Virus record (IMG/VR): IMGVR_UViG_2875713109_000001
Reading direction: 5' to 3' (one strand)
Origin: a virus
Lineage: Duplodnaviria > Heunggongvirae > Uroviricota > Caudoviricetes
Length of the DNA stretch: 64,000 nt
Of this stretch, positions 1-64,000 are shown in pieces (within the stretch, counting starts at the first letter, position 1; each line of letters begins with the position of its first letter). The notes beneath the pieces were generated by a model. It was not told the origin of the DNA, did not search any database, and was given only the letters and a program-made list of their open reading frames with translations. The position numbers were made by a program, and so were the translations under genes.

Positions 1-272
1 TATACGAGAAACGTCCCCTAAATTAAGCCGTTTTATTGCGTCAACAATAGGGTCCACTGATGGCGCATTGGTCACAAAGTCAGGACGTGAATTTTCGATT
101 GTGCGATTTAATGCCGACACACTGCGAGAGACAGGATCAACAGTTGCAACTCGTTCCCCTTTCAAATCTTCAACAGCTTCCCGAATACCTGCAAGCTCTT
201 CCAGCTCTTTCGCGCTGGCGGTTTCAACTGTCCTTATAACATCGTCAATATTGGCGTTTTTTCTTTCCATGA
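1..272 (-). CDS. hypothetical protein, N-terminal part (gene runs past window start)
   Basis: Minus-strand ATG at 272 with GGTAGG-like SD upstream; reading frame open to the window edge, so absent from the complete-ORF track; co-oriented with neighbouring minus-strand genes. Confidence 0.3.
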
Positions 273-351
273 TCTTATCGCCTACCGTTTCGGTTTAAGT
301 TTTTCTTCCAGTTTCTCCAACAGGAAAAACGCATAGGATTCAGTAAGCCTT

Positions 352-1233
352 TCAGCGTCCTGAATCGGTATACCCCCATACAAAACCAGGTTGGACACTA
401 AGGTCTGATAGCTTTTCAATCCCCACCTGTGGAATGAAGTCGGTAGCCCGAAAGGGCACCCACAGACGGGTATATGCACCCTCTGTGGACTCCTTTTTAT
501 CCTGATTTGGGCATTTATGCGGCGGGAGACGAAGACGCATTTCACCTTTATCGATGTAGCACGGTAAACCATGTTCGAGCTTTTCATGAGCCAGTCGGAT
601 GTGTGCCGCCAGCTTCATAAATTCAGTATCAATGGCCATCCGTTTAATCGTTTCATAACGACGCTCAGCCTGATCTTCACGAGTACCGCTAACATCGTTA
701 TAAAGCTCACACTGATAAGCGAATTCCCAAAAACGCAAATCAACGATCGCTTCTTTGAATTCCGCGTCGTCTTCAGGTGGCAATGCTGCACGGCGCATCT
801 CCAGCATTTCCATTGCCCAACCATCAAGCGGCACGATACGCCATTGATAAGGTACTCCCTCTACAGACACCTCAATATCGTCAATGAAAGGTTCCACTTC
901 CAGGACCTGGATATCTTCAGCCAGAGCATTCATATCGCAATCGTAATAATGCTCTTTACCGCAATGTTTACAGGTGTAGGTGAATGTCTCGACCGGTGTT
1001 TCACGGGAGCCGGTAAATATCCACCATAACGCGGTAATCCGGTCCTGCGCCGTCCATGTCAGGGGATCATGTTTCGCGGGTTCAGCCAGCAAGGCTTTTA
1101 AATACGCCGTTGTCTGTTGTTCTTGTTCCTCCGGTGTTATCGAGTTGAAACGCATCGCATCAGCAATATTTGGCTGACGGAACTGGATCAATTCAGTTGG
1201 CCGCGATGGTAGCGGGAAAAGGGGTAAAAGCAT
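352..1233 (-). CDS. hypothetical protein (293 aa), probable morphogenesis block
   Basis: Long ORF in tight co-oriented minus-strand array; no recognisable catalytic motif. Confidence 0.45.
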   Translation of the reverse strand: MLLPLFPLPSRPTELIQFRQPNIADAMRFNSITPEEQEQQTTAYLKALLAEPAKHDPLTWTAQDRITALWWIFTGSRETPVETFTYTCKHCGKEHYYDCDMNALAEDIQVLEVEPFIDDIEVSVEGVPYQWRIVPLDGWAMEMLEMRRAALPPEDDAEFKEAIVDLRFWEFAYQCELYNDVSGTREDQAERRYETIKRMAIDTEFMKLAAHIRLAHEKLEHGLPCYIDKGEMRLRLPPHKCPNQDKKESTEGAYTRLWVPFRATDFIPQVGIEKLSDLSVQPGFVWGYTDSGR

Positions 1234-1247
1234 CCTTGCTCCTTAAT

Positions 1248-1859
1248 TCAAAGAGAAAAACTAAAGCCCAGAAGGGAAGCCAAAGAACTTGAGGATTGGT
1301 TAAACGTGCTGTGCAATGCGAAGGTCATTGGGAATGACTTAAATTCCGTAACCTGATCCCGCGCATAGGTGACATCGCCGGTAGTGACCGGGAATACCGT
1401 CATCTCATTTTCCAGTTTGGTTAAGCCGGAAGACAGCAACCGATAAATACGCACATTGAGCAAATATTTAGACGGTATATTCCCGGTACCGTCCGGATTG
1501 ATCACCCGACTTTTTGCCGTCTTAAACCAGTCTAAAACGAGGCCATCAACGGTATCCCTGACCATCATTGTTATCTGCCCAGGCGAACGCTCCGTTGGTT
1601 GAAGGATATTCCCTCCGCCGATTTTAATCGTTTCATATTCGATGCTGTAATCGTGGTAGGTAATGTCTTTGGCAAAGAAGTCTGCCCCCTCCAGTCCATC
1701 AACTTCGACAGAGAACTGCCATCCTTGCGCGAACAGCATTTTGTTCATGATGATTGACGTCAGCTTACCAACTTCCCGCTCACCAACGCCGGAGCCAAAT
1801 AATGTCGTCGTTAATGCCGAAGATACATAAGACTTTACTGAAGCAACATTAAGCCCCAT
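1248..1859 (-). CDS. hypothetical protein (203 aa)
   Basis: ORF packed 10-15 bp from neighbours in same orientation. Confidence 0.45.
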   Translation of the reverse strand: MGLNVASVKSYVSSALTTTLFGSGVGEREVGKLTSIIMNKMLFAQGWQFSVEVDGLEGADFFAKDITYHDYSIEYETIKIGGGNILQPTERSPGQITMMVRDTVDGLVLDWFKTAKSRVINPDGTGNIPSKYLLNVRIYRLLSSGLTKLENEMTVFPVTTGDVTYARDQVTEFKSFPMTFALHSTFNQSSSSLASLLGFSFSL

Positions 1860-1869
1860 ATCAGCCCCC

Positions 1870-2460
<591 letters not shown>

Positions 2461-2516
2461 TTAACAGATTCTACGAGTTGTCATTTGTGACAGTATGCTC
2501 GCAATCGTAGTGATTA

Positions 2517-3056
2517 CTACCACCAACTGCTAGCTTTCTTCTCTCTAGCTTTTCCTTCGCTTTGCAGTAAATCTTTACTTCCTGTAGAAATATTTCTATT
2601 TGCATCAGCCTCAGACTGAATTACATCTGTCTTAGCTGCTCTCTCCTTCAACTCCTGCTCTATAAAATCGTTTTCTCGCTGGACACGAGCCGCTTTTGCT
2701 TGCAGTTCGAGTTTCATGCTTTCGAGTTGCAGCTTGCGAAGCTCATCCTCATAAGCTTGATCTCGCTTCTTGTCATTTGCTAGCTCGGCTTCTCGTTTCG
2801 CTCTACGTTCATTTTCTGCAGCAACACGCTGTTTTTCGCGTGCAGCAGCGGCAGATGCTGCTTTTTCTCTTCTAATACGTTCAGCTTGTGCTTGTTGGCG
2901 AATAAGTTCTTTTCTGGCATCCTCAGCTTGCTGCTCTTTAGCTCGCCCTTCATTTTCCGCTTGAGCAATAGCAGCAATTTGACTTTGCAACGAGTTAGCC
3001 AAGGCAGTGCCTACACTAAACGTAGAAAAGATTAGAAATAAAATAATTTTATTCAT
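2517..3056 (-). CDS. secreted coiled-coil protein (signal peptide, A/E/K/R/Q-rich repeats)
   Basis: N-terminal hydrophobic signal MNKIILFLIFSTFSVGTALA followed by low-complexity charged helical repeats; located next to immI where P1 carries superimmunity (sim) genes. Confidence 0.5.
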   Translation of the reverse strand: MNKIILFLIFSTFSVGTALANSLQSQIAAIAQAENEGRAKEQQAEDARKELIRQQAQAERIRREKAASAAAAREKQRVAAENERRAKREAELANDKKRDQAYEDELRKLQLESMKLELQAKAARVQRENDFIEQELKERAAKTDVIQSEADANRNISTGSKDLLQSEGKAREKKASSWW

Positions 3057-3059
3057 AAA

Positions 3060-3581
3060 TTATTTCTTTTCTGGACAAGTAGCATTTGGCTGAATTCGAG
3101 TTTCATTATCTTTAGTTGAAATAAGCACAGCAAGCCCCGTTGTAAACTGGCATGCTTTACCAACTTGAGTTGAAGTGAACACCTTAGTTCCTTCTTTATA
3201 AGTCAGTGAAACACCTTCAACAATTGTTTTATCACTAACCAAAGAACCAGCCGCTGCACCAAGAGCCGCACCACCAGTACCGCCAGCTACAGCACCCAGT
3301 GTCGATGTGCCTTTAACATTATAACCGGCAACGCCCCCAGCAACAGCTCCCAGTACCGCACCAAATGTCTGTGCCGCTTCTTTATTAGCTTTATTATCAA
3401 CTTTCACTTTAGCTGGAAGCACAGAGATAATATTGACTGTCTTTGTTTCCTGCTTCGAATTCAATTGAGCGGTATCATAAACATCGGCAGCATAATCAGC
3501 ACCGCTAGATTGACACCCAGAAAGAAGAATTGCAGATACAACAAGAGCGCATAAAGTATACTTTTTAGACATAAGAATCAT
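3060..3581 (-). CDS. lipoprotein with glycine-zipper segment
   Basis: Lipobox LLSGC after hydrophobic N-terminus (alternative ATG at 3572); G/A-rich GxxxG repeats (GAVLGAVAGGVAG...). Confidence 0.55.
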   Translation of the reverse strand: MILMSKKYTLCALVVSAILLSGCQSSGADYAADVYDTAQLNSKQETKTVNIISVLPAKVKVDNKANKEAAQTFGAVLGAVAGGVAGYNVKGTSTLGAVAGGTGGAALGAAAGSLVSDKTIVEGVSLTYKEGTKVFTSTQVGKACQFTTGLAVLISTKDNETRIQPNATCPEKK

Positions 3582-3862
3582 CCCAGAAAAACAAAAACCG
3601 GCGAGAAGTTACCACGAGAACGGAAAGTAAACAAGAATACTCCCATTGACTTATATCAAATAATCAACTTTTTATAAGCTATCCCTAACTTATTGTGTAT
3701 AGCTGAAAAGTCAGAGATAAGTTCACCATCTGCATTATTTCTTAAGTTAATAGTTTATTGCTAACTTAATTTATGTATCGACTATTGATATCCATCTTAA
3801 AGTAACAATATCCCTCTGCATTATTTTTCATCACAAATAATACATCTATTGCACTACGCTCA

Positions 3863-3879
3863 CCTGCTCTAATAAATTT
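3863..3879 (+). promoter_or_regulatory. C1 repressor operator-like site upstream of immI
   Basis: cctgctctaataaattt, 15/17 match to ATTGCTCTAATAAATTT motif that recurs at more than 15 places in the window. Confidence 0.6.
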
Positions 3880-4066
3880 GTATTTTTAAGTCGCGAATGC
3901 TATCTTTTCGCATCATATTGACCTTTTAATCGTTCAGGCTTATAGTTTCGCCGTCGTAGCAAATTCTGCGACCAGGTTTGACAGCCTGAATGATTGTGCG
4001 GACAACCGCAGATTTCCGATATTGCGGTATTTTTGTGTCCGTTAAACCGCGTTACGCCCAAATTAT

Positions 4067-4143
4067 GGTGGGGCGTGATGGGGAGGCTTCGGCCTGCTGG
4101 TTTCACAATCGCCAGTCTGTCAACCCTGTCACGTCCTGCCACC
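4067..4143 (+). ncRNA. c4: c4-like antisense regulatory RNA (about 77 nt)
   Basis: Structured segment closed by ggtgg/ccacc with UUCG hairpin; internal cacaatc and caacc are complementary to gattgtg and ggttg found both upstream (3972-3999) and at the icd RBS (4146-4183), the a/b target layout expected for c4. Confidence 0.45.
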
Positions 4144-4193
4144 TGTTTGACAGCGGGTAGCAGGTTGTTAAACCTGATTGTGAGGCCGTAACT

Positions 4194-4415
4194 ATGGTTA
4201 ATGCCAATCCTTGCGCACGCCCAGAATTCATCTGGCGTTTCTATTCCTGTAAAAAACACCACTATCACTTCGTTATCGCAGCAACTGAAGACGAAGCACG
4301 CTCTCAATTGCCTGATGGCCCCTGCATTTTTACTGCCCGTTTTTCAACTAACTCGCGCAATTCACTTAGTTACTGGAGCCTCCCCTTCTCTGCCGACGTT
4401 CAGGGGGGTTTATGA
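4194..4415 (+). CDS. icd: Icd-like small protein (73 aa)
   Basis: 73-aa ORF directly upstream of and overlapping (ATGA) the antirepressor gene; paralog at 50988-51209. Confidence 0.65.
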   Translation: MVNANPCARPEFIWRFYSCKKHHYHFVIAATEDEARSQLPDGPCIFTARFSTNSRNSLSYWSLPFSADVQGGL

Positions 4416-5446
4416 AAACACCTCTCGTCACCCGTAATGAAATAGCCGAAGCGATCGCCTTGCATACTGCCTGTATGCCGACACGGGAGATCCCCGGCGC
4501 AATTGCTAACTATTTCATGATAACCAGACGTTTTTATACCCGAACAGATAAGGCTGTGATCAACAGGCTACTGATAGCCGAGATCAGGGATTATTTGATT
4601 GAACAAGGACGTCTACGTTACGCAACAGTGGCAGCAGAAATGAGAAAGGAGGCACATAGAATGACCGGTAATAATTTAAATGTTGAAAAACCAGCACCTG
4701 TTGCTTCAGCTACGCCAGCACCAGCCCTGAATGTCATCCCCAACACCGGAGACACAATCGACAGCCAAACATTGTTGAAGATGGTCAATGAGGCACGGAA
4801 ATTATGTAGCGAAAAACCAGTTCGCAACAATGATTTCATTGCCAGAGTTAAGGATGAGCTTGAAGGAGAAACCTACGAAATTTTCGTAGGTCAAAAAAAC
4901 GGCGCAGAAATAGATATTATAACCATGACCTACAAACAAGCCCTGCGAGTTGCCGCGCGCGAGTCAAAAGCGGTCCGCCGTTCGCTGATCGACAAACTGG
5001 AAGAATTGCAGCAGGCAAACTCCCCTACCCCATCGATCCCCCAAACATTACCAGAAGCTCTACGCCTGGCTGCCGAGTTGGCAGAACAGAAAATGCAGTT
5101 GGAACAACAGCTGGTGGCCGCAGCCCCTAAAGTCGATTTTGCCGACCGGGTATCAGTGGCCAATGGAATCCTGATCGGGAACTTTGCAAAGGTCGTTGGA
5201 CTTAAGCAAAACGCCCTTTTCTCATGGTTGCGCCAGAACGGCATTCTCATGGCTTTTGGTGCGCGCAAAAACGTACCGCGCCAACAGTACATCAACGCCG
5301 GGTATTTCACAGTGAAAGAAGTGGTGCTGGATGATGAAAATGGCTACCAGATACGGCTGACGCCCCAATTAACGGGTAAAGGCCAGCAGTGGTTAACTCG
5401 CAAGCTACTTGATGCTGGTTTGTTAAAACCAGTAGCAATAGGTTAA
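4412..5446 (+). CDS. ant: antirepressor Ant (Rha-like middle region, KilA-C-type C-terminal domain)
   Basis: 344 aa; C-terminal about 130 aa shared with KilA (5611-6411) and with the 371-aa paralog at 51206-52321; immI position after c4-like RNA and icd. Confidence 0.75.
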   Translation: MKTPLVTRNEIAEAIALHTACMPTREIPGAIANYFMITRRFYTRTDKAVINRLLIAEIRDYLIEQGRLRYATVAAEMRKEAHRMTGNNLNVEKPAPVASATPAPALNVIPNTGDTIDSQTLLKMVNEARKLCSEKPVRNNDFIARVKDELEGETYEIFVGQKNGAEIDIITMTYKQALRVAARESKAVRRSLIDKLEELQQANSPTPSIPQTLPEALRLAAELAEQKMQLEQQLVAAAPKVDFADRVSVANGILIGNFAKVVGLKQNALFSWLRQNGILMAFGARKNVPRQQYINAGYFTVKEVVLDDENGYQIRLTPQLTGKGQQWLTRKLLDAGLLKPVAIG

Positions 5447-5458
5447 CAAAAGAAAAAA

Positions 5459-5484
5459 ACCTGCCAGCAAACTGGCAGGTTTCT
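5459..5484 (+). terminator. intrinsic terminator-like hairpin after ant
   Basis: acctgccag-caaa-ctggcaggt stem-loop followed by TTCT, preceded by A-run. Confidence 0.45.
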
Positions 5485-5524
5485 GAGCAGATCGTCCAAC
5501 CCGATCTGGATCGAGTCAGAAAAA

Positions 5525-5541
5525 TTTGCTCTAATAAATTT
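5525..5541 (+). promoter_or_regulatory. C1 operator-like site upstream of kilA-repL
   Basis: tttgctctaataaattt, 16/17 match to operator motif, about 70 bp upstream of kilA ATG. Confidence 0.65.
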
Positions 5542-5610
5542 CGTTTTCTAAGTGCAAAGAATCACCATTTCGAGCTGGTGATTGAAGGTTGATGCAAATT
5601 TGGAGAAAAA

Positions 5611-6411
5611 ATGCAACAAACATTCAATGCGGATATGAATATATCAAACCTTCATCAAAATGTCGATCCTTCAACCACTCTGCCTGTTATTTGTGGTGTT
5701 GAAATTACGACCGACCGCGCTGGCCGTTACAACCTTAATGCTCTACACAGAGCGAGCGGACTCGGTGCCCATAAAGCGCCAGCTCAATGGCTAAGAACGC
5801 TGTCAGCCAAACAGCTCATTGAAGAGCTTGAAAAAGAAACTATGCAGAATTGCATAGTTTCGTTCGAAGGCCGTGGCGGCGGCACTTTTGCACATGAATT
5901 GCTCGCAGTGGAGTACGCAGGTTGGATTTCTCCCGCGTTTCGGCTGAAGGTAAACCAGACATTTATCGACTATCGAGCTGGAAGATTACAACCTGCTATT
6001 CCGCAGAGCCTCCCAGAAGCTCTCCGTTTGGCTGCTGACCTGGCAGAGCAAAAGCAACGGCTGGAGCAAAAAATGCTGATGGATGCACCTAAAGTCGAAT
6101 TCGCCGAACGCGTTGCTACCGCCAGCGGGGTTCTAATCGGCAACTATGCCAAAGTGCTCGGCCTGGGCCAAAACTATCTCTTCACCTGGTTGCGTGATAA
6201 CGGAATTCTGATCGCAACCGGTGAACGCAGGAACGTCCCCAAACAAGAATACATATCCCGTGGGTATTTCACCCTTAAAGAAACCGTGATCGATACAAGC
6301 AATGGAAGCAGGATTTCTTTCACGACTCGTATAACCGGCAAAGGTCAGCAGTGGCTGATGAAGCGATTGCTTGATGCTGGTGTGCTGGTACCTGTCGCGG
6401 CAACGCGCTAA
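5611..6411 (+). CDS. kilA: KilA (KilA-N domain plus KilA-C domain)
   Basis: 266 aa as in P1 KilA; N-terminal KilA-N-like region; C-terminal domain homologous to Ant C-terminus; GGAGAAAAA SD. Confidence 0.8.
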   Translation: MQQTFNADMNISNLHQNVDPSTTLPVICGVEITTDRAGRYNLNALHRASGLGAHKAPAQWLRTLSAKQLIEELEKETMQNCIVSFEGRGGGTFAHELLAVEYAGWISPAFRLKVNQTFIDYRAGRLQPAIPQSLPEALRLAADLAEQKQRLEQKMLMDAPKVEFAERVATASGVLIGNYAKVLGLGQNYLFTWLRDNGILIATGERRNVPKQEYISRGYFTLKETVIDTSNGSRISFTTRITGKGQQWLMKRLLDAGVLVPVAATR

Positions 6412-6440
6412 CAGACGTAGTAAGAACCACCAGCATTGTA

Positions 6441-7286
6441 ATGCTGGCTAAAGTCACTTTCCTGAGCTGTATAACGATGAGCGATTTTACTTTTTCTGGC
6501 TATGAATTGGCTTGCTTTGTAACACACTCCGGTCTATCCCGTAGCGCCGGGCATATCCTGTCGCAATGTGCAAATCTCGCGGCAACAACCAGTGAATACT
6601 TCATTCACAAGCCTCACCGCTTGATCGCGGCAGAAACTGGTTATAGCCAATCAACCGTCGTTCGTGCATTCCGTGAAGCTGTAAACAAAGGAATCCTGTC
6701 TGTAGAGATTGTTATCGGCGATCACCGTGAACGTCGCGCTAACCTGTACCGGTTTACACCATCCTTTTTGGCCTACGCACAACAAGCCAAAAATGCGCTG
6801 ATTGAAAGCAAATTAAAGATCTCTTCAGCCGCAACCAAGGTTAAAGCTGTTCTCGCTAAGACATTGGCTTTATTTAATTTTTTATCCACACCCCCATGTC
6901 AAAATGATACCCCCTCCCCCTGTCAGGATGACGTGGCAATAAAGAATAAGAAGTCACAAGTTAAAAAAACAAAAAGATCAGTTTCCGGCGGTGCCGGAAC
7001 GACCAGACTCAAAAAATTGACTTCATGGATCGCTGAGGCAAAAGCAAAGGCTGACAATCTGCGGTTATCCAAAAAACGCGCTCAAAAACATGAGTTCAAG
7101 CAGAAAGTAGAGGCGGCAGCGCGGAAATATGCTTACCTGAAGAACAAGCGTTCTCCTGATATTGACGGGGTATCAAACTTCGATAATTTGCCGCATTGCA
7201 TGACGGTAAACGAAGCTCTTAATGCGGTTTTAGCCAAAAATAAAGATAACGAACAATGGGGTATACCGGCAGGATTCAGAGGGTAA
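6441..7286 (+). CDS. repL: RepL lytic-replicon initiator (oriL expected inside the gene)
   Basis: 281 aa, size and position immediately after kilA match P1 RepL; basic K/R-rich middle region; alternative start at 6477. Confidence 0.7.
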   Translation: MLAKVTFLSCITMSDFTFSGYELACFVTHSGLSRSAGHILSQCANLAATTSEYFIHKPHRLIAAETGYSQSTVVRAFREAVNKGILSVEIVIGDHRERRANLYRFTPSFLAYAQQAKNALIESKLKISSAATKVKAVLAKTLALFNFLSTPPCQNDTPSPCQDDVAIKNKKSQVKKTKRSVSGGAGTTRLKKLTSWIAEAKAKADNLRLSKKRAQKHEFKQKVEAAARKYAYLKNKRSPDIDGVSNFDNLPHCMTVNEALNAVLAKNKDNEQWGIPAGFRG

Positions 7287-7328
7287 TGAATTGTTCTAAT
7301 TATAACCATGCATACTTTCAACGCCTCT

Positions 7329-7348
7329 AGTTTGCCATGAGGCAAACT
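7329..7348. other. perfect 8-bp-stem hairpin between repL and the AT-rich cassette
   Basis: agtttgcc-atga-ggcaaact. Confidence 0.4.
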
Positions 7349-7454
7349 CATAGGCGTCCTGGTAAGAGGGCACTGTTGCCAAAACTGGACGTCCCATTAT
7401 TGCAATTAATAAACAACTAACGGACAATTCTACCTAACAATAAGTGGAGTTAAC

Positions 7455-8159
7455 ATGTTGAACCGAAGAACATTTAATGTATTCTGCGATGAATCCTGTC
7501 ACCTACTAAATGATCATAATAAAGTCATGGTATTGGGTGCGCTTTGGTGCCCTGGCACTATCACAAAAAAAATTGCTAGAGACATCAAGGAATTAAAATT
7601 AAAACACAATCTAAAACCTGATTTCGAAATCAAGTGGACTAAAGTATCTGCGTCCAAGGTTGAATTTTACTTAGATGTCGTAGATTACTTCTTCAGCAAC
7701 CCAGCATTGCGCTTTAGAGGTGTTGTTGTTCCTGATAAAGAGCAACTGGACCATGCTCGATTCCATCAAGATCATAATACTTTCTATTATAAGATGTTTT
7801 TTTATGTCTTAAAAAACATAATAGAAAGTAACAACACATACAATATCTACCTAGATATAAAAGATACTTTAGGTATTGAAAAAATTGAGAAATTAAGAGG
7901 AGTTCTTCACAATGATCGCTATGATTACAATCATGAGTCGATAAACAGAATTCAACATATACGATCTCATGAAGTGCAACAATTGCAGCTAACGGATCTT
8001 TTCATTGGTGCGTTAGGCTACGTTCATCGAGGAATGAATAGCAACGCGGGAAAAATCCAAGTCATAAACAGGATAAAATCACATACAAACAGGGATTTAC
8101 TAAAAAGCACTCTTCCAACAGAAAGTAAATTTAATATTTTCGTGTGGGAGGCTCGCTGA
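7455..8159 (+). CDS. DUF3800-like protein (234 aa), AT-rich cargo gene
   Basis: ORF with GTGGAG SD; N-terminal FNVFCDESCH and C-terminal QLQLTDLFIGAL resemble the conserved ends of DUF3800 proteins (from memory, not searched); local GC far below flanks. Confidence 0.5.
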   Translation: MLNRRTFNVFCDESCHLLNDHNKVMVLGALWCPGTITKKIARDIKELKLKHNLKPDFEIKWTKVSASKVEFYLDVVDYFFSNPALRFRGVVVPDKEQLDHARFHQDHNTFYYKMFFYVLKNIIESNNTYNIYLDIKDTLGIEKIEKLRGVLHNDRYDYNHESINRIQHIRSHEVQQLQLTDLFIGALGYVHRGMNSNAGKIQVINRIKSHTNRDLLKSTLPTESKFNIFVWEAR

Positions 8160-8623
8160 TGCTTCAAATGCCAGATTTATTGTACTTCAATGGAAGTTGG
8201 CAAGAGTATATAGACGATGTATATTATGTTGTCAGAGAAGACATTTTAATCTCTAATATAACGTTTAAGGGTCTCCCTGTTCGGTTACGTTATTCACCGG
8301 AATATGATGGGAAAGAGTTCGGATTTTGGCATTTAGTATCAGAGGGAAAAATAGAAGAAGAACGAATACCTGATCTTGAACGGTGTAAGCGGATCCGCTG
8401 GATCGCGCATATGATAAGGAATTATAACCATTCCGATATATCATGTTGGTCTGAAAGACGAGGACCAACTGAAGAATGGGTAATCTGGAACGAGTGTGAA
8501 AACTACGTTGTTGTGCTATCCGCACGTAGAGACTATTGGCTTCTTAAAACAGCCTATGTTGTAACCTATAACAGTAAAATCAGAACACTCAAACAAAGCA
8601 GAAAAAGAGCGCTTGGGACATAA
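8159..8623 (+). CDS. hypothetical protein (154 aa) translationally coupled to DUF3800-like gene
   Basis: ATG overlaps upstream stop (TGATG) with GGGAGG SD; YD...(13)...LVSEGK spacing is compatible with a PD-(D/E)xK nuclease core (speculative). Confidence 0.45.
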   Translation: MLQMPDLLYFNGSWQEYIDDVYYVVREDILISNITFKGLPVRLRYSPEYDGKEFGFWHLVSEGKIEEERIPDLERCKRIRWIAHMIRNYNHSDISCWSERRGPTEEWVIWNECENYVVVLSARRDYWLLKTAYVVTYNSKIRTLKQSRKRALGT

Positions 8624-8630
8624 AAAAGCT

Positions 8631-8662
8631 GAACCCGACACATATTGCTATGTATCGGGTTC
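8631..8662. terminator. hairpin between convergent gene B and minus-strand ORF
   Basis: gaacccga...tcgggttc inverted repeat just after gene B stop, A-run upstream. Confidence 0.4.
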
Positions 8663-8789
8663 GATCGCTCTTTCTACACATGGTAGATGAGTAAGGCAAA
8701 TCTAACCGATCTACTTTAGCTTTTCAATAGCTAGCTATAACTTTCCGCACATATTCTTCTGATAATTCCAGTATGGCTGTTGGGTTTTC

Positions 8790-9086
8790 TTATGCTTTTC
8801 TGCGCAGAGGTGCACATTTATTCAGCAACAATAAATGTAATTCTTTGTTATTCCTAAGTATTTCGACACACCAATATCGTAACGTGTTCACTTCAAGTGT
8901 AGCCAGCACCTTATGTCGAAGTCCTCCCTCCCCTGCACATAACGATGACTGACATTCTGCTAAGGCACATAACCATGTATTGGCATCATAGAGAATCCAA
9001 TAATGCTCCTCTGAAATAGTTTTGCATCCAATTATTTCGAATCTTCGTTCTATCGTTTCAGGAGAGTATGAAAAATCAATTTCCAT
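8790..9086 (-). CDS. hypothetical Cys-rich small protein (98 aa)
   Basis: ORF only; weak RBS; sits between a minus-strand terminator and the cassette. Confidence 0.25.
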   Translation of the reverse strand: MEIDFSYSPETIERRFEIIGCKTISEEHYWILYDANTWLCALAECQSSLCAGEGGLRHKVLATLEVNTLRYWCVEILRNNKELHLLLLNKCAPLRRKA

Positions 9087-9126
9087 AATATGCTCAAAAT
9101 TTCGCTATACCAGCATAATTTAAGCA

Positions 9127-9152
9127 CAAAAAAAGCTCCCGCAGGAGCTTTA
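9127..9152 (-). terminator. intrinsic terminator of minus-strand structural operon
   Basis: agctcc-cgca-ggagct hairpin followed by T-run on minus strand, just downstream of ORF ending at 9171. Confidence 0.5.
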
Positions 9153-9170
9153 AAATACAAGGGATGACTC

Positions 9171-9680
9171 TTAATCCCACTCAATCCAGTTGTAAACGAT
9201 ACGAAGTGACGGGCGCACAGCGGCAGTCACATCTTCGGTACTAAAGTCGATTGCATCACTGTAGATTTTGCAGTCCAACATTTCAATTGTTGTAGCAGCT
9301 TTTGTCACAGCGTTAACCCCGGAAGATTTGGATTCAGGGGTCGCAGCCATCGTGATATCAACATAGTCCTTCGCCGCAATGCGATCTTTAATGAACTGAA
9401 GAATATCGCCTTCGATAGTCTCCACGCACTGGACCTGGATTTCCCCGGAGTTACGGATTGGACCGTGCTGGTTGAACTTCACACCATTCGGACCATAGTC
9501 CTCCACATCCTCGCGGGTCATTTCAGGAATTTGCGACGTGCGAACCAGTACGCTGATATCTTCATGGCCTGCAAAAGTGAGCTGGAATTCAGAAGATACC
9601 AGTCGTTCGCCTTTGGCCGCGTTGGCAGTATAGCGGCCCTTAATAAATTTACGGTTTCCCTTAGTGTTATTGTGCCCCAT
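9171..9680 (-). CDS. virion structural protein (169 aa), tail-tube-sized
   Basis: Last gene of co-oriented structural array; size typical of myovirus tube proteins; no motif confirmation. Confidence 0.35.
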   Translation of the reverse strand: MGHNNTKGNRKFIKGRYTANAAKGERLVSSEFQLTFAGHEDISVLVRTSQIPEMTREDVEDYGPNGVKFNQHGPIRNSGEIQVQCVETIEGDILQFIKDRIAAKDYVDITMAATPESKSSGVNAVTKAATTIEMLDCKIYSDAIDFSTEDVTAAVRPSLRIVYNWIEWD

Positions 9681-9691
9681 ATAAAATCCTT

Positions 9692-10273
9692 TTACTGGAA
9701 CGCCCGAACAATATCGGAGCTGTTATATATCGAAGAACCGGTCAACTGGAGGTTGACGGTGTTTTTCAGGAAATGCCCATTGCTGTCCCTGGGCGCATCG
9801 AGATCGAAACTTATGTCCTGGATAGCGACATCAATGATGTTGATCCGGCGACCAATGTTTAGCGTCACACGCTCCGGGATTCGACCACCAATACTGGCAT
9901 CTTTAAGTTCCGGGCTAATCATCGCTGACAATGCGGCGATAGCTCCTGAAACCTCCGTGAATGGGTCAAACAAAGCGATGAAAGTTACTGGCAGCGTGAA
10001 AGTCGGCGGTGTTCCCCCTTCCCAAACCATTAAGCTGTTCCAACGGGCAACCGACGTTGTTTCAGTACCAACCTGCGCAAAACCACTGAAGGCACCAGCA
10101 ACAGATCCCATGGACATACCGGTAAACGGCGCTTCCCAATTCTGGGCCATGTTCATTGCCGCTCCCTGGCTGATATATCCGGTAACCTGGTACTGAGAGT
10201 TCGTTAAAGTAACTTTCAGATATGGCGATACACCGTCAGCCTGGCTGTAAACCCCATAAGGTATAGGTGCCAT
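9692..10273 (-). CDS. virion-associated hypothetical protein (193 aa)
   Basis: ORF in structural array. Confidence 0.4.
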   Translation of the reverse strand: MAPIPYGVYSQADGVSPYLKVTLTNSQYQVTGYISQGAAMNMAQNWEAPFTGMSMGSVAGAFSGFAQVGTETTSVARWNSLMVWEGGTPPTFTLPVTFIALFDPFTEVSGAIAALSAMISPELKDASIGGRIPERVTLNIGRRINIIDVAIQDISFDLDAPRDSNGHFLKNTVNLQLTGSSIYNSSDIVRAFQ

Positions 10274-10308
10274 TCAAGTTAAAGGCCGGAGTTCTCCGGC
10301 CTCCTCCT

Positions 10309-11124
10309 TTAGCCAAGGCGCTTACGGCGCAGTTTCATTGACTTTTTGCGGGCAAGTTTTGCCGCGCCGGTCTGGGCTTTTCGACGCGCTTTTTTCAGCG
10401 CCGATTTTTGAGCCGCAGTCAGACGTTTTTTACGCAGGCGTTTACGGATGAGTTTGATCTCACCGTTACGAACAACCTTCTTAAATGCTTCAGTCAGCAT
10501 TTCATCAGAAGTGCCAGCAACAACAAACGCCGCTTCCAGTTCGTCGCGGTCGTCGCTATCTAAACCAGCGATAGAGGCACCAACATCAGCAGCAGCGTCG
10601 TCGTCTTCATCGTCAGCCAGTGCTTCGATCAGGTCATCATCTACACCGCATGCTGCGAGGAAGTCAGCAACATTTGCCCATGCTTCGTTATAGGCATCGT
10701 CCTGTTCTTCTGTAACTTCGGAGTCGTCGTCATCAGAGATACCAGCGATAGCCTGAACGAAACCATCAAGGGAGTCGAAAGTCAGATCACCGCTATCAGC
10801 CCAGGCGAAAACGGCGTCGGCCGCATCACTCAACGCATTCTGCATAGCACTTCGATTTGCAGCTTCCAGAATCATCTGGTGCGCCTGTTCGACGGTCCAT
10901 TCTTTACCGTCTTTCCCTTCCAGGATTTGCTCAGGAGCCGGGGCAGATGGAACGTTATCGTTAGTCTGTGCCGCCGGTTCCGGATTATTATTAATAACCG
11001 GATCTGTTGGCGGTTCGGCGCTTGCTCGGGCAGACTCCATCAGCTGCACAGGATCAGAGTTCAAAGCGAAACGGGACAGTCCATTCCCCAAAAATGCCCC
11101 GGATTGAAAAAAGTTTTTGCTCAT
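10309..11124 (-). CDS. acidic protein with highly basic C-terminal tail (271 aa)
   Basis: D/E-rich body, C-terminal KRLRKKRLTAAQK...RRKRLG; ATG start with SD. Confidence 0.45.
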   Translation of the reverse strand: MSKNFFQSGAFLGNGLSRFALNSDPVQLMESARASAEPPTDPVINNNPEPAAQTNDNVPSAPAPEQILEGKDGKEWTVEQAHQMILEAANRSAMQNALSDAADAVFAWADSGDLTFDSLDGFVQAIAGISDDDDSEVTEEQDDAYNEAWANVADFLAACGVDDDLIEALADDEDDDAAADVGASIAGLDSDDRDELEAAFVVAGTSDEMLTEAFKKVVRNGEIKLIRKRLRKKRLTAAQKSALKKARRKAQTGAAKLARKKSMKLRRKRLG

Positions 11125-11133
11125 TGTATTCCC

Positions 11134-12723
11134 TTACTTAATAAGCAGCGGTACGCCCTGGATACGACGGGCTACGCCAGTCGGGCAGCAGGCCCAGACT
11201 ACTTCCCATTTATCGAATTCCGCCTGCGTAACTTTCAGCACATACGGTTCTGTACCGTCAGCATCAGGATCACGAGGAGCCACCAGAGCGCCGGAGGCGA
11301 CAAAGCGATCCAAAAGTTTGGTCATCCCTTTAGTCAGACCAGCGGCAGTAATACCGTCAGGGCTATGCTTCATCTGGCGGGCTAACTGGACAAAGAAACG
11401 GCTGATTGCATTCATCAGGGATGGGACGTGCTGGAAGTGCAGATAGTTATCCTGCGTGCAGCAAGTTAAAGCATCGTCGATGATCATCTGGCCAGAGGTG
11501 CCAACAGATACTTTATTGAGGCGGCCCTTAACCATTGCTTCTTCGTCCGGGGTATCTTCCGGATACAGCGGTTGAATTGACGCACGAGCAATGACGGCAC
11601 GTTCTTCACCAGCCGGTGAGTAATGCCAACCGCCGACATCAGAGTTTTTCTTGACGCCACGAGCTTTCGCCGCATACGCCGCGCCAGACAGACCGAAGAC
11701 CACACGGGATTGGGTCCATTTGTCTTTGCAGGAGAACGGGAAGTGATAGACAGAACAGCTTACATAATCGGTACCAAGTAAACCGGTGCCCTCAACAGCT
11801 GTTAGTGCTTCTGCGTACCTTAATGTCGGTTTGACATCAAAGAAGCCATCAATCAGGCGATCTGCACAGATTTTACCTAATGCGGTGATAGCCGCATTGT
11901 CATAGCAGCCCAGGCCAAGAACAGCGGTGTACATGTACGGCGCATTGTTCAGCACCTTAACCGCACGCAGGTACGCAGCGGTTGAGATTTTCGACTGATC
12001 ACCGTTGGTACCACCAGTGAACGCCAACGATTTTTTGTTTGTTACTTTCGCTGTAGAAATCAGATCTTCATTAACAACCGCGCGCAGATATTTAGAACGA
12101 GCTTCCAGAGCCGTAGGCAGATAACACAAGCGGCCCATGTCATCTTTCGCTTCTTCCGCCAAAGACACAGTGTGTGTCTCCAGGGTCGTTACCACACCAA
12201 GCGAAGTCGTCTGGGTCAGTTTTAAGATGAAGCGTTCATTACTCGCGCTGTCCGCTGTTGCCGTTTCGATGGTTAACTCACGGGTAGGTGAAATACACGG
12301 ATCACCATCATCAACGTAGATAGCAAAGGCTTCGCCGCTATCAAGTTCAATTTCAGAACCGTATGGCAACGCACTGTAAGCCGGTTCGCCTGATTCATCG
12401 AACATAATAATCGGGAACTTCGCATCATCCGGAACAGCACGGACAACATAACCAGACGTTTGCTGAATAGCTTCGTACACATGGCGAATTGGTTCGAACT
12501 GTGAGCCGGTAGACGGCTTCAGCGGTTCGCCGAGAACATCTTCGTAATTGGATTCAGTAACCGCAAGAACAGTAAACGGCTTGCCACGCGCAAATACGCC
12601 AATACCAGCCCATAAGCTGCTATTTAATGCAACACCGGTAGATAACGTCGCATCGGCATTGATCGGGCTAACCGCGACGCCGGATGCATTACCTAATGAC
12701 TGTTGAATTGAATATTGAGACAT
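11134..12723 (-). CDS. large virion structural protein (529 aa), candidate tail sheath
   Basis: Long ORF with AGGGAA SD directly downstream of the capsid-like gene; assignment by size and position only. Confidence 0.35.
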   Translation of the reverse strand: MSQYSIQQSLGNASGVAVSPINADATLSTGVALNSSLWAGIGVFARGKPFTVLAVTESNYEDVLGEPLKPSTGSQFEPIRHVYEAIQQTSGYVVRAVPDDAKFPIIMFDESGEPAYSALPYGSEIELDSGEAFAIYVDDGDPCISPTRELTIETATADSASNERFILKLTQTTSLGVVTTLETHTVSLAEEAKDDMGRLCYLPTALEARSKYLRAVVNEDLISTAKVTNKKSLAFTGGTNGDQSKISTAAYLRAVKVLNNAPYMYTAVLGLGCYDNAAITALGKICADRLIDGFFDVKPTLRYAEALTAVEGTGLLGTDYVSCSVYHFPFSCKDKWTQSRVVFGLSGAAYAAKARGVKKNSDVGGWHYSPAGEERAVIARASIQPLYPEDTPDEEAMVKGRLNKVSVGTSGQMIIDDALTCCTQDNYLHFQHVPSLMNAISRFFVQLARQMKHSPDGITAAGLTKGMTKLLDRFVASGALVAPRDPDADGTEPYVLKVTQAEFDKWEVVWACCPTGVARRIQGVPLLIK

Positions 12724-12783
12724 AACTTTCCCTGTTATGCGCCCCGCACGGGGGCGCTATGTTAAACGGAGAACTTCCCGTGA

Positions 12784-14490
12784 TTACTCAGAGTCACCGG
12801 CATCAATCATGTTACCGGTCAGGAAGTTAATTCCGCCATTTTTGGCCATAGTCAGAGTTACACGCGTGAAGTAGTCAGCGCCGTTACGTGGGTGCATATC
12901 GTTGATAGCCGAACCCCACAGAGTGGTTCGGTTAACTAGTGCCGGGGTGGTCGGATGCTGGAATGGGACAGCCGGGACTGCATCACCAGTTACGAAGCCC
13001 GCTTTGCCCGGATTTTCATCACGGACGTAGCACAGCACATCCATTGGGCTGAACTGGATACCGTCGGCGGTCAGGTTCGTACAAATACCTTCTGGTACTT
13101 CGAACACTTTGACGTTGCCGAACAGATTGCCAATGTAGTGGACGTATGGGGTCTGGATGTAATCTTCTGCTGGCTGGAAGAAATCCTTCGGCAATTGTTT
13201 GAAGAAAGATGCCGCATCAGCACCGGCATACATCCCCATCGCACCAGAAGATTTAATACGCTCAATAATACCGCGATATACCGTCTGGAATTTGCCTCGA
13301 ATGATGGTTGCCCACACATCAAAGGACTGGTTAGCTGGCAGTGCAATATCAAAGGAGTCGGTCGCAAGAGTTCGCCAAATCATGATACGAAGACGAAGCA
13401 TATCTTGCTCATGGGACAGGTATTCCTTCAGGGTGCGGAACTGTAGGGAGCCAAGATCCAGACCAAATTCACGCTGTGCTTCATACGCCGCCTGTACCGT
13501 GTGCTCAGCCGCGATGACGAACTGGTTTGGGAACAGGGTGTAACTCTTCATTTCGTGGTTGATAAGTGGGATCAGCTCAGGAGCTGCTTCTATATTGATC
13601 TCCGCCTCAATGGCGATCTCTGTACCTTTATCTGGCGCTTTGGAGAACGACAGGACAATCTGACCAACGTTGTAATTCAAAGAGCAAGTAACAGTGATTT
13701 GTTCGCCTGCTTTGTTATTGAATGTGTGAAGCAGAGTGCCGGAGCCGTTATCAACAACAGACTTAATACGGTTAACGTAGATGTTTGTGCGACCTTTGCG
13801 AATCGGGACATTCTGACCTTCGACATCTTCCATCTTGAAGGTTGCAGTTTTGCTGGTGCCGTCGGAGCTTGCAACCAGCACATAGCGGCGGCGCAACTGG
13901 CTGTACACGCCAACGGATTGCATGTCCAGAACATCACCAATAGCATAAGAGCCAAAAGAAGAACCCGCTACGTTAAAGATTTCATAGATTTCGGACTTGT
14001 CACGCGTAACCGGAATGAATGTACACGCATCAGCGGTAGCTGCCCCCAACTGAACAGGCAGGATCATCGCCAGGAATAAAGGCAGACGCATAACCCCGTC
14101 AGAAACACTCATCATCTCTGCCGCGACTGATTCCAGCATCGCTTTATTGGTGGCATCCATGCTATTGCGGGTGGACTCAATCAGGCAGTTTTCCAGCGTC
14201 TGGTGGCAGGAGGCCAGAATTTCCGGACGTGGCATAGATTTATGTGTTGCGGCGTAGTCAGCCAGTGCACTTGCCCACGCTGTAGCGATTTGAGCGGTGG
14301 CATTATCAGAGATACCCGCAAAAATTGGGTCTTTACGTGCAGCTTCAAGGATAGATGCGGCACGCGCGGCATCATCTTTAATGAATTGGTTATCAGTACC
14401 GAACTGCGCAGTGCTTGCCCAGCCAAGCACAGCTTTAGAGCGTTTTGCGATATCTGCAATACGATTCTGGTATTCGCGTAAGTTACTCAA
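12784..14490 (-). CDS. large virion structural protein (about 568 aa), candidate major head protein
   Basis: Long ORF adjacent to parS/parB as gene 23 is in P1; probable TTG start at 14490 after AGGAAG SD (track start 14511 is also TTG). Confidence 0.35.
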   Translation of the reverse strand: MSNLREYQNRIADIAKRSKAVLGWASTAQFGTDNQFIKDDAARAASILEAARKDPIFAGISDNATAQIATAWASALADYAATHKSMPRPEILASCHQTLENCLIESTRNSMDATNKAMLESVAAEMMSVSDGVMRLPLFLAMILPVQLGAATADACTFIPVTRDKSEIYEIFNVAGSSFGSYAIGDVLDMQSVGVYSQLRRRYVLVASSDGTSKTATFKMEDVEGQNVPIRKGRTNIYVNRIKSVVDNGSGTLLHTFNNKAGEQITVTCSLNYNVGQIVLSFSKAPDKGTEIAIEAEINIEAAPELIPLINHEMKSYTLFPNQFVIAAEHTVQAAYEAQREFGLDLGSLQFRTLKEYLSHEQDMLRLRIMIWRTLATDSFDIALPANQSFDVWATIIRGKFQTVYRGIIERIKSSGAMGMYAGADAASFFKQLPKDFFQPAEDYIQTPYVHYIGNLFGNVKVFEVPEGICTNLTADGIQFSPMDVLCYVRDENPGKAGFVTGDAVPAVPFQHPTTPALVNRTTLWGSAINDMHPRNGADYFTRVTLTMAKNGGINFLTGNMIDAGDSE

Positions 14491-14534
14491 TTTACTCTTC
14501 CTTAAACACAAGGCACTTGTGTGAATCCCTTTTC

Positions 14535-14725
14535 GGAAGAGATTTTATTGAAAGTCACTTGTTGACTTTCTCGCGAAAAGTAATTTTTTAAATTTTTTTG
14601 TGCGGGGAGGAGAACGAGTAATACAGGCGTTAAATTGTGGGAATTTCAGCCTGAAATCTTTTATGAATATTTATATATATCATGCACTTATACATGAAAT
14701 CGGCGCGGGACATTTTAGGCAGAGG
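14535..14725. other. putative parS centromere region
   Basis: Non-coding AT-rich region downstream of parB with palindrome gaaagtcacttgttgactttc (14550-14570), TCGCGA hexamer and atttcag/ctgaaat inverted heptamers resembling ParB box elements. Confidence 0.35.
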
Positions 14726-14756
14726 AGGAGGCTAAAACCACCTCCCACCAGCTGGA

Positions 14757-15722
14757 TTATTCCCCAGCAGACATTTTCCCAATGATTTTTTTTATTGCTT
14801 CGTCAATTTCAGTTTGCACTTCAGACGGGAGTCTGGAGAACTCGTAGGCGACTACCCGTTTTTTCGGATCAGACTTCTTTCTGGCGTATTGACGACGGTC
14901 AGAGAAGTCTCGCAGCTTCTCAACCACCACAGATTTAACCGGCGCGGGCTTCAGGCTTTTGCTTTCCGCTTTGAAGATAGCCAGTATCTTCGCTTTATCC
15001 TCTTTCGCGCCCTCAGTCTCTGCAATTCGTTCGCGCACCGTATCAACCAGCTCTTCAATAGGTACGCTTTTAGCGTTGGCATCCTCGGAGATCTGGAGCA
15101 GTAACTGGTAATCTGGCAGGGCGAGATCGCTGGCAACAGGGAAGACAGCAATCATCTCATCCGGCACCGCTGCCGCCTGGAACGCGCGCGTAACTTTAGC
15201 CTTTGAAATGTTCTCAGCGCGGGCGATCTCTTCTTTGGTCATGCTCTTACCATACATAACCTCGAAGCGTTTACCCAGTTCGCGCAGGGTGTGTTCGCGG
15301 GCTGTCTGGATATCAATGGCCAGCTGGCGTGCATCCGCCAGGCTGATCTCATCTTTCGTCACCAGAATCTCAAATTTCGTTTCATTAAAGATACACGCAG
15401 CGCGGCGACGTGATCCGTCCAATACCTCAATGCGCTCCCCAACCATACGACCGATAGCCGGGAAGAACTGTTGCAATTTAATGGTGCGGGAAATATCGCT
15501 TACCGACTCAGGGGTGAGCAGAGACTGATCGCGGCCGTTAACTGCCGGGTCAACGAACGTGCGCGACTCAATCTCACCACTCAGCACAACGGTAAGCAAA
15601 AATTTAGCCTGGCGGCCAGATTTTAGGGTAAAGGTTTTGGTGCCTTCACTGCCTTCAAGCATGCGAGCAAACTCGGAGCTATTCTTGCCCAGCACTCGTC
15701 CACGGGAAACTATTTTTTTCAT
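14757..15722 (-). CDS. parB: ParB partition protein
   Basis: 321 aa immediately downstream of and overlapping parA; position between parA and centromere-like region. Confidence 0.75.
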   Translation of the reverse strand: MKKIVSRGRVLGKNSSEFARMLEGSEGTKTFTLKSGRQAKFLLTVVLSGEIESRTFVDPAVNGRDQSLLTPESVSDISRTIKLQQFFPAIGRMVGERIEVLDGSRRRAACIFNETKFEILVTKDEISLADARQLAIDIQTAREHTLRELGKRFEVMYGKSMTKEEIARAENISKAKVTRAFQAAAVPDEMIAVFPVASDLALPDYQLLLQISEDANAKSVPIEELVDTVRERIAETEGAKEDKAKILAIFKAESKSLKPAPVKSVVVEKLRDFSDRRQYARKKSDPKKRVVAYEFSRLPSEVQTEIDEAIKKIIGKMSAGE

Positions 15723-16930
15723 GCCGCCTCACCCCTAACAAACTCAATTCGATCAAACACAGCCTTAGTGAAACGCTCGGCCTCGGTTCGTGCCTTCTTC
15801 AGCGCCTCTGCGCTGCCTGGATACGATTGCGGGTTGGCACTGATTACGGTGTCGAAAGACTCGCCGCATCGCTCAAATCCATCCAGACGAGGCAGAGAAG
15901 AGTCCAGAATGTTGCTGGCGTAAACCTCACGCGCAAGGCTGTGTGATGTCTCGTGATCGCGCTTGCCGGTCATCTTCGACATAAAACCAATGCTGGCGCT
16001 TAAACGCGGTTCTACGCCTTCCTCCTCCAGTTGCTCCAGCATTTCTGGCAGACGGGTGAGATATTTCAGTGTTGAGTGGAAGTCAACCTGGGCTGGTGGG
16101 GTAGGGGTAAGCAGCAAATCGCTGGCCGCCAGACCGTTGAGCAGGAACGGATCCAGGTGTGGACCGGTATCAATAAAGATAAAGTCATAATCATCCGCAA
16201 CACGATCAATGATATTGCGTCGAAGGATTTCGTACTGATTTTGTCCGGGAAGATGCTCTTCAACCAGCTCTTTCCATTGGCTGGCAACAAAGCCATCGTC
16301 GATAGAGGCTGGAATCACGTCTACGCCAGGAACGATGGTCGGACGAATCACCTCTTTGCGTAGCGTCTCCGCGTCCAGGTCGTTCAGCATCGCCTGCGCA
16401 GCGGTTTCCAGGATGGAACCAATACTGTGAGTATGGTCGAGGAACATTGTGCTGGATGCCTGAGGGTCAAGGTCAATTACCAGAATACGCAGATCGTGAC
16501 GCAGTAAATCCTGATGCACACGCAGAGCGTGCGCCAACGTGACTGTGGAAACCGTTTTGGATACGCCACCCTTCAGGTTTACGACAAAAATAACGTAAGG
16601 CGATTTGTGAATGTCGCGATATTTTGGGATCTTACGGTGGGCATAGATATCAATGACGTTCTGGATGGTCAGCGCGTACTGTTCAACGTTACCGACCTGT
16701 TTCTTGTTGAACTGGTACCCATTATCTTCCATCTCTTTGATGGCCTGCTCCACAATGCGGCGGCTCAGCTTCGGCAACTTTGCCACAGCGTTACGAGTGA
16801 ACGTCTGATAATACTCGGTCTGATTGAACTCTTTGCGCTGATCTTCAATATCCTGACTCATGGCCTTAAGTAATGCGCTTGCACGAAGAGCTATGGTGCC
16901 GACACCGCCGTAATCGCGTTTCATCATCAT
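15719..16930 (-). CDS. parA: ParA partition ATPase
   Basis: Deviant Walker A KGGVSKT in YVIFVVNLKGGVSKTVSTVTLAHA; recognisable but diverged similarity to recalled P1 ParA (e.g. LPRLDGFERCGESFDTVISANP conserved). Confidence 0.85.
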   Translation of the reverse strand: MMMKRDYGGVGTIALRASALLKAMSQDIEDQRKEFNQTEYYQTFTRNAVAKLPKLSRRIVEQAIKEMEDNGYQFNKKQVGNVEQYALTIQNVIDIYAHRKIPKYRDIHKSPYVIFVVNLKGGVSKTVSTVTLAHALRVHQDLLRHDLRILVIDLDPQASSTMFLDHTHSIGSILETAAQAMLNDLDAETLRKEVIRPTIVPGVDVIPASIDDGFVASQWKELVEEHLPGQNQYEILRRNIIDRVADDYDFIFIDTGPHLDPFLLNGLAASDLLLTPTPPAQVDFHSTLKYLTRLPEMLEQLEEEGVEPRLSASIGFMSKMTGKRDHETSHSLAREVYASNILDSSLPRLDGFERCGESFDTVISANPQSYPGSAEALKKARTEAERFTKAVFDRIEFVRGEAA

Positions 16931-17038
16931 CTCCTTATCATTTCGTATGAGTGAATTGTACGTTTGATTCTGCTACGTGCAACTTATTTTGATTTGTGCG
17001 TAAATTATTGCACGTAAAAAATGGCGATGAGGCTATTA

Positions 17039-17323
17039 GATGTGTGCTGGAGGGATGATGCAGGACCAGAATGTGCGATAGAGGGAAGTCGCATTGAATT
17101 ATGTGTTGTGGAGGGATCGCTGGTATCAAATATGTGCGCTGAAGGGAAAGATAGAAGATTAGATGTGCGCTGGAGGGAAACTTGGATGGTTAGATGTGTG
17201 CTGGAGGGAATGTCTGGGCAAACTGCGTGGCGCAACCCTCCAGCGCACACCAAAAACAGGAAAATGGGCAGGCATTCCCGGCAGCGCACATTTTTCAAAT
17301 GCAGCTGCCCTCCAGCACACACT
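17039..17323. repeat. incA iteron array (9 copies of 19-bp RepA-binding repeat, 6 forward and 3 inverted)
   Basis: Repeats of GATGTGTGCTGGAGGGAAA-like units directly downstream of repA. Confidence 0.75.
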
Positions 17324-18183
17324 TATTCGGGAAGTTTCAGCTTTGGATTGCGAGAATGGACGATTACAAAACTTTCCCGGCCTTTCTTCTCAATTGAACA
17401 GTCGAGATAGCCGATTGTTTTAAGCTGTTCTATCGCTTTCTTAATGATACGGTTTTGCTCGCCAACAGCTGACTGCAAAGCCAGGCGCTCACGGATTCGC
17501 GCGAACGATAGCGGCAACGGGTTCTGCGGAAGGCTTTCGATGAAAGTGTAAATGGCTTGTGCAGCTTCTTTCTTCGGAAGGGCACGCAAGGCGTGGTGTT
17601 GCAACAGAACGCGATAATCAAGCTGGAACAGCTCCCAGAGCTTCGAATCGGCCTCCAGCTCTATCAGATCAAGGTCAGCATCAAAACGCCCGACCTTCAG
17701 CAGACCAGTCTGATAGCCGCCTTTAGCATCTTTTCCGCGCTTAAAAGCGATACCCTTGTTACGCAAGCGTCCAAGTGATTCATGAATGGTTAAACGCAGT
17801 TTCGCATCCAGACGTTTTGAGGGGAAACCACAGGCTTTAGCGAACTCCTGAAACGATAACTGGATGGTGTTTGAAGACAAGCCGTATTTGCTGAACGCGT
17901 AGATGACACCGATCCACGTTTTGAAATCAGTATCCATATCGAGTCGAGGACCGGTGATTTTAATATCATCGTAACCCTCGGCTTTAGCTATCTCCAGCTG
18001 GGAAAACGCTTTGGTGGCATCAATCTCTTTACTTTCTCCTTTGCTCTTTGATGGCTTCGGCACGAATACCCCCAAGCGCATCAACGCTACAGGCTGCACA
18101 GTGTTGTTTGAATTAACTGTTAGTTCTTTTGCCTTACTTTCAATGTCTGCGTAAAGAATATCGGAGATAAATGATTGATTCAT
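17323..18183 (-). CDS. repA: RepA plasmid replication initiator
   Basis: 286 aa as in P1 RepA; flanked by 5 iterons upstream and 9 downstream, with DnaA boxes and GATC cluster upstream. Confidence 0.85.
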   Translation of the reverse strand: MNQSFISDILYADIESKAKELTVNSNNTVQPVALMRLGVFVPKPSKSKGESKEIDATKAFSQLEIAKAEGYDDIKITGPRLDMDTDFKTWIGVIYAFSKYGLSSNTIQLSFQEFAKACGFPSKRLDAKLRLTIHESLGRLRNKGIAFKRGKDAKGGYQTGLLKVGRFDADLDLIELEADSKLWELFQLDYRVLLQHHALRALPKKEAAQAIYTFIESLPQNPLPLSFARIRERLALQSAVGEQNRIIKKAIEQLKTIGYLDCSIEKKGRESFVIVHSRNPKLKLPE

Positions 18184-18240
18184 ATTACTTTTTCCGAATT
18201 ATGTGGATAGTTTTTATAAGTGGTGATAACTACCCAGGCT

Positions 18241-18343
18241 TTCCCGTCAGCACACATCCTATATCCCGCCAGCACACATTAGCAACCCGTCAGCACACAT
18301 TTTTATCCCTCCAGCACACATCGTTTTCCCTCCAGCACACATC
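18241..18343. repeat. incC iteron array (5 direct 19-bp repeats) of oriR
   Basis: Five tandem TTTCCCTCCAGCACACATC-like units upstream of repA start. Confidence 0.75.
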
Positions 18344-18374
18344 GCGATACACTTCTAAGCCAGACGTGGCGCGG

Positions 18375-18460
18375 CCTGCAACGATCAGGGATCTATATGG
18401 ATCTAATTGGGATCTGTATGGACCTAATTATTGGATCTACCCAGTGGATAATGTGGATAA
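18375..18460. other. oriR accessory region: five GATC sites and two DnaA boxes
   Basis: GATC at 18383, 18390, 18400, 18411, 18434; agtggataa and tgtggataa (TTATCCACA reverse) at 18442-18460. Confidence 0.6.
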
Positions 18461-18500
18461 GTGAAAAACCGGCCAACATAGCCGGTTGGAAGGAAGGGTA

Positions 18501-18893
18501 TTATTCTACGCTTTCGATAAGAAGACCATGTTCATAACATTTAAGCTCATCGCCTTCGTACAGGAATTGGTATCCAATACCACCATTTTCATGGACATTA
18601 GGGAATAACTCATAACTCACTGAAGAGCAAATCACACCAATGCAGCGATCAACGCCTTCTCGTCCTTCAGTGCTGAAAAAATCCTCTTCGGTAAGAACAT
18701 GAGTACATTGCTCATCAGCATAGGTCGGAAATACATGCTCGATGCAATCCGGGTGTTTTAAACCAAGCTGATCGGCAAGCTCGAAAGCATGACGGTATTG
18801 TTCAGATCCTGGCTTGCCAACAGTGATGTGCTCAATTTTGTAGATTGAAGTCGCTTTGTTGATAGTTTTCTTTACTGTTACTTTATCAGACAT
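18501..18893 (-). CDS. hypothetical protein (130 aa)
   Basis: ORF downstream of spanin-like pair on minus strand. Confidence 0.4.
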   Translation of the reverse strand: MSDKVTVKKTINKATSIYKIEHITVGKPGSEQYRHAFELADQLGLKHPDCIEHVFPTYADEQCTHVLTEEDFFSTEGREGVDRCIGVICSSVSYELFPNVHENGGIGYQFLYEGDELKCYEHGLLIESVE

Positions 18894-18904
18894 AAAAATC
18901 CCTT

Positions 18905-19237
18905 TTAGTTACCTCTGATAGCGCGGTTGTAATCATTAACGTTGCGATTCTTCCTGTTAATCCCCATCAGCATCGTTTCTGTATCGAGGATATACGCTGG
19001 CAGATCATCAAAATATTCACTGCTAAACTCTGGCATCCTGCACATAAATGCACTTTTGGGGGCAGGGTGGTTAACCTTTGTCGGCGTCGGCGTTAAATTC
19101 GGTGATCGACTGCCGGAGCAACCGCTGAGTGTCAGCAGGAATGCGCTGGCGAACATTACCCGCCGCAACCAGTTGTTTCTGAACTTCAGCTTTTCGTTCC
19201 ATTTGCCTGTCAGCATATTTGGCTTGTTCTGATTCAT
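18905..19237 (-). CDS. o-spanin-like lipoprotein (Rz1-like), overlapping the 3' end of the upstream gene
   Basis: Lipobox LTLSGC, Pro-rich mature region with late Cys; AGGAAG SD before ATG 19237; frame-shifted overlap with 19071-19493 typical of Rz/Rz1 pairs. Confidence 0.4.
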   Translation of the reverse strand: MNQNKPNMLTGKWNEKLKFRNNWLRRVMFASAFLLTLSGCSGSRSPNLTPTPTKVNHPAPKSAFMCRMPEFSSEYFDDLPAYILDTETMLMGINRKNRNVNDYNRAIRGN

Positions 19238-19493
19238 TTTTCACTTCCTGGCTGTGAAAATGTTGCTCTGCTTTGTTCATCGTCTCAATGGTCTGGTTAA
19301 GATCCATTATTGACTTATCACGTTCCTTAACAGCCTGATCAAGACTGCCAATTTTCTCCATGGCTTGCTTTAGCTGATGACGTTCCCATGCAAACCCAGC
19401 ACCAACAAGTGTGCAAATCAGAACAAGAACACCAGTAGCAGCAAGTTTCTCCTTCAAAGACAAAGCTGTTTTTAACGTAGAAAAGAATGACAT
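19071..19493 (-). CDS. i-spanin-like protein (Rz-like): N-terminal TM plus coiled coil
   Basis: AGGAGG SD 5 nt before ATG at 19493; TM LAATGVLVLICTLVGAGFAW then charged helical region. Confidence 0.4.
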   Translation of the reverse strand: MSFFSTLKTALSLKEKLAATGVLVLICTLVGAGFAWERHQLKQAMEKIGSLDQAVKERDKSIMDLNQTIETMNKAEQHFHSQEVKNESEQAKYADRQMERKAEVQKQLVAAGNVRQRIPADTQRLLRQSITEFNADADKG

Positions 19494-19532
19494 GTCTTCC
19501 TCCTGAAGAAAAATTATCAATGAAGTCCTTTG

Positions 19533-20321
19533 TTACTGTGCCGCTTTGTTTAATTCATCAAGAACAGAATCAGGAACCAAAGCGGCAACTGCGCTGGCTG
19601 TGCTGACCTTATTTGCTGATGCTTCCGCAAGCGCGGTACCGATAGCATGGTTATAAGCAGTTATGGCTACGTTGGCGCTTTCATTCGCTCGTTCATACTG
19701 CTGTTGTAACGCAGTTGTGGGCGCTGTTGTCTGGTTGAAAACAACCCCAAACTGTTCAGTTGCTACTTTCAGAGATTCAATTTGCTCTTCTGTTAGTGCT
19801 GGTGGGGGAGTGGCAGTGCCGCCGCCTGAACCAGAGCCTGACGAGCTTCCTGAGCCAGTGTTAAGGGTCTGGTTAATCTCCCCCATAGCAGCGACTAAAC
19901 TTGATGTATTAAGCGCGTTAACAGCGTCCTCAAGCGATTTAGTAATATTCACATCACCAATGGCAATAGAGATCGGCAGTTCTGAAACTTCTCGCTCATT
20001 AGCACGGCAGTAAACATCCCAACCAATATCGAGTTGAAGCAGCATTGACAGATCTGCATAACCAGCCAACAGGTCCGCGTGCTTAGTTGCCAGTTCTCCA
20101 ATGTTCGTTAAGCCAGTTGTGGTTGTTCTGATCGTTGAAACATAGCTGGTAATAGTGTCGGGATAGACAATTGTATCCAGAATTAATCCGGTCAATTCTT
20201 CTGCAAGCAGTTTTGCTGTGTTAGCACTGTTTCGTGCCGATGTTATGGCACCAGGTGTTTTCATCCCACCGGCGGCGGCCAATTTTTTATATGCGGATAA
20301 CTGGTAGTCTTTTTCCAGCAT
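19533..20321 (-). CDS. hypothetical protein (262 aa) with Gly/Ser linker
   Basis: AGGAG SD before ATG 20321; central TGSGSSSGSGSGGG linker; overlaps end of PAAR-like gene. Confidence 0.45.
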   Translation of the reverse strand: MLEKDYQLSAYKKLAAAGGMKTPGAITSARNSANTAKLLAEELTGLILDTIVYPDTITSYVSTIRTTTTGLTNIGELATKHADLLAGYADLSMLLQLDIGWDVYCRANEREVSELPISIAIGDVNITKSLEDAVNALNTSSLVAAMGEINQTLNTGSGSSSGSGSGGGTATPPPALTEEQIESLKVATEQFGVVFNQTTAPTTALQQQYERANESANVAITAYNHAIGTALAEASANKVSTASAVAALVPDSVLDELNKAAQ

Positions 20322-20329
20322 GATATCTC

Positions 20330-20614
20330 CTAACTTACCTGAACCAGGCCGTCTCCGGACGCTACGGTAGATCCGCATGAAACAGGGTCACCAACGCATA
20401 CGATCCCTTTACCATTGACGGTAAACCATGCCCTGGTTGATATAGCTTGCCCACCGTGCGTACTGTTTCCATCGGTATGCTGTGCATATTGCTTACCATC
20501 AACTAACACTTCGACTCCGTTGACTTTAAGTAGTGGTTCACTCTCTACAGGAGGCCTGGATGGGAATCCTCCGTGCCCCGAACAAATGCTGTCTTTTGTT
20601 GCAATACTTGCCAC
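20330..20614 (-). CDS. PAAR-like domain protein (94 aa)
   Basis: Repeated H-G-G and GDPVSCG motifs with short beta-strand spacing as in PAAR spike-tip proteins (from memory). Confidence 0.4.
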   Translation of the reverse strand: MASIATKDSICSGHGGFPSRPPVESEPLLKVNGVEVLVDGKQYAQHTDGNSTHGGQAISTRAWFTVNGKGIVCVGDPVSCGSTVASGDGLVQVS

Positions 20615-20694
20615 GTCATCACCAATTATTTGCTCTGGTTTTCGTTATTTTAACTTAGGTTACTTGTGGTCTACATGGTGTTAACTATTAAATA

Positions 20695-20711
20695 ATTGCT
20701 CTAATAAATAT
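20695..20711 (+). promoter_or_regulatory. C1 operator-like site upstream of hrdC-dmt operon
   Basis: attgctctaataaatat. Confidence 0.65.
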
Positions 20712-20782
20712 TGTTTTTTATGTCGTGTTTTCGGTACCATTCAGCCATCGCCCTTCAATGGGTATTTGTTTGGAGTCGTCAG

Positions 20783-21067
20783 ATGCAGATGGAGCTAATA
20801 AGCCGCAAAGAGTTCGATAGCCGTGTAACCAGCGGTGAACTCGACAACTTGCAGGCTATCAAGGTGAAAGAAGGCTTTTGCCTCATTGGGAATCAGAGCG
20901 GAACAAATCGCGTTTTTATGCTTCGCCGTACGGATTTGAAGCCATTTGTCTGGAAGAACGAAATTGGTCCCAGCTCATACGCTCAAACTAGGGGGTGCCT
21001 CAACCTGGCCTTTTTCTACAAAAACGAGCTTTCTGTGGTTGATATTCAAGGGTTACAACATGTTTAA
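20783..21067 (+). CDS. hypothetical small protein (94 aa)
   Basis: ATG 20783 with GGAG SD; first gene after operator; overlaps hrdC start. Confidence 0.4.
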
Positions 21068-21965
21068 GCACTGGAAAAACATTACTATTTTTAAACTTTC
21101 TCGTGAGGCGGATCTGACCGACTTGGAAGATAAAAAGAAAATGATCCTTTTCACGCCATGCGGTAGTCAGGATATGGCCAAGTTCGGTTTTGTATCTCCA
21201 TTTGGTGATAATTCCGAAGTTATCGCTATGCATGGAAATGGTTTTATCCTTGTTGAAGCAAAGCGCGAAACAAAAATTCTTCCCCCGCCGGTTATCCAGC
21301 GAGCTATTCAAGAAAAAATTGAAAAACTCGAGCAAGAACAAGCGCGTAAACTGAAGAAAACAGAGAAGGACTCCCTGAAAGACGAAGTTCTGCATTCTCT
21401 TCTGCCACGGGCTTTTTCAAAGTTCTCTGTTATCCAGGCGATCTACGACGGTTCAACTAAACGTATCTATATCAATGCCAGCGCGCGGCAGGCAGAGGAT
21501 ATGCTCGCGCTTATGCGTAAATCTCTGGGTTCTCTTCCTGTTGTTCCCCTAAGTGTTGAAAATCCCATTGAATTAACGCTGACCGACTGGGTACGTGATG
21601 GTAGTGCTCCACAGGGATTTCAAATGGGGGATGCGGCAGAACTTAAGGCAGTGCTTGAGGATGGCGGTATTGCCCGAGTGAAAAAGCAGGACTTGGGAAG
21701 TGATGAAATATCCACACACCTGGAAGCTGGCAAGCTCGTCACTAAGTTGGCACTCGACTGGCAGAACCGCATTAAATTTACACTGGACCATAACTTCAGC
21801 CTTACCAGCGTCAAATTTGCGGATGAATTGCTTGAGCAGAACGCTGATATTGATAGTGAAGATGTTGCGCAGCGACTGGACGCAGATTTCTTCCTGTTGA
21901 CCAGTGAAATTTCGTGCCTGGTTGATGCTCTGGTAAATGCCCTTGGTGGAGAGGCTAAGCAGTGA
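21059..21965 (+). CDS. hrdC: RdgC-like recombination-associated protein
   Basis: Strong similarity to recalled E. coli RdgC along full length ([13 protein letters not shown]..., KILPPPVI..., [35 protein letters not shown]). Confidence 0.8.
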
Positions 21966-24226
21966 AAGAGCTGTGCTATGGATCTGTTTGCAGTGGAATT
22001 GAAGCCGCGAGTATTGCCTGGGAACCGTTGGGTATGCGTCCGGCGTGGTTTGCTGAAATCGAGCCTTTTCCATCTGCCGTTCTTGCGCACCGCTGGCCCC
22101 ATGTCGCCAACCTTGGCGACATGACAAAACTTGCCAAAAAAGTCCTGGCTGGGGAAATCGAATCCCCTGATGTGCTCGTCGGGGGAACACCTTGTCAGGC
22201 ATTCAGTATCGCTGGATTACGTGGTGGGCTTGATGATGAGCGTGGCGCGCTAACTTTAAAGTATGTGGAGCTTGCAAATGCAATTGACGACAAACGGGCT
22301 GAGTCATTTCTCAAACCAGCCGTTATCGTCTGGGAAAATGTCCCAGGAGTCTTGTCATCGGCAGATAACGCCTTCGGATGTTTCCTTGCCGGATTGGCTG
22401 GAGAAGATGCGCCATTTGAACCAGGTGATCGACCTGAATCAGGAAAAAGTAACGCGTTCTGGCGGTGGGATGGCAAAACCGGTTGCCATGCTCCAAAGTG
22501 GCCGCAGTGTGGTTGTATTTATGGACCGCAGCGAAAGGTGGCCTGGAGAATCCTTGATGCCCAATACTTCGGAGTGGCACAACGACGCCGACGCGTGTTT
22601 GTTGTCGCAAGTGCTCGAACAGACCTCGATCCCGCAACGGTACTTTTTGAGTTCGAAGGCGTGCGCCGGGATATTGCGCCGAGCCGAAAAAAGAAGGAAA
22701 TCGCTTCCGCCATTATTGCAAATGGCGCTGCAATCAGTGGCGAAAGCCTAAATCCATGCCTACATGCTGACATGCCACCCGGTATGAAATCGACGAAAGC
22801 CGTAAACGCTTTCAGGATGGCAGCATTTGGGGAATATATTGACGATGAAACCGCATCGACAGTAAAGGCAAGAGATTTTAAAGATGCCACTGACCTTGCC
22901 GTTTTTAGCAGCACAGGAGCAGCTTTTTGGTCAGAAGGGCATGGTACATTGCGGGCACGTGAGCAAGAAAGCCATGAGCATCTTGTTACATTGGCTTTTC
23001 CTGAGCGTATGAGCGGTACACAACATGCTGCAACTAAGAATACTTCACCATCTCTAATGGCTAAAAATCCAACAGCTGTTTGCTATGAAGTAAGAAACGC
23101 AGAAGTAGCTGTCCGCCGTCTTACCCCTGTCGAATGTGAAAGGCTGCAAGGTTTTCCTGATGGGCATACGTTGATCCCGACGGAAAAGCGTAAAAAAGTT
23201 AGTTCAGATGAACTGGCATATCTTCGCAATCACTATCCAGATTTAAGCGAAGAAGAGGCCGTGATGCTTGCAGCTGACGGACCGCGTTACAAAGCGATCG
23301 GCAATAGTATGGCAATACCAGTAATGCGCTGGATTGGCGATCGGATTACTAAGGCCGTATGTCGGCAGAAAGAAGGAAGTGAAACAAAAGAGCGAAAAGT
23401 TAAACCAGCGGCAGAATTCGAACGGTCCATATTCAAATGGGCTGGTGGAAAATTTGGTGTTCTGGAACAAATCTTTCGCTATTTGCCAGAAGGGAAGCGC
23501 CTGATTGAACCTTTCGTTGGTGGCGGAGCTGTCTTCATGAATGCCGGATACCAGGAAAATCTGCTAAATGATGTGAATGCTGACCTGATTAACTTTTACA
23601 AGACTCTGCAACGCGAGGCGCATTCACTTATCACTCTGGCACATCGTTTTTTCCTGGACTACAACACCCAGGAGGGATACTTGGCAGTACGGAATGCGTT
23701 TAACAAACAAGTCTATGATGATTTACATCGCGCAGCGGCGTTTTTGTTCCTGAACCGACATTGTTTTAACGGATTGACGCGTTACAACCAGGCCGGTGAG
23801 TTCAATGTCGGTTATGGGAAGTATAAAACTCCGTATTTCCCATTACAGGAGATGGAAGCCTTCCTCGGTGCGGAAGGGCGGTCTGAGTTTGTATGCGGTG
23901 ATTTTGCAGCGGTGATTGAAGCTGCCGGAGAAGGAGATGTCATCTTTTGCGATCCGCCGTATGAACCGCTCCCCAATACAGAGGGGTTCACGAACTATTC
24001 CGGTCATGACTTTAAGTTTGAAGAGCAAAAACGCCTGGTGTCTCTGTTGACGGATGCTCATCGTCGAGGTGCAAAGGTTCTCATTACTAACAGTGGCGCG
24101 CCAAACATCAGAGAGCTTTATCATGACAGTGGCTTCAGAGTGGAACCTCTTTTTGCCAGACGTTCTGTGTCTTGTAAGGGGGACACTCGAGGTGTAGCTC
24201 ATGACGTTTTGGGTATATTGCTCTAA
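21962..24226 (+). CDS. dmt: bifunctional DNA methyltransferase Dmt (N-terminal C5-cytosine MTase-like, C-terminal Dam-like N6-adenine MTase)
   Basis: 754 aa; [12 protein letters not shown] and ENVPG (C5 motifs IV and VI); C-terminal [13 protein letters not shown]..., DPPY (IFCDPPYEP). Confidence 0.85.
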
Positions 24227-24233
24227 TAAATTA
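24217..24233 (+). promoter_or_regulatory. C1 operator-like site at start of tRNA-ban operon leader
   Basis: attgctctaataaatta overlapping dmt stop; TAATAT -10-like hexamer 10 bp downstream. Confidence 0.6.
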
Positions 24234-24407
24234 ATTAGTGTAATATCGCCTCAATGAATCGTGATTTATAGAGCGATTTAGCTGTTAGCCGCGACAGGCG
24301 CGGCGGTAAGCATGGCTGGGCCTAGTCCTCCCAGACAAACCACCGAGTTGCCAGGTTGACCATGCGCCTAAGTGGCAACGCCGAAGTGCGTTACGAGCTT
24401 CCAGTTT

Positions 24408-24433
24408 GCCCATCTTCGGGTGGGCGTTTTTTT
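24408..24433 (+). terminator. intrinsic terminator or attenuator in operon leader
   Basis: gcccatc-ttcg-ggtgggc (UUCG tetraloop) followed by GTTTTTTT. Confidence 0.5.
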
Positions 24434-24899
24434 CAGGGTTTTCGTCATGGTTAGCGACTTTGCGGCGGTTTAGAAACTGACCATTAAAGTAAATGCAAAC
24501 GATGATCTGATGATGGTAGCGGCCTAAGAAACCAGATGCCACGGGGTATGAGTCGTCCCCCGTCAAAAAAATCGACCGCAGAGTGTCCCCGTCTGTGTAT
24601 TAGGGAACGGGGAGGCACAACAGGTAAGGGCGCTGGTGTGATTAACCAGATGAACGAGAAGGGGCCATCTGTTGGTCAGCGTCCTTTCCTGTTGCGTTTT
24701 CTTTTCAGCGTAACAGCGGTGCTTAACAGCACTTTGGGTACAGTTCCACGAATTTACGGGTATATCCCGTCATGCTGAAGGCGCTAATCACGCTGGAAGC
24801 CAGGGTTGTGCATCCCCTGTTACCGAATTGCAGCCAGGGCGCGGTGCGCCGAAAAGCATACGGAGGTGGAAGCCCTCGCCGGAGACGTACCCGGCAAGT

Positions 24900-24975
24900 G
24901 ATGGTGTAGCTCAGCGGTTAGAGCGGTTGACTGTTAATCAACGGGTCGATGGTTCAAATCCATCCACCATCGCCA
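24900..24975 (+). tRNA. tRNA-Asn (anticodon GUU)
   Basis: Cloverleaf folded by hand: acceptor gatggtg/caccatc, anticodon stem gttga/tcaac with loop ctGTTaa, T-arm gatgg-ttcaaat-ccatc, 3' CCA encoded. Confidence 0.85.
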
Positions 24976-24977
24976 AT

Positions 24978-25053
24978 GCCGGTTTAGCTCAGTTGGTAGA
25001 GCGCCTGCCTTGTAAGCAGGATGTCAGCGGTTCGAGTCCGTTAATCGGCACCA
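24978..25053 (+). tRNA. tRNA-Thr (anticodon UGU)
   Basis: Acceptor gccggtt/aatcggc, D-arm gctcagttggtagagc, anticodon stem cctgc/gcagg loop ctTGTaa, T-loop ttcgagt, CCA encoded. Confidence 0.85.
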
Positions 25054-25785
25054 GCACAACAGGTAAGGGTATTTTGCGACGCCGGAGATCGCCGAGCTTG
25101 GCAGAGGGTTCGAATCCCTACGAAGTACCCTTACCGTTGTGATGAAGTGCAGCTCTTTGAAGCAACCAGAAGATAAGCATCTGGCTTCACAACATAAACC
25201 GCAGGAACGACCAATAAACGGTAGTCCGTATGGAGAACACCCCGTTGAGGAAGAGGCCTGGCCGGAACCGTAACCGGCACTACAACGTTGAGAACACTGG
25301 CGTAACGGGGTCATATCCCAATCTACGAATAAATGTTGCGTTGCAGCGTGACAACCAGTGTTCTCAACATTGTGGTGAATGCACAGGCTGATGTGCCGCA
25401 ACTACAGTAGTGCGCGCTTTGCGGGGCTTGCTACAACCCTGTGTCGGAGTTCAGCACCGACCATCACAGTTTGATTCTCTGGCATGAGCATAACGCTGAA
25501 ATAAGTCCAGTCTGGTGCGGCCCGATCACCCGCCGTTAGCTCCACGAAACGGAGCACGTAACAGGTAAGAGCATTCTCCTGTAACGGGTTCATATCCCAA
25601 TCTACAGGTCCACCAAGAATGCTCTTTCCGTTGCGGTGAATGCGGCTAAGCGCACGCGGGGAAATGGTTATATCAGTCCATTCATTTCTCCTTGTTTCCC
25701 CGTCCACGGTGGATAACCAGCCAAAGGACACCGGGAGGCACCCGGCACCGCAGCTTTTTTATTCGTTAAATAATGGAGTGAGAGG

Positions 25786-26022
25786 ATGCAGAACAATCCG
25801 AACAAATGTCGAACGCTATGGGTGCGGTTATATATTTATGCCGTCCTCTGTTTGATTGTGTCACTGGTTCTGTATGTTTGGCTTTTGCCAAATATGATCT
25901 CATCTAACAGCACAATACTTGTATTGTTGGGAGTCCTTCTCGCGCTCATTTACCCGGCTTTCGCAGTAGTCTTTTTTCGTGAAAAAACCAGGAAATTAAT
26001 TAATGAAAAAAACGTTGATTAG
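25786..26022 (+). CDS. small membrane protein (78 aa)
   Basis: Two hydrophobic segments; overlaps start of downstream lipoprotein gene. Confidence 0.45.
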   Translation: MQNNPNKCRTLWVRLYIYAVLCLIVSLVLYVWLLPNMISSNSTILVLLGVLLALIYPAFAVVFFREKTRKLINEKNVD

Positions 26023-26830
26023 TGCAGCGATTATTTTGGGTTCTTTATGTCTGACCGGATGCGATCGGGTAGAGCCAGGTAACGTAGGGATCAAAGTAAA
26101 TAAGCTGGGGGATGATAAAGGTATCGGTGAAGTAGTTGGCGTTGGTCGCTACTGGACAGGCTTGAATACTGAAGTTTATATCTTCCCGACCTTTAAGCAA
26201 ATGAAGACATACGATGAGCCGTTCAGCTTCCAGATGAGCGACGGAACAACCATTGGTTACCACATCGGCGTAGCCTACAAGGTTGATCCAGCAAAAGTCA
26301 CAACGGTATTTCAGACCTATCGCAAAGGTGTAGATGATATTACTGATACCGATCTACGCCAGAAGGTTGCAGATGCTCTGAACCGGTTAGCCAGCAAAAT
26401 GACCACCGACAAATTTATCGACGGTGGCAAATCTGAATTGCTTGATGCAGCCCTTAAAGACATTCAGGAAGAAATGACGCCAATCGGCATTCAGGTGATG
26501 AGCCTCTCTTATGTAGGTAAGCCAGAATACCCGCCAACAGTTATTGACAGTATTAACGCCAAAGTCACGGCAAACCAAAAAACCCTGCAACGCGAGCAAG
26601 AGGTCAAACAACGTGAAGCAGAGGCCAACATGCTGCGCGCGGAAGCTGCCGGACAGGCTGATGCTATTCGCACAAAAGCCCAGGCCGAAGCTGATGCCAT
26701 TCGTTTACGTGGTGAAGCTCTGCGCCAGAACCCCGGTGTTATGGAGTTGGAAGCGATCAACAAATGGAACGGTACATTACCGCAGTATATGACCAGTAAT
26801 ACCGCTGTTCCGTTTGTTCCGGTGAAATAA
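26003..26830 (+). CDS. lipoprotein with SPFH/band-7-like domain and coiled-coil C-terminus
   Basis: Signal plus lipobox LTGC; central domain then EAEANMLRAEAAGQADAIRTKAQAEADAIR helical repeats typical of SPFH family. Confidence 0.5.
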   Translation: MKKTLISAAIILGSLCLTGCDRVEPGNVGIKVNKLGDDKGIGEVVGVGRYWTGLNTEVYIFPTFKQMKTYDEPFSFQMSDGTTIGYHIGVAYKVDPAKVTTVFQTYRKGVDDITDTDLRQKVADALNRLASKMTTDKFIDGGKSELLDAALKDIQEEMTPIGIQVMSLSYVGKPEYPPTVIDSINAKVTANQKTLQREQEVKQREAEANMLRAEAAGQADAIRTKAQAEADAIRLRGEALRQNPGVMELEAINKWNGTLPQYMTSNTAVPFVPVK

Positions 26831-26857
26831 AAGCGTAAGCAAAATTGGCAGTAATCC

Positions 26858-26933
26858 GGCCCTTTAGCTCAGTGGTTAGAGCTGGCGACTCATAATCGCA
26901 CGGTCACCGGTTCAAGTCCGGTAGGGGCCACCA
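26858..26933 (+). tRNA. tRNA with CAU anticodon, Ile2 (ileX)-type
   Basis: Near-identical over most positions to recalled E. coli tRNA-Ile2; acceptor ggccctt/aggggcc, anticodon loop ctCATaa, CCA encoded. Confidence 0.8.
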
Positions 26934-27219
26934 TATTTGGTTGTAACACGGCGTCTGGCACATGCGTCGTTAGCGGTCTGGTGACGTTAAAAGGGGGGAA
27001 CCTTGCCCCTAGCTCAGGCAACGAACCAGGTAGCCGGAATGTGCAAGCCACCGTTTGTTGTTTCTCGGGTAAAGGGATTCACCATCCTGGCGATTCGGTG
27101 TGACAGCCGGGAAGAGTCCGGCGCATTAATCCTGATTTTCTGGTGATGACTCATATCGTTAGGAGTGATTTGAGTATGCCGATTATATCTGACATTCAGC
27201 ACGCCTGGGTGGAGTGCTA

Positions 27220-28584
27220 ATGTCTGCATCCCCTCTTGAATCCATGCCAAATTCCCTTAGTGCAGAACAAGCTGTACTTGGTGGCTTAATGCTTGATAAC
27301 TGCCGCTGGGATGAAGTTGCAGATCGTATAGTTGCTGATGATTTTTATACCAGTGCTCATCGTGAAATTTTCAGTGAGATGGAGAGGTTATTAAGTCATG
27401 GCAAACCGATTGATTTGATAACACTTGCTGAAGCACTTGAACAGAACGGTAAATTAGAACGCGCCGGTGGTTTTGCGTACCTTGCGGAGATGTCAAAGAA
27501 CACGCCCAGCGCGGCAAATATTTGTGCTTATGCGGATATCGTTCGTGAACGCGCGGTTGTTCGTGAAATGATTTCCGTCGCAAATGAAATAGCCGAAGCT
27601 GGATATGCGCAGGATGGCAGGGGCAGCAATGAATTGCTAGATATGGCCGAGCGCCGCGTTTTTGAAATAGCTGAAAAACGACAAAAGAGCGGTAGTGGTC
27701 CAAAAGATATCGCCAGCATTCTCGATGCAACGGTATCTCGCATAGAAGAGTTGTTTCAGCGACCACATGATGGTGTAACGGGGCTTGATACGGGATTTAC
27801 CGATCTCAATAAGAAGACGGCAGGGCTTCAGCCGTCCGATCTCATCATTGTCGCCGCCCGCCCATCTATGGGGAAGACCACGTTTGCGATGAATCTCGTC
27901 GAAAATGCCGCAGTTCGTAACGATAAGCCCGTATTGGTTTTTAGCCTTGAGATGCCGAGCCACCAGCTGATGATGCGCTCACTGGCTTCTCTTGCACGCG
28001 TTGATCAGACTCGTATTCGGACAGGGCAACTTAACGACGAGGATTGGGCGCGGGTTTCTGGCGCAATGGGTATTCTGTTGGACAAGCAGAATATTTTTAT
28101 TGATGACTCAAGCGCCCTGACACCTACAGAGCTTCGTTCCCGCGCTCGTCGTGTTTATAAAGAAAATGGTGGTTTGAGCATGATTATGATCGACTACCTG
28201 CAACTTATGCGCGTCCCCGAGCTGCAAGATAACCGAACGCTGGAAATTGCCGAGATTTCTCGCTCACTGAAGGCGTTGGCGAAGGAATTACAAGTACCGG
28301 TGGTGGCATTGTCACAACTTAATCGATCGCTTGAACAGCGTGCGGACAAACGACCGGTAAATTCAGATTTACGTGAATCAGGAGCAATTGAGCAGGACGC
28401 AGACCTGATCATGTTTCTGTATCGCGACGAAGTTTATCACCCGGATAGCGAAATGAAGGGCATTGCCGAGGTAATTATCGGAAAGCAACGAAATGGCCCA
28501 ATTGGCACGGTGAGATTGGCTTTTAACGGCCAATACTCACGGTTTGATAACTATGCTGGTGCTGACTGGCAAGAGGATTATTAA
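27220..28584 (+). CDS. ban: DnaB-family replicative helicase Ban
   Basis: DnaB N-terminal domain and RecA-like domain with Walker A PSMGKTTF; GGTGGAG SD before ATG 27220 (track start 27214 is GTG). Confidence 0.85.
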   Translation: MSASPLESMPNSLSAEQAVLGGLMLDNCRWDEVADRIVADDFYTSAHREIFSEMERLLSHGKPIDLITLAEALEQNGKLERAGGFAYLAEMSKNTPSAANICAYADIVRERAVVREMISVANEIAEAGYAQDGRGSNELLDMAERRVFEIAEKRQKSGSGPKDIASILDATVSRIEELFQRPHDGVTGLDTGFTDLNKKTAGLQPSDLIIVAARPSMGKTTFAMNLVENAAVRNDKPVLVFSLEMPSHQLMMRSLASLARVDQTRIRTGQLNDEDWARVSGAMGILLDKQNIFIDDSSALTPTELRSRARRVYKENGGLSMIMIDYLQLMRVPELQDNRTLEIAEISRSLKALAKELQVPVVALSQLNRSLEQRADKRPVNSDLRESGAIEQDADLIMFLYRDEVYHPDSEMKGIAEVIIGKQRNGPIGTVRLAFNGQYSRFDNYAGADWQEDY

Positions 28585-29582
28585 TGCAATGGAATGAGGA
28601 AAAGCCGATGAACATCCTGATCATTGGGCGAAAATTTGAAGCTATCAGTGATGTGAAAACATATACGGAAATGTGGGCTTATAACCTGGCCTGCGCCTTT
28701 AGTGAGGCAGGGGTAACATTGCAATACCATCGTCCATATTCCCCTGGCGTCGAAAGCCCGGAGGATTATGTTGAAGCTGTGTTGACTGCTGCGACCGCAT
28801 GTTCTGCGAAGGCCATTTTGGCACCAGGATTGAGGTATTTTACTACGGTACCCAGGGAAATAGGCATGCAACTGTGTCGCCGATTCTCTGGATGGGTAGC
28901 CCAGGTATATGACGGTTCTATGCTGGATTCGGCACCAGTCGATATTACTTTTACTGTCCGCGATGATACCTGGCGGTACCTGGATAATCCCGGCAGGTTA
29001 GAGCGTCATAATCGTTTTAACAAACATGTTGGATGGGCAGCGAATCAGGAGCTGTTCCATCTGGAAACCAAAACAGACGATATTCTGCGTATTTTTGTAG
29101 ACCACGCTGCATTTGATGTTAGTGGTTTTGATCACTCCTTAAGTATCCTTATGAACCTTCAGCGTCTGACCGTTCCGTATGAGGCCAGAACGTTGACTGA
29201 TGACGGATTGGTTACCATTGATCCGGGGAATATTTCGGTAACTCCATACAGGCGGACGCCGGTGCCAGCAACCGAATTTGCAGCTGAATTGCGTAAGAGT
29301 GACGTTTTTATCGTTACGCATCCCGAAAGCCTTGGATTAACTGTTCTTGAGGCGGCAATGTGTGGAGCGTTGATATTAACTCCGCCCGATTGCCTTCCGC
29401 CGGATCGCCTGGAGTTGGTGAACCATATGGTTATCAAGTCGCGGATTGATTGGGATGAGGTTATTGCTCGCGTTGATCGCGTGAAAAATGCTGAAAAGGT
29501 CCAGTGTCACACCTGGTCGGCAATTGCGGAAAAGATGCTTGAGACGTTTATCACGCAGAAACCGTCGCGCGGTAACGGATAA
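28584..29582 (+). CDS. GT-B (family 1-like) glycosyltransferase-like protein
   Basis: N-terminal NILIIG Rossmann start; C-terminal ESLGLTVLEAAMCGALILTPP resembles GT1 EX7E region; overlaps ban stop. Confidence 0.45.
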   Translation: MQWNEEKPMNILIIGRKFEAISDVKTYTEMWAYNLACAFSEAGVTLQYHRPYSPGVESPEDYVEAVLTAATACSAKAILAPGLRYFTTVPREIGMQLCRRFSGWVAQVYDGSMLDSAPVDITFTVRDDTWRYLDNPGRLERHNRFNKHVGWAANQELFHLETKTDDILRIFVDHAAFDVSGFDHSLSILMNLQRLTVPYEARTLTDDGLVTIDPGNISVTPYRRTPVPATEFAAELRKSDVFIVTHPESLGLTVLEAAMCGALILTPPDCLPPDRLELVNHMVIKSRIDWDEVIARVDRVKNAEKVQCHTWSAIAEKMLETFITQKPSRGNG

Positions 29583-29604
29583 AAAATTGAACCCGTCATA
29601 ACAG

Positions 29605-29628
29605 AAAAGCCCGATCGCCGGGCTTTTC
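29605..29628. terminator. bidirectional terminator-like hairpin
   Basis: aaaagcccg...cgggctttt between convergent genes. Confidence 0.4.
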
Positions 29629-32775
<3,147 letters not shown>

Positions 32776-42041: not shown

Positions 42042-42251
42042 ATGGCTATCGCTGCAAGTTACACCATGCATCTCTATTGTGATTGCCTCCAGTGTACAGA
42101 TGGCAAATATAAGTCGCCAGACTTCGGTGAGTATATAGGTACGTCATGGGCTGGCTGTGCAAAAGAGGCGCGCAAGGATGGCTGGCGAATAAGCAAAGAC
42201 AAAACGCGTGCTTTTGCGCCCGGGCATAAAGTTTTGAGGATTAACAAATGA
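42042..42251 (+). CDS. small Cys-rich protein (69 aa)
   Basis: AAAGGAGAG SD; CDCLQC...C pattern. Confidence 0.45.
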   Translation: MAIAASYTMHLYCDCLQCTDGKYKSPDFGEYIGTSWAGCAKEARKDGWRISKDKTRAFAPGHKVLRINK

Positions 42252-42964
42252 CCACTATAACCAAAGAGCGACTGCTGACAATCAAGCAGTGGCGCGAAAC
42301 ATACGGACCTGGTAGCAACGTTGTACTGCCAGCAGAAGAAGCGGAAGAACTGGCACGAATTGCGCTGGCATCGCTGGAAGCAGATCCAGTTGCTTATATT
42401 TTCAAACATCCGGCCGGGAAATTATTCTGGGCTTTAACGGATGAAAGCAATAAAGAGCAAGCGGACGTTATTCCTGTTTATGCTGCCGCGCCTGCGTCGG
42501 TTGTGCCGGATAATGCATCAGAGCCTCTTGCTTATGCTTACAAAGAGCTTACGCCTGAGATTATGCGCAACCATTTAGCTGTATTCGAGCGATATGGAAT
42601 AGCCCCAAACGATAGCTCTACCACAATTCAGGCACTGCGAATCGCGCTGGATGGCATAGAGCGGAGCGACGCCATGCTTCATGGTGCCGAACCTGTAAGC
42701 CAAACTTACAAGTTGAACCAGCTATCGGGCAACTCTCCGGCAACTCCGGATGGTTGGATAAGCTGTAGTGAGCGAATGCCGAATACCAAAACAGCCGTTC
42801 TTGTTGCCGTGGAGTTTGACAGGAAAGGTGACTGGCGAATGAAATGGGCTACTTACATCCCCGGGCATCCTGACGCTAATGATGGGTGGATAATTCCTGG
42901 TGCGTCGTGGAAACCGTCACACTGGATGCCGCTACCAGAACCGCCGCAGGAGGTGAATCAATGA
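42248..42964 (+). CDS. DUF551-like domain protein
   Basis: C-terminal GWISCSERMP...W...HWMPLPEPP resembles DUF551. Confidence 0.45.
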   Translation: MTTITKERLLTIKQWRETYGPGSNVVLPAEEAEELARIALASLEADPVAYIFKHPAGKLFWALTDESNKEQADVIPVYAAAPASVVPDNASEPLAYAYKELTPEIMRNHLAVFERYGIAPNDSSTTIQALRIALDGIERSDAMLHGAEPVSQTYKLNQLSGNSPATPDGWISCSERMPNTKTAVLVAVEFDRKGDWRMKWATYIPGHPDANDGWIIPGASWKPSHWMPLPEPPQEVNQ

Positions 42965-43028
42965 GCTGGCCTGAAGCATTCACCACGGTAGGAATTGTGA
43001 TGGCGGCAGCACTGGGTTTGTATTCAAT

Positions 43029-43280
43029 TTGTCGCTGGTGGTAACGATGGGAAAAATAACTTTTGTAGTCGAATTTGAGGATGGCAAAGAGCCACCTGTT
43101 AGCGCCAATCTTGATGTTGCTGGTGGCAGGCTGGTTTCGGTTCTATTTGGTGATTACCGCGACGACTTCTTTCAGCCTGAAGAAGTTGATGTAGTGCGAG
43201 AAGCATTAAACGAGCTAAGTGTTGATAACGATGATGCTCATGCGGAAATCATCAAAAAAATGGAACTGCTAACTCACTAA
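43029..43280 (+). CDS. hypothetical acidic small protein (83 aa)
   Basis: ORF only. Confidence 0.35.
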   Translation: MSLVVTMGKITFVVEFEDGKEPPVSANLDVAGGRLVSVLFGDYRDDFFQPEEVDVVREALNELSVDNDDAHAEIIKKMELLTH

Positions 43281-43458
43281 ATTATCAATTATGGTGCTAT
43301 CACCTACGACACCGAGAGAAAATTTATAATGTCAAAAGTAAATGTTTTGATTTTTTCAGCAATTGTTGGCTTTGGTTTTACTGCCGGAGTGCAGATTTAT
43401 ATTGCGTGGGAAAAAATCATCAACTACGCATGGAGTTGTTTTATTAAGTGAGGTAAGT

Positions 43459-43752
43459 ATGTGGAGAGGTAATAGTCATGGCAAAAGCCAGATGATACTT
43501 ACCGAATATCAGTTTGACCATAAAACCAATAAATCACGTTCAGTATATTTGCTTCGGCACAATAGCCGCGTAAGGAATACCGTGCTGGAGCAAAATCTGA
43601 CTGTTGAAATGGATAATTACGGGGGCTTCAAGCCAACAATTTCGCTTGATGATTTTCCTCGTGGTTTAAGCGAAAGAGAAGCAATGCTGAAATTAGCAGA
43701 ATGGCTACAAAGATTAAGCATTGCTATTGAAGATAACTGGTCTGAACCTTAA
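43459..43752 (+). CDS. hypothetical protein (97 aa), AT-rich gene
   Basis: GTGAGG SD before ATG 43459; low GC. Confidence 0.4.
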   Translation: MWRGNSHGKSQMILTEYQFDHKTNKSRSVYLLRHNSRVRNTVLEQNLTVEMDNYGGFKPTISLDDFPRGLSEREAMLKLAEWLQRLSIAIEDNWSEP

Positions 43753-43758
43753 ATTTAT

Positions 43759-44133
43759 ATGATGACACTAAAACATTTTCTTGACCGCCCATTATGGGCG
43801 GCAGCCGCAGGCTATGACTTTAATTATATGGATTGCATGTCTTATACCGCCAATGCATACGACCATTCCTTCAGTCTGCTGTTTAATTCTTTAAGAATAT
43901 TGCCGCAAACAGAAGTTGGAGAGCTTCATTTATGGCTATTGGGCTTTATCGCGGCTGGAGTTGGTATTGCTGTATGGCCTTTTATTTTCTGGCTGGTGGC
44001 TGTTGTAGTGTGGTTTAAGTGCAAGACGTACCGGAAAAAGTATTTCTTAGGTGATGGAATGACTGATATTGCCAAAATGAACATTGAAAAATGGACTAAG
44101 GAATGTGAAAAGAAATGGCGCAAAAAGAAATGA
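43759..44133 (+). CDS. membrane protein (124 aa) with basic C-terminus
   Basis: TM LWLLGFIAAGVGIAVWPFIFWLVAVVVW then KKWRKKK. Confidence 0.45.
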   Translation: MMTLKHFLDRPLWAAAAGYDFNYMDCMSYTANAYDHSFSLLFNSLRILPQTEVGELHLWLLGFIAAGVGIAVWPFIFWLVAVVVWFKCKTYRKKYFLGDGMTDIAKMNIEKWTKECEKKWRKKK

Positions 44134-44774
44134 CTACTCTAACGACAGCATACTTACAGCAATTGGTATTTTTTGCAGGCGAGGCTACTTGTCATCCTGA
44201 CGCAAACTATTTATTGGAATTTGAGAGGTTAGCGTCACCCGGTATCGTTCTGGAACTGGCCCAACAGGTGCTGGCCTTAAGACAAAAAGAGCAACATGAA
44301 AGTAATACGTGTAGATTGAACTTTGAGCAGTGGCTGGAACAGCAACGCGGAAAAATCGATGTGGACTGTGGTTGTGTGTCTACTGAAACATTCATGCACT
44401 GGCTGCGGGTAGCTTACGAGGCTGGCAACTATCCGGATATTCCGGATAGTTCGGTGCCAGGGCCAGGAAAGGGCGTCACCGGTGAACGTATCCGCATTAA
44501 GCCGCATGTTTATCGCGAACTGGTTAACCGTCTCCACGATACAGCGATCAAGTGTGCTGGCACCCAGCAATTACGAGAAAGAATTAGCCGTGTTTTGGGC
44601 GACGTTATTAAGCCAGACCATCATAAACAAGCCGAGAAAAGTGGCCTGGAAAGGTGTCACCTTGAGGCGGCATTAAACATTAACCCGGGGCATACGCTTG
44701 GCATTATTGATGCACTATTGGTTCATAAGATGGCCAGGGCTTTATTGCCGCTGGTAGGGGGCAATGACAACTAG
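44115..44774 (+). CDS. hypothetical protein (219 aa)
   Basis: ORF overlapping upstream gene end. Confidence 0.4.
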   Translation: MAQKEMTTLTTAYLQQLVFFAGEATCHPDANYLLEFERLASPGIVLELAQQVLALRQKEQHESNTCRLNFEQWLEQQRGKIDVDCGCVSTETFMHWLRVAYEAGNYPDIPDSSVPGPGKGVTGERIRIKPHVYRELVNRLHDTAIKCAGTQQLRERISRVLGDVIKPDHHKQAEKSGLERCHLEAALNINPGHTLGIIDALLVHKMARALLPLVGGNDN

Positions 44775-44858
44775 GAAAAAATCGCATTACTGGTGGCAAA
44801 GCCATAACTACTGATACAATATTTCTAGGTTAAAGATCTGGCATTAGGTAGAGATAGC

Positions 44859-45323
44859 ATGTTTCTTCATATCAATCCCGATTGGGCATCAGCTATTGCG
44901 GCATTTGGGTCAGCAATAGCTGCTTTTATTAGTTTGCGCACAAGTAAAAATCTTGGATTATTCGATAAGGAAAAATTTTATAGTGAAGCATTGATAAACT
45001 TTGCTGATAGGGCAAATAAAATAGCAACAGGAAAAGCTGGATCAGACTGGGATGTTAATGACGCAAGTAATATAATTCTTTCACTAAATGCCGCAAAAGA
45101 AACTATTGAAAGTGCGCCAAAACCTATTCGAGAGAAACTAAAACAATATTACAAACATAATCTTTGCCATGAGATCATAACTGAATTAGAGGCTCACTCT
45201 CCCCCAGATTCAGTAATTGTAAGAGAACCATCAGAGTATGAAGGCAAGATCATGGGATTGTGGGATGAGATTAAAATATTTCTGGGTTATACAGTGGTAT
45301 CAGAAGCAGACCTTGAAGATTAA
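44859..45323 (+). CDS. membrane-anchored protein (154 aa), AT-rich gene
   Basis: N-terminal hydrophobic segment WASAIAAFGSAIAAFISL; low GC relative to neighbours. Confidence 0.4.
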   Translation: MFLHINPDWASAIAAFGSAIAAFISLRTSKNLGLFDKEKFYSEALINFADRANKIATGKAGSDWDVNDASNIILSLNAAKETIESAPKPIREKLKQYYKHNLCHEIITELEAHSPPDSVIVREPSEYEGKIMGLWDEIKIFLGYTVVSEADLED

Positions 45324-45430
45324 AGTTTGGTGTGACCACATCATTTCATCAATGATGCCCGAAGTGGGGAGTTTGACGATTGTCCGGTGATTTAAGCTGC
45401 AAAGTGCTGGTGCTTTATGCTTGTGAAGTT

Positions 45431-45458
45431 TATAATTGTGTACACATAACGAGTACAC
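45431..45458 (+). promoter_or_regulatory. phd-doc promoter/operator
   Basis: TATAAT at 45431 followed by palindromes tgtgtacaca and gagtacac just upstream of phd. Confidence 0.55.
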
Positions 45459-45467
45459 GAGGTGTTT

Positions 45468-45689
45468 ATGCAATCCATTAACTTCCGTACCGCACGCGGC
45501 AACCTTAGCGAAGTGCTCAATAATGTTGAAGCAGGGGAAGAGGTTGAAATCACCCGCAGAGGCCGTGAGCCAGCAGTAATTGTCAGCAAGGCTACTTTTG
45601 AAACCTACAAAAAAGCGGCGCTGGATGCTGAATTTGCATCCCTGTTTGACACCCTGGACTCCACCAACAAGGAACTGGTTAACCGATAA
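45468..45689 (+). CDS. phd: Phd antitoxin
   Basis: 73 aa [39 protein letters not shown]... matches recalled P1 Phd. Confidence 0.9.
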
Positions 45690-46069
45690 TGAGGCATATA
45701 TCACCGGAAGAACTTATTGCGCTTCATGATGCGAATATAAACCGCTACGGCGGCCTGCCGGGAATGTCAGATCCGGGTAGGGCTGAGGCCATTATCGGGA
45801 GAGTTCAGGCCAGAGTTGCCTACGAAGAGATCACCGACCTTTTCGAAGTCTCCGCCACCTACCTGGTGGCTACAGCGAGAGGGCATATATTCAATGATGC
45901 CAATAAGCGTACCGCGCTAAACAGTGCGCTGCTATTTCTACGCCGTAACGGGGTGCAGGTATTTGATTCACCAGAACTGGCAGACCTTACCGTAGGGGCT
46001 GCGACCGGAGAGATATCTGTATCTACTGTCGCCGCCACGTTACGTAGATTGTATGGTTCTGCGGAGTAG
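45689..46069 (+). CDS. doc: Doc toxin (Fic-fold kinase)
   Basis: 126 aa, ATG overlaps phd stop; [19 protein letters not shown] core motif. Confidence 0.9.
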
Positions 46070-46073
46070 ATTA

Positions 46074-46253
46074 ATGGCACGTAAATACAACAAATTGTCC
46101 CGTAGAGCGTTAAAGATGCTTCTTGATGGCGTGAGTCGCCGCGAGGTAAAGCAATACCTGGTTGGTAAGCAAATTGGTGCCAGGACCGCTATTGCTGTGT
46201 TATGCCGTCAGGAAATGGTTGTGCTTAAACAGAAAATGCCGGGCAGCAGATAA
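46074..46253 (+). CDS. small basic protein (59 aa)
   Basis: ATG overlapping doc stop; K/R-rich. Confidence 0.3.
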   Translation: MARKYNKLSRRALKMLLDGVSRREVKQYLVGKQIGARTAIAVLCRQEMVVLKQKMPGSR

Positions 46254-46280
46254 AGCCAAATCAGTGATGAAAGGTGTGAT

Positions 46281-47324
46281 GTGAAAGCCGTAATTACTCC
46301 CTTTGTACAAAAAGAGCTTGGCGTCGCCACATTCAAAGTGGATCAGGAAGTCAGAAAGCTGGTGGAGGCTGGCCGTAAATTTATTATGGAGCCGGTGCCG
46401 CGTGAGTTAATCGAGCACATGGACGACGGCCTCGTTGTTTCCGAGCAAACTATGGCAACAAATGAGGCGTTGCAGCCGTTTTTTAACAGCGATGAACTGT
46501 TTCGCCGTATTGGTGGAATTGACGCGCTGGTGGCGTGGTTGCGCAGGAAAGAGGGGCAATGCCAGGCCGCAGATCGTAGCTGGTGTGACAACCATATTGT
46601 CCACGCTGAACGAGACAACAGCGCGGTGTTGTTGTGCTGGCATCACGATAATCATTACCGGATGCGTGGTTTTAATGAGCTGAAAGAAACGCTGCATAAT
46701 AATCGCGTTAACTGGATACTGGATGTCGCTCGTCAGGAAATGGGCCTTTCTGATGGTCATGATTTAAGTATTCAGGAGCTGTGCTGGTGGGCTTTCATGC
46801 GCAACATGATCCACCTCATGCCGGAAGAAGTCTGCCGTATATCAATAAATAAGGTGAGGGCTGCAACGCAGGATAGCGGACCTCTGAAAGAGGCGGATAT
46901 TCGCCCGTATGACGATCGCGCTACAGCATATGTTCAGATGATGGAAGAACGCGCCGCGCCGATGCGTGCAAAAGTATGCCCTGTGGATGTTGACTCCGAC
47001 CCTGGCATGGCGCATTTCAAAATACCAAAACTGCAATCGCTAAAATTACCTGAGTACATGGACTTTGTTGCTTCCCGTCCATGCTGTGGGTGTGGAGCTG
47101 CGGGAGCTGGCGCTCACATTACGCCTTATATCGTTCGTCATAGTCGATTATGCGCGCATGACATTTACGCAATTCCTCTGTGCCAGTCATGCCAGCGTGA
47201 TATTGAGCGTGACCGCGATAATTGGGAGAAGACGCACGGCAGGCTGGCGATGCATCAACGATTGTTCTTTGATTACGCGCTTGGAGTCGGCGTTATCACA
47301 AGTCACTCGTCGAGCGTTAGATAA
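46281..47324 (+). CDS. Cys/His-rich protein (347 aa)
   Basis: GTG start with AAGGTG SD; clusters CWHHDNHY and PCCGCG...CAHD...PLCQSC suggest metal-binding or HNH-like module. Confidence 0.45.
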
Positions 47325-47325
47325 A

Positions 47326-47342
47326 ATTGCTCTAATGTATTG
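47326..47342 (+). promoter_or_regulatory. C1 operator-like site upstream of lpa
   Basis: attgctctaatgtattg. Confidence 0.55.
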
Positions 47343-47412
47343 CTATTTCTTTAATCGAGGGTATTATATTCGTCGTTGATTAGTTGACATGGGCTAATCA
47401 GTAGGTGACAGG

Positions 47413-47865
47413 ATGTTACTTAACTGGCAGGGACGCCACTTCATGGAAATAAATCACTCACGAATTACATCGTATGAGATTGCGGATTACATGATCCGCA
47501 CTAAATCTCTTCTATCAGCGAAAGAACTCGCAGCAATCCTTGAAAAGGAATACCCGCATCTGGATGTCGATAAGCGCGATGTTTATCTGCGCTTAAAGGC
47601 TATCGCTGTGTCTAAGTATTCGTCTGTTTTGATTGATGACAGTACACGCCCACGTAGATTTCAGATCCACTCTCTGAATCCTGAATTCTTTCGCCGCAGC
47701 CGCGCTCCGCGCCGGTTTGATGAAAAACTCCAGAACGAACTCTATATGACGCAGGACGAAAAGGAACGCCGGGAGCACCAGCCTTGGGTAATGGCGCGTC
47801 AACTTTTCAATAAGGTGGCCCGTCAGCACCGTCATTACGGTAATGCCACATCCGCACGTATCTGA
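47413..47865 (+). CDS. lpa: late promoter activator Lpa (tentative)
   Basis: 150-aa ORF immediately upstream of pacA and downstream of a C1 operator, as lpa is in P1; AGGTGA SD. Confidence 0.5.
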   Translation: MLLNWQGRHFMEINHSRITSYEIADYMIRTKSLLSAKELAAILEKEYPHLDVDKRDVYLRLKAIAVSKYSSVLIDDSTRPRRFQIHSLNPEFFRRSRAPRRFDEKLQNELYMTQDEKERREHQPWVMARQLFNKVARQHRHYGNATSARI

Positions 47866-47950
47866 TTGATTGCTTGCCCGTTCCGGGCCTTTTGACATGT
47901 GACTTTCGTTACCCTCGCGTCAAAAAGAGTTTTTACGAAAGGAAGCATAA

Positions 47951-49144
47951 GTGACCTGGGACGATCACAAGAAGAATTTTGCTCGCCTGGCGCGAGATGG
48001 TGGTTACACCATCGCACAGTATGCCGCCGAGTTTAATCTTAACCCTAATACCGCACGTCGTTATCTCCGTGCCTTCAAAGAAGACACCAGGACAGCGGAC
48101 AGCCGCAAGCCAAATAAGCCAGTCAGGAAGCCACTAAAAAGCATGATCATTGATCACTCTAATGATCAACATTCCGGTGATCACATTGCGGCTGAAATAG
48201 CAGAAAAACAAAGGGTTAATGCCATTGTCAGTGTCGCAGTCGAGAATGCGAAGCGCCAAAATAAGCGCATAAATGATCGTTCAGATGATCATGACGTGAT
48301 CACCCGCGCCCACCGGACCTTACGTGATCGCCTGGAACGCGACACCCTGGATGATGATGGTGAACGCTTTGAATTCGAAGCTGGCGATTACCTGATAGAT
48401 AACGTTGAAGCGCGGAAGGCCGCGCGCGCTATGTTGCGTCGGTCCGGGGCCGATGTTCTGGAAACCACTCTTCTTGAAAAGTCTCTTTCTCATCTCCTTA
48501 TGCTGGAGAACGCCAGGGATACGTGTATTCGCCTGGTGCAGGAAATGCGCGATCAGCAAAAAGCCGATGATGAAGGTACTCCGCCTGAATACCGTATCGC
48601 GAGCATGCTAAACAGCTGTTCCGCGCAGATAAGCAGTCTGATCAACACCATTTACAGCATCCGGAATAACTATCGAAAAGAAAGCCGGGAGGCGGAAAAG
48701 CACGCTTTGTCTATGGGGCAAGCTGGCATTGTTAAGCTGGCATACGAACGAAAGCGTGAAAATAACTGGTCAGTGCTGGAAGCAGCTGAATTTATCGAGG
48801 CGCATGGCGGGAAAGTGCCGCCCCTGATGCTGGAGCAAATCAAAGCCGATCTGCGTGCTCCTAAGACCAATACCGATGATGAGGAAAGGCAAACTGCCGT
48901 CGGTGGTCCTTCTCTTGAAGATCTGGACAAAGTTGCGCGAGAACGGGCCGCCAACCGCCGCGCCGATGCCGCATTGTGGATTGAGCAGCGTAGGGAAGAA
49001 ATCGCCGATATCGTTGATACAGGCGGTTATGGAGATGTTGATACTGAAGGTGTATCAAACGACCCATGGCTGGAACAAGACCTGGACGAAGACGAGGAGG
49101 AAGACGAAGAAGTTACCCGCAAGCTATACGGGGATGATGATTAA
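47951..49144 (+). CDS. pacA: PacA terminase small subunit (pac recognition)
   Basis: 397 aa as in P1 PacA; contains the pac hexanucleotide clusters; GTG start with AAAGGAAG SD. Confidence 0.85.
48144..48303. other. pac packaging site
   Basis: Four TGATCA hexamers (48144, 48151, 48163, 48178) and three TGATC(A/G) (48274, 48286, 48298) about 100 bp apart, the 4+3 Dam-site layout of P1 pac. Confidence 0.8.
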
Positions 49145-50628
49145 TGGCCAGAAGTTGCGTAACGGATCCACGTTGGCGCGAGCTGGTGGCGCTATATCGT
49201 TATGACTGGATTGCGGCCGCTGATGTTTTGTTCGGCAAAACACCTACCTGGCAGCAGGATCTGATTATTGAGTCTGTGCAGGAACAGGGTAGCAAGACAT
49301 CTGTTTCGTCTGGTCACGGTACCGGGAAATCAGACATGACTTCTATCATGATCATGTTGTTCATAATCATGTATCCCGGTGCCCGAGCCATTATCGTTGC
49401 GAACAAAATTCAGCAGGTAATGACCGGTATATTCAAGTACATCAAGATAAACTGGGCTACTGCCACCAGCCGTTTTCCATGGCTTGCTGATTATTTTGTT
49501 CTGACAGAAACCGCTTTCTATGAGGTTACTGGTAAAGGTGTATGGACTGTAGTACCGAAGGGCTTTCGTCTGGGAAGTGAAGAAGCTCTCGCCGGTGAAC
49601 ACGCAGATCATCTTCTGTATATTATCGATGAAGCCTCCGGTGTCAGTGATAGAGCTTTCGGTATCATCACCGGTGCTCTTACCGGACAGGATAACCGCAT
49701 CTTATTGCTGTCACAGCCTACACGCCCAAGCGGCTATTTCTACGATACACACCATAAACTGGCCAAGCGTCCTGGTAACCCTGATGGCGTTTATACGGCG
49801 ATCACGCTTAACAGTGAGGAATCACCGCTGGTAACGCCAGCATTTATCAAAATGAAGCTGGCGGAGTACGGCGGGCGTGATAACCCTATGTACATGATTA
49901 AGGTACGCGGGCTATTCCCTAAATCACAGGATGGCTTCCTTCTTGGACGTGATGAGGTTGAACGTGCAACGCGGCGGAAAGTCAAGATTGCCAAAGGATG
50001 GGGCTGGCTTGCATGTGTGGACGTTGCTGGTGGTACGGGAAGGGATAAGTCCGTTATCAATATCATGATGGTGTCCGGCCAGAGAAATAAACGCCGTGTA
50101 ATCAACTATCGAATGCTGGAATACACAGACGTTACAGAAACGCAGCTTGCCGCCAAAATTTTCGCAGAATGTAATCCTGAGCGATTCCCAAATATCACCA
50201 TAGCGATAGACGGCGATGGTCTGGGTAAAGCAACGGCGGATCTGATGTACGAGTATTATGGTATTACCGTACAGCGTATACGCTGGGGTAAAAAGATGCA
50301 TAGCCGTGAAGATAAGAGCCTGTACTTTGATAAACGTGCTTATGCCAACGTTCAAGCCGCAGAGGCCGTAAAATCTGGTCGTATGAGACTGGATAAGGGT
50401 AATGAAACTATTGAGGAAGCGTCGAAAATCCCTGTAGGGATTAACTCCGCAGGTCAATGGAAGGTGATGAGTAAGGAAGATATGAAGAAAAAACTCAACC
50501 TGCACTCACCGGACCATTGGGATACATATTGTTTCGCTATGTTGGCGAACTATGTTCCCCAAGATGAAGTGCTTAGCGTCGAAGACGAAGCGCAGGTTGA
50601 TGAAGCTCTGGCATGGCTTAATGAGTAA
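49144..50628 (+). CDS. pacB: PacB terminase large subunit
   Basis: 494 aa, ATG overlapping pacA stop; Walker A-like [10 protein letters not shown]. Confidence 0.85.
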
Positions 50629-50631
50629 AAA

Positions 50632-50648
50632 CTTGCTCTAATAAATTG
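50632..50648 (+). promoter_or_regulatory. C1 operator-like site upstream of second immI-like module
   Basis: cttgctctaataaattg. Confidence 0.6.
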
Positions 50649-50851
50649 TGTTTTTTGACTGCCGATGTTACATTGAACCTGACCTCTTGCGCCTTGAGGC
50701 ATTTTCGGTTTATGCTTATCAGGCACCTCATTAAAACGGGTGCCGGGATTGGAACCCCGGATAATGCAAAAGGCGACACAGACGCCAAAAGCGTCTTTTT
50801 TTGTGTCATGCCATCGCACAGCCATACGTAGCACATAGCTCCGAGATCAAT

Positions 50852-50926
50852 GGTAGTGCTGGCTGGGCTGCCGAAAGGCAGGCCGGTTCCCTTTTGCGCC
50901 GGTAGTTCCAACCCAGTCAGTGCTAC
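50852..50926 (+). ncRNA. second c4-like structured RNA (tentative)
   Basis: About 75 nt closed by ggtag/ctacc with GAAA-loop hairpin ctgcc-gaaa-ggcag; same position relative to the icd-like gene as 4067-4143. Confidence 0.3.
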
Positions 50927-50987
50927 CGCCATTGAGATTGGAACCTCACGCGGTAGCTCCTTAAGTTAGCAAAAGGAGGCTGCCATT

Positions 50988-51209
50988 GTGGCTACTATCC
51001 CTACCCCTGCTCATCCTGAATTTATCTGGCGCTTTTACTCCTGCCAAAAACGTCACTATCACTTCGTTATTGCACCGACAGAAGATGAGGCACGTTCTCA
51101 GCTTCCTGACGCCCCATGTATTTTCTCTGCCCGTTTTTCCACTGATTCACGCAATTCTCTCAGTTACTGGTGCCTCCCTGTTAACGCTTCTGCTCTGGAG
51201 GGGCTATGA
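50988..51209 (+). CDS. Icd-like small protein, second copy
   Basis: 73 aa, about 70% identical to 4194-4415 product; GTG start 8 nt after AAAAGGAGG. Confidence 0.6.
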   Translation: MATIPTPAHPEFIWRFYSCQKRHYHFVIAPTEDEARSQLPDAPCIFSARFSTDSRNSLSYWCLPVNASALEGL

Positions 51210-52321
51210 GAACATCATTAGTCACCCGTAAAGAAATGATCGAGGCAATTGAACAGCACACTGCCTGTATCAGTACCAGGGATATACCTGGCGTTATTGC
51301 CAACTACTTCATGATCACCAAACAACTTTACCGGAGAAAGGACAAAAACGCGGTTCACCGCATTCTGCTAACCGATATCCGTGAATACCTGCTCGAACAG
51401 GGTCATCTGAATTACGCAACCGTCGCAGCCGAAGCACGCAAGGAGGCACACAGAATGAAAGCAACTAACGTTAAATCAGAAAAAACTCATGCACCTTCAG
51501 TTCAGGAATCGGAGCTGGTGGTTGTTCAGAATCAGTCTGATGAAATTCCCGTTCTGGAATGGCTGGGAGTGCGTGTAGTGACAACTAAGATCCTTGCTAA
51601 GGGGTATGGGACAGATGCGGATAACATCAAGAAGAACTTTTCCCGTAATGCTGAACGTTTTTGTGAAGGCAAGCATTTCTATAAAGTTATTGGAGATGAT
51701 TTGAACAATTTGCGGGTGACTTTAAGTAACTCACAAAATCCTATCTCTCCTAAAGCCCGCTCACTCATCCTCTGGACGGAACGCGGCGCAGCCCGCCACG
51801 CTAAAATGATCGAAACCGATCAGGCATGGGCATTCTTTGAAAAACTGGAAGACAGCTACTTCCGACAAAAAGAACAGCAACCGATCGCAATCCCCCAGAC
51901 GCTTCCAGAAGCTCTGCGCCTTGCTGCCGAACTGGCTGAACAAAAGCAACTTCTGGAACAGAAAGCCCATCAGCTAAATCAGCAGCTGGTGGCCGCAGCC
52001 CCCAAAGTCGATTTTGCCGACCGGGTATCAGTGGCTAAGGGGATCCTGATTGGGAATTTTGCAAAGGTCGTTGGACTTAAACAAAATGCGCTGTTTGCCT
52101 GGTTACGGGAGAACGGCATTCTGATAGCGTCCGGCGGCCGTAAAAATGTACCGTTCCAGCAGTACATAAACGCCGGATATTTCACAGTGAAAGAAGTGGT
52201 GCTGGATGATGAAGAGGGCTACCAGATACGGCTGACGCCCCAATTAACGGGGAAAGGCCAACAGTGGTTGACGCGTAAACTGCTCGATGCTGGCTTGTTA
52301 AAACCGGTGGCGGCTGAATAA
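51206..52321 (+). CDS. antirepressor-like protein, second copy (ORF6N-like middle domain, KilA-C C-terminus)
   Basis: 371 aa; N- and C-terminal regions homologous to Ant, different central domain; ATG overlaps icd-like stop. Confidence 0.7.
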   Translation: MRTSLVTRKEMIEAIEQHTACISTRDIPGVIANYFMITKQLYRRKDKNAVHRILLTDIREYLLEQGHLNYATVAAEARKEAHRMKATNVKSEKTHAPSVQESELVVVQNQSDEIPVLEWLGVRVVTTKILAKGYGTDADNIKKNFSRNAERFCEGKHFYKVIGDDLNNLRVTLSNSQNPISPKARSLILWTERGAARHAKMIETDQAWAFFEKLEDSYFRQKEQQPIAIPQTLPEALRLAAELAEQKQLLEQKAHQLNQQLVAAAPKVDFADRVSVAKGILIGNFAKVVGLKQNALFAWLRENGILIASGGRKNVPFQQYINAGYFTVKEVVLDDEEGYQIRLTPQLTGKGQQWLTRKLLDAGLLKPVAAE

Positions 52322-52328
52322 TGGAAGA

Positions 52329-52350
52329 ATGCCCGGTTGATGCCGGGCAT
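52329..52350. terminator. bidirectional terminator-like hairpin between convergent ant-like and c1
   Basis: atgcccgg-ttgatg-ccgggcat. Confidence 0.45.
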
Positions 52351-52353
52351 AAT

Positions 52354-53205
52354 TTATTGCGCGCTTTCGGGGTTGTCGTTTACTGGCTGCCCCTTCTTGG
52401 TTTTACGGCTGCGCGTAACTGATGCGGCTGACTTAACCTTTTTCTCTTCGCGAGTGATGGCAATTTGTTTTTTTACATTTTCAATATCTGCCAGGCGATA
52501 TATTTTTGCTTGTGGCCAGCGGTCGCAGATGATCGGTTCTATGGAGTCATAAAGGCTAAATTTTGCTTTTTCGAATTCACCGTTGATGATGATTCCATCA
52601 CGGAGAGTTTCATCGCAGATAAACACGCCACACAGCGGTACATGGTAACTAACTGATTTACCATCATTGTAGTTAGGGCTACTGGAGATGTAGTGGACGC
52701 GCAGCATTGTTTCGCTAAAGCCGTGTACACGCATACGGAATTTTTCATCCTCCGGGTACTGCCTCATTAGCTCTTTTGTTGCTTCCAGGTTCTCTATGTA
52801 TTTCGCACTGTGCTCATTGATCCCCGCGCTTTTTTGGATGCGAATGTCCTTATCAATCAGATGAATAATGCGGCCAGCGGTCATGTTGACGCTGTTCACA
52901 GCTTCTGTCTGATAAGTTGTAACCTTGCGCACACCGCGAAGGATGTTAGGCACTGGATATAAAATAGTCTTTGGGATATTGAGGTCTGGGTACTGTTCCA
53001 GTTCCCGCGCCATTAAAGTCCATTTATCAATTTCAGCCTGAATGCTGTCAGTTTCTTTGAACGGTAGAACGACAACCGGGCGTACAGGACGACCGTCGCT
53101 GGCTGTATCAACGTGTTGGGCGCGTGCAACAGCTTTTTTTAGAAAGAGATCCCTGAAGCTGACGAACTCCTGGTACAGTTGTTCGCCGTAGACATAATTT
53201 ATCAT
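52354..53205 (-). CDS. c1: C1 master repressor
   Basis: 283 aa as in P1 C1; GGAGGAGG SD; genome carries many copies of its operator motif. Confidence 0.9.
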   Translation of the reverse strand: MINYVYGEQLYQEFVSFRDLFLKKAVARAQHVDTASDGRPVRPVVVLPFKETDSIQAEIDKWTLMARELEQYPDLNIPKTILYPVPNILRGVRKVTTYQTEAVNSVNMTAGRIIHLIDKDIRIQKSAGINEHSAKYIENLEATKELMRQYPEDEKFRMRVHGFSETMLRVHYISSSPNYNDGKSVSYHVPLCGVFICDETLRDGIIINGEFEKAKFSLYDSIEPIICDRWPQAKIYRLADIENVKKQIAITREEKKVKSAASVTRSRKTKKGQPVNDNPESAQ

Positions 53206-53315
53206 TGATCCTCCTCCAGAATTGACATGGTCAATAACGCCCGGCTGAGAAAACCGGTCATTACTGACCTATATTATAGAGGGATCAAACAAAAATAATA
53301 GATTTATTAGTGCAT

Positions 53316-53525
53316 TTATTGTGAGTCTAACTGGTTAGTTGCCATGAGATATTCGATTGTGTCAGTGAGGTCATCCAGGTCGTCTTGGGTGATGCGGTAC
53401 TCCTGATTGGATATCTTTGAGTAGTGTTCAGCAATGGCGCGGGCAGCGTCGGTTTCGGCAGGGTCTACAGATAAAGCGTTAGAGCAATGTCTAACGTCGT
53501 CGATGGTTGGTTGAATGAAAGCCAT
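53316..53525 (-). CDS. coi: Coi (C1 inactivator)
   Basis: 69-aa ORF immediately upstream of c1 on same strand, size and position as P1 coi. Confidence 0.75.
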   Translation of the reverse strand: MAFIQPTIDDVRHCSNALSVDPAETDAARAIAEHYSKISNQEYRITQDDLDDLTDTIEYLMATNQLDSQ

Positions 53526-53763
53526 AATTATGCCTCACTGTATTGACAACACAGAGCCTGAAGCTCTGACCTACTGTTTCACCCATGATCCATGCTGGGG
53601 TAATCTAACAACATTGCGCTGTGTGTAAGATGAGCAATGCATAGCTGTAATGCCGTTGTATAAGGTTTCCCTGTTTGCTCATTTCCTTCTGAGCCGCTCT
53701 ACAACGCTGAAGACACATTAAATAGTGAATCCAAAGTCGTATTACGTAACGGCGGCAAAACTA

Positions 53764-53780
53764 TAATTTATTAGAGCAAT
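53764..53780 (-). promoter_or_regulatory. C1 operator-like site (immC)
   Basis: taatttattagagcaat, reverse complement of operator motif. Confidence 0.65.
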
Positions 53781-53846
53781 TGTCAAACAACTATGAAAAA
53801 CAATCCAGTTTTTAGCTGGTGGAGTGGGATTTTTCTCTCTAAATTT

Positions 53847-53863
53847 ATTGCTCTAATAATTAT
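53847..53863 (+). promoter_or_regulatory. C1 operator-like site (immC)
   Basis: attgctctaataattat. Confidence 0.65.
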
Positions 53864-53906
53864 TGATTTTTGTGCACAGCTGGACGTAAACTCCTCTTCG
53901 GACCTG

Positions 53907-53940
53907 ATAACTTCGTATAGCATACATTATACGAAGTTAT
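53907..53940. other. loxP site-specific recombination site
   Basis: Exact 34-bp ATAACTTCGTATA-GCATACAT-TATACGAAGTTAT. Confidence 0.97.
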
Positions 53941-54129
53941 CTTAAGGGTTATTGAACATGATCAATTTACCTGTAAATCCATACAGTTCAATACCTTATC
54001 AGGTCAAATAGTGATCACTTGATCATTTGATCAAGGTTGCGCTACGTAAAATCTGCGAAATGTTGGCAGTGTTAGTGCTCCAGATTTCGCGTAGCGCACT
54101 TAGCACCACCAATCAATCAGAGGTGAAAA

Positions 54130-54351
54130 ATGGGATATTCAGCTGCTAAAGTGTCCACTCATCTTGAGCTTGAGAAAAACCGTGGTTACTGGCGGGCAAA
54201 AGGGTTTGATCGTGATAGTTGTCAACTGTCATTATCGCGCGGTGAAGAGAAAATAGAACGCACGCGCGGTCGCTGGCGTTTCTATGACGAGAACCATAAA
54301 CAGGTAAAGGCAGAGCCGATCCTGTACACTTTACTTAAAACCATTATCTGA
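54130..54351 (+). CDS. hypothetical small basic protein (73 aa) between loxP and cre
   Basis: GAGGTGA SD 6 nt before ATG; ends 7 bp before cre start. Confidence 0.3.
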   Translation: MGYSAAKVSTHLELEKNRGYWRAKGFDRDSCQLSLSRGEEKIERTRGRWRFYDENHKQVKAEPILYTLLKTII

Positions 54352-54358
54352 GTGTTAA

Positions 54359-55390
54359 ATGTCCAATTTACTGACCGTACACCAAAATTTGCCTGCATTA
54401 CCGGTCGATGCAAGGAGTGATGAGGTTCGCAAGAACCTGATGGACATGTTCAGGGATCGCCAGGCGTTTTCTGAGCATACCTGGAAAATGCTTCTGTCCG
54501 TTTGCCGGTCGTGGGCGGCATGGTGCAAGTTGAATAACCGGAAATGGTTTCCCGCAGAACCTGAAGATGTTCGCGATTATCTTCTATATCTTCAGGCGCG
54601 CGGTCTGGCAGTAAAAACTATCCAGCAACATTTGGGCCAGCTAAACATGCTTCATCGTCGGTCCGGGCTGCCACGACCAAGTGACAGCAATGCTGTTTCA
54701 CTGGTTATGCGGCGGATTCGAAAAGAAAACGTTGATGCCGGTGAACGTGCAAAACAGGCATTGGCGTTCGAACGCACTGATTTCGACCAGGTTCGTTCAC
54801 TCATGGAAAATAGCGATCGCTGCCAGGATATACGGAATCTGGCATTTCTGGGGATTGCTTATAACACCCTGTTACGTATAGCCGAAATTGCCAGGATCAG
54901 GGTTAAAGATATCTCACGTACTGACGGTGGGAGAATGTTAATCCATATTGGCAGAACGAAAACGCTGGTTAGCACCGCAGGTGTAGAGAAGGCACTTAGC
55001 CTGGGGGTAACTAAACTGGTCGAGCGATGGATTTCTGTCTCTGGTGTGGCTGATGATCCGAATAACTACCTGTTTTGCCGTGTCAGAAAAAATGGTGTTG
55101 CCGCGCCATCTGCCACCAGCCAGCTATCAACTCGCGCTCTGGAAGGGATTTTTGAAGCAACTCATCGATTGATTTACGGCGCTAAGGATGACTCTGGGCA
55201 GAGATACCTGGCCTGGTCTGGACACAGTGCCCGTGTCGGAGCCGCGCGAGATATGGCCCGCGCCGGAGTTTCAATACCGGAGATCATGCAAGCTGGTGGC
55301 TGGACCAACGTAAATATTGTCATGAACTATATCCGTAACCTGGATAGTGAAACAGGGGCAATGGTGCGCCTGCTGGAAGATGGCGATTAG
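54359..55390 (+). CDS. cre: Cre tyrosine recombinase
   Basis: 343 aa, essentially identical to recalled Cre (MSNLLTVHQNLPALPVDA...MVRLLEDGD), one substitution noticed. Confidence 0.97.
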   Translation: MSNLLTVHQNLPALPVDARSDEVRKNLMDMFRDRQAFSEHTWKMLLSVCRSWAAWCKLNNRKWFPAEPEDVRDYLLYLQARGLAVKTIQQHLGQLNMLHRRSGLPRPSDSNAVSLVMRRIRKENVDAGERAKQALAFERTDFDQVRSLMENSDRCQDIRNLAFLGIAYNTLLRIAEIARIRVKDISRTDGGRMLIHIGRTKTLVSTAGVEKALSLGVTKLVERWISVSGVADDPNNYLFCRVRKNGVAAPSATSQLSTRALEGIFEATHRLIYGAKDDSGQRYLAWSGHSARVGAARDMARAGVSIPEIMQAGGWTNVNIVMNYIRNLDSETGAMVRLLEDGD

Positions 55391-55407
55391 CCATTAACGC
55401 GTAAATG

Positions 55408-55424
55408 ATTGCTCTAATTCTTTG
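55408..55424 (+). promoter_or_regulatory. C1 operator-like site
   Basis: attgctctaattctttg downstream of cre. Confidence 0.55.
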
Positions 55425-55440
55425 ATATTTATGGTGACAT

Positions 55441-55752
55441 ATGAGAAAGGATTTCAACATCGACGGAAAATATGTAGTGCTGTCTGTAAGCACTAATATT
55501 CAGTCGCCAGCCGTCATTGTCACTGTAAAGCTGAGCGATAGAATGCCTGATATTGATTCAATATCCGTTGCGTTCCCTGTCAAAAGTATGCGTGGTGCTG
55601 AACATTTCGTGATGAATGCCACCGAGGAAGAAGCACGGCGCGGTTTTGCTAAAGTGATGTCTGAGTTTGGCGAATTTTTGGGGCACGTTGACAAAGCCCT
55701 CTCAATCAGTTCAGCAAGGTCCAAAGCGTTAACAGCTTCCATGATGAAATAA
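55441..55752 (+). CDS. small protein downstream of cre (Cra-like)
   Basis: 103-aa ORF following an operator, in the position of P1 cra. Confidence 0.5.
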   Translation: MRKDFNIDGKYVVLSVSTNIQSPAVIVTVKLSDRMPDIDSISVAFPVKSMRGAEHFVMNATEEEARRGFAKVMSEFGEFLGHVDKALSISSARSKALTASMMK

Positions 55753-55883
55753 AAAAAGCCTGGCAAGGAGCCAGGCTGCACAAAAGAGCGGGTTTGTATT
55801 CCGCATCCAATCAATCAAGAAGGAGTATAGCACACAGGTACTGAAGTGAAAAAATGTGATTCGCGAGAAACAAAATATCTACC

Positions 55884-55913
55884 ATTGCTCTAATTGATTG
55901 CTATAATTGAGCC
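55884..55913 (+). promoter_or_regulatory. two overlapping C1 operator-like sites upstream of ref
   Basis: attgctctaattgattg and attgctataattgagcc. Confidence 0.6.
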
Positions 55914-55999
55914 GCAGTTTTTGTCAACTACGAAGACGTTGCCATTACTTCACTCCTTGACATCATAGGCGGCCATTAGGCCGCCTTTTTTTTGACCAT

Positions 56000-56560
56000 A
56001 TGAAAACAATCGAACAAAAAATTGAACAGTGCCGCAAGTGGCAGAAGGCAGCCAGAGAACGAGCGATCGCTCGGCAACGGGAGAAGTTGGCTGATCCGGT
56101 CTGGCGAGAATCTCAATATCAGAAAATGCGGAATACTATCGATCGCCGTATCGCTAAACAGAAAGAGCGCCCACCAGCCAGCAAAACGCGGAAAAGCGCG
56201 GTAAAAATAAAATCTCGTGACTTGAAGGGACGAACACCGACGGCGGAGGAACGGCGCATAGCCAATGCTCTTGGCGCTCTCCCCTGCATTGCCTGCTATA
56301 TGCATGAAGTAATATCTGAAGAGGTGTCTCTGCACCATATCTCCGGTCGTACCGCGCCTGGTTGTCACAAAAAGCAATTGCCACTTTGTAGATGGCACCA
56401 CCAGCATGCAGCACCGGCTGAAGTAAGAGAAAAATACCCCTGGCTGGTCCCTGTTCATGCCGATGGTGTGGTTGGAGGCAAGAAAGAATTCACCTTGCTG
56501 AACAAGTCAGAGATGGAGTTGCTGGCTGACGCCTATGAAATGGCAAACATCATGCACTAA
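56000..56560 (+). CDS. ref: Ref recombination enhancement protein (HNH nuclease)
   Basis: 186 aa as in P1 Ref; Cys/His-rich HNH-like core CIACYMHE...HHISGRTAPGCHKK...CRWHHQH. Confidence 0.85.
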   Translation: MKTIEQKIEQCRKWQKAARERAIARQREKLADPVWRESQYQKMRNTIDRRIAKQKERPPASKTRKSAVKIKSRDLKGRTPTAEERRIANALGALPCIACYMHEVISEEVSLHHISGRTAPGCHKKQLPLCRWHHQHAAPAEVREKYPWLVPVHADGVVGGKKEFTLLNKSEMELLADAYEMANIMH

Positions 56561-56749
56561 TAAATATATTATTTTTAATCTTAAATGATTGACAACTGAC
56601 AAGTGACTTGAGTCAGAATCATCACACGCCCGGTACGGATGGATCCCTTTTCAAATATTCCATGGACGGCACAGTCTGAGTACCGGGCGCTACCTTCTGT
56701 TGTATTGCTAAGCCGCCGCTGGTGGCTTTTCTTTTTTGTAGGGGGCGCT

Positions 56750-57391
56750 ATGGATAAGAAAATATGCGTTGTTTCAATGAGCGTCGGCAAACCGGCGTCA
56801 ATGACTGCTGCATGGATCAACAATGAGCTGATAATGGCTGAGCGGACCAGCTACCCTGAACGCCGCCGCGATATGGAACTCCAGCTGCTGCGCGAATTGC
56901 GAGAAAAAGAGGAAAAGGGTTTTATCGTGCTGGTGGAAGAGGAAAACAGCTTTATTACCGGTCGAGTTGGCCAGCGTGTAAGGTTGCGTGATCCCTTCAT
57001 GAACGGTAGACCGGTACTGATTGAAGCAATGCAGATTTACAAGGAATTGGAACGCCAGAAAGCGATCAAGTTACCGCGCAAGGAATCCGGCAAATACATC
57101 CTCCACCAAAGCATCTTCGATTCCGAACATGACAAAAAAGGCGATGAATTTTTCAACATCAACTGGAGCGAAATAACGACAGAGCACGTTCTGACGTTGT
57201 TATGCTGCTTCGCAACGGAATACAACAACGTTGCAAACTCCGACTACATCAGGGCAATGGCTGGAGAAGTTGAGCCACGCCAGGAACCATCGTTACTAAG
57301 CCCACTGATTAACATAATTCGCGGCACACAGAGACTTGCGGAAAAAAGCGTTCCACATGGAATCTTAACTGGAAAGGGAAACTATTTTTAA
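56750..57391 (+). CDS. mat: Mat-like protein (tentative)
   Basis: ORF between ref and res as P1 mat; ATG 56750 preferred over upstream track start. Confidence 0.5.
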   Translation: MDKKICVVSMSVGKPASMTAAWINNELIMAERTSYPERRRDMELQLLRELREKEEKGFIVLVEEENSFITGRVGQRVRLRDPFMNGRPVLIEAMQIYKELERQKAIKLPRKESGKYILHQSIFDSEHDKKGDEFFNINWSEITTEHVLTLLCCFATEYNNVANSDYIRAMAGEVEPRQEPSLLSPLINIIRGTQRLAEKSVPHGILTGKGNYF

Positions 57392-57432
57392 CGACCTGAG
57401 CGCCACTTCTTTCAGGTCGTGTTGGATGTCAT

Positions 57433-57457
57433 AAAAAGGAGGTTTTCACCTCCTTTT
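57433..57457. terminator. bidirectional terminator between mat and res
   Basis: aaaaaggagg-ttttca-cctcctttt. Confidence 0.55.
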
Positions 57458-57466
57458 AAACTGGAA

Positions 57467-60379
57467 TTATGGTAATGCGCTCTTGATTAACTGATAAATA
57501 TCATCATTAGCAAACTGCGTTTTGAATTCAACTTTAACAGACTGACTTATTTGATTGAAAAGCGCCTGGGCATGTTCAATTTTCTTTTTTTCTTCAAGCC
57601 GTAAACTATCCTTACTATCTACGTTTTTTGTTTCAATGATAAAGTTAAGATAATCACCTTCTGCTGTTTTTACAACATAAGCAAAATCGGGTGAGTAAGT
57701 GTATCCACCAGCTACCGGGATCTTAATAGAATTCTTCGGTATCTTTGAAAAAACAACAACAGACTGGATCTCTCTATCTGTTATATTACGCCTTTCAAGC
57801 TCTGAATCATAAAAAACCTCTTCAAAAAGATAAGTATCTAATGGTGCTTTTGAATTATCCTGTAATACACCAAGATCACTTGATAATACCTCGTCTAGAG
57901 GCTTACCATCAGCATTTGTGAACTTTGTGGGATGAATTGAACCCGAAATCAAATTATATCCGAGGCTGAATTTGTTAAACGAATTGTTCAACAAATACTT
58001 ACTAAAACCAGATTTAATTTTTCTGATTGTTTGAATATTCAGGTATTCAGTGATATTAATAGTGTCTTTTATATCACAAAAAACTTTATGTAAAGTATCG
58101 TGTTTAACAAAAATAGTCTGTGATAAGTTATCGAGAAACTCTCGATAACTCATTGTGTTTAGCTTAGCAAAGTCATCGTCATCACTAACAATGCTTTTCG
58201 ACATTGCCATATCATTGTGGATGTAAATTTTATCAATGCGAGTATGAACGCCTGATTTGGTAAATCGTTCTGTTTCTTCGAGCATGAATGACTTGAAAAT
58301 GGATAAAAACTCATTTTCACTGTTTATTTTGTACTCAATCACCGCTTTTTGATTGATTAATTCCCATAGTTCTTTCAGCTCACTGAACTTACCAACACGC
58401 ATTTTAGTGCGTCTTTTTCCATCAGTAGCTTTTTTGATTTTACCTGGTTTCACTCCTATAGGGAATGCTGCTGGATATTTGGATTTTAAGCGGCTGTAGG
58501 CATCTGAATCTTTGAAATTATCATTTTCATCAATGATTTCATCATTGAAAAGTTCATTCATTAGTGCTCTGGATGAAAGCTCAGGATACTGAGCCCTGAT
58601 TTGTTCCTTAAGCTCTTGAGTAAACTTACTTGGAACCCTTTCTTTGAAAGAACTCTCATTGACCTCTTTAACAAGTGAGTCAACAAAATCCTTTTCTGTA
58701 AAATCGACATAATATTTAAGGGTAAAATTGCGGTCTTTCACTCGACACATGTATTCATTCACAGGAAGACGCAAACCGCGCCCTACCTCTTGAAGCTTGG
58801 ATGTGGTACTACCGCTCGAACGGAGCTTACAGATCTGAAAGACATTAGGATTATCCCATCCCTCACGCAACGTCCATTTGGAGAAAATGAAACGACGTGG
58901 ATTATCTAAAGACAGCAAAAGCTCTTTGTCATGAAGGATTTCGTTGATTTCCTTCTCGATTTTATCATCCTTATCACTGTTATCTTTTGAAAAATAACCG
59001 CCATGAACGGAAGATATATCTTTAACTGTTTTTTCAAGATAGTTACTATAAAACTCATCTTTTTCTATTTTTAACAGTTCATTAGCTTCTGCCAAAACAT
59101 ATTCTTCGAACTTAGCTTTCAAACTTCCGGCAATATTATTACCGTCACGATAACCTTCAATATCATCAATAAAGAAAAGAGTAAGAGGCTTTATGCGTGG
59201 CCTTTGTGTCAGAAACTCTTTTTCTAACTTAAAGTGTTCTTTGATAGCTTTCCTCATCATGCTGTCAGCAAGTGTCTGATCGTAAGAATAGGGGTTTATT
59301 GAGCAACCAATTTTTAGCTCAATACCATTACTCAACACTACTGTATTCTTGCCTAAGGCATCAAGAGTTAAATCGTGAATAGCACTATGTGTCTTAGATA
59401 GAGATTCACCTTTTGTTAACTTAAATAAAGTTTTCTTGTTATTTTCATTTAGCTCAAATGTAACTTCTTCCCCATCAGATTTAATGAACTTTAGGTTGGC
59501 GTCACCATCACCAACAATATCCTCAATGTACGCATCAATACCTTTAACAAGGTCTTCATTAAATGCATCCACAGCTGTAAGTCGATAAACTAAATTCTTA
59601 TAGCCTTCACTAAAGGTCGCACCGTAGCGGATAATATATTGAGCATTAAACTTCTCTATATTTTCCCATGTCTTTTTACCAGTAGGAAATTTATGTGGTT
59701 CATCAATGATAATGAATGGTTTTACCGCACCAAGAGCTGAAAAGGGAGAATCAAAATGATTGTCAAGCAAGCCAACATCATAAGTGGAATTTAAATTCTT
59801 AGAGTGAATCATTCCCGTGTTAATAACAAGAACGTGTATATATTTCTTATTGAAATTACTAGCTTCAACAAAATCATGTATAGCTTGAGGCATATACGAT
59901 TTTGTGCTTTTACCGGCATTTTTCTGACTTTCAACAACGTAAGTCTTTATTTCACGCTCATAATCATCTCTAAAGTGTTCTTTTAACGCATCGCTTTTCA
60001 AAAAGTTCACTGTTCCAGCTTTGATCGATAGAGTAGGAACAATAATGATAAACTTATTAATGCCAAATGATTTGTTCAGATCAAAAATTGTTTTAGTGTA
60101 GGTATACGTTTTACCTGTACCTGTCTCCATAGAAACATCGATTACGTTGCTTCCAGCATCGTAATTATTTTTTACATGTTCAATACCATTGAGTTCCTGA
60201 ACTTTTTTTATATTTTTATAGTATTGCTGTTCAGTAAGCCGTAATTCTGGATTAACTAACAGGCGAATAGAAACATTATCCTCCTGATGAGATGTCGCGG
60301 AAACAAAAACGTTCATCACCGCATCGACACCTGCTTTCTGATGCGGTAAGTTCTTTTCGAATGTGAACCCTTTTGACAT
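57467..60379 (-). CDS. res: type III restriction enzyme Res subunit
   Basis: 970 aa as in EcoP1I Res; helicase motifs METGTGKTYTY (Walker A) and IIIDEPHKF (DEAH-like); AT-rich. Confidence 0.9.
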   Translation of the reverse strand: MSKGFTFEKNLPHQKAGVDAVMNVFVSATSHQEDNVSIRLLVNPELRLTEQQYYKNIKKVQELNGIEHVKNNYDAGSNVIDVSMETGTGKTYTYTKTIFDLNKSFGINKFIIIVPTLSIKAGTVNFLKSDALKEHFRDDYEREIKTYVVESQKNAGKSTKSYMPQAIHDFVEASNFNKKYIHVLVINTGMIHSKNLNSTYDVGLLDNHFDSPFSALGAVKPFIIIDEPHKFPTGKKTWENIEKFNAQYIIRYGATFSEGYKNLVYRLTAVDAFNEDLVKGIDAYIEDIVGDGDANLKFIKSDGEEVTFELNENNKKTLFKLTKGESLSKTHSAIHDLTLDALGKNTVVLSNGIELKIGCSINPYSYDQTLADSMMRKAIKEHFKLEKEFLTQRPRIKPLTLFFIDDIEGYRDGNNIAGSLKAKFEEYVLAEANELLKIEKDEFYSNYLEKTVKDISSVHGGYFSKDNSDKDDKIEKEINEILHDKELLLSLDNPRRFIFSKWTLREGWDNPNVFQICKLRSSGSTTSKLQEVGRGLRLPVNEYMCRVKDRNFTLKYYVDFTEKDFVDSLVKEVNESSFKERVPSKFTQELKEQIRAQYPELSSRALMNELFNDEIIDENDNFKDSDAYSRLKSKYPAAFPIGVKPGKIKKATDGKRRTKMRVGKFSELKELWELINQKAVIEYKINSENEFLSIFKSFMLEETERFTKSGVHTRIDKIYIHNDMAMSKSIVSDDDDFAKLNTMSYREFLDNLSQTIFVKHDTLHKVFCDIKDTINITEYLNIQTIRKIKSGFSKYLLNNSFNKFSLGYNLISGSIHPTKFTNADGKPLDEVLSSDLGVLQDNSKAPLDTYLFEEVFYDSELERRNITDREIQSVVVFSKIPKNSIKIPVAGGYTYSPDFAYVVKTAEGDYLNFIIETKNVDSKDSLRLEEKKKIEHAQALFNQISQSVKVEFKTQFANDDIYQLIKSALP

Positions 60380-60381
60380 GA

Positions 60382-62322
60382 TTAGTTCCTTACCACTAAA
60401 TCTAACTCAATAGATTTTTTGTTAGCATAACTTTTTAGCGCCTCATTAAGCTCCCTTTGTTTTGCACTTTCAAAGTTACAACCATAAAACACGACTTTGT
60501 TTGGGGCAAAATCTTCATCTGAATCCAGCTTTTGGAGCAACGCTTTCAATGCTTCGCTAGTAAAATTAGGTGCAATCAAATACAGACGGCCATTGCAAAA
60601 GTGTGCTGTATAGCCACTAAGATCAACATCTTCAATAGGTGTTGTTAACAAGCTACCATCATATACACACCATGTAGTCAATAGGGCATCATACTGTTCA
60701 GGCGTTAATACCGCATCATCAAAGAATGTATGATTAGTGAGCGTAAGTTCAGACTCAACTTTTGCTCTAAAGTCATCAATAGTATGAATCACTTTGAAAC
60801 CTATTTTAGCCGCATTATCACTTGTGGTTGTGCTTTTTTTAAATACCTCCTGTATCCTTTTTTTTGTTATTTCAAAAATAGATCTATAGCCAAGAGAATA
60901 GGCATTCTTTGTTTTATTTATAACTTCATCTTTTTGTATGCATATAAAATTCCTACAGCCTGAATCTTTTTCATTTAAATATGCAACAGCTTCTGCTGTC
61001 GTACCAGAGCCAGCAAAAAAGTCAAGAACTAATGAATCCTTTTTTGTTCCTATTTTTACAAGATCGGTTATAAGAGGAACAGGTTTTGGTCCTTCAAATA
61101 ATTTTGCACCTAAAAGATTTTTAAGCTCAGTTGTCGCCGTGCTTGTACTATATTCAGGTTTATACCAAATTGATTTTGGCTTTTTAGTTGGTAGCTCTCC
61201 AAGAGCAGGCCGCTGTTTTTTATAGATATTTTTACCATCTTTTATATCTATTACTATTAGATTATAAAACTCATCATTTATTTTTTTCTTTCCCCACGAC
61301 CATGAAAGCTCTTCACCCGTAGGGCTTACTGGGTAAAGTACATAGTCATCTTCGTTAAGAGGTTTATCATCATCTGTTACATAAACCTTATTTTCTGAAT
61401 TGATGAATACCGGAAACCAACCTTTTGGTCTTGATTTTCTAGAAGCATCTTGGCCAGTACGCTTTAATGTATCAGCTCTTTTAAATAGCCCATATTCATC
61501 TTCATCCCACTCTTTTTCAACTTCACTTTCATCAATATCGAATTGCCCCAAACTACAAACATCTTTGTTTTTAGCGTATACATATATATATTCATGCGTA
61601 TCTGAAAAGCCAAAGTTATCATGATTGCCTTTGAGATTCATGATTGTAGGGAGTTTTGCAACAAAATTACCTTGCCCAAATACTTCGTCGCATAATAATC
61701 CCAACTGTTTATCTTCGTTATCGTCTATGGAGATGAATATTACTCCATCCTCTTTTAAAAGTTCACGTGCAATATAAAGACGAGGATAAATGAATGTCAG
61801 CCATGCACTATGACTGCTTGAACCCTTGGTGGTAAATTCAAGTATGCGGTTAGCCTCATCAAGCTCGATACCTGCCAGTTCAGAAAGCTGTTCTGGTGTA
61901 AACTTGCGATCATCGTTATAGACGAATCCATCTTTACCCGTATTGTATGGTGGGTCAATGTAAATCATATTCACCTTTTCAGCATAAGCATTAACCATAT
62001 GCTTCAATACTTCGAGGTTATCCCCTTTGATTAACAGGTTTTGACTGTTCTTGTTCTCTTCTTGTTGGTTATGTGTTTTATCTTCTGCCAACAACGTTTT
62101 CGGTGGTAGATTGGCCAACAAACGGGCATAAGATTTACCCAGCCAGTTTAAACTGTATGATTCTTTAGAGAGTTCAACCTCCGATGCTCTAATAATCTCA
62201 AGCAATTTTTCTTGAATGAAGGCTCCGTTTTTATCAAAACACTGTGGGAAATTAGCTTTCAACACAGCCAGTTGCTTGCTGTTAGCCGTTTCTACTTCGG
62301 AAAAAATCGTTTCTTTTTTCAT
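60382..62322 (-). CDS. mod: type III modification methyltransferase Mod subunit
   Basis: N6-adenine MTase DPPY (IYIDPPYNTGKD) and FxGxG (VLDFFAGSGTTAEA); start at MKKETIF gives 646 aa (track ORF begins 21 nt upstream). Confidence 0.9.
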   Translation of the reverse strand: MKKETIFSEVETANSKQLAVLKANFPQCFDKNGAFIQEKLLEIIRASEVELSKESYSLNWLGKSYARLLANLPPKTLLAEDKTHNQQEENKNSQNLLIKGDNLEVLKHMVNAYAEKVNMIYIDPPYNTGKDGFVYNDDRKFTPEQLSELAGIELDEANRILEFTTKGSSSHSAWLTFIYPRLYIARELLKEDGVIFISIDDNEDKQLGLLCDEVFGQGNFVAKLPTIMNLKGNHDNFGFSDTHEYIYVYAKNKDVCSLGQFDIDESEVEKEWDEDEYGLFKRADTLKRTGQDASRKSRPKGWFPVFINSENKVYVTDDDKPLNEDDYVLYPVSPTGEELSWSWGKKKINDEFYNLIVIDIKDGKNIYKKQRPALGELPTKKPKSIWYKPEYSTSTATTELKNLLGAKLFEGPKPVPLITDLVKIGTKKDSLVLDFFAGSGTTAEAVAYLNEKDSGCRNFICIQKDEVINKTKNAYSLGYRSIFEITKKRIQEVFKKSTTTSDNAAKIGFKVIHTIDDFRAKVESELTLTNHTFFDDAVLTPEQYDALLTTWCVYDGSLLTTPIEDVDLSGYTAHFCNGRLYLIAPNFTSEALKALLQKLDSDEDFAPNKVVFYGCNFESAKQRELNEALKSYANKKSIELDLVVRN

Positions 62323-62473
62323 ATCCATTTTAAACCAGATCATTTAGCAACAAAGCGCCGCCTCCCCAGCCCGTTAGAGCCAGAAGTTGTGGCACTATCA
62401 CTATCTATATGTTTGAAGAATCGTGCTTCTTTGAGCGATGCTCGGTGAGCAAACAGCCATAATTTGGGGAAGT

Positions 62474-62722
62474 TTAATCCGCATTGAGAAGCAATGCATT
62501 ATCTATGATGATCTGCTCCCATTCTTCGAATGCCCGGTCACGGACGCCCTGGGGAACGCTGTTAGTTTTGAAATCGACGACCGTACGCCATTTCCCGTCC
62601 GGACGGTACATGCGCAGAGCTTTACTTCCCCCTTCCCTGCGCACCTCAACGTTATGCTTATCAGCAAACTCTTGTAATGCTCGTAGCGTCCCATGCTTTA
62701 CTGTGTAGTATCGCTTTTTCAA
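62474..62722 (-). CDS. lxc: Lxc/Bof-like C1 corepressor
   Basis: 82-aa ORF directly upstream of mod, matching size and position of P1 lxc. Confidence 0.65.
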   Translation of the reverse strand: MKKRYYTVKHGTLRALQEFADKHNVEVRREGGSKALRMYRPDGKWRTVVDFKTNSVPQGVRDRAFEEWEQIIIDNALLLNAD

Positions 62723-63159
62723 GTTTTCTCTCCAGCCTGTGCCAAGGCTTCAACTTCCAAATCGTAAGACTCAAACTCATAGTCCTGGTCGTCAACTTCT
62801 TCAGGCACTGGCAGTAAATGCCAGGCTGAGTATATCTGACCATTATCAAAACGCTCCTGGCTGTAGAGCGTCGCGGCTATGAGTGTTAGCGCCGGGCGGT
62901 CATAACGGTAAATTTTGCGAACGTCACGGTCAACGAGACGACCGAAATTACCATAACCGCGCTCCAGTAATAATTTTTTAATTTCCGGCCAGTATGGACC
63001 ATAGCTGCGGTACAGGCGGGGATTTTTCAGTAATCGCCCGCGTAGCCCTGACAGGAAGAAATCAACGTATTCGTCTTCTGTCTTTCCTAACAACGCTGTA
63101 CGGAGTACCGCCTCAAGATATGTTTTATTCGGTTTTATTGTATCAGATAGTGTGGCCAT
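62719..63159 (-). CDS. hypothetical protein (146 aa), ulx position
   Basis: ORF overlapping lxc start. Confidence 0.45.
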   Translation of the reverse strand: MATLSDTIKPNKTYLEAVLRTALLGKTEDEYVDFFLSGLRGRLLKNPRLYRSYGPYWPEIKKLLLERGYGNFGRLVDRDVRKIYRYDRPALTLIAATLYSQERFDNGQIYSAWHLLPVPEEVDDQDYEFESYDLEVEALAQAGEKT

Positions 63160-63192
63160 ATTATGCGACGCCCGGCGAACCGGGCGCTCCTG

Positions 63193-64000
63193 TTATGCGT
63201 ATTGTTGGATGACGGCCAGAACGTCCGCCACGTTGTGTTTTGTCTCGATAATCCACCAGTTACCTGGGAAGTCGCTGTTCTTCGCCTTCGCTGGCAACCA
63301 GCGAGCGCCGAATTTCGCCTTGATTGCGTCTTTCGCACGGAAAAGAACCCCTTTCATGCCGGAGGCTTCCTGAAGCCCAAATACCTCGCCAGCGGCGAAT
63401 TTTGGTGCGTACATCATCTTCAGGTCGGCGGTGGATACGCGATAATTCAGACCAAGAGACTGAGCTATGCTGGTGGCATCACCCTGTATTGATGATAACT
63501 CTTCTTGTTTCTCGTTTCTGGCGGCAATTTCTTCCTCCGTGATGTTGCCAAGGGCCAGGTTTATCCGATCAGCATCTGCCTGTTTCTCTTCATCGGTGCG
63601 CCCGGCAAGTACCGTGTTAATTCTGTGCAATATCTCCACATGATTCTTGCGCATGCTGAGCAATTCCGGCGTAACCTCGTTAAGGTCCACCAGCCCAAGG
63701 ATGGCAAGGTCGGTAAACATTGATACCAGGTTGTAGGTCATGCGATAGCTGAGTTGCCCATAGGCTGATGGCAACTGCACCGCATCCATTTGATAGGCAT
63801 CCATAAATTTAGAGCCGTCGTTTACGACATCCGCAATTGCCGGTGTGATTTTCCCTGTGGTGGCGGCCTCCCTGATTGCTGTTACCCACGATTGAGTCAG
63901 CGCGGCGAATGCATGATTCAGATTGGCTTCCCGTTCTGCTGCGATGCGCGCGCTTGCTGCGTCCATTGCCTGCTTGATCTCGGCTTTATTGCTGTAAATG
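63193..64000 (-). CDS. C-terminal part of a large protein (possibly DarB-region gene); 5' end beyond window
   Basis: Minus-strand frame open from window end to stop at 63193; position upstream of ulx/lxc/mod. Confidence 0.4.
   Translation of the reverse strand, partial: IYSNKAEIKQAMDAASARIAAEREANLNHAFAALTQSWVTAIREAATTGKITPAIADVVNDGSKFMDAYQMDAVQLPSAYGQLSYRMTYNLVSMFTDLAILGLVDLNEVTPELLSMRKNHVEILHRINTVLAGRTDEEKQADADRINLALGNITEEEIAARNEKQEELSSIQGDATSIAQSLGLNYRVSTADLKMMYAPKFAAGEVFGLQEASGMKGVLFRAKDAIKAKFGARWLPAKAKNSDFPGNWWIIETKHNVADVLAVIQQYA

Follow-up and report, generated by a model that had tools for sequence, protein, structure and literature searches.

Two adjacent genes in the DNA analysed here, a stretch of 64,000 nucleotides (the window) that belongs to a P1/P7-type phage-plasmid, raise the question of what can take the place of the P1 sim genes, and whether the replacement serves the same purpose. 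At the DNA level the two genes are 99.0–99.5% identical to those of P7, SJ46, RCS47, JL22 and phi456. The original prediction described the genes as encoding a lipoprotein with a glycine zipper and a secreted protein with charged helical repeats, divergent from immI and located where P1 carries sim, and proposed them as a candidate superinfection-exclusion pair. The two minus-strand reading frames are present (Table 1), their orientation relative to immI is as described, and the intervening region 3582–3900 is indeed AT-rich, its GC content being 31–36% where the flanks have about 47%. Sequence comparison identifies the pair as a diverged mobile paralogue of the Escherichia coli yfgH–yfgI genes, which follow one another in the same order and are almost equal to it in length. 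Both genes are already annotated in P7, as Upf50.5 (the lipoprotein) and Upf50.0 (the helical protein), with 100% protein identity in each case. Public records carry them as "hypothetical" or under the erroneous names "DNA methyltransferase" or "tail protein", and a literature search for upf50.0, upf50.5 and DUF5384 found nothing.

Table 1. Features of the cassette and its borders, in window coordinates
Feature	Position	Strand	Basis
Replaceable cassette in the P1 sim slot	2490..3862		P1 and P7 alignments
LPsit late promoter, left-hand junction	2468..2487	-	Coordinates from P7 annotation
yfgI-like gene, secreted all-helical protein	2517..3056	-	ORF, 179 aa; Pfam PF17358 (DUF5384)
yfgH-like gene, outer-membrane lipoprotein	3060..3581	-	ORF, 173 aa; lipobox; YfgH/SlyB similarity
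Candidate weak sigma-70 promoter for the pair	3606..3634	-	-35 TTGTTT, 17-nt spacer, extended -10 TGgTAACTT
Two 15-nt direct repeats, CC(A/C)TCTGCATTATTT	3726-3740, 3812-3826		Repeat search; upstream of the pair
C1 operator of the c4-icd-ant operon, right-hand junction	3863..3879	+	ATTGCTCTAATAAATTT match, 2 mismatches

A 1.37-kb cassette (approximately 2490–3862) replaces simC-simB-simA of P1 exactly, between LPsit and the C1 operator of c4, and the location assigned to the pair proves to be precise: homology to P1 ends near position 2489 on the left, up to which the LPsit sequence is conserved, and resumes on the right at the C1 operator at about 3863. In the P1 record, simC-simB-simA lie in the same interval, between LPsit/pmgC and the operator Oc4; the P7 annotation names the operator at 3863–3879 Op(c4). 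P1-like phage-plasmids have eight variable regions, and the sim slot is among them (PMC9603915). Its occupants comprise SimA/SimB/SimC, a long SimA together with a SimC-like protein, and the yfgHI-like pair, which in some cases is accompanied by a membrane-anchored DUF559 protein; all of these slot proteins carry a signal peptide or a membrane anchor. Since P1 plates as before when any one of the sim genes is knocked down by CRISPRi (PMC10695390), the slot holds non-essential cargo. The pair and SimA/SimB/SimC thus have in common the slot, the orientation, the secretion of their products and their non-essential character, but they differ in gene number and sizes and have no detectable sequence similarity. 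In the alignment proposed as a check on the exclusion idea, the best BLASTP matches of the two proteins to SimC had E-values of 0.044 (30 residues) and 5.0, mere scraps of 10–30 residues, and no likeness to SimA or SimB was seen when these were compared by eye from translations only. What holds of the first interpretation, then, are the protein features, the layout and the slot; the similarity to Sim does not.

The upstream gene encodes a protein in which the lipobox L-S-G-C occupies residues 20–23, with Cys23 as the acylation site and Gln at position +2, and in which seven GxxxG motifs lie within residues 74–112, in agreement with the lipobox and glycine zipper originally read from the sequence. 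Its true start may be an internal ATG at 3572, which has the better Shine-Dalgarno spacing as read from the sequence. The protein is 67% identical over its full length to YfgH of E. coli K-12 (E 6e-73; 173 versus 172 amino acids), and is closer to homologues from enterobacteria other than E. coli (73–77%) than to the YfgH of E. coli itself (66–68%). This direct homology to the chromosomal yfgH-yfgI operon was absent from the original prediction. Cys23 is invariant across 44 homologues, and all family-invariant residues are present, including Cys23 itself, the zipper glycines and a C-terminal cysteine pair (Cys144/Cys169) that is shared with YfgH; divergence from YfgH is greatest in the turn that joins the two zipper helices. 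Searched against PDB sequences, the family profile matches SlyB (7ojf_A) over nearly its full length with an E-value of 1e-9, and SlyB is also the best Foldseek match of the structure model (E 1.5e-6, TM 0.49/0.58). The model, which is of low confidence (pLDDT 56), places helices at residues 64–88 and 94–113 between strands at 45–62 and 118–163, and the Pfam family PF05433 scores 18.2 bits, below its threshold of 24.2. The protein therefore combines a lipobox with a +2 sorting residue, a two-helix GxxxG hairpin flanked by strands, and similarity in sequence and fold to the YfgH/SlyB type; lipobox, two-helix glycine zipper and flanking strands are shared with both E. coli YfgH (b2505) and SlyB (PDB 7OJF/7OJG). 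Whereas YfgH is chromosomal, the gene for the lipoprotein described here occupies the sim slot of a P1/P7-type phage-plasmid. Single-sequence searches of the PDB with the two proteins, and a search of NCBIfam, returned only noise. The label "DNA methyltransferase" attached to the lipoprotein family in PHROGs is a misannotation, since the protein is a lipoprotein of 173 residues that contains no methyltransferase motif.

The second gene begins 3 nt past the stop codon of the first and encodes a protein with a classical signal-peptidase I site, A-L-A|N, after residue 20. The signal peptide and charged helix of the original description are borne out, but the proposed repeats are not really supported: the mature protein has 41% charged residues, and AlphaFold2 models it as a single helix spanning residues 4–178 (pLDDT 87). 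It matches Pfam PF17358 with an E-value of 3e-43 (147.8 bits, against a gathering cut-off of 25), and is 47% identical to K-12 YfgI (E 9e-46), which has the same length. Conservation is uneven along the chain, with an N-terminal charged spacer that is poorly conserved relative to YfgI and a C-terminal motif, TDVIQSEADANRN..G...GKA....SWW, that is conserved in the YfgI family. YfgI (b2506, DUF5384) and SrgL of Salmonella Typhi are likewise encoded directly 3' of a lipoprotein gene. The "nalidixic acid" label carried by YfgI/DUF5384 goes back to one screen.

The regulatory context bears on when the two proteins would be made. The window contains 15 C1-operator-like sites (ATTGCTCTAATAAATTT) where 0.4 would be expected, and apart from the operator at the right-hand junction none was found in 3582–3862, so that a C1 operator controlling the pair can be rejected for this interval. 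Two promoters of immI on the plus strand (3878–3906 and 3918–3946) score well in a scan with a position weight matrix (PWM), and the c4 RNA is found at 4061–4146 (Rfam, 68 bits). LPsit is located downstream of the pair and drives the tail genes beyond it, not the pair itself. A scan with a strict consensus found no minus-strand promoter; the best minus-strand PWM match, at 3606–3634, has a score of 9.3 and is not significant on its own, as the median best score of shuffled sequence is 10.7. An allele with 84% identity keeps both hexamers and the TG of the extended -10 element while its spacer diverges, and we regard the site as a candidate promoter of the pair. The direct repeats further upstream are not conserved in that allele, no SdiA box of the pattern AAAAG-N8-GAAAA was seen by eye upstream of the pair, and the upstream region is unrelated to that of chromosomal yfgH. 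As the genes lie outside the late operon, and as the single candidate promoter they have is weak and free of any overlapping C1 operator, the pair is probably made in the lysogen. It is also probably regulated differently from the chromosomal copy, which is almost silent in the absence of stress.

The cassette is common. It is present at a minimum of 99% identity in 164 of 5426 complete E. coli genomes, approximately 3%, with 169 of its 173 places on plasmids, almost always P1-like phage-plasmids, which also spread resistance genes. In 165 E. coli records and 163 PLSDB plasmids, neither reading frame is disrupted and identity is 99% or higher. The two-gene module is also found on a second P1-like allele, and between the two alleles dN/dS is 0.06 and 0.04 for the two genes, with synonymous sites near saturation; a ratio of about 0.05 indicates strong purifying selection at the sequence level. 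Beyond P1-like elements, the genes co-occur on a Vibrio plasmid, in a genomic island, adjoining prophage tail genes, and on a Salmonella contig of approximately 102 kb that carries tail-fibre, endolysin and Rep genes according to PHROGs and is a probable phage-plasmid; megablast of this contig (L010) against the phage collection gave no match. S. Typhi carries both genes as srgIL (PMC11619404). Unrelated mobile elements have acquired the module independently. Phage TL-2011b, considered as a further carrier, was rejected because the yfgG-yfgH-yfgI segment into which its record runs is host flank.

The chromosomal lipoprotein is described in a recent preprint (bioRxiv 10.64898/2025.12.22.696046), in which the role assigned to YfgH by experiment is stabilisation of the outer membrane under stress, not phage exclusion. 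Cells that lack yfgH are sensitive to SDS/EDTA and lose outer-membrane proteins, and YfgH made in mild excess rescues depletion of BamA and of LptD. A cell without membrane stress contains about 7 copies of the protein, which co-purifies with BamA, LptD, OmpF/C/A, LamB and TonB-dependent receptors; the formation of rings is proposed there and called unproven by the authors themselves. Taking the identity, homology, position, conservation and mobile-element spread of the pair as established by the comparisons above, we give about an even chance to the view that it is a cargo module, expressed from the prophage, that remodels or stabilises the outer membrane as YfgH does. By homology, the lipoprotein would be acylated at Cys23 and passed by the Lol system to the outer membrane, a destination suggested by the +2 residue, which is Gln and not Asp. 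Its glycine-zipper helical hairpin would insert into the membrane, and the protein may oligomerise into rings around outer-membrane proteins or patches of lipid, like SlyB and as proposed for YfgH. The secreted partner is predicted to be a rod of about 159 residues, some 24 nm long if fully helical, in which a spacer rich in Glu, Arg, Lys and Ala is variable and the amphipathic C-terminal half is conserved, and would presumably cooperate with the lipoprotein in the periplasm. The net effect would be a lysogenic conversion of the outer membrane, in which an additional and differently regulated dose of an envelope stabiliser benefits the carrier cell; such a benefit is an assumption, as most E. 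coli already carry yfgHI. Altered access to outer-membrane proteins may follow, with a block to incoming phages as one possible consequence.

The position in the sim slot pulls in the other direction, favouring exclusion over a housekeeping role, since the known occupant, Sim, has an exclusion function. Sim is believed to prevent the injection of DNA (PMC8546580), and the pair could be its non-homologous replacement, blocking DNA entry of P1-type phages after adsorption. The identity of the slot with that of simABC, within a recognised variable region, the secreted or membrane-anchored nature of all slot proteins, and the roughly equal numbers of Sim-type and yfgHI-type cassettes among PLSDB records (141 and 205), as expected of exchangeable alleles, are consistent with this, but the lack of similarity to any Sim protein is not, and only Sim has a recorded exclusion phenotype. 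Neither protein had a match in PADLOC at E-values up to 1, and the low dN/dS bears no sign of an arms race. The receptor of P1 is lipopolysaccharide and not an outer-membrane protein, so the shielding of proteins offers no obvious route to a block against P1. Moreover, P1 and P7 have been described as heteroimmune (PMC6906374), which we read as meaning, by definition, that each grows on lysogens of the other; if P1 grows on P7 lysogens, the cassette would be no barrier to it at the dosage of a prophage. A Sim-like action against P1-type phages is, in our estimate, decidedly improbable. A broader form of shielding, in which SlyB-like rings enclose outer-membrane proteins and thereby hide the receptors of phages or colicins, hinder mating or confer serum resistance, we also consider unlikely, though it can draw on the array of receptors and porins that co-purify with YfgH and on the precedent of TraT. 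That protein forms a decameric outer-membrane lipoprotein ring, and plasmids have co-opted it from the chromosome several times for surface exclusion (PMC11733297); according to work cited in PMC10433841, it interferes with OmpA-dependent phages. TraT (IncF; PDB 9FS5, 9FSM, 9E2V) and the phage lipoprotein share residence in the outer membrane, a glycine-rich helical membrane segment, ring formation (for the phage protein predicted by homology), a chromosomal origin and mobility. The likeness in sequence appears to be weak and local: hhalign of the lipoprotein family against F TraT gave a probability of 85.7% and an E-value of 5.4e-6 over 72 columns covering the zipper and the strands that follow, a glycine-rich region in which local scores may be inflated, and many members of the family have precomputed Pfam matches to TraT. 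Membership in the TraT family is nevertheless rejected, as the Pfam TraT model (PF05818) scores 23.1 bits against a cut-off of 31, Foldseek comparison with TraT structures is not significant (E 0.09–0.19, TM about 0.2), and TraT is absent from the matches of the family profile among PDB sequences. TraT also differs in its length of 243–244 residues, against 173, with a large extracellular ring domain, and in having no DUF5384-like partner gene.

Exclusion of superinfecting phages by the pair is therefore plausible by analogy, from the slot position and the TraT precedent and not from homology. A bolder version would see in the pair a new kind of exclusion device that replaces Sim, made of a phage-co-opted ring lipoprotein of the SlyB/YfgH type and a helical partner long enough to span the periplasm; outer-membrane proteins and lipid patches caged in this way would become unusable or uncrossable for phages, colicins or mating partners, much as plasmids have repeatedly recruited TraT from chromosomes. 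We hold this version to be rather improbable. Far less probable still is a part in lysis, whether in the manner of a spanin or through control of outer-membrane integrity or lysis timing. An outer-membrane lipoprotein paired with a helix that would extend about 24 nm in the periplasm bears a superficial likeness to Rz/Rz1, but the helical protein has a cleavable signal and not an inner-membrane anchor, and the genes, lying upstream of LPsit, are neither part of the late operon nor close to the lysis genes; on these grounds of signal-peptide type and location a two-component spanin is rejected. In addition, the chromosomal homologues are ordinary genes whose loss weakens the outer membrane, and P1 carries in this place the sim genes, dispensable by CRISPRi (PMC10695390). 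We think it equally far-fetched that the pair is neutral DNA from a bacterial chromosome hitch-hiking on the phage-plasmid: AT-rich variable regions of P1-like elements do gather foreign DNA (PMC9603915), and the GC content of the cassette is lower than that of its flanks, but intact and nearly identical reading frames in so many records, purifying selection maintained between alleles at near-saturated synonymous divergence, and independent captures by unrelated elements all speak against it.

Recognition of the genes as a mobile yfgH-yfgI module assigns a testable function to a mislabelled pair, and connects phage biology with a newly described class of lipoproteins, the SlyB/YfgH class, that stabilise membranes. 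The alternation of sim and yfgHI forms a natural allelic pair that asks what the "superimmunity" slot of P1 is selected for. Finally, a DUF5384 gene lies directly 3' of the yfgH-type gene here, in K-12 and in four further contexts, an arrangement suggesting that YfgI/DUF5384 may be an obligate partner of YfgH-type lipoproteins.

Two co-oriented open reading frames lie on the minus strand near immI, where the original prediction had placed a lipoprotein and a secreted helical protein. The first product carries the lipoprotein signal L-S-G-C (Cys23), followed by Gln, and seven GxxxG motifs within residues 74-112, in accord with the lipobox and glycine zipper claimed for it; an in-frame ATG at 3572 has, as read from the sequence, the better ribosome-binding spacing. 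Three bases separate its stop codon from the start of the second gene, whose product has a signal peptide of 20 residues (A-L-A at its end, N next) and a mature part with 41% charged residues and an abundance of Ala, Glu, Arg, Gln and Lys. The AT-richness ascribed to 3582-3900 is likewise borne out (31-36% GC versus ~47% nearby), and the c4 region beyond is followed by icd/ant and then by kilA and repL.

Features of the pair and of the adjoining c4 region, in window coordinates
Feature	Position	Strand	Detail
Helical-protein ORF	2517-3056	-	179 aa; second of the pair
Lipoprotein ORF	3060-3581	-	173 aa; first of two co-oriented ORFs
Best candidate promoter	3634-3606	-	TTGTTT, 17 nt, TGgTAACTT
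15-nt direct repeat	3726-3740 and 3812-3826		CC(A/C)TCTGCATTATTT; 86-bp spacing
Partial inverted copy of the repeat	3835-3847		
C1 operator	3863-3879		C1-operator-like site match
Strong promoters	3878-3906 and 3918-3946	+	Promoter scan
c4 determinant	3975-4185		Targets a1b1, c4 RNA, targets a2b2
c4 RNA	4061-4146		Rfam; c4 targets alongside

Judged by sequence, both proteins are clear homologues of E. coli K-12 YfgH and YfgI, and the gene order is that of the adjacent K-12 yfgH-yfgI. The lipoprotein is 67% identical to YfgH (b2505, 172 aa; E 6e-73), and a 44-sequence profile of its family matches SlyB (PDB 7OJF) over nearly the whole length (E 1e-9). Its AlphaFold2 monomer, of low confidence (pLDDT 56.5), consists of a strand, a two-helix hairpin and then a beta domain; Foldseek with this model ranked SlyB first (E 1.5e-6, TM 0.49/0.58). 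Likeness to TraT appears to be only a distant echo: the Pfam TraT model scored 23.1 bits, below its cut-off of 31, Foldseek with the lipoprotein model gave nothing significant for TraT, TraT was absent from the family's profile search of PDB sequences, and hhalign of the family against TraT returned a local match over the zipper (probability 85.7%, 72 columns). The proposed alignment with P1 simA-C brought out no resemblance, with best BLASTP E-values against SimC of 0.044 and 5 for the two proteins and nothing alike in SimA or SimB when compared by eye. PHROG 1277 and several RefSeq phage records (NC_050152, NC_031129, NC_042128, NC_019445) label the lipoprotein 'DNA methyltransferase', and in phage phi456 the two genes go under 'minor tail protein' and 'tail tip protein'. 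These labels, OR339795 being a further record concerned, are propagated misannotations.

With YfgI (b2506, 179 aa) the helical protein shares 47% identity (E 9e-46), and it is a full-length member of Pfam DUF5384 (3e-43). The charged helix originally proposed is confidently modelled as one unbroken helix (pLDDT 87), and its ~159 mature residues, if helical, would span ~24 nm. The N-terminal two-thirds, which have numerous i/i+4 opposite-charge pairs and no hydrophobic heptad stripe, resemble a single-alpha-helix spacer; residues ~92-146 are amphipathic, and the conserved part is the C-terminal motif TDVIQSEADANRN..G...GKA....SWW.

The window belongs to a phage-plasmid of P1/P7 type. Its interval 2437-3900 is 99.0-99.5% identical to P7, SJ46, RCS47, JL22 and phi456; classical P1 matches it only in 36 bases at the C1 operator. 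P1 carries simC, simB and simA in this place, bounded by the operator Oc4 and by the late promoter LPsit that precedes pmgC, so that the location given for the sim genes was correct. By alignment, the junctions fall at ~2489 and ~3863, and a 1.37-kb cassette thus stands in place of the sim cassette of ~1.5 kb. P1-like phage-plasmids have eight known variable regions, of which this slot is one (PMC9603915), and we found at least four different occupants: simABC (141 PLSDB records), the P7-type pair (163 of the 205 PLSDB records holding the lipoprotein), an allele ~84% identical in protein and followed by a membrane-anchored DUF559 protein (20 records), and a 212-aa 'long SimA' with a SimC-like protein (35% identity). 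All products of these occupants bear a signal peptide or membrane anchor. Among 5426 complete E. coli genomes, 164 contain the P7-type cassette (at least 99% identity), 169 of its 173 places being on plasmids.

The 212-aa secreted protein, encoded with the SimC-like protein at 2758-4208 of the P1-like plasmid NZ_CP027575.1, has an N-terminal stretch identical to P1 SimA from SimA's internal Met on, and the 53-aa P1 simA (4413-4571) may be what is left of a longer gene after truncation. The 84% allele on the IncY P1-like plasmid NZ_AP027551.1 is followed (4389-5648) by the gene for a 419-aa protein with N-terminal membrane helices, a proline/lysine-rich repeat and a DUF559 (endonuclease-like) domain, edged by a second copy of an LPsit-like inverted repeat; this may be a defence gene.

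The P7 genes have been annotated for about two decades: record AF503408 lists upf50.5 as an 'outer membrane lipoprotein of unknown function' and upf50.0 as a 'membrane protein of unknown function', and already remarks on their likeness to E. coli proteins; both window proteins are identical to these products. A literature search found no paper naming upf50.0, upf50.5 or DUF5384. New here are the exact identity as SlyB-class yfgH/yfgI paralogues, the precise cassette boundaries, the multi-allelic slot, the selection and mobility data, and the predicted single-helix form of DUF5384.

The pair is best read as a mobile yfgH-yfgI module that the prophage carries as cargo. The two genes are adjacent on the K-12 chromosome, on a Vibrio parahaemolyticus plasmid with conjugation genes (a toxin-antitoxin pair next door), in a transposase-rich island, at the tail-fibre end of a prophage (inside or outside its bounds) and on a ~102-kb Salmonella contig with tail-fibre, endolysin-like, exonuclease and Rep genes, probably another phage-plasmid. 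Annotations of small ColE1-type plasmids also place the lipoprotein gene beside one for a phosphoethanolamine transferase. With 73-77% identity to enterobacterial homologues outside E. coli and only 66-68% to the YfgH of E. coli itself, the P7-type lipoprotein is not encoded by a recent copy of the host gene. On the 7.5-kb mobilisable ColE1-type plasmid NZ_CP073991.1 (3118-5669), a 75%-identical yfgH-like gene accompanies a phosphoethanolamine transferase gene and IS1, and both products would act on the envelope. TL-2011b (JQ011317.1, 41360-43105), where a 192-nt ORF (yfgG size) and yfgH-like and yfgI-like genes follow the lysis genes, was rejected as a true phage-borne copy, as the record ends in host chromosomal DNA.

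LPsit lies downstream of the pair, 3582-3862 holds no C1 operator-like site, and promoter scans predicted no strong sigma-70 promoter on the minus strand; the best candidate scores below shuffled background, with both elements kept in the 84% allele and the spacer diverged, and the upstream region has nothing in common with that of chromosomal yfgH. Expression of the pair would thus be independent of the lytic programme and driven by a promoter that is weak or needs an activator. A role in lysis is very improbable. The 84% allele lacks the 15-nt direct repeat that precedes the lipoprotein gene. A comparison of the two P1-like alleles shows synonymous sites near saturation (pS 0.64-0.74) and dN/dS values of 0.06 (lipoprotein) and 0.04 (helical protein), which indicate strong purifying selection on both genes without an arms-race signature; that the pair is neutral is scarcely to be expected.

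In E. coli, according to a 2025 preprint, deletion of yfgH causes SDS/EDTA sensitivity, higher outer-membrane permeability and loss of outer-membrane proteins, mild YfgH overexpression rescues BamA or LptD depletion, and BamA, LptD, OmpF/C/A, LamB and TonB-dependent receptors co-purify with YfgH, which is predicted to form SlyB-like rings and is nearly silent (~7 copies per cell) except upon outer-membrane damage (10.64898/2025.12.22.696046). SdiA and AHL activate the orthologous srgIL genes of S. Typhi (PMC11619404); for YfgI the only result is nalidixic-acid sensitivity in a screen (PMC3536626). We give roughly even chances that the pair is selected for remodelling or stabilising the outer membrane. 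The lipoprotein would act biochemically like YfgH and SlyB, its glycine-zipper hairpin driving the assembly of rings around outer-membrane proteins or lipid patches with the assistance of the periplasmic helical partner, and the most economical benefit to the lysogen would be envelope robustness from an extra, differently regulated copy. The superinfection exclusion originally proposed keeps some weight because the slot otherwise holds Sim, all alternative occupants being envelope proteins, and because TraT is a precedent for a chromosomal ring-forming outer-membrane lipoprotein co-opted for exclusion (PMC11733297). Shielding of outer-membrane proteins, or exclusion in the manner of TraT, is unlikely, and a Sim-like mechanism is more doubtful still. 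Against exclusion of P1-type phages in particular stand the lack of similarity to Sim and the P1 receptor, which is lipopolysaccharide. P1 and P7 are, moreover, heteroimmune (PMC6906374). That K-12 has yfgHI and is nevertheless P1-sensitive is a weak argument, since cells in broth hardly express the chromosomal copy.

By alignment and Rfam hits, the neighbouring c4 determinant is a coherent P1/P7 hybrid: each of the three c4 places pairs a P1-type element (TTGACAG / CTGTCAA) with a P7-type one (GATTGTG / CACAATC), and this could represent either a P1xP7 recombinant or a third specificity of immI. When up to 3 mismatches to ATTGCTCTAATAAATTT are allowed, the window has fifteen C1-operator-like sites (for example at 5525, 20695, 24217, 40219 and 53764) against 0.4 expected by chance, which fits a complete P1-type immunity network.

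Follow-up and report, generated by a model that had tools for sequence, protein, structure and literature searches.

A c4 antisense RNA with two recognition words, each matched at two target sites, in the immI operon of a P1/P7-like phage-plasmid

Within the 64,000-nt stretch of Caudoviricetes DNA analysed here (the window; IMG/VR record IMGVR_UViG_2875713109_000001), the list of open reading frames places icd (73 aa), ant (344 aa), kilA (266 aa) and repL (281 aa) in this order 3' of a c4 RNA, which is the order of the immI/lytic-replicon region of a P1-like phage-plasmid. The roughly 900 bases around c4 are 95-98% identical to the Escherichia phages JL22, RCS47 and P7 and to Salmonella phage SJ46, and several further records named P1 fall within the same range. 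The reference P1 genome aligns at 97% identity, starting only at window position 3865; to the left of this point the window carries two P7-type lipoprotein genes where P1 has its sim genes. By its sequence, this is the core regulatory segment of an immI operon from a phage-plasmid of the P1/P7 type (Table 1). The start of ant overlaps the stop of icd in an ATGA at 4412-4415, and the ant product carries a Pfam ANT/KilAC domain (E = 1.3e-30). For the Icd and C1 proteins no Pfam family was found, so that their identity comes from the annotation of P1, P7 and RCS47. In several related records c4 itself is left without annotation or is marked as a protein.

Table 1. Positions in the window of the regulatory elements and genes of the two c4-icd-ant modules.
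Feature	Position	Strand	Basis or remark
C1 operator Op(c4)/Op51, before the immI operon	3863-3879	+	Transferred from the P7 protein_bind feature by alignment
Promoter P2c4 (former P51a), overlapping the operator	3877-3906	+	P1 GenBank features via alignment A1
Promoter P1c4 (former P51b), TTGACC-17-TATAGT	3918-3946	+	Consensus scan, 10/12 matches; coincides with P1 annotation
Rfam c4-a1b1 motif (RF03163), leader hairpins	3940-3992	+	55.2 bits, cut-off 46.7
a1 target TTGACAG	3978-3984	+	7-nt perfect complement of 4117-4123; equals the P1 a1 misc_binding feature
b1 target GATTGTG	3992-3998	+	7-nt complement of 4104-4110; corresponds to the P1 b1 feature
Terminator-like hairpin ACCGCA...TGCGGT with U-run, between leader and c4	4005-4034	+	Predicted fold
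c4 antisense RNA, 77 nt	4067-4143	+	Rfam C4; P7 and P1 c4 features; fold; stems across alleles
b' word UUCACAAUC, loop of the second hairpin; core CACAATC at 4104-4110	4102-4110	+	Unpaired probability 0.93-0.99; covaries with b1 and b2
a' word CUGUCAA (ctgtcaa), single-stranded junction	4117-4123	+	Unpaired probability 0.92-1.00; covaries with a1 and a2
a2 target TTGACAG, 4 nt past the c4 3' end	4147-4153	+	7-nt complement of a'; P1 a2 feature
b2 target GATTGTGA, overlapping the icd Shine-Dalgarno	4176-4183	+	8-nt complement; P1 b2 feature
icd, 73 aa, translated first in the operon	4194-4415	+	ORF list; annotated icd in P7, P1 and JL22
ant1/ant2 antirepressor, 344 aa	4412-5446	+	ORF list; annotated ant1 in P7 and P1
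Second module, operator core	50634-50647		
Second module, IsrK-type leader	50723-50801		IsrK model passed, 62.4 bits
Second module, C4	50846-50933		Rfam C4, 76.7 bits
Second module, icd-like ORF, GTG start, 73 aa	50988-51209		
Second module, ant-like gene, 371 aa	51206-52321		ORF6N and ANT domains

The core of the C1 operator, TGCTCTAATAAATT, lies at 3865-3878, and sites matching it with at most one mismatch occur seven times in the window (five of them exact) against 0.05 expected. The P2c4 stretch is invariant among the window, P1 and P7, and the second promoter, P1c4, implies a start at about 3953, the position at which the match to the Rfam IsrK model begins. In the predicted fold the leader forms hairpins at 3953-3972 and 3973-3988, with a1 in the loop of the second and b1 next to it. 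When the IsrK model (RF01394) was applied to the leader at 3953-4034 it returned 43 bits, which is below its gathering score of 50, and within this sub-threshold match the hairpin at 4005-4034 aligns to the terminator of the model. A consensus terminator scan listed only a weak site inside icd and passed over 4005-4034 because the loop of this hairpin is longer than 8 nt, and so the terminator-like element takes its support from the predicted fold together with the sub-threshold IsrK alignment; from these we infer that the hairpin may act as a terminator.

A sequence-only reading of this DNA had placed a 77-nt c4 RNA at 4067-4143, and this placement holds. The Rfam C4 model (RF01695) matches over its full length (1-87) at 4061-4146 on the + strand with 68.4 bits, against a curated gathering score of 45 bits, and after alignment 4067-4143 coincides exactly with the c4 misc_RNA features of P7 (AF503408) and P1 (AF234172), which puts c4 here and not elsewhere in the interval. 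Folding agrees with this identity, the 77 nt reaching -42 kcal/mol (z = -4.6, with no shuffled sequence folding as well) in an architecture of a long closing stem and two hairpins. The only parts of c4 that remain unpaired with a probability of at least 0.92 are the UUCG tetraloop at 4088-4091, the stretches 4102-4110 and 4117-4123, and the 3' ACC, so that both recognition words are accessible. All stems are identical between the window and P1, and outside the words the c4 of P7 differs from that of the window at a single position, 4127 in the closing stem (C in P7, U in the window and in P1), where P7 forms a G-C pair and the window a G-U pair. The flanks and the 3' CCACC are likewise identical to those of P1 and P7, and across representatives of 12 allele combinations the stems are 100% paired. 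A match to mir-1231 (19.6 bits against a cut-off of 80, E = 0.58) was set aside as noise.

The sequence-only reading had also paired cacaatc with gattgtg at the ribosome-binding region of icd and with a similar site upstream, and this half of it is correct: cacaatc lies at 4104-4110, and gattgtg occurs at 4176-4182 and at 3992-3998, both on the + strand. At b2 the duplex, 8 bp long (4103-4110 with 4176-4183), reaches into the Shine-Dalgarno GAGG at 4182-4185, ahead of the icd ATG at 4194. The second word had been taken to be caacc, with ggttg as its partner; by complementarity and covariation the true second word is ctgtcaa, which pairs with ttgacag at 4147-4153 and 3978-3984, both within the intervals that had originally been marked. 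This makes four target words in all, and the 8-mer at b2 and the 7-mer of the 'a' contact are the longest complementarities to c4 in either flank. The order of pairing is antiparallel, the targets reading 5'-a...b-3' and c4 reading 5'-b'...a'-3'. Singly, the 7-mers are not enriched in the window (GATTGTG 13 times against 11.2 expected, TTGACAG 8 times against 9.0), whereas 0.04 copies of the composite TTGACAG-N(3-33)-GATTGTG would be expected in 64 kb and three are present: the two + strand targets and c4 itself on the - strand. It is the ordered composite alone that is significant, and neither 7-mer is informative by itself. The earlier call, which had been made from complementarity, was right in position, strand, length, antiparallel order and two-target layout and wrong in one word, and the published logic of c4 immunity on which it drew, one pair of sites at the icd ribosome-binding region and a duplicate upstream, is the arrangement seen here. 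Taken by itself, the downstream target region shows no significant fold (z = -0.9), and opening a2 has a high predicted cost of 6.4 kcal/mol, which leaves the a'/a2 contact energetically weak on paper. A conserved CAGG...CCTG hairpin at 4162-4175 was considered as an explanation of ggttg and was dropped on the same z score.

Conservation was examined by a scan of IMG/VR for a 21-mer of the invariant c4 stem, which returned 119 complete loci, including the window and the records of P7, P1, D6 and SJ46. These loci hold 13 combinations of a' and b', drawn from three 'a' alleles (two common, one rare) and from seven or more 'b' alleles, and the words covary three ways, between c4 and each of its two sets of sites: a1 matches a' in 119/119 loci, and a2, b1 and b2 match their words in 118/119 each, with all four sites perfect in 118 of the 119. 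The lone exception, locus L065, is an alignment shift in which the words still match (TTAGTCG with CGACUAA) and the 'b' duplex is longer, with a bulge. In an alignment of 12 rows (A2), each row standing for one allele combination, pairing is complete (100%) in both intermolecular helices. Compensatory changes fall at 2/7 'a' pairs and 6/8 'b' pairs for the downstream targets and at 2/7 'a' pairs and 6/7 'b' pairs for the upstream ones, counts that refer to alleles and not to independent events because the rows were picked by allele. Sliding the partners by 1-3 columns lowers the paired cells to 32-53% and leaves at most one compensatory pair. In the divergent locus L107 the a'/a2 and b'/b2 contacts are still matched. 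The complementarity is thus conserved by way of compensatory changes, as an earlier check on the c4 call had asked, and we regard this pattern as strong natural evidence that selection maintains the contacts of c4 with both the downstream and the upstream sites.

The same genome holds a second complete module, located between pacB (49144-50628) and c1 (52354-53205, - strand). Its words are a' GUUCCAA and b' CCUUUUGC, which bear no relation to the words of the first module. Each has a site in the leader (50749-50755 and 50766-50773) and another past C4 (50938-50944 and 50969-50976), the last of which lies over the Shine-Dalgarno. Among 72 loci of this type there are 2 x 2 alleles, which covary; only a1 is mismatched, in 2 of the 72. 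The module is present in RCS47, where the annotation covers its ant gene alone, in JL22 and 673R5, and partly in D6. A published account of D6-like plasmids likewise mentions a second c4-icd region (PMC6799933). Judged by its words and sites, the second module repeats the two-word, two-target logic independently.

Against this background three other readings of the locus can be weighed. The pairing as originally proposed, caacc (4121-4125) with ggttg (4163-4167) beside cacaatc with gattgtg, is perfectly complementary and runs in the correct antiparallel order, and in P7-type alleles, where caacc becomes uaacc, a G-U pair with ggttg would still be possible. Yet a 5-nt match between c4 and this flank is at chance level (shuffle mean 2.9 per flank, P(at least one) 0.90), and C4124 and C4125 are held in the closing stem with an unpaired probability of at most 0.01, at an opening cost of 6.2 kcal/mol. 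With two of its five c4 bases in that stem, the duplex has a predicted net energy of +8.7 kcal/mol. This pairing moreover has no compensatory changes and loses 3/5 of its pairs in L107. In the upstream interval, 3972-3999, the sites are a1 (ttgacag) and b1, and the counterpart of ggttg is ggttt; the P1 record gives a2 as TTGACAG. We consider caacc/ggttg very unlikely to be the second contact. A protein repressor encoded by an overlapping reading frame, at 3990-4160 (56 aa) or 3994-4191 (65 aa), deserves practically no credence. Both frames exist, and older or automatic annotation calls c4 a CDS or 'transcriptional regulator C4' (X15639, RCS47); the variation, however, is base-pair covariation among three separate sites with stems that stay 100% paired, which is the signature of an RNA and not of a coding frame, the structure-aware Rfam models score high, and mutagenesis identified c4 as an RNA (Citron & Schuster 1990, summarised in PMC12197685).

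A further reading concerns the upstream sites, which could be a functionless duplicate, a2 and b2 alone being of consequence. The P1 GenBank record gives a1 and b1 a role that is only 'putative', and the 2 of 72 second-module loci in which a1 is mismatched to a' while a2 matches suggest that a mismatch at a1 is tolerated. In the first module, on the other hand, a1 matches a' in every locus and b1 matches b' in all but one across the 13 allele combinations, and the upstream sites show compensatory changes at 8/14 pairs, where a neutral duplicate would not follow every allele switch. The leader is in addition a separate curated Rfam motif, and the homologous leader RNA of Gifsy-1, IsrK, is functional and complementary to a processed downstream RNA (PMC4825925). 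We therefore hold a functionless duplicate to be unlikely, and the covariation argues that a1 and b1 are functional.

The reading that we favour, with a probability of about 0.93 for the model as a whole, is that c4 silences icd-ant through the a'/a2 and b'/b2 contacts in the immI operon, and nothing in the sequence contradicts it. Transcription would proceed from the promoter controlled by the C1 operator and from the second promoter, TTGACC-17-TATAGT, and the transcript would carry, in order, the leader with a1 and b1, c4, a2 and b2, icd, and ant1/2. By analogy with P1 and P7, the 77-nt c4 would be cut out of this transcript by RNase P, exposing b' (CACAAUC) and a' (CUGUCAA). In both prototypes c4 is reportedly processed by RNase P and measures about 77 nt after 3' trimming (Hartmann et al. 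1995). Acting in trans, c4 would then pair through its two words with a2 at 4147-4153 and b2 at 4176-4183, and as the b2 duplex covers the icd Shine-Dalgarno, icd would be left untranslated. If the locus behaves as in P1 and P7, translation of ant would be coupled to that of icd through the ATGA overlap, and untranslated icd RNA would be liable to premature (Rho-dependent) termination; with the coupling lost and transcription ended early, no antirepressor would be made and the C1 repressor would remain active. In the leader, a1 and b1 would offer the a' and b' words a second pair of partners; for these sites a decoy or feedback role appears plausible given the covariation and the example of Gifsy-1, where IsrK is complementary to STnc1160 and acts in trans.

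In P1 and P7, c4 blocks the translation of icd and ant is thereby kept off (Citron & Schuster 1990/1992, Biere et al. 1992, Heinrich et al. 1995). Published descriptions make c4 a trans-acting antisense RNA of 77 nt that targets the ant mRNA in its ribosome-binding region, and attribute to it the heteroimmunity of the two phages (PMC12197685, PMC8198154). The c4-icd-ant system is in this sense already known, and the exact sequence found here is widespread in public plasmids. The window shares with the immI region of P1 and P7 the operator and promoters, the a1-b1 leader, the 77-nt c4, a2, b2 over the icd Shine-Dalgarno, icd and ant1/2; it differs from both in having neither prototype's pair of words, and from P1 also in the genes to the left of the operator. 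Similar to our locus, the Salmonella Gifsy-1 region IsrK/STnc1160/orf45/anrP (RF01394; PMC4825925) begins with a short leader RNA that has a terminator; behind it come a stable processed RNA, complementary to that leader, and a small ORF translationally coupled to the antirepressor (PMC4825925). There, however, IsrK, which is complementary to the processed downstream RNA STnc1160, acts in trans as an activator, and the downstream RNA is not framed as a repressor of the c4 type (PMC4825925); the leader of our first module, moreover, stays below the cut-off of the IsrK model. The CI RNA of satellite phage P4 (seqA/seqC), likened here by description, is also processed from the leader of its own operon and has complements on both sides (PMC4825925), but it acts by ending the transcription of replication genes prematurely and not by covering a ribosome-binding site before an antirepressor. 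In phage P22, too, a small antisense RNA, sar, prevents translation of an antirepressor gene from being initiated (PMC12197685).

What sets the window apart from P1 and P7 is its combination of words. A three-way alignment shows that at all three copies (c4, the upstream sites and the downstream sites) it carries the 'a' word of P1 together with the 'b' word of P7. In P7, a' is CTGCTAA, both 'a' sites read TTAGCAG and b' is CACAATC; in P1, b' is CACTAAC, both 'b' sites read GTTAGTG and a' is CTGTCAA. The window consequently departs from the P1 type at 2/7 positions of the 'b' word in each of c4, b1 and b2, with 'a' identical, and from the P7 type at 2/7 positions of the 'a' word in each of c4, a1 and a2, with 'b' identical. 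On oligonucleotides representing the a2 and b2 sites, the predicted energy of the window c4 is -15.9 kcal/mol with its own sites, -10.9 kcal/mol with those of P1 (the 'a' contact intact) and -11.4 kcal/mol with those of P7 (the 'b' contact intact), so that with either prototype one contact is fully matched at about -11 against about -16 kcal/mol on its own targets; with the words of the second module it is close to 0 kcal/mol. From these site-oligo energies the window is predicted to represent a third immI type that has one contact in common with each prototype, and we infer that its immI specificity is probably neither that of P1 nor that of P7.

This combination of the P1 'a' and the P7 'b' is common, being found in 12 of the 119 loci, and the 248-nt regulatory region of the window recurs with 100% identity in at least 40 PLSDB plasmids of the 575 that carry the region; JL22 is 99.6% identical over the same 248 nt. 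Each of the 10 combinations that the common 'a' and 'b' alleles can form is represented, with its triplets matched. In the DNA the words follow the order a1-b1-b'-a'-a2-b2, separated by gaps of only 6-22 nt, so that any re-assortment would need several crossovers within these gaps, and over some 290 nt the window changes from P1-like to P7-like sequence or back no fewer than seven times. The re-assortment of matched triplets could reflect an unrecognised conversion process. A literature search on heteroimmunity types among P1-like elements found no papers. Based on the covariation, with phenotypes that are predicted, we tentatively suggest that P1-like phage-plasmids may use a combinatorial two-word address system, possible but for us short of probable, in which there would be many immI groups besides the classical two of P1 and P7, the window would have a third specificity, and the second module would add a further independent lock.

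Taken together, the analysis verifies a textbook regulator down to single bases and sets right one of its recognition words, which matters for annotation; the remaining interest lies in the combinatorial pattern of alleles. If that pattern is read as above, immI specificity in nature would be a mix-and-match of two short words, and the combinations of words would predict which P1-like plasmids silence each other's antirepressor. This may bear on the co-residence of phage-plasmids and on superinfection among them, some of which carry resistance genes (RCS47, SJ46).

We found that, besides module 1 (the c4-icd-ant operon), the window holds a second complete c4-type module at 50634-52321 (+), flanked by pacB and c1 and composed of a C1 operator core, an IsrK-type leader (62.4 bits), a C4 RNA (76.7 bits), an icd-like ORF with a GTG start codon and an ant-like gene with ORF6N and ANT domains. 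It uses the recognition words a' GUUCCAA and b' CCUUUUGC, neither of which is related to a module 1 word, and each finds matching sites in two pairs (see table). RCS47, JL22 and 673R5 also carry this second module, its RNA and icd-like ORF being mostly without annotation there. Across the whole window the C1 operator core TGCTCTAATAAATT has 7 matches at no more than one mismatch, 5 of them exact, against 0.05 expected; each c4 module is preceded by one, as is kilA, and another lies beyond c1. At the module 1 leader the IsrK model is sub-threshold (43 bits), and a terminator-like hairpin with a U-run, positionally homologous to the terminator of IsrK, separates the leader from c4. As a terminator, this hairpin would yield a short leader RNA with the c4 target words.

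Features located in the window
Feature	Position	Strand
Pair of genes for lipoproteins or membrane proteins (179 and 173 aa), left of operator	2517-3581	-
C1 operator core matches	3865, 5527, 20697, 24219, 40221, 50634	+
C1 operator core match	53765	-
ORF overlapping c4, 135 aa	3900-4307	-
ORF overlapping c4, 56 aa	3990-4160	+
ORF overlapping c4, 65 aa	3994-4191	+
Terminator-like hairpin and U-run, between a1/b1 leader and c4	4005-4034	+
tRNA gene (Rfam tRNA model)	24900-24972	+
tRNA gene (Rfam tRNA model)	24978-25050	+
tRNA gene (Rfam tRNA model)	26858-26930	+
pacB	49144-50628	
Second-module a'/b' sites, first pair	50749-50755 and 50766-50773	
Second-module a'/b' sites, second pair	50938-50944 and 50969-50976	
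c1	52354-53205	-

The reference P1 genome is similar to the window only from position 3865 onward. P7 too has such a pair of lipoprotein or membrane-protein genes left of the operator (upf50.0 and upf50.5), whereas P1 carries simABC at that position. Genes for tRNAs are present in P1-family phages, and the three found here all clear the threshold of the Rfam tRNA model, at 64.7-74.5 bits. The c4 region is still annotated as a CDS or 'transcriptional regulator C4' in the related records X15639 and RCS47 and as a hypothetical protein in others; together with the ORFs that overlap c4, these protein labels are an annotation trap.

In module 1 the words run a1-b1-b'-a'-a2-b2, only 6-22 nt apart. 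When the IMG/VR module 1 loci L005-L124 were compared with window 3953-4200, all 10 combinations of the 2 common 'a' and 5 common 'b' alleles were found, with a1/a2 and b1/b2 matched in every one. The divergent relative L065 (IMGVR_UViG_3300010935_000281) adds a third word to the 'a' set, CGACUAA, matched by TTAGTCG. Its 'b' interaction is longer, at about 11 nt with a bulge, and covers a GGAG Shine-Dalgarno, which shows that 'b' contacts can differ in length. Among loci of the module 2 type (IMG/VR L125-L194), a1 is mismatched to a' while a2 matches in 2/72, and this suggests that in such loci a mismatch is better tolerated at the upstream site than at the downstream one.

Follow-up and report, generated by a model that had tools for sequence, protein, structure and literature searches.

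Conserved coding ends of two putative antisense-RNA-controlled antirepressor operons in an RCS47-like P1 phage-plasmid

The window, i.e., the whole stretch of 64,000 nt analysed here (IMG/VR record IMGVR_UViG_2875713109_000001), appears to be an RCS47-like P1 phage-plasmid in which the c4-icd-ant operon is present twice, with both copies apparently complete and in direct orientation. Comparisons with RCS47 (98% and 96% identity) support the identity of the replicon and of both operons. The two operons share one layout: a C1-operator-like site is followed by a leader carrying the decoy sites a1 and b1, by the C4 antisense RNA, by the a2 and b2 targets that lie over the icd ribosome-binding site, by an ATGA overlap between icd and ant and, finally, by a nested start inside ant (Table 1).

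Table 1. Coordinates of the two operons, of their repeats and of neighbouring genes in the window
Feature	Position	Strand	Evidence
C1-operator-like site CCTGCTCTAATAAATTT, head of operon 1	3863..3879	+	regex scan; matches P1 Oc4 and P7 Op(c4) operators
c4-a1b1 leader, operon 1	3940..3992	+	Rfam RF03163, 55.2 bits
C4 antisense RNA gene 1	4061..4146	+	Rfam RF01695, 68.4 bits
a2 (4147-4153) and b2 (4176-4183) targets, operon 1	4147..4185	+	exact complements of a'/b'
icd, 73 aa	4194..4415	+	ORF; annotated in RCS47, P1 and P7
Left repeat, copy 1 (icd and Ant N-terminus)	4221..4526	+	self-blastn
ant1, 344 aa	4412..5446	+	ORF, Pfam
Right repeat, copy 1 (linker helix and KilAC)	5036..5430	+	self-blastn, exact-match and offset comparison
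kilA (KilA-N and ANT/KilAC)	5611..6411	+	ORF, Pfam
Operon 2, 1,727-bp cassette in place of the 25-bp pacB-c1 spacer of P1	50629..52355	+	boundary alignment with P1
C1-operator-like site CTTGCTCTAATAAATTG, operon 2	50632..50648	+	scan; 15/17 consensus positions, similar to known operators
isrK-family leader, operon 2	50723..50801	+	Rfam RF01394, 62.4 bits
C4 antisense RNA gene 2	50846..50933	+	Rfam RF01695, 76.7 bits (gathering score 45; full model 1-87 covered)
a2 (50938-50944) and b2 (50969-50976) targets, operon 2	50938..50979	+	exact complements of a'/b'
icd2, 73 aa, GTG start	50988..51209	+	ORF, comparison with icd
second ant, 371 aa	51206..52321	+	ORF, Pfam
Right repeat, copy 2 (51890-51943 and 51980-52305)	51890..52305	+	self-blastn, offset comparison
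Terminator-like hairpin between second ant and convergent c1	52329..52350	.	terminator scan
c1, convergent with second ant	52354-53205	-	ORF

Operon 1 is 96-97% identical to the immI operons of P1 and P7. Its a1 (TTGACAG, 3978-3984) and b1 (GATTGTG, 3992-3998) sites were assigned by eye, as the Rfam match to the leader stops inside b1. The C4 RNA of this operon presents b' (TCACAATC, 4103-4110) and a' (CTGTCAA, 4117-4123) and, when compared with P1 and P7, consists of a P1-type a' and a P7-type b'. Downstream, b2 overlaps GAGG, the Shine-Dalgarno sequence of icd, the icd stop overlaps the ant1 start (ATGA), and a nested Ant2-type start lies at position 4661, where AAGGAGG precedes an ATG at codon 84 of ant1. 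The ANT/KilAC domain of Ant1 covers aa 231-333, and the middle of the protein has no Pfam match at E<=0.01.

The cassette that holds operon 2 is found in RCS47 as well as in 293 of the 803 matching PLSDB plasmids; many of the P1-like plasmids with the second operon bear resistance genes. Its C1-operator-like site begins 4 bp past the pacB stop codon. A consensus scan found no sigma-70 promoter for operon 2, whose expression is thus putative. The isrK-type leader includes a1 (TTGGAAC, 50749-50755) and b1 (GCAAAAGG, 50766-50773), and a terminator scan detects in it a terminator-like hairpin (50780-50796) followed by a T run. The b' (CCTTTTGC, 50890-50897) and a' (GTTCCAA, 50905-50911) loops of the second C4 RNA come next, and b2 again overlaps a Shine-Dalgarno sequence (AGGAGG), that of icd2. 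The product of icd2 shares 71% aa identity with that of icd, and icd2 overlaps the second ant by ATGA (51206-51209). The N-terminus of the second Ant is 65% identical to that of Ant1 (aa), and its gene displays a nested start at 51455 arranged as in ant1, with AAGGAGG ahead of an ATG that is again codon 84. In addition to an ANT/KilAC domain (aa 259-360), the second Ant contains an ORF6N domain (PF10543, aa 117-201, 65.9 bits versus a gathering score of 27.8) that neither Ant1 nor KilA has; solved structures searched with this protein yielded no relative. On sequence evidence, operon 2 thereby combines the hallmarks of an immI-type operon, namely the C4 fold, loop/target complementarity, a coupled icd homologue and nested in-frame starts, and the second Ant is a putative antagonist of C1.

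Assemblers can in principle be misled by repeats, and a duplicated ant might for this reason be viewed as an artefact of assembly or annotation, even though nothing specific points to one here. The two copies are 13% different and their middles are unlike, which makes collapsed or duplicated reads impossible, and the same arrangement is shared by phages RCS47, JL22 and 673R5 and by 293 PLSDB plasmid records; the probability of such an artefact is practically negligible.

The first-pass annotation had described long direct repeats common to ant1, the second ant and kilA, pairing 5035-5230 with 51895-52090 at about 90% identity. This repeat is readily recovered by self-blastn and is thus genuine, if largely ordinary, but its coordinates, identity and extent had to be corrected. 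Pairing with 51895-52090 implies an offset of 46,860, at which ungapped identity is just 28%; a 21-bp indel in fact divides the right repeat into two blocks, with offsets of 46,854 and 46,875, and the spacing of 46,875 bp agrees with the 47 kb initially given. The first block is 81.5% identical over 5036-5089 versus 51890-51943 by offset comparison and 83% identical over 5036-5088 versus 51890-51942 by self-blastn, and the second (5105-5430 versus 51980-52305) is 86.8% identical over 326 bp (self-blastn, E 6e-101). Instead of 90%, identity is therefore 81.5% over 5036-5089 and 88% over 5105-5230, and the repeat continues 200 bp past 5230, up to 5430. Another repeat, previously missed, covers icd and the first 38 ant codons (4221-4526 versus 51015-51320, 75.5% identity by self-blastn). 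Overall, the conserved left end consists of icd and the 83-codon Ant N-terminus, and the conserved right end of the linker helix and the KilAC/ANT domain; the variable middle that they enclose belongs to the Ant1 type in operon 1, and operon 2 has ORF6N there. The long direct repeats hence appear to be nothing else than the conserved coding ends of two P1-type antirepressor operons controlled by antisense RNAs and located 47 kb apart.

As for kilA, the sharing of the KilAC domain stands, since Ant1, the second Ant and KilA all match Pfam PF03374 (ANT/KilAC; 106, 108, and 112 bits, respectively, for a cut-off of 25.3), but the relationship seems confined to this domain and to the protein level. 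The KilAC part of kilA (6067-6402) shares 62.5% aa and about 62% nt identity with the ant copies, and self-blastn aligns merely 78 bp (77% identity). The longest exact matches between ant1 and the second ant are 36, 35, 32, 23 and 20 bp. Recombination through the RecBCD pathway reportedly requires a minimum of uninterrupted identity of about 25 bp (about 23-27 bp), which the runs of 36, 35 and 32 bp, inside 326 bp at 87%, exceed. The concern raised at first pass, that identity could prove too low for homologous recombination once properly aligned, hence holds for kilA only, whose longest run with either ant is 11-12 bp at 62-63% identity. Given their 13% divergence, events between the ant copies should nonetheless be rare.

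The abundance of Chi sites in the window was confirmed: GCTGGTGG is present 37 times versus 1.9 +/- 1.3 expected, a number reached in 0 of 100 shuffles. P1 was already known to be rich in Chi. Two of these sites (5110-5117 in copy 1 and 51985-51992 in copy 2) occupy homologous positions in the right repeats; they would stimulate recombination on their 5' side, i.e., in the mostly non-homologous middle, and would thus be of little help to a crossover of ant by ant.

Direct repeats separated by 46.9 kb on a circular replicon, which share 87% identity over 326 bp, include exact blocks of 32-36 bp and lie in a very Chi-rich environment, could be thought to act chiefly as substrates for intramolecular RecA-mediated deletion, with 47-kb derivatives or mini-plasmids arising in lysogens. 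This is nevertheless very improbable. Both copies are kept in 293 complete plasmids of PLSDB, and, in cells with active mismatch repair, a divergence of 13% strongly lowers recombination by RecA. Furthermore, repL, parAB, repA/oriR, ban, phd-doc and pacAB lie between the repeats and c1 lies outside: the excised circle would be devoid of c1 and the remaining one of repA/oriR, par and repL, so that both predicted products look non-heritable. A crossover within one molecule would in this way split the replicon into two uninheritable circles, with stable maintenance of the repeat pair as a consequence. Among the records examined, the junction context of a 47-kb deletion was not found; those with chimeric junctions are full size and have the normal left flank of their own locus, and the truncated cassettes that were inspected never join ant1 sequence. 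Some elements whose cassette match starts inside the KilAC repeat (H69-H71, H66, and phi456) were considered as possible crossover products and rejected, as they are truncated at IS1 or IS26 or beside a transposon or resistance-gene insertion, and none is joined to ant1. The 35-kb plasmid CP088431 was similarly rejected as a deletion circle, its left flank being that of a normal immI and not pacB. Heritable 47-kb deletions caused by the repeats are thus not supported, and of the two RecA-mediated outcomes foreseen at first pass, deletion and module exchange, only exchange as such finds an echo in the data.

Natural chimeras that break at the conserved ends were indeed recovered from 46 plasmids of PLSDB and from contigs of IMG/VR. 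In 43 of the plasmids, an ORF6N middle is associated with an operon-1-type KilAC and kilA, and the other 3 display an Ant1-type middle with an operon-2-type KilAC and c1. For instance, the change of copy type lies at about 5058-5137 in one chimera (L010), inside icd (about 4233-4283) and again at about 5104-5200 in another (L009), and at about 51464 and about 51912 in a third (L011). On each side of the switch, which falls at repeat edges, chimeric genes reach 94-99% identity to the copies of the window. Several KilAC alleles (L092, L024/25/27/31, L018, and L089/90) additionally harbour contiguous, conversion-like tracts of the other copy's sequence. Synonymous divergence reaches about 2 in icd as well as in the Ant N-terminus, indicating an old divergence of the left repeat; in KilAC, dS is 0.70 and patchy (0.18-0.22 versus 1.2-2.3), this heterogeneity being marginal in a permutation test (p = 0.048). 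The longest stretch of identical codons is not significant (p = 0.10).

This similarity could simply result from common ancestry and purifying selection on a shared domain, with repeats devoid of any recombinational role. The same Pfam ANT domain in three proteins, the low dN of KilAC (0.055) and the retention of the domain by kilA at the protein level without DNA homology are all in line with such a scenario. However, selection on the protein explains neither stretches with dS of ~0.2 next to saturation at ~2 in icd and the Ant N-terminus, nor chimeras that switch copy type exactly at repeat edges with 94-99% identity, nor contiguous tracts of the other copy in KilAC alleles, making this scenario unlikely. 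Module exchange at the conserved ends is supported by the chimeras, the tracts and the patchy dS, and may involve RecA/RecBCD; mosaics could partly originate from exchange between co-infecting elements and not between two copies on one molecule. The reading that we favour, with a probability of about 80%, is that the window carries two paralogous c4-icd-ant operons whose conserved ends would serve, across the P1-like population, as homology linkers for the exchange or conversion of cassette parts; crossovers within one molecule would yield non-heritable circles, and the pair would be stable.

The two operons also differ in the specificity of their antisense RNAs. In operon 2, a' and b' have exact complements, of 7 and 8 nt, at a1/b1 as well as at a2/b2; exact complements likewise exist at a2/b2 in operon 1, and the pairings with a2/b2 covary. 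All cells are paired between a'/b' and a2/b2 in 15 relatives of operon 1 and in 19 relatives of operon 2 (100% in each case, versus 26-55% in control slid alignments), with both sides changed in 8/15 and 7/15 pairs, respectively, and a total of 14 a'/b' combinations is found among relatives. Specificity was judged from these counts and from loop/target complement checks. Pairing energies computed with duplexfold for full-length C4 RNAs and leaders were also tried and set aside; cognate and non-cognate values were similar, because this calculation ignores intramolecular structure. Since the recognition loops differ between the two C4 RNAs and each complements the sites of its own operon, we infer two orthogonal locks, each on a separate antirepressor, with both antirepressors presumably aimed at the same C1.

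A more general and still tentative hypothesis is that P1-like phage-plasmids use two to three such cassettes as orthogonal "immunity locks". Specificity would then be a two-part code, made of the a' and b' loops, whose combinatorial reassortment would account for the 2 x 5 combinations of the P1-type family and for the minimum of 5 in the isrK-type family, with perfect compensation at four target sites. The icd/Ant-N and KilAC ends would be the linkers through which C4 specificity, as the sensor, and the Ant middle, as the effector, are shuffled in an arms race with superinfection and prophage induction at stake. Cassettes of the c4-icd-ant type occupy at least four backbone sites, and co-resident cassettes have a different C4 type every time in the few contigs checked.

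Thus, the repeats are of little import as deletion substrates, the arrangement being stable and common, but exchange can be demonstrated at the conserved ends of ant. The gene annotated as "ant" or "hypothetical" beside c1 in hundreds of P1-like plasmids would in turn be part of a complete second antirepressor operon, controlled by an antisense RNA and with its own specificity. If the locks are orthogonal in vivo, a lysogen with both would be better protected from induction by superinfecting relatives, a phage with both could overcome the immunity of a wider range of resident relatives, and this would bear on the coexistence and competition of P1-like resistance plasmids.

The immI operon of P1 and P7 is reportedly organized as c4-icd-ant1/ant2. 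With respect to its reference annotation (AF234172 and AF503408), operon 1 is immI itself, apart from the mixing of a P1 a' with a P7 b' in its C4 RNA. All the elements of immI that can be recognized in sequence are present in operon 2, with a C1-operator-like site among them, but operon 2 lies between pacB and c1 instead of sim and kilA. It further differs in having an isrK-type leader that bears a terminator-like hairpin of its own, C4 loops without relation to those of either P1 or P7, and an ORF6N domain in the middle of its Ant. This leader recalls the isrK-orf45-anrP locus of the Salmonella prophage Gifsy-1, where an isrK-family RNA and a Rho-independent terminator are found upstream of an antirepressor gene; there, expression of anrP needs RNA-RNA pairing between part of IsrK and the downstream leader, and IsrK activates anrP in trans (Hershko-Shalev et al., 2016, PMC4825925). 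Operon 2 likewise has its isrK-family leader upstream of an antirepressor-type gene. In Gifsy-1, however, a 45-codon ORF is directly coupled to anrP, with no icd and no P1 C1 operator; by analogy, orf45 may be the counterpart of the C4 region.

Operon 2 corresponds to an insertion previously reported at the same site in RCS47 and pTZ20_1P as "two short orfs and ant inserted between pacB and c1" (Venturini et al., 2019, PMC6906374), and duplicate c4/icd regions had been noted in D6-like elements, with a "second c4/icd region" in pYU39_89 (PMC6799933). In contrast to the present description, the insertion was recorded there in one sentence, as two hypothetical ORFs and ant, without the C4 and isrK RNAs, their distinct specificity, the repeat relationship with ant1 or the chimeras.

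In temperate and lambdoid phages, the modular theory holds that mosaic exchange takes place at conserved linker sequences. Breakpoints in P1-like elements similarly coincide with short conserved segments flanking variable modules; in contrast to lambdoid mosaicism, these linkers are the ends of coding domains and are found in two or three copies per replicon, which could place donor and recipient on the same molecule. Regulators with an ANT/KilAC domain are also said to have interchangeable N-terminal domains. The alternatives fused to KilAC in the window are ORF6N, the Ant1 middle and KilA-N. In Listeria, the KilAC domain of AriS inhibits the SOS response (Azulay et al., 2022, PMC9043618). 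A conserved C-terminal KilAC with alternative N-terminal or middle domains is thus common to these regulators, AriS included, and to the proteins of the window; what differs is that the lineage of the window displays this shuffling at nucleotide resolution, within one phage lineage.

In P1, the stop codons of pacB and c1 are 25 bp apart; in the window, 1,727 bp (50629-52355) take the place of this spacer and hold a second c4-icd-ant operon (operon 2), in addition to the classical immI c4-icd-ant1 operon followed by kilA (operon 1). The icd-ant ATGA overlap is present in both operons, and both ant genes keep an AAGGAGG motif and an ATG at codon 84, i.e., the Ant2 start of P1. With its C4 gene, leader, operator-like site, ATGA overlap, and nested start, operon 2 appears to be a complete immI paralogue, more than "an ant-like gene". 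A 39-aa "ash family protein" ORF is annotated by RefSeq over the C4 RNA gene of three related loci (L009, 2028-2147; L010, 2401-2520; L012, 20351-20470; about 50850-50970 in window equivalents) and is probably an RNA gene mis-called as a protein.

Features of the two c4-icd-ant operons and their surroundings
Feature	Position	Basis	Remark
c4-a1b1 leader	3940-3992	Rfam	
C4 antisense RNA gene 1	4061-4146	Rfam	
icd	4194-4415	ORF	
ant1	4412-5446	ORF + Pfam	ANT/KilAC aa 231-333
kilA, repL		ORF + Pfam	kilA: KilA-N + ANT
pacB	49144-50628		
C1-operator-like 17-mer	50632-50648		CTTGCTCTAATAAATTG; start of pacB-c1 cassette
isrK-family RNA	50723-50801	Rfam	
Terminator-like hairpin	50780-50796		after isrK part
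C4 antisense RNA gene 2	50846-50933	Rfam	
icd2	50988-51209	ORF	GTG start
Second ant	51206-52321	ORF + Pfam	ORF6N aa 117-201, ANT aa 259-360
Hairpin	52329-52350		end of pacB-c1 cassette
c1	52354-53205		convergent

When 3600-6500 and 50500-53300 were compared with phage records by megablast, the best match was Escherichia phage RCS47 (98.3% and 96.0% identity, respectively, each over 100%), followed by phi456, P7, SJ46, JL22, and P1, so the window belongs to a P1-like (Punavirus) phage-plasmid. Among plasmid records NZ_CP062902.1 is the closest, at 99.3% identity over the pacB-c1 region, its colinearity with the window being incomplete. Standard P1 backbone genes include those for an RdgC homologue (20946-21965; the family is named recombination-associated), a Dcm-Dam fusion methyltransferase (21962-24226), and the DnaB-type helicase Ban (27214-28584), and three tRNA genes (24900-25050 and 26858-26930) match the P1 tRNA region. 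Downstream of repL, a 234-aa DUF3800 protein (7455-8159) is encoded where P1 has rlfA/rlfB. A type III restriction-modification pair within 57467-62343 (Res, 970 aa; Mod, 653 aa) and a 5-kb stretch (40408-45325) unlike the closest plasmid, which has a type I hsd system there, are variable defence cargo. With up to 3 mismatches allowed, fifteen operator-like 17-mers are spread across the window, and a 30-bp direct repeat (20691-20720 and 40215-40244, 96.7%) is centred on a C1-operator match, ATTGCTCTAATAAATAT.

The first-pass annotation had described a repeat of about 90% identity between 5035-5230 and 51895-52090, shared more weakly with kilA at 6001-6180. The repeat is real, but its coordinates were imprecise, its identity overstated, and its extent understated: self-blastn of the window aligns 5105-5430 with 51980-52305 (86.8% over 326 bp, E 6e-101), 5036-5088 with 51890-51942 (83%), and 4221-4526 with 51015-51320 (75.5%). 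The second ant copy matches 5036-5089 at 81.5% and 5105-5230 at 88%, and the longest exact runs are of 36, 35, 32, 23, and 20 bp. The offset of 46,860 implied by the earlier pairing gives an ungapped identity of 28%; the two blocks really align at offsets of 46,854 and 46,875, an indel of 21 bp lying between them. As for kilA, a weak match exists (5995-6072 with 51887-51964, 77% over 78 bp, its sole one in self-blastn), but the DNA-level link was overstated, since codon-based alignment to the ant copies reaches 62-63% at the nucleotide level, and the longest stretch of exact identity is 11-12 bp. Three KilAC copies only were found in the window by tblastn, and kilA is irrelevant to the repeats at the DNA level.

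The left repeat consists of icd and the 83-codon Ant1-specific N-terminus (71% and 65% amino acid identity between copies, respectively), with saturated dS (~2.0 and ~1.9), while the right repeat consists of an 18-codon linker (100% amino acid identity) and the KilAC domain (91%); between them, the middles of the two ant genes are unrelated at the DNA level. KilAC dS is 0.70 and patchy, two 20-codon blocks having values of 0.22 and 0.18 versus 1.2-2.3 in their neighbours. In codon-permutation tests this heterogeneity reached p = 0.048, and the longest identical codon run was not significant (p = 0.10).

Recombination between the repeats had been proposed to cause deletion or module exchange. 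The two junctions expected from a crossover in the KilAC repeat were built and searched in PLSDB (coverage of at least 80%): the Ant1 middle joined to an operon-2-type KilAC and c1 was found in 3 plasmids, and the ORF6N middle joined to an operon-1-type KilAC and kilA in 43. Switch points, placed by three-way alignments, all lie in conserved segments in three chimeric loci. The immI locus of CP023961 (L010) resembles operon 2 between the C1 operator and about 51912; its resemblance to operon 1 (98.8%) starts at about 5058-5137. In pFORC64.1 (L009), an isrK-type c4 is followed by a switch within icd (about 4233-4283) to the operon-1 type, then an Ant1 middle, an ORF6N insert, and a return to operon-1 type at about 5104-5200, yielding a 469-aa mosaic Ant. 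The pacB-c1 locus of pLH85-a-A (L011) has operon-2-like sequence on either side of an Ant1-type middle, the switches lying at about 51464 and about 51912. In addition, 51 informative sites across ~90 loci reveal contiguous other-copy tracts inside otherwise operon-2-type KilAC alleles (L092, L024/25/27/31, L018, L089/90). Together, these breakpoints and tracts support module exchange at the repeats, which may have taken place on a single molecule or between elements sharing a host, with or without RecA.

The window is indeed rich in Chi (GCTGGTGG; 37 sites versus 1.9 expected), and each KilAC repeat has a site at its 5' edge (5110-5117 and 51985-51992), the two occupying homologous Q-L-V-A codons. 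The KilAC-side switches of the three chimeras are ~100 bp or less from these sites. A causal link is nonetheless doubtful, because the Chi orientation would favour exchange on the non-homologous side.

RecA-mediated deletion of the 46.9-kb interval is not supported by the plasmid records. The whole cassette is kept in 293 of the 803 plasmids matching the pacB-c1 locus, none of the matches starting within the cassette joins ant1 sequence, and the chimeric records are full-size plasmids whose flank is normal for their locus. The within-cassette starts were rejected as crossover products, being truncated at IS1/IS26 or beside a transposon or resistance-gene insertion, as was a single 35-kb chimeric record as a deletion circle, its immI-side flank being present. 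The interval holds kilA, repL, parA/parB (14757-16930), repA/oriR (17036-18551, 96% to P1), ban, late genes, phd-doc, lpa, and pacAB, with c1 just outside, so that a crossover would split C1 from the replicon: one circle would be a replicon without C1, in which derepression of kilA, repL, and late functions would kill the host, and the other would carry C1 without replicon or partition system and be lost. Divergence of 13% should also make crossover rare in mismatch-repair-proficient cells. The earlier interpretation was thus half right, for exchange but not for deletion.

The two operons also differ in C4 loops. Those of operon 1 (b' TCACAATC, a' CTGTCAA) have exact complements in a1 (3978-3984) and b1 (3992-3998) upstream, and in a2 (4147-4153) and b2 (4176-4183), which lie over the icd ribosome-binding site; those of operon 2 (b' CCTTTTGC, a' GTTCCAA) have theirs in a1 (50749-50755), b1 (50766-50773), a2 (50938-50944), and b2 (50969-50976) of that operon. 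Operon 1 C4 and its four targets (3978-4183) combine the a of P1 (CTGTCAA/TTGACAG) with the b of P7 (CACAATC/GATTGTG). Because the elements are ordered a1 b1 ... b' a' a2 ... b2, at least three crossovers in ~210 bp would be needed to form such a set as a simple hybrid of P1 and P7. Nine a'/b' combinations occur in the P1-type family and five in the isrK-type family (79 IMG/VR loci and reference loci); alignments A1 and A2 (L015-L093, L001, L003, L005, L009-L011, L014) hold two a' by five b' variants of the former and at least five combinations of the latter. Every variant in both families is perfectly compensated at its target sites, with 100% of cells paired versus 26-55% in slid controls, and both partners have changed in 8 of 15 (P1-type) and 7 of 15 (isrK-type) pairs. 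The P1-type alignment has a mean identity of 94%, and its variation is concentrated in the six short a/b elements, and the RCS47 pacB-c1 cassette carries an a'/b' pair unlike the window's. The comparative evidence for both C4 RNAs working as in P1 is strong; C4 specificity looks combinatorial, and the two C4 locks of the window would be expected to be orthogonal.

P1-like contigs carry c4-icd-ant cassettes at further backbone sites that are empty in the window (L090, L048, L028), for instance past the end of the ban operon in L090 (between the equivalents of window positions 29575 and 29633) or in the ref/mat-res/mod region in L048 (between those of 57392 and 62476). Some contigs have two or three cassettes, and C4 types differed in all five multi-cassette contigs with more than one typed. 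One contig (L076; IMG/VR UViG_2698536372_000019) has a single C4 type twice, 1.5 kb apart, beside a truncated ant, which may reflect a tandem partial cassette duplication. The combinatorial C4 code and this multi-locus, multi-copy distribution are a more interesting lead than the repeats themselves.

Several of these elements are known. Operon 1 is the classical P1/P7 immI; an RCS47-like insertion of two short ORFs plus ant at the pacB-c1 site is already on record (PMC6906374), and D6-like plasmids have been described with a second c4/icd region (PMC6799933). Work on Gifsy-1 characterised the isrK family, which there controls the antirepressor AnrP (PMC4825925), and the KilAC domain of Listeria AriS inhibits the SOS response (PMC9043618). 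A conserved KilAC with interchangeable N-terminal domains, as in the window's ant/kilA family, is likewise a known pattern. The present analysis adds three points: it identifies the insert between pacB and c1 as an entire c4-icd-ant operon of distinct, covarying specificity, it recognises the repeats as the cassette's conserved ends, and it places the natural chimeras and conversion tracts at these ends.

Follow-up and report, generated by a model that had tools for sequence, protein, structure and literature searches.

What do the two overlapping genes that lie downstream of repL in P1 and related phage-plasmids actually do? P1 is among the phages most used in genetics, and its rlfA-rlfB pair still goes under a placeholder name ('replication-linked function') that has spread into databases, where RlfB is labeled 'replication protein' (PHROG 16230) or 'oxidoreductase' (NCBI). 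We found no experimental or homology basis for any of these published names; the two RlfB labels appear to be propagated, and 'replication-linked' is probably a mislabel. Here we describe the pair as it occurs in a 64,000-nucleotide stretch of viral DNA, hereafter the window (IMG/VR record IMGVR_UViG_2875713109_000001, Caudoviricetes). The pair is already known twice, as rlfA-rlfB of P1 and as the PADLOC candidate PDC-M04; to this our analysis adds fold assignments, conserved residues, the true limits of the cassette carrying the genes and quantitative evidence against the 'replication-linked' label. Taken together, the evidence shifts rlfAB from 'replication' to 'mobile conflict cargo'. Our preferred reading, to which we give about an even chance (roughly 0.5), is that rlfAB forms a self-contained nuclease module of two genes, mobile and of the PDC-M04 type, which a P1-family phage-plasmid carries as exchangeable cargo and which acts where mobile elements and phages come into conflict. 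The main intuition of an earlier note on this DNA, made from its letters alone and proposing a DUF3800 protein, acquired cargo and a possible role in defense, was sound, although several of its particulars are revised below.

Identity and Organization of the Gene Pair

The earlier note had proposed that the two genes occupy the position of P1 rlfA-rlfB. Alignment to the P1 record (AF234172) corrects this statement: the whole segment is 97.4% identical at the nucleotide level to P1 51575-52984 (megablast, phage records) and has the P1 neighbors, with kilA and repL preceding the two genes and pmgF, bplB and pmgG following them, and the pair is therefore rlfA-rlfB itself and no stand-in. The rapA-rapB genes of P7 are 97.5% identical to it in the same search, the larger region 5600-10300 is ~97% identical to P1 with unchanged gene order, and one Escherichia coli plasmid (NZ_AP026785.1) is 100% identical across the segment. 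The P1 and P7 pairs have genes, neighbors and C1 operator in common with that of the window, and the differences from P1 are allelic only.

The two genes are translationally coupled, as had been proposed from the letters: the stop codon of rlfA and the start codon of rlfB share one base within TGATG at 8157-8161, and both genes have good Shine-Dalgarno sequences (GGAG, 5 nt upstream of the rlfA ATG, and GGGAGG, 7 nt upstream of that of rlfB). The operator in front of them (Table 1), annotated in the P1 record as a monovalent C1 operator, reads ATTGTTCTAATTATAAC in the window, with a single C>T change relative to P1. The promoter PrlfA, transferred from the P1 annotation, is missing from our own promoter scan because just 8 of its 12 consensus positions match. 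Hairpins the size of that between repL and rlfA occur at 0.64 per kb in the window, which makes this one unremarkable alone. The hairpin that follows rlfB resembles above all a terminator acting on leftward (pmgF) transcription, given that its T-run lies on the minus strand, and it may also stop rlfAB transcripts.

Table 1. Features of the rlfA-rlfB region (positions in the window).
Feature	Position	Strand	Description
C1 repressor operator Orlf (former Op55)	7290..7306	+	Equals annotated operator 51575-51591 of P1 (AF234172); named Op(rap) in the P7 annotation
Exchangeable low-GC cassette rlfA-rlfB-pmgF	7301..9127		repL-bplB slot of P1-like phage-plasmids; GC 37.5% vs 46.7% for the window
Hairpin	7329..7348	+	Between repL and rlfA; 8-bp perfect stem, -10.8 kcal/mol, without T-run
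Predicted weak sigma-70 promoter PrlfA	7400..7428	+	TTGCAA, 17 nt, GACAAT; transferred from P1 annotation 51685-51713
rlfA (gene A)	7455..8159	+	234 aa; DUF3800 protein, RNase H2-like fold; acidic set D12, E13, D134/D137, Q178xxD181
rlfB (gene B)	8159..8623	+	154-aa partner protein; start overlaps rlfA stop
Hairpin	8631..8662	-	14-nt arms, 93% complementary, -18.3 kcal/mol; T-run on minus strand
pmgF	8790..9086	-	98 aa; 93% amino acid identity to P1 PmgF; inside the same cassette
Terminator hairpin after bplB	9132..9151	-	Right edge of the variable cassette

An Exchangeable Cassette Between repL and bplB

Both genes are poor in GC (35% for rlfA and 39% for rlfB, against 46.7% for the window). 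The dip described in the earlier note over 7440-8640 is real, since this interval has 36.7% GC and belongs to the lowest 7% of 1200-nt windows, but it does not end at 8640: low GC (0.38-0.39) runs on to ~9100. The two hairpins that were thought to bracket the segment likewise exist without being the edges of a mobile segment. Comparison by blastn with four P1-like phages carrying other cargo places the breakpoints at 7300 (7253 in SJ46) and 9128-9129, which rules the hairpins out as borders and defines an exchangeable unit, 7301-9127, that includes pmgF. The left break falls inside the C1 operator, after ATTGCTCTAAT, i.e., after ATTG(C/T)TCTAAT. Although pmgF lies inside the cassette, it is probably outside the rlfAB module; we considered it as a third gene of the system and rejected it, as it is found in none of the 80 distant rlfAB loci described below, and SJ46 and RCS47 have diverged PmgF relatives (42% identity over 64 aa) within their own alternative cassettes.

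What occupies this slot differs from one phage to another. Among phage records with both flanks, eight carry rlfAB and 11 carry other cargo, for example a short hok/mok-type gene annotated as MokW (MH422554), hypothetical genes (673R5 and SJ46) or an IS605-family transposase together with a 198-aa protein (RCS47). Rather than being a ubiquitous backbone pair, rlfAB is found in 121 complete E. coli genomes (~23%), as compared with 517 that have a P1-type repL. These observations, with the low GC, bear out the proposal that the genes are horizontally acquired, and they agree with previous work listing rlfA-rlfB-pmgF as low-GC variable region 5 (PMC9603915) and describing replacements (PMC6906374). 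As CRISPRi knock-down has in addition shown rlfA and rlfB to be non-essential for lytic growth and plaque formation of P1 (PMC10695390), the genome counts, the cargo swaps and the dispensability together indicate that rlfAB is optional cargo.

These data bear directly on the historical reading of the locus as an accessory of lytic replication, in which RlfA, aided by RlfB, would process the transcript or R-loop responsible for activating oriL, which lies within repL. That rlfAB is missing from ~77% of the repL-carrying E. coli genomes and dispensable for plaques by CRISPRi, and that its low GC and cassette-like exchange point to cargo, makes such a role improbable, despite the location of the pair right behind repL/oriL, in the same orientation and with Orlf at the junction, its early induction together with repL in P1vir infection (bioRxiv 10.64898/2025.12.28.696737) and the RNase H2-like fold of RlfA, all of which would suit it. 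Moreover, RepL homologs are absent from all 80 distant loci, where restriction-modification (R-M) operons or integrases are found instead. Note also that, given a C1 operator upstream and early lytic induction, a role in the lytic cycle suits rlfAB no less well than one in protecting the lysogen.

RlfA Belongs to DUF3800 and Has an RNase H2-Like Fold

RlfA matches the Pfam family DUF3800 (PF12686) with an E-value of 3.6e-14 and 54.1 bits, against a gathering cut-off of 21. This confirms what had been proposed on the basis of the strings FNVFCDESCH and QLQLTDLF, both present in the protein and containing the family-invariant residues D12, E13, Q178 and D181. In an alignment of 31 sequences D12, E13, D134, D137, Q178 and D181 are invariant, and the N-terminal DE and C-terminal QxxD motifs of DUF3800 are both present. 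C15, H16, K60 and W61 are invariant as well; together with QxxD they are DUF3800-specific and set RlfA apart from RNase H2 and RNase HIII. The family is very large (5,461 clusters at 90% identity from a single search), and relatives in Bacteroidota, Nitrospirota and Burkholderia keep 52-66% identity.

With an RNase H fold and four conserved carboxylates, RlfA belongs to the RNase H-like superfamily (RNase H2/H3 type). The link to RNase H2 and RNase HIII came only through fold comparison; RlfA shares just ~8-13% sequence identity with these enzymes and gave no sequence-level match to solved structures. An Asp-Glu pair on the first strand, with Asp residues further along the chain, is consistent with the DEDD arrangement of RNase H2, an assignment that was made by secondary-structure position and without residue-level superposition. 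DUF3800 has been described as RNase H-like in the literature (PMC7736814; PMC10910872; PMC12669027), in agreement with the invariant residues of RlfA. Because the D-E/D/D acidic site is intact and RNase H2-like, RlfA would presumably bind or cut RNA:DNA hybrids or nucleic-acid structures of a similar kind.

A Putative BECR/RelE-Like Core in RlfB

No Pfam or NCBIfam family matched RlfB. Searching 1.84 billion cluster representatives with a profile, we obtained 1,767 relatives (~1,770 representatives at 50% identity), all of them stand-alone proteins of ~150-190 aa. Across 76 diverse homologs H58 and R75 are invariant, and R69 (74 of 76), D72, W97 and T131 (73 each), R78 (69), R123 and Y116 (67 each) nearly so. 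In the confident structural model (pLDDT 91.6), helices come first, then an antiparallel meander of four strands and finally a helix at the C terminus. The BECR/RelE-fold toxins with which we compared it (the colicin D tRNase domain, CdiA-CT, RelE, YafQ, YoeB, HigB, MqsR, BrnT and T4 RegB) likewise have helices ahead of a four-stranded antiparallel sheet, and RlfB can be superposed on them over ~75-90 residues at 2.4-3.8 Å, a modest fold match. A Foldseek search against the PDB gave no significant match, and no sequence-level link was found to solved structures, Pfam, NCBIfam or RelE, the RelE query being an approximate sequence. The conserved His, Arg, Thr and Tyr residues are typical of metal-independent RNases, and with moderate confidence we regard the core of RlfB as BECR/RelE-like with a His/Arg site.

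The earlier note had instead seen a possible PD-(D/E)xK nuclease core in RlfB, built around the string SEGK. This string is indeed there, at residues 61-64, but it is not a conserved motif, since 44, 36 and 11 of the 76 homologs retain S61, E62 and K64, respectively. As the fold differs too, a PD-(D/E)xK nuclease was discarded on both conservation and fold.

Distant Homologs Are Paired and Often Embedded in Restriction-Modification Operons

Scanning one genome per species, we retrieved 80 distant loci with RlfA at ~50% identity, which by record title span Bacteroidota, Nitrospirota, Desulfobacterota, Chloroflexota, Cyanobacteria, Acidobacteriota, Planctomycetota, Verrucomicrobiota, Pseudomonadota and others. 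An RlfB homolog lies directly downstream of RlfA in 78 of the 80, mostly overlapping it, and a few copies look frameshifted. In several of the distant loci that we inspected, neighboring genes leave little or no non-coding space beside gene A. Using iterated profiles seeded from two loci, we detected hsdM, hsdS or hsdR in the same orientation and no more than 6 kb away in 45 of the 80 loci, and the usual order in such type I R-M loci is hsdM-hsdS-A-B-hsdR. Other immediate neighbors, as judged by Pfam, are type III R-M genes, ABC-type ATPases and integrases. The nearest enterobacterial copies outside P1 occur in three settings: immediately behind the integrase of an integrated prophage in Enterobacter ludwigii, behind that of an integrative mobilizable element in E. 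coli, and in a small island beside symE in Klebsiella.

RlfA is the better conserved partner in all 76 loci compared (median identity 52% vs 36% for RlfB). This observation matters for the reading of rlfAB as an addiction module of the toxin-antitoxin (TA) kind, in which RlfB would be a RelE-like toxin neutralized by RlfA and the pair would stabilize the plasmid prophage or mobile element with no anti-phage action. Such a reading is plausible, if on balance unlikely. An upstream neutralizer and a downstream toxin in overlapping cistrons are typical of type II TA systems, but the conservation of the two partners is the opposite of that in most TA pairs, and RlfA is the larger of the two proteins, with an invariant catalytic set and no DNA-binding antitoxin-like domain detectable with Pfam. 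The putative RelE/colicin D-like fold of RlfB would fit such a module, as would the fact that rlfAB is always on mobile elements or islands and that a hok/mok-type module (MokW) fills the same slot in another P1-like phage; P1, however, already has phd-doc. Since many TA-like modules are themselves defense systems, this alternative overlaps with our preferred reading.

Relation to Candidate and Known Defense Systems

A comparison with PADLOC, which the earlier note had suggested, gave strong matches of both proteins to the candidate PDC-M04, PDC-M04A with RlfA (1.2e-95, residues 5-233) and PDC-M04B with RlfB (2.5e-51, residues 6-150). PDC-M04 agrees with rlfAB in gene order, in the overlap and in A and B matches that are nearly end to end, and its relatives sit in type I R-M operons here, just as in the study that defined it. 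In all, 145 candidates make up the PDC set; they were predicted by 'guilt-by-embedding' in BREX, DISARM and type I R-M loci, and the authors call them untested candidates (10.1101/2024.01.29.577857). Our literature search returned no experiment on defense, toxicity or nuclease activity of RlfA, RlfB or any PDC-M04 member. Differently from the embedding that defines PDC-M04, rlfAB of P1 is phage-plasmid cargo behind a repressor operator, with no adjacent R-M system.

The relatives within R-M operons invite comparison with a known arrangement. PrrC, encoded in the EcoprrI type I R-M locus, is an anticodon nuclease, i.e., an RNase effector whose gene lies between hsdS and hsdR, and in many loci the rlfAB relatives lie at this position. 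However, PrrC is a single protein of the ABC-ATPase type without homology to RlfA or RlfB, and P1 rlfAB has no neighboring R-M genes. A more specific proposal, which we regard as possible though on balance unlikely, is that rlfAB is a new two-enzyme immune module in which the RNase H2-like RlfA would detect RNA:DNA hybrids or R-loops that an invading replicon makes, or report failure of neighboring restriction as PrrC does, and would then release the RelE/colicin D-like RNase to shut down translation. If this were true, P1 would have carried an overlooked abortive-infection or exclusion system that was labeled 'replication-linked function' for decades.

How the Module May Act

Because the genes are translationally coupled and their products obligately paired, we infer that RlfA and RlfB would act as one complex in the conflict between mobile elements and phages. 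In the most likely scheme, RlfA would sense or process a nucleic-acid intermediate of the invader, upon which RlfB would cut RNA (mRNA or tRNA) and this cleavage would halt either the infected cell or the invader; RlfA would accordingly be the putative sensor and RlfB the putative effector. Several observations count against our preferred reading of rlfAB as conflict cargo or call for caution, namely the C1 operator and early induction, the lack of an R-M neighbor in P1 and the modest fold match of RlfB.

The residues suited to mutation are D12, E13, D134 and D181 in RlfA and H58, R69 and R75 in RlfB. As the RlfA and RlfB families are large, a single test in E. coli of a P1-derived clone would inform on thousands of loci embedded in R-M operons, and the same test would also probe PADLOC candidate PDC-M04.

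Other Genomic Contexts of DUF3800

DUF3800 domains have also been linked to retrons and CRISPR loci (PMC7736814; PMC10910872; PMC12669027). This tie, together with early lytic expression and a C1 operator in front of the genes, would be expected if rlfAB served phage counter-defense, with RlfA destroying a host immune nucleic acid (retron msDNA, guide or signal RNA) during P1 infection. We hold this to be very unlikely, since most homologs are chromosomal and lie inside the host's own R-M operons, a signature that predicts defense and not anti-defense.

The conflict module that we favor can finally be set beside these other contexts. Type VII retrons, the TPR-DUF3800 proteins found by Cas12a2/a3 and VI-F, and the DUF3800-I to -XI RNA motifs share the Pfam domain with rlfAB, as well as a recurrent tie to defense and mobile elements. 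In the window no adjacent or fused reverse transcriptase, no TPR fusion and no cas genes accompany rlfAB, so that it is neither a type VII retron nor a CRISPR-associated TPR-DUF3800 system, and an RVT_1 gene stands beside the pair in just three of 85 loci. For the DUF3800-associated RNA motifs (Weinberg 2017), Rfam gave no hit reaching the gathering threshold anywhere in the window, none in 7000-9200 even at E<=10 and none in 11 distant loci. Whereas those systems are marked by a reverse transcriptase fusion, a TPR, CRISPR or an RNA motif, the constant partner of RlfA is a protein, RlfB.

The slot between repL and bplB

The recombination junction of the variable rlfA-rlfB-pmgF cassette falls exactly within the C1 operator Orlf (7290-7306), where the window reads ATTGTTCTAAT... 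and P1 and P7 read ATTGCTCTAAT..., and it is because of this position that P1-like elements with other cargo retain just the leftmost 11 bases of the operator. The repL-bplB slot behaves as an accessory-gene hotspot, its cargo varying among P1-like phages (see table).

Coordinates of the cargo genes found in the repL-bplB slot of other P1-like phages, and of the large ORFs and C4-type RNA matches of the window
Feature	Sequence	Coordinates	Strand	Remark
Slot cargo	MH422554 (L001)	2365-2520		hok/mok-type gene, annotated MokW
Slot cargo	RCS47 (L004)	2045-3214		IS605-family transposase
Slot cargo	SJ46 (L003)	1980-3618		three ORFs, unrelated
Large ORF, 970 aa	window	57467-60379	minus	in low-GC island 56901-62551
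Large ORF, 653 aa	window	60382-62343	minus	in low-GC island 56901-62551
C4-type antisense RNA match 1	window	4061-4146		region 3940-4146; a1/b1 target element adjoins
C4-type antisense RNA match 2	window	50846-50933		region 50723-50933; isrK-like RNA adjoins

Inside rlfA, a perfect 13-nt inverted repeat with a spacer of 27 nt is found at 7778-7830, in a coding stretch that is very AT-rich; the P1 record places several predicted internal rlfB promoters in roughly the same area.

Neighbours and possible decay of distant rlfAB-like pairs

Among the distant loci, an RVT_1 reverse-transcriptase gene of 502 aa directly adjoins the rlfAB-like pair in Algoriphagus (loci L005/L006, 2470-3978), both lying within a type I R-M operon, and a second reverse-transcriptase gene adjoins the pair downstream in a Chitinophagaceae MAG (locus L023). 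Such neighbours, present in only three of 85 loci, are reminiscent of the link between DUF3800 proteins and retrons. In a few distant loci (L008, at 4699-5178, L026, L068 and L079) the rlfB homologue is broken into two ORFs, possibly by frameshifts that arose either from decay of the copy or from assembly error.

Database names

Homologues of RlfB (8159-8623) are named 'oxidoreductase' in NCBI and 'replication protein' in RefSeq and PHROG 16230. On E. coli plasmids, RefSeq lists RepL (6441-7286) as a 'MarR family transcriptional regulator'. These names look unsupported for both proteins; all Pfam HTH matches of RepL are under threshold.

Other regions of the window

The lowest-GC island of the window extends over 56901-62551 and reaches a minimum of 33% GC. 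From their size and position, its two large ORFs are probably the res-mod type III restriction system of the P1 type. Since two separate C4-type antisense RNA matches occur, with adjoining elements, the window seems to contain two immunity-I-like RNA regions.

What the first reader, a model, noticed from the sequence alone, without database searches (positions are those of the whole stretch)
14535..16930. Partition system diverged from P1 at ParA and at the centromere
ParA is clearly homologous to recalled P1 ParA but substantially diverged, and the centromere-like region carries a TCGCGA hexamer and a 21-bp palindrome. This suggests a distinct partition specificity (P7-like or other) and therefore a different incompatibility behaviour.
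Basis: partly seen in the sequence, partly recalled or inferred. Interest (0 to 1): 0.3.

Follow-up and report, generated by a model that had tools for sequence, protein, structure and literature searches.

The report
Phage P7-type plasmid partition locus

Summary
Window 14629-17016 (minus strand) is the par operon of a P1-family (IncY) plasmid prophage. It is the phage P7 version. ParB is 321/321 identical to P7 ParB and ParA is 402/403. The DNA is 98.2% identical to P7 and about 100% identical to E. coli plasmid NZ_AP027786.1.

The centromere evidence was misplaced. TCGCGA (14571-14576) and the 21-bp palindrome (14550-14570) lie 53-79 bp outside parS. They sit in the late promoter LP23 of gene 23. 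The palindrome is identical in P1 and P7, and TCGCGA occurs at chance frequency.

The real parS is 14629-14711. It has the P7 boxes B1 GTCCCG, A1, an IHF site, A2, A3 and B2 TTCCCA, all unchanged. It is 72/83 identical to P7 and 49/83 to P1. Its 11 differences from P7 fall in spacers, in the unspecified positions of the IHF site, and in the variable box A4.

RepA is identical to P1/P7 RepA. Only partition-mediated incompatibility is therefore P7-type, and the replicon remains IncY.

One minor curiosity: the parS spacer is 15-24% diverged among plasmids whose parAB genes differ by less than 1%. This was already noted in the literature. Verdict: already known.

The parts
15719..16930 (-). parA: type Ia partition ATPase with an N-terminal HTH (autorepressor) domain, 403 aa
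   Evidence: ORF. 402/403 identical to P7 ParA and 58% identical to P1 ParA. Pfam HTH_54 plus AAA_31/CbiA. Full-length match to the solved P7 ParA structure 3EZ9/3EZF, 884 bits.
14757..15722 (-). parB: centromere-binding protein, 321 aa; its start overlaps the parA stop by 4 nt
   Evidence: ORF. 321/321 identical to P7 ParB and 43% identical to P1 ParB. Pfam PF08775 ParB. Matches the P1 ParB(142-333) structures 1ZX4/2NTZ.
14629..14711 (-). parS centromere, P7 species. Boxes: B1 GTCCCG 14706-14711; A1 ATTTCAT 14694-14700; IHF site 14678-14690; A2 ATTTCAG 14651-14657; A3 CTGAAAT 14643-14649; B2 TTCCCA 14638-14643; A4 ATTTAAC 14629-14635
   Evidence: Coordinates were transferred from the annotated P7 record by a gap-free alignment. 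It is 72/83 identical to P7 and 49/83 to P1. There are no differences from P7 in B1, A1, A2, A3 or B2. Across 25 distinct P7-type parS sequences, box columns are conserved and spacers are variable.
14719..14749 (-). Conserved GC-rich hairpin between the parB stop codon and parS; present in P7-type loci and absent in P1
   Evidence: Folding energy -16.9 kcal/mol, z = -2.06. The stem is kept in 7 P7-type loci, but with no compensatory changes. Its function is unknown, and it is not followed by a T run.
16931..17016 (-). par promoter/operator region upstream of parA, with the inverted repeat TACGTGCAA (16974-16982) / TTGCACGTA (17008-17016)
   Evidence: Inverted repeat I13. The arms are identical in P7 and in plasmid CP032890, and the 3 substitutions relative to P7 lie between the arms. 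The sequence is dissimilar to the P1 operator region. ParA binding is inferred, not tested.
14542..14576 (-). NOT part of the par system. This is the late promoter LP23 of gene 23: -10 at 14542-14547, -22 box at 14552-14560.
   Evidence: P7 and P1 annotations. The palindrome is 100% conserved in P1, P7 and all variants examined. The motif AAGTNACTT-N4-TANNNT occurs 7 times in the window against 1 expected.

Best explanation
The locus is the phage P7 species of the P1par family. This is a type Ia ParABS partition system that keeps the unit-copy plasmid prophage in both daughter cells.

The mechanism below comes from established work on P1 and P7. It is inferred here from sequence identity and was not tested.
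1. IHF bends parS at its central site.
2. A ParB dimer binds the heptamer A boxes through its helix-turn-helix motif, and binds the hexamer B boxes through its C-terminal dimer domain.
3. The ParB-parS complex stimulates the nucleoid-bound ParA ATPase, and this positions the plasmid copies apart.
4. ParA-ADP also represses the operon at the operator upstream of parA.

Species specificity resides in box B (xTCCCx in P7, TCGCCA in P1) together with the matching ParB C-terminal residues. This element should therefore be served by P7 ParB and show par-mediated incompatibility with P7-type plasmids, but not with P1 parS. Because its RepA is identical to P1/P7 RepA and its nine incA iterons keep the P1/P7 spacing with mostly conserved cores, it should still be replication-incompatible (IncY) with both P1 and P7.
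For: - ParB is 321/321 and ParA 402/403 identical to P7.
- The DNA is 98.2% identical to P7 AF503408 across 14400-17000.
- parS has the same order and spacing of B1-A1-IHF-A2-A3-B2-A4 as annotated in P7. B1, A1, A2, A3 and B2 are identical to P7.
- The specified positions of the IHF site are kept: TATCATnnnnTTA.
- Pfam assigns HTH_54 plus AAA_31 to ParA and PF08775 to ParB.
- ParA matches the solved P7 ParA structure over its full length.
- The operator inverted repeat is identical to P7.
- RepA is identical to P7 and P1 RepA.
- The same cassette is found in 233 PLSDB plasmids, and its parS region in 210 of 5426 complete E. coli genomes.
- PMC10999674 summarises that A2-A3-B2 suffice for ParB binding and that box B2 sets incompatibility specificity.
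- PMC3597684 and PMC5016525 describe the HTH/A-box and dimer-domain/B-box contacts and the IHF bend.
Against: - Nothing contradicts the assignment, but function was not tested.
- parS differs from P7 at 11 of 83 positions, including 2 in box A4 (ATTTAAC against GTTTCAC). An effect on affinity cannot be excluded from sequence alone.
- The primary papers on the box B discriminator (Hayes & Austin 1993; Radnedge 1996, 1998; Dabrazhynetskaya 2005, 2009) were not held in the library. The TC/CG discriminator detail therefore rests on my own knowledge plus the secondary summary.
Confidence: 0.95

Rival explanations
1. The parS variant in this window defines a new partition/incompatibility subgroup within the P7 type. 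On this view, spacer, IHF-site and box A4 changes let it coexist with canonical P7-par plasmids even though ParB is identical.
For: - The parS region is a divergence hot spot. It differs from P7-type relatives by 15-24%, while parAB differ by 0.4-0.8%.
- At least four sequence classes exist. The window's class is rare: 4 PLSDB records and 5 of 210 E. coli genomes.
Against: - All ParB contact boxes known to be needed (A2, A3, B2), plus B1 and A1, are identical to P7. ParB itself is identical, so both plasmids would draw on the same ParB pool and the same sites.
- Box B2 is reported to be the incompatibility determinant.
- Variation is confined to columns that are also free to vary in all other classes, which is the pattern expected from relaxed constraint.
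- The box A4 form ATTTAAC is the majority form, 13 of 25.
Confidence: 0.04
2. One reading: the TCGCGA hexamer and the 21-bp palindrome at 14550-14576 are centromere elements (a box B-like hexamer and a ParB-binding palindrome).
For: TCGCGA differs by one base from the P1 box B sequence TCGCCA, and the two motifs lie only 53-79 bp from parS.
Against: - Both motifs lie outside the 83-bp parS defined in P1 and P7.
- The palindrome is identical in P1 and P7, which have different par specificities. It overlaps the annotated LP23 -22 box.
- The late-promoter motif recurs 7 times in the window against 1 expected.
- TCGCGA occurs at chance frequency, and P7 has TAGCGA at the same site.
Confidence: 0.01

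Closest known systems
Phage P7 par system (parA-parB-parS; GenBank AF503408 / X17529)
   Same: - ParB is 100% identical and ParA 99.8% identical.
- Gene order, the 4-nt parA/parB overlap, parS box order and spacing, and the sequences of B1, A1, A2, A3 and B2 are the same.
- The consensus positions of the IHF site and the operator inverted repeat are the same.
   Different: - There are 11 substitutions in the 83-bp parS: 6 in spacers, 3 in the unspecified positions of the IHF site, and 2 in box A4.
- There are 23 differences in the 156 bp between parB and the poly-A tract.
- There is one ParA substitution (N70 here, D70 in P7).
Phage P1 par system (NC_005856)
   Same: It belongs to the same family (P1par, type Ia), has the same architecture, and sits at the same genomic position between gene 23 and incA/repA. 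The flanking LP23 promoter and RepA are identical.
   Different: - ParA is 58% and ParB 43% identical.
- Box B is TCGCCA in P1, against GTCCCG/TTCCCA here.
- parS is 49/83 identical.
- The operator is dissimilar.
- P1 lacks the hairpin between parB and parS, and it has about 160 bp extra between incA and the par promoter.
E. coli IncY phage-plasmid p2017-03-3CC_3 (NZ_AP027786.1) and relatives (CP142546, NZ_CP071075, NZ_CP103510)
   Same: The par locus is about 100% identical (1 mismatch in 2601 bp). It has the same parS sequence class, and the whole window is collinear with the plasmid at 97-99.9%.
   Different: There is one base difference in the parS spacer (14662). Gene 23 is intact here but interrupted by ISVsa5 in that plasmid. 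The 40.4-45.4 kb block differs.

Membership tests
P1par family (type Ia ParABS of P1, P7, pMT1, pWR100) | [quoted passage not shown] | tested here: met
   Pfam HTH_54 (1e-37 range) plus AAA_31/CbiA. 58% identical to P1 ParA. Matches the P1 and P7 ParA structures.
P1par family (type Ia ParABS of P1, P7, pMT1, pWR100) | ParB has a central HTH and a C-terminal dimer/box B-binding domain | tested here: met
   Pfam PF08775 covers residues 194-314. Aligns to P1 ParB(142-333) structures 1ZX4/2NTZ over residues 137-316.
P1par family (type Ia ParABS of P1, P7, pMT1, pWR100) | parS lies downstream of parB, with heptamer A boxes and hexamer B boxes arranged B-A / IHF site / A-A-B-A | tested here: met
   All seven elements are found in the same register as in the annotated P1 and P7 records.
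P7 partition species (P7 incB specificity) | Box B sequences of P7 type (B1 GTCCCG, B2 TTCCCA), not P1 type (TCGCCA) | tested here: met
   Window B1 is GTCCCG at 14706-14711 and B2 is TTCCCA at 14638-14643, both identical to P7.
P7 partition species (P7 incB specificity) | ParB discriminator residues and ParA-interaction region are of P7 type | tested here: met
   ParB is 321/321 identical to P7 ParB.
P7 partition species (P7 incB specificity) | Functional behaviour: stabilised by P7 ParAB, par-incompatible with P7 and not with P1 parS | not testable with these tools
   This requires mini-plasmid stability and incompatibility assays.
P1 partition species | Box B = TCGCCA together with P1-type ParB | tested here: not met
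   Box B differs at both copies. ParB is 43% identical to P1 ParB. parS is 49/83 identical.
IncY (P1/P7) replicon | P1-type RepA flanked by 19-bp iterons (incA, incC) | tested here: met
   RepA is 286/286 identical to P7 RepA and 223/223 identical to the part of P1 RepA compared. Nine incA iterons have the P1/P7 spacing. The nearest plasmids are typed IncY.

The most novel reading that the evidence does not exclude
The fast-diverging parS spacer might not be merely unconstrained. It is 15-24% diverged between plasmids whose parAB genes are more than 99% identical, and the divergence extends into the last ~140 nt of parB. It could be a recombination or diversification hot spot that tunes partition-complex geometry. 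That would let co-resident P7-type phage-plasmids partly escape par-mediated incompatibility without changing ParB.
Probability: 0.04. Interest if true: 0.45.

Novelty: already known. Interest (0 to 1): 0.08.

Why it matters
It matters little beyond correct annotation. The element is a P1-like IncY phage-plasmid that carries the P7 rather than the P1 partition cassette. That combination is found in about 4% of complete E. coli genomes, and its mechanism and specificity determinants were worked out in the 1980s-2000s. Practically, it predicts par-mediated exclusion against other P7-par plasmids and replicon (IncY) exclusion against all P1/P7-type plasmids. The one mildly interesting point is that the centromere spacer is far more variable than the genes that read it. 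This has already been remarked on for pTZ20_1P (PMC6906374).

Tried and rejected
1. I tested whether TCGCGA and the 21-bp palindrome are centromere elements. This is rejected: they map to the LP23 late promoter, are shared with P1, or occur at chance frequency.
2. I tested whether the box A4 change (ATTTAAC) marks a defective or novel parS. This is rejected: it is the majority form among P7-type loci, 13 of 25, and A4 lies outside the A2-A3-B2 core reported as sufficient.
3. I asked whether the hairpin between parB and parS is a terminator or a structured RNA. It is not followed by a T run, shows no compensatory covariation, and has z = -2.06 only. It is left as an unexplained conserved hairpin.
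4. The sigma-70 consensus scan found no promoter-like site in 14450-17100. The par promoter was therefore placed only by homology to P7.
5. I tried to read the primary P1/P7 specificity papers (PMC1170934, PMC1196149, PMC2632008). They are not held in the library.
6. The megablast search with the 161-bp parS region found only 5 plasmids, which at first looked like rarity of the locus. The more sensitive blastn search found 235. So it is the window's parS sequence class, not the parS type, that is rare.

Full report
**What is at the coordinates**

On the minus strand the region holds two overlapping ORFs. parA runs 16930..15719 (403 aa) and parB runs 15722..14757 (321 aa). A non-coding stretch follows, down to the start of gene 23 (the P1 major head protein homologue, 14511..12784). 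Upstream of parA lie nine iterons and repA (18183..17323). Pfam assigns ParA to HTH_54 plus AAA_31/CbiA, which is a type Ia partition ATPase with an N-terminal DNA-binding domain. It assigns ParB to PF08775.

**Identity of the locus**

- Megablast of 14400-17000 gives 98.2% identity over the full length to phage P7 (AF503408, NC_050152, and the original P7 par record X17529).
- The same query is about 100% identical to E. coli IncY plasmid NZ_AP027786.1.
- 233 PLSDB plasmids cover at least 80% of the query.
- P1 itself matches only the first 262 bases, which are the start of gene 23, its promoter and part of parS.
- At protein level, ParB is 321/321 identical to P7 ParB and ParA is 402/403.
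- Against P1, ParA is 58% identical and ParB 43%.
- ParA matches the solved P7 ParA structure 3EZ9/3EZF over its full length, 884 bits.

The guess "P7-like" is exactly right: this is the P7 par system.

**The centromere**

I transferred the annotated P7 and P1 parS features onto the window through a gap-free alignment. This gives parS at 14629-14711 on the minus strand:

| Element | Sequence | Coordinates |
|---|---|---|
| B1 | GTCCCG | 14706-14711 |
| A1 | ATTTCAT | 14694-14700 |
| IHF site | | 14678-14690 |
| A2 | ATTTCAG | 14651-14657 |
| A3 | CTGAAAT | 14643-14649 |
| B2 | TTCCCA | 14638-14643 |
| A4 | ATTTAAC | 14629-14635 |

- B1, A1, A2, A3 and B2 are identical to P7. P1 has TCGCCA at both B boxes.
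- Over the 83 bp, the window is 72/83 identical to P7 and 49/83 identical to P1. P7 against P1 is 50/83.
- Of the 11 differences from P7, 6 are in spacers and 2 are in box A4.
- The other 3 are in the unspecified positions of the IHF site. The plus strand reads TATCATGCACTTA against TATCATATATTTA in P7, so the positions matching the WATCAANNNNTTR consensus are unchanged.

The literature supports the functional reading.
- A2-A3-B2 ("small parS") suffice for ParB binding. The B boxes, B2 in particular, are the discriminators that set species and incompatibility specificity (PMC10999674, citing Dabrazhynetskaya 2005/2009 and Sergueev 2005).
- The A boxes are read by the ParB HTH, and the B boxes by loops of the C-terminal dimer domain. 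IHF bends the site (PMC3597684, PMC5016525).
- That the P1/P7 discrimination lies in the CG/TC dinucleotide of box B is my own recollection of Hayes & Austin 1993 and Radnedge et al. 1996. Those papers were not available.

TCGCGA is at 14571-14576 and the 21-bp palindrome GAAAGTCA/CTTGT/TGACTTTC is at 14550-14570. Both lie outside parS, 53-79 bp beyond box A4.
- The palindrome overlaps the annotated Lpa-dependent late promoter LP23 of gene 23 (-22 box AAGTGACTT at 14552-14560, -10 TAAAAT at 14542-14547).
- It is 100% identical in the window, P7, P1 and every variant plasmid examined.
- The motif AAGTNACTT-N4-TANNNT occurs 7 times in the window (up to 1 mismatch) against about 1 expected, as befits a phage late-promoter family.
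- TCGCGA occurs 16 times in 64 kb against 15.6 expected. Here it results from a single variable base: P7 has TAGCGA and P1 has TCACGA.

Neither feature is evidence about partition specificity.

**Variation among P7-type loci**

With the 161-bp parS region as query, megablast finds only 5 plasmids, but blastn finds 235. These fall into identity bands of at least 95% (4 records, the window's class), about 85% (the P7 class), about 82% and about 77%. In complete E. coli genomes, 210 of 5426 carry the region, and 5 of these are in the window's class.
- I collected 25 distinct P7-type parS sequences from plasmids and IMG/VR contigs.
- Outside the bases fixed by my search pattern, box columns are invariant in 21 of 34 cases, against 4 of 29 for spacer columns.
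- B1 is GTCCCG in 22 of 25 and A1 is ATTTCAT in 24 of 25.
- The IHF site always keeps TAA....TGA on the minus strand, which is the TCA....TTA core of the plus-strand site given above.
- A4 is free to vary. ATTTAAC occurs in 13 of 25 and GTTTCAC in 9 of 25, so the window's A4 is the common form.
- Between the window and P7 or CP032890, parA and parB differ by 0.4-0.8%, and nearly all of these differences are synonymous. The 156-bp parS region differs by 15-22%.
- 5 of the 7 parB differences from P7 cluster in the last ~140 nt of the gene.

This pattern suggests relaxed constraint plus recombination patches. It has been noted before: for pTZ20_1P, parAB are 99.8% identical to P7 while the region 3' of parB is 81% identical (PMC6906374).

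**Regulation and replicon**

- The inverted repeat TACGTGCAA/TTGCACGTA upstream of parA (16974-16982 / 17008-17016) is identical in P7 and is unlike the P1 operator region. By homology it is the ParA operator. This is an inference.
- RepA is identical to P7 RepA, and identical to the 223 residues of P1 RepA compared. The nine incA iterons keep the P1/P7 spacing.
- The plasmid therefore remains IncY. Only the partition-mediated component of incompatibility differs from P1.

**Context**

The whole window is collinear with NZ_AP027786.1, a 95.8-kb IncY phage-plasmid, at 97-99.9% identity.

**Verdict**

This is a correctly spotted but entirely known system, the P7 species of the P1par family. The supporting centromere features were misassigned. 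Novelty: already known. Interest is low.

Noticed in passing
window 14600-14900: The parS spacer and the last ~140 nt of parB are a divergence hot spot. The parS region differs by 15-24% between P7-type loci whose parAB genes differ by less than 1%. At least four sequence classes exist, and the window's class is rare (5 of 210 E. coli genomes).
   Followed up: partly
window 14719-14749 (-): A GC-rich hairpin (GGGAGGTGG/CCTCCTCC; -16.9 kcal/mol, z = -2.06) lies between the parB stop codon and parS. It is conserved in all P7-type loci and absent from P1. It has no T run and no compensatory changes. Its function is unknown.
   Followed up: partly
L010 (NZ_OR724977.1, IncHI1B/HI2A conjugative plasmid) ~2600-2722: This unrelated 291-kb IncHI plasmid carries a parS-like site with the P7 core ATTTCAGACTGAAATTCCCACAATTTAAC. 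No annotated gene lies under the match. This suggests that P7-species centromeres occur outside P1-like phage-plasmids.
   Followed up: no
window 17100-17300 (incA): There are 27 differences from P7 within 200 bp of the incA iteron array. They are scattered over spacers and some iteron positions, while the flanking repA is 100% conserved at protein level. This is a second non-coding hot spot next to conserved genes.
   Followed up: partly
window 40408-45392: This ~5-kb block does not match the closest plasmid NZ_AP027786.1, which has a type I R-M system (hsdMSR) at that position. Here the block holds small phage-type ORFs, including an Ead/Ea22-like protein and a DUF551 protein.
   Followed up: partly
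window 12784-14511 (-): Gene 23 (the major head protein homologue) is intact here, whereas it is interrupted by ISVsa5 in NZ_AP027786.1. Its distal part (12900-14000) is about 10% diverged from P7, and its first ~500 nt are 96-98% identical.
   Followed up: no
window 6441, 20647, 32705, 47897, 56601 and others: Further copies of the late-promoter-like motif AAGTNACTT-N4-TANNNT occur in the window (7 in total against 1 expected). They are probably the Lpa-dependent late promoters of the prophage.
   Followed up: no

Follow-up and report, generated by a model that had tools for sequence, protein, structure and literature searches.

A P1-like upfC-upfB-ppfA-mlp operon of tail spike-tip genes and a predicted spanin pair

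Between positions 18905 and 20614 of a 64-kb stretch of viral DNA (64,000 nucleotides, hereafter the window), a gene for a PAAR-like protein lies beside a gene for a 262-aa protein with a linker and two overlapping genes that resemble a spanin pair. This arrangement raises the question of what such a block does, and the initial annotation had left three functions open: a lysis accessory, components of the virion spike or a toxin that targets the envelope. We find that the block is the known upfC-upfB-ppfA-mlp operon of a P1-like phage-plasmid, and that it is an ordinary one, all of it already described. The first two of the proposed functions both apply, virion spike components to upfC and upfB on the strength of published cryo-EM and lysis accessory to ppfA and mlp by prediction, whereas the envelope-targeting toxin finds no support. 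We are highly confident in this explanation of the region as a whole, in which a P1-like upfC-upfB-ppfA-mlp(-upfA) operon encodes a spike tip and predicted spanins.

Identity and conservation of the operon

The window shares 95–98% nucleotide identity with P1 and P7, and its gene order is collinear with that of the P1 record OP279344. Across the whole block the identity to P1, P7 and their relatives is 95.3–98.6%, and the region is present in 768 plasmid records. All four open reading frames of the initial annotation were recovered on the minus strand at the same coordinates, and the strong Shine–Dalgarno (SD) sequences that it had seen in this minus-strand operon are indeed there. The features of the operon are as follows.

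upfC, 20330..20614, minus strand: 94-aa PAAR protein, the central tail spike tip and a homologue of T4 gp5.4; GTG start, GGTGA SD.
upfB, 19533..20321, minus strand: all-helical protein of 262 aa whose linker of Gly, Ser, Thr and Pro, at about residues 155–175, is variable; published as the 'tripod' on UpfC; AGGAG SD.
ppfA, 19071..19493, minus strand: predicted i-spanin of 140 aa, in which an N-terminal transmembrane anchor precedes a long, helical domain in the periplasm; AGGAGG SD.
mlp, 18905..19237, minus strand: 110-aa predicted o-spanin precursor with an LSG|C lipobox at Cys40 and Ser at +2; AGGA SD.
upfA, 18501..18893, minus strand: 130-aa Cys-rich protein, the last gene of the operon, outside the coordinates of the initial annotation; AAGGGA SD.
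Terminator-like GC hairpin and T run, 18467..18487, minus strand: after the upfA stop and before the DnaA box of oriR; from a consensus scan, a pattern match only.

The order of PAAR gene, upfB, transmembrane-protein gene and overlapping lipoprotein gene was found again in three diverged lineages (L006, L008 and L009), and P1-like lineages retain this cassette of four genes even where UpfB identity falls to 29%. In the window and in these three lineages upfB lies directly downstream of the PAAR gene; in a more distant relative, L010, it lies 1.5 kb downstream. As judged from these comparisons the ppfA/mlp arrangement is not a chance one, since the gene order recurs in three diverged lineages.

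The gene upfA, which starts 11 nt after the mlp stop, behaves differently. It matches only PHROG 1453 (unknown function) and no Pfam family, its homologues are near-identical copies confined to close P1 relatives, many of them frameshifted or truncated, and it is absent after the spanin genes of L006, L008 and L009. On this comparison upfA is not part of the conserved cassette.

The block had been described as lying next to oriR. This holds in a loose sense: upfA (18893–18501) intervenes, and the hairpin (18487–18467) would close the operon before oriR is reached. The hairpin has a 9-bp stem with five G–C pairs and is followed by TTTTCACTTAT; terminator-like sites in the region number 4 against 2.3 expected. 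In one diverged relative the capsid and sheath genes follow the cassette directly, and no rep/par module separates the two. Given that the cassette adjoins a capsid gene in that lineage, we interpret the oriR neighbourhood of the block as a plasmid-module junction.

UpfC and the tip of the tail spike

UpfC is a bare 94-aa PAAR domain without any extension. The PAAR-like character attributed to it is confirmed by its matches to Pfam PAAR_motif (PF05488; E 8.5e-6, 26.4 bits, just below the 27-bit gathering cut-off) and to PHROG 281 (E 2e-30) and, in a sequence search of PDB chains, by 93 of 94 residues identical to chain 9vyi_A, 'UpfC' (E 1.7e-60). UpfC also matches the T4 gp5.4 chains 5iv5 and 4ku0 (E ~1e-7) and the Vibrio PAAR protein 4jiv (E 3.7e-4). 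Its fold has been solved experimentally for a 99%-identical protein, 9VYI, and cryo-EM shows the gp5 spike trimer capped by one UpfC monomer (PMC12810830). The window protein differs from P1 UpfC (PDB 9VYI; baseplate entry 9VZK) by one conservative substitution, Ser85 in the window for Ala. An HHpred prediction and a viable deletion mutant were reported for UpfC in a study whose virion mass spectrometry did not detect the protein (PMC9024508).

The likeness to T4 gp5.4 (PDB 4KU0, 5IV5) is close: the two proteins are bare PAAR cones of equal length, and each sits singly at the tip of a beta-helix trimer of gp5. The spikes differ in the lysozyme domain, which T4 gp5 has and P1 gp5 does not (PMC12810830, PMC9024508), and the genomes in that upfC, in P1 and in the window, is not adjacent to gene 5, which was placed here by collinearity.

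gene 5, 29629..30261, minus strand: 210-aa open reading frame for the spike trimer bearing UpfC; placed by collinearity with OP279344.

Gene 5 sits in the 26-25-7-24-6-5 operon, 9.7 kb from the block in the window. A PAAR gene outside a baseplate cluster had been judged unexpected, a surprise that has largely gone: the location is of little note because the morphogenesis genes of P1 are scattered and because the cassette of the diverged relative stands just upstream of capsid and sheath genes. The PAAR cone of UpfC caps the gp5 beta-helix spike in single copy, and UpfC and UpfB are the parts of the virion that first meet the host envelope; neither is needed for plaque formation.

PAAR proteins of type VI secretion systems frequently bear an effector or recruit one, and PHROG 281 itself belongs to the category 'moron, auxiliary metabolic gene and host takeover'. 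With upfC apart from the baseplate operons, the PAAR and linker proteins might accordingly be read not as virion parts but as a toxin-delivery or moron module, like a type VI PAAR-effector pair. However, UpfC is a bare PAAR domain, UpfB carries no Pfam enzymatic or toxin domain and the spike partner, gene 5, is encoded in the same genome. Placement of UpfC on gp5 in the P1 baseplate map (PMC12810830) effectively refutes the toxin-module reading, to which we give next to no credence.

UpfB, the tripod protein

The longest upfB open reading frame encodes 281 aa from a start at 20378, inside upfC, and this is the form annotated in the P1 reference record. The ATG at 20321 is preceded, 5 nt away, by a perfect AGGAG that shares nucleotides with the stop codon of upfC. 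The full PHROG 1559 profile aligns to residues 20–281 of the long form (E 9.4e-138), UpfB homologues measure 255–262 aa and OP279344 annotates 789 nt. The short start, at 20321, is the supported one, and the reference record begins 19 codons too early. The 262-aa linker-containing protein of the initial annotation agrees with the SD sequence, the profile alignment and the homologue lengths, and with a Gly/Ser linker that is variable among relatives.

The nearest P1-type homologues retrieved from E. coli share 96–98% identity with UpfB. The UpfB family, PHROG 1559, combines an N-terminal helical domain bearing an IGWDVYCRAN motif with a variable linker and a C-terminal helical part, and in alignments the window protein matches it over its full length. 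A set of 1.84 billion proteins contains 88 representatives of the family at 50% identity; some two thirds of them are full-length, at 236–265 aa. In 24 members no Pfam family was found, and no enzymatic or toxin domain. Searched by sequence against PDB chains, UpfB gave low-complexity linker matches only; there was no significant fold match in the PDB, and a search of viral contigs for loci related to two distant members of the family found none.

The AlphaFold2 (AF2) model of UpfB consists of helices only (pLDDT 82.6, pTM 0.76). In the P1 virion, a tripod-shaped density at the spike tip, of medium and not atomic resolution, was fitted with an AF3 model of UpfB (PMC12810830), an assignment discussed further in PMC13611949. 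The stoichiometry differs between these two 2026 papers, three trimers versus three copies (PMC12810830, PMC13611949), and the text of the virion mass-spectrometry paper does not mention UpfB (PMC9024508). The window protein resembles the P1 tripod in its 262-aa form, its position right after upfC and its all-helical fold; T4 gp5.1, proposed as an analogue of UpfB (PMC13611949), is unrelated to it in sequence as far as tested. We envisage UpfB as a long bundle of helices, with a flexible loop of Gly and Ser, that binds UpfC and forms the 'tripod' at the very tip of the tail.

In structure the UpfB model comes closest to IncA, a fusogenic protein of Chlamydia, and to four-helix bundles that form pores. 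On a bolder view, the lasting association of the spike-tip genes with the spanin pair would go beyond a common late schedule: UpfB would act on membranes, its helical bundle opening or fusing those of the host during entry, and P1-like phages would possess an 'envelope-crossing' cassette for entry and exit. We regard this proposal as a long shot; a lesser novelty would be an unannotated Lpa-dependent late promoter for the operon.

A predicted spanin pair

PpfA has one strongly hydrophobic stretch, at residues 17–35 (Kyte–Doolittle hydropathy 2.22), preceded by Lys8, Lys14 and Lys16, with no second such segment in the protein. Its AF2 model, of moderate confidence (pLDDT 70, pTM 0.30), has a helix at residues 13–110, a break at 111–119 that contains Gly112 and Pro119, and a further helix at 120–137. 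Outside the membrane segment PpfA contains no Cys, and it matches PHROG 89, 'Rz-like spanin', with an E value of 7.2e-25. Mlp consists of a 39-aa signal peptide and a 71-aa Pro-rich mature part with 7 Pro and a second Cys at residue 66; it matches PHROG 30284 (E 1e-75) and PHROG 456 (E 3.3e-5). The lipobox is kept in L006, L008, L009 and P2 LysC, its Cys and the second Cys are invariant across the lineages and in P2 LysC, and the SD and ATG that give Mlp its long signal peptide are kept in L008. Read in the +1 frame, mlp begins within ppfA; the two genes share 167 nt, and mlp continues for 166 nt beyond the ppfA stop. The initial annotation had described a lipoprotein frame embedded in the 3′ end of a transmembrane, coiled-coil protein; the overlap, the lipobox and the transmembrane segment are all present, but the architecture is of the 'overlapped' type of P2 and not the fully embedded type of lambda.

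With the P2 pair LysB/LysC the window pair shares this overlapped +1-frame architecture, with an i-spanin of about 140 aa and an o-spanin of about 100 aa. Mlp and P2 LysC are 35% identical over 68 aa (E 4e-7), in an alignment that spans the lipobox region and the cysteine of a C-x-M-P motif. Pairwise BLASTP found no significant similarity between PpfA and P2 LysB; the two have in common a P-x-D-x-x-R-L motif near the C terminus. The ppfA and mlp genes of P1 thus appear distantly related to P2 lysB and lysC. The P2 pair differs in that it ends a lysis cassette, Y-K-lysA-lysB-lysC, whereas the window pair follows virion genes and is unlinked from holin and endolysin genes, and in that the signal peptide of LysC has about 20 aa where that of Mlp has 39. 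Lambda Rz/Rz1 likewise combines a type II inner-membrane protein that has a helical periplasmic domain with a small Pro-rich outer-membrane lipoprotein in the +1 frame. However, rz1 lies fully within rz whereas mlp runs 166 nt beyond its partner, and the periplasmic cysteines of Rz form intermolecular disulfides, for which PpfA has no counterpart.

The pair thus bears all the sequence-level hallmarks of a two-component spanin, in keeping with the Rz/Rz1-like reading of the initial annotation, and we predict that ppfA and mlp encode an overlapped spanin. The P1 pair is said to have been listed as spanins by Summer already in 2007. A later survey enters P1 as 'ovl', with gp064 (PpfA) as i-spanin and gp063 (Mlp) as o-spanin (Kongari et al. 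2018, Table S1); it places the P1 spanins in a family of their own, lists no other pair for P1, and gives a LipoP cleavage of the o-spanin at residue 39, with the signal peptide flagged 'too long'. The two genes are also stated to be the P1 spanin genes in PMC9025707, and in two papers their i- and o-spanin labels are swapped. Under CRISPRi knock-down the efficiency of plating was 1.3 with ppfA and 0.24 with mlp as the target, with plating essentially intact and both genes classed as non-essential; on plates, spanins would be expected to give this result too. The N-terminal helix would hold PpfA in the inner membrane, from which the protein would span the periplasm as a long helix, and Mlp would be lipidated at Cys40, with the outer membrane as its destination. 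Once the Lyz endolysin had removed the peptidoglycan, the PpfA–Mlp complex would fuse the two membranes and complete lysis.

Searches of the 64-kb window with P1 lyz and lydA-E gave no blastn or tblastn match, which upholds the claim that no holin or endolysin lies near the block in this window. In P1 these genes belong to two other operons, and ppfA and mlp are not in a lysis cassette, a location typical of spanin genes but not defining. This separation from every P1 lysis gene leaves room for the view that PpfA and Mlp are an inner- and outer-membrane pair with some other role in the envelope, for example in superinfection exclusion by the prophage or in aiding DNA entry. The atypically long signal peptide of Mlp and the lack of periplasmic Cys in PpfA point the same way, their spanin function is predicted from sequence, and the P1 record predicts two sigma-70 promoters inside upfB, P1ppfA and P2ppfA, that could permit expression independent of the late programme. 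However, a sigma-70 scan of the window found no site at these two positions, and the RNA-seq pattern of ppfA, described below, resembles that of late genes. The topology and architecture of the pair are those of spanins throughout, Mlp resembles P2 LysC in sequence, PHROG spanin profiles recognize PpfA as well as Mlp, and the Kongari survey contains no other P1 spanin candidate. We therefore consider a non-lytic role improbable and retain the spanin reading.

Conservation of the cassette order in three lineages, down to 29% UpfB identity, could also suggest that the four genes form one functional unit, in which spike tip and spanin-like pair cooperate in crossing or fusing the envelope and which would explain their linkage. 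Yet spanins need, within the cell that makes them, an SPII signal and an anchor in the inner membrane, and PpfA and Mlp go unmentioned in the virion mass-spectrometry paper (PMC9024508). Moreover, the most distant relative, L010, has the PAAR and upfB genes with no open reading frame of at least 55 aa with spanin features between them, and phages commonly transcribe unrelated late genes as one unit. We hold such a unit to be very unlikely indeed, and treat spike tip and predicted spanins as separate functions.

Expression of the operon

Upstream of upfC the window contains a candidate promoter.

P1 late-promoter-like motif (candidate), 20647..20665, minus strand: -22 box AAGTAACCT, 4 nt, -10 box TAAAAT; 33 nt upstream of the upfC start.

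The pattern AAGTNACTT-N4-TANNNT, allowing at most one mismatch, has 7 matches in the window against 0.99 expected, and also recovers the annotated promoter LP23. In the diverged locus L006 the PAAR gene has a perfect copy of the motif before it, likewise at 33 nt. The motif has one mismatch in the window and 2–3 in P1 reference strains, where the -22 box is degraded (AAATAATCT, AAATAACCT), and the P1 reference record does not annotate it. An Lpa-dependent late promoter, seemingly intact in many P1-like plasmids and decayed in laboratory P1, may drive the operon. In the supplementary RNA-seq data of a preprint, upfB and ppfA gave no signal at 10 min and log2FC values of 3–4 at 20 min, the 20-min values not being statistically significant; prt and lyz behave in the same way, and the divergent neighbour uhr stands at 6.9 already at 10 min.

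Discussion

The value of these results as a discovery is small, for earlier publications already cover the genes, the structure of UpfC, the tripod formed by UpfB and the assignment of the spanins. What is new here is the conservation of the cassette, the lineage in which it adjoins the capsid gene, the short start of upfB and the late-promoter-like motif upstream of upfC. Their practical use lies in the annotation of P1-type records, several of which, among those that are public, leave out mlp and upfC or label the spanins 'hypothetical'. For the biology of P1-like phage-plasmids, upfC-upfB-ppfA-mlp(-upfA) would be a single transcription unit that joins two unrelated late functions, the one serving the virion and the other lysis.

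Genomic setting of the block

The 2.4 kb around the block matched P1, P7 and related punaviruses over its full length at 95.3–98.6% nucleotide identity, a 5-kb query (17000-22000) matched 768 enterobacterial plasmid records, and the window is collinear with the P1 isolate OP279344 from pmgB through c1. Taken together, these matches identify the window as a P1-like phage-plasmid. Gene order in the P1 reference record is upfC, upfB, ppfA, mlp, upfA and then oriR/repA, and the divergent neighbour of the block is the C1-controlled uhr-hrdC-dmt operon. Renewed inspection of the ORFs, Shine-Dalgarno (SD) sequences, gene overlap and lipobox agreed with the initial annotation of the block, including the 262-aa length of its second product.

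Genes of the block and its surroundings
20614-20330, minus: upfC, GTG start, 94 aa
20321 (ATG start), minus: upfB, 262 aa; perfect AGGAG 5 nt upstream, overlapping the upfC stop
19493-19071, minus: ppfA, 140 aa, AGGAGG SD
19237-18905, minus: mlp, 110 aa, AGGA SD 8 nt upstream
18893-18501, minus: upfA, 130 aa, Cys-rich, function not assigned
29629-30261: gene 5, 9.7 kb from the block

Elsewhere in the window, parB and parA (14757-16930) match OP279344 within a collinear block averaging 96.7% identity, but megablast against the par genes of NC_005856 returned no match, which argues that two par alleles circulate among ‘P1' genomes. Between pmgT and phd, positions 40469-45326 hold ~4.9 kb where OP279344 has ~0.7 kb and contain several ORFs of 110–240 aa; this segment may be the counterpart of pmgU-humD in reference P1. 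A stretch of low GC (35%) at 57467-62343 corresponds to two large ORFs on the minus strand, 970 and 653 aa long, whose size and position suggest that they are res and mod of the EcoP1 type III system.

UpfC and UpfB as spike-tip proteins

The PAAR-like assignment of the first gene is borne out by database searches. UpfC scores just under the gathering threshold of Pfam PAAR_motif (26.4 versus 27 bits), matches PHROG 281 (E 2e-30) and is identical at 93 of 94 residues to PDB 9vyi_A, deposited as ‘UpfC'; T4 gp5.4 (5iv5 and 4ku0, E ~1e-7) and the Vibrio PAAR protein 4jiv are also among its PDB matches. HHpred had predicted this assignment in 2022, and a P1 upfC deletion forms normal plaques (PMC9024508). 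In the 2026 cryo-EM study of P1, UpfC was built as the single-copy tip of the gp5 trimer and this tip was compared with T4 gp5/gp5.4 (PMC12810830). A separate full-length match to UpfC, PDB 9f4b chain BA (97 aa, E 4.8e-10), was deposited as ‘Phospholipase'; this chain resembles a PAAR spike-tip protein, so its name could be misleading.

The same cryo-EM study assigned UpfB, at medium resolution only, to a ‘tripod' attached to the PAAR tip, fitting the density with an AlphaFold3 UpfB trimer (PMC12810830). Another paper from 2026 depicts UpfB as three copies, helical and with a distal loop (PMC13611949). Our AF2 model of UpfB is helical throughout (pLDDT 82.6, pTM 0.76), its sole long disordered segment being the Gly/Ser stretch 158–169, a linker that differs in length and composition from homologue to homologue. 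The motif LLQLxIGWDVYCRAN is conserved in the 15 closer homologues. The family is small, with 88 representatives at 50% identity in a search of 1.84 billion proteins, about two thirds of them full-length (236–265 aa) and the others shorter fragments; Pfam holds no family for UpfB, a PDB sequence search found no relative, and Foldseek gave no significant match. Published screen data score upfB as non-essential by CRISPRi and knock-outs.

NC_005856 annotates a 281-aa UpfB starting at 20378 (window coordinates), inside upfC. This form is probably too long, because PHROG 1559 aligns only with residues 20–281, full-length homologues are 255–262 aa, diverged relatives start upfB after the PAAR stop, and OP279344 annotates 789 nt; the SD sequence also favours the 262-aa form from 20321.

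PpfA and Mlp as a predicted overlapped spanin

The mlp gene starts within ppfA, in the +1 frame; the two overlap by 167 nt, and mlp runs 166 nt beyond the ppfA stop. PpfA has a single strongly hydrophobic stretch (residues 17–35) preceded by lysines, and AF2 models it at moderate confidence as a long helix (13–110) that is separated by a Gly/Pro break from a short helix at the end. Mlp carries the lipobox LSG|C at Cys40 with Ser at +2, leaving a Pro-rich mature protein of 71 residues with one further Cys. Both match PHROGs annotated ‘Rz-like spanin': PpfA, PHROG 89 (7.2e-25); Mlp, PHROG 30284 (1e-75) and PHROG 456 (3.3e-5). Over 68 residues Mlp shares 35% identity with LysC, the o-spanin of P2 (E 4e-7), in an alignment spanning signal peptide, lipobox and a C-x-M-P cysteine, whereas BLASTP similarity of PpfA to P2 LysB is not significant, the two having a C-terminal P-x-D-x-x-R-L motif in common.

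A non-essential plate phenotype is the expectation for spanin mutants. In published CRISPRi data the EOP was 1.3 with ppfA and 0.24 with mlp as the target, and both genes were classed as non-essential. Table S1 of Kongari et al. (2018) gives P1 an overlapped two-component spanin in a family of its own, with gp064 as i-spanin and gp063 as o-spanin; the latter has a signal peptide of 39 residues, marked ‘too long', and one periplasmic Cys, the i-spanin having none. Bednarek et al. (2022) named ppfA and mlp as putative P1 spanin genes in an unlinked operon (PMC9025707). [quoted passage not shown] Nucleotide and protein searches of the window gave no match to P1 lyz, lydA, lydB, lydC, lydD or lydE, so the spanin-like pair is indeed far from any holin or endolysin here.

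Proposed late expression of the operon

In the P1 reference record upfC is not preceded by an annotated promoter; there are only two predicted sigma-70 promoters, inside upfB, neither of which our sigma-70 scan of the window recovered. Using the annotated LPlyz and LPdar as templates, we searched for AAGTNACTT-N4-TANNNT with at most one mismatch. The window contains 7 such sites, where 0.99 would be expected, and the pattern recovers the annotated LP23.

Late-promoter-like motifs
20665-20647, minus: candidate late promoter, AAGTAACCT AAGT TAAAAT, 33 nt before the start of upfC
32705-32723, minus: one mismatch, within the 5' end of gene 7
47897-47915, plus: one mismatch, just upstream of pacA by collinearity
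56601-56619, plus: one mismatch
9063-9081, minus: one mismatch

In L006, a contig encoding a diverged UpfB homologue, a perfect motif (5662-5680, plus) precedes the PAAR gene at the same distance of 33 nt. The two P1 laboratory sequences have 2–3 mismatches in the -22 box, which may explain the missing promoter annotation. In the supplementary RNA-seq of a P1vir preprint, upfB and ppfA go from zero at 10 min to log2FC 3–4 at 20 min, late values that are not significant. Two late genes, prt and lyz, follow the same course, whereas the divergent neighbour uhr is strongly induced already at 10 min. A pattern scan placed a terminator-like hairpin downstream of upfA. From the motif, the RNA-seq pattern and the hairpin, we infer that upfC through upfA would be transcribed late and Lpa-dependently.

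Conservation and context of the cassette

We examined contigs encoding diverged UpfB homologues. The Salmonella lineage (L005–L007, UpfB 44% identical) encodes, in this order, PAAR, UpfB, a TM protein of 149 aa and, overlapping it, a lipoprotein of 112 aa (MLSGC), and L008 (UpfB 48%) has the same four genes, as does the metagenomic contig L009 (UpfB 29%). In the most distant contig, L010 (UpfB 24%), 1.5 kb separate the PAAR gene from the UpfB gene downstream of it. This interval has no ORF of 55 aa or more that shows spanin features, and capsid and sheath genes follow the UpfB gene directly. Both cysteines of the o-spanin, the one in the lipobox and the second one, are invariant in these lineages as well as in P2 LysC, and the SD and ATG giving the long signal peptide predicted for Mlp are conserved between the window and L008.

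The upfA gene is restricted to close P1 relatives and missing from the cassette in L006, L008 and L009. Frameshifts or truncations affect many of its homologues in the databases, an indication that upfA is dispensable or decaying.

The content 3' of the spanin genes differs between these elements.

Content of the junction
Window, 14560-18500: P1-type oriR/repA/par
L005/L006, 7232-7670: no replication/partition module; major capsid and sheath genes directly after the lipoprotein gene
L009, 2208-2969: Rep3-family replication initiator gene

This junction looks like a hotspot for the exchange of plasmid-maintenance modules, and the block's position ‘next to oriR' would be that exchange junction. 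The initial annotation had found a PAAR gene outside a baseplate cluster unexpected; such a junction, with a relative's cassette adjoining capsid and sheath genes, removes most of the surprise.

As to the functions initially considered, virion spike components hold for UpfC and UpfB and lysis, as a prediction, for PpfA and Mlp; nothing supports a toxin module. In the block, two late functions that are unrelated share an operon: UpfC and UpfB make up the spike tip of the virion, and PpfA and Mlp are the predicted overlapped spanin for lysis. All major points on the block were already published; new in this analysis are the conservation and context of the cassette, whose recurrence in diverged lineages argues that these four genes, upfA excluded, are a stable unit of P1-like elements.
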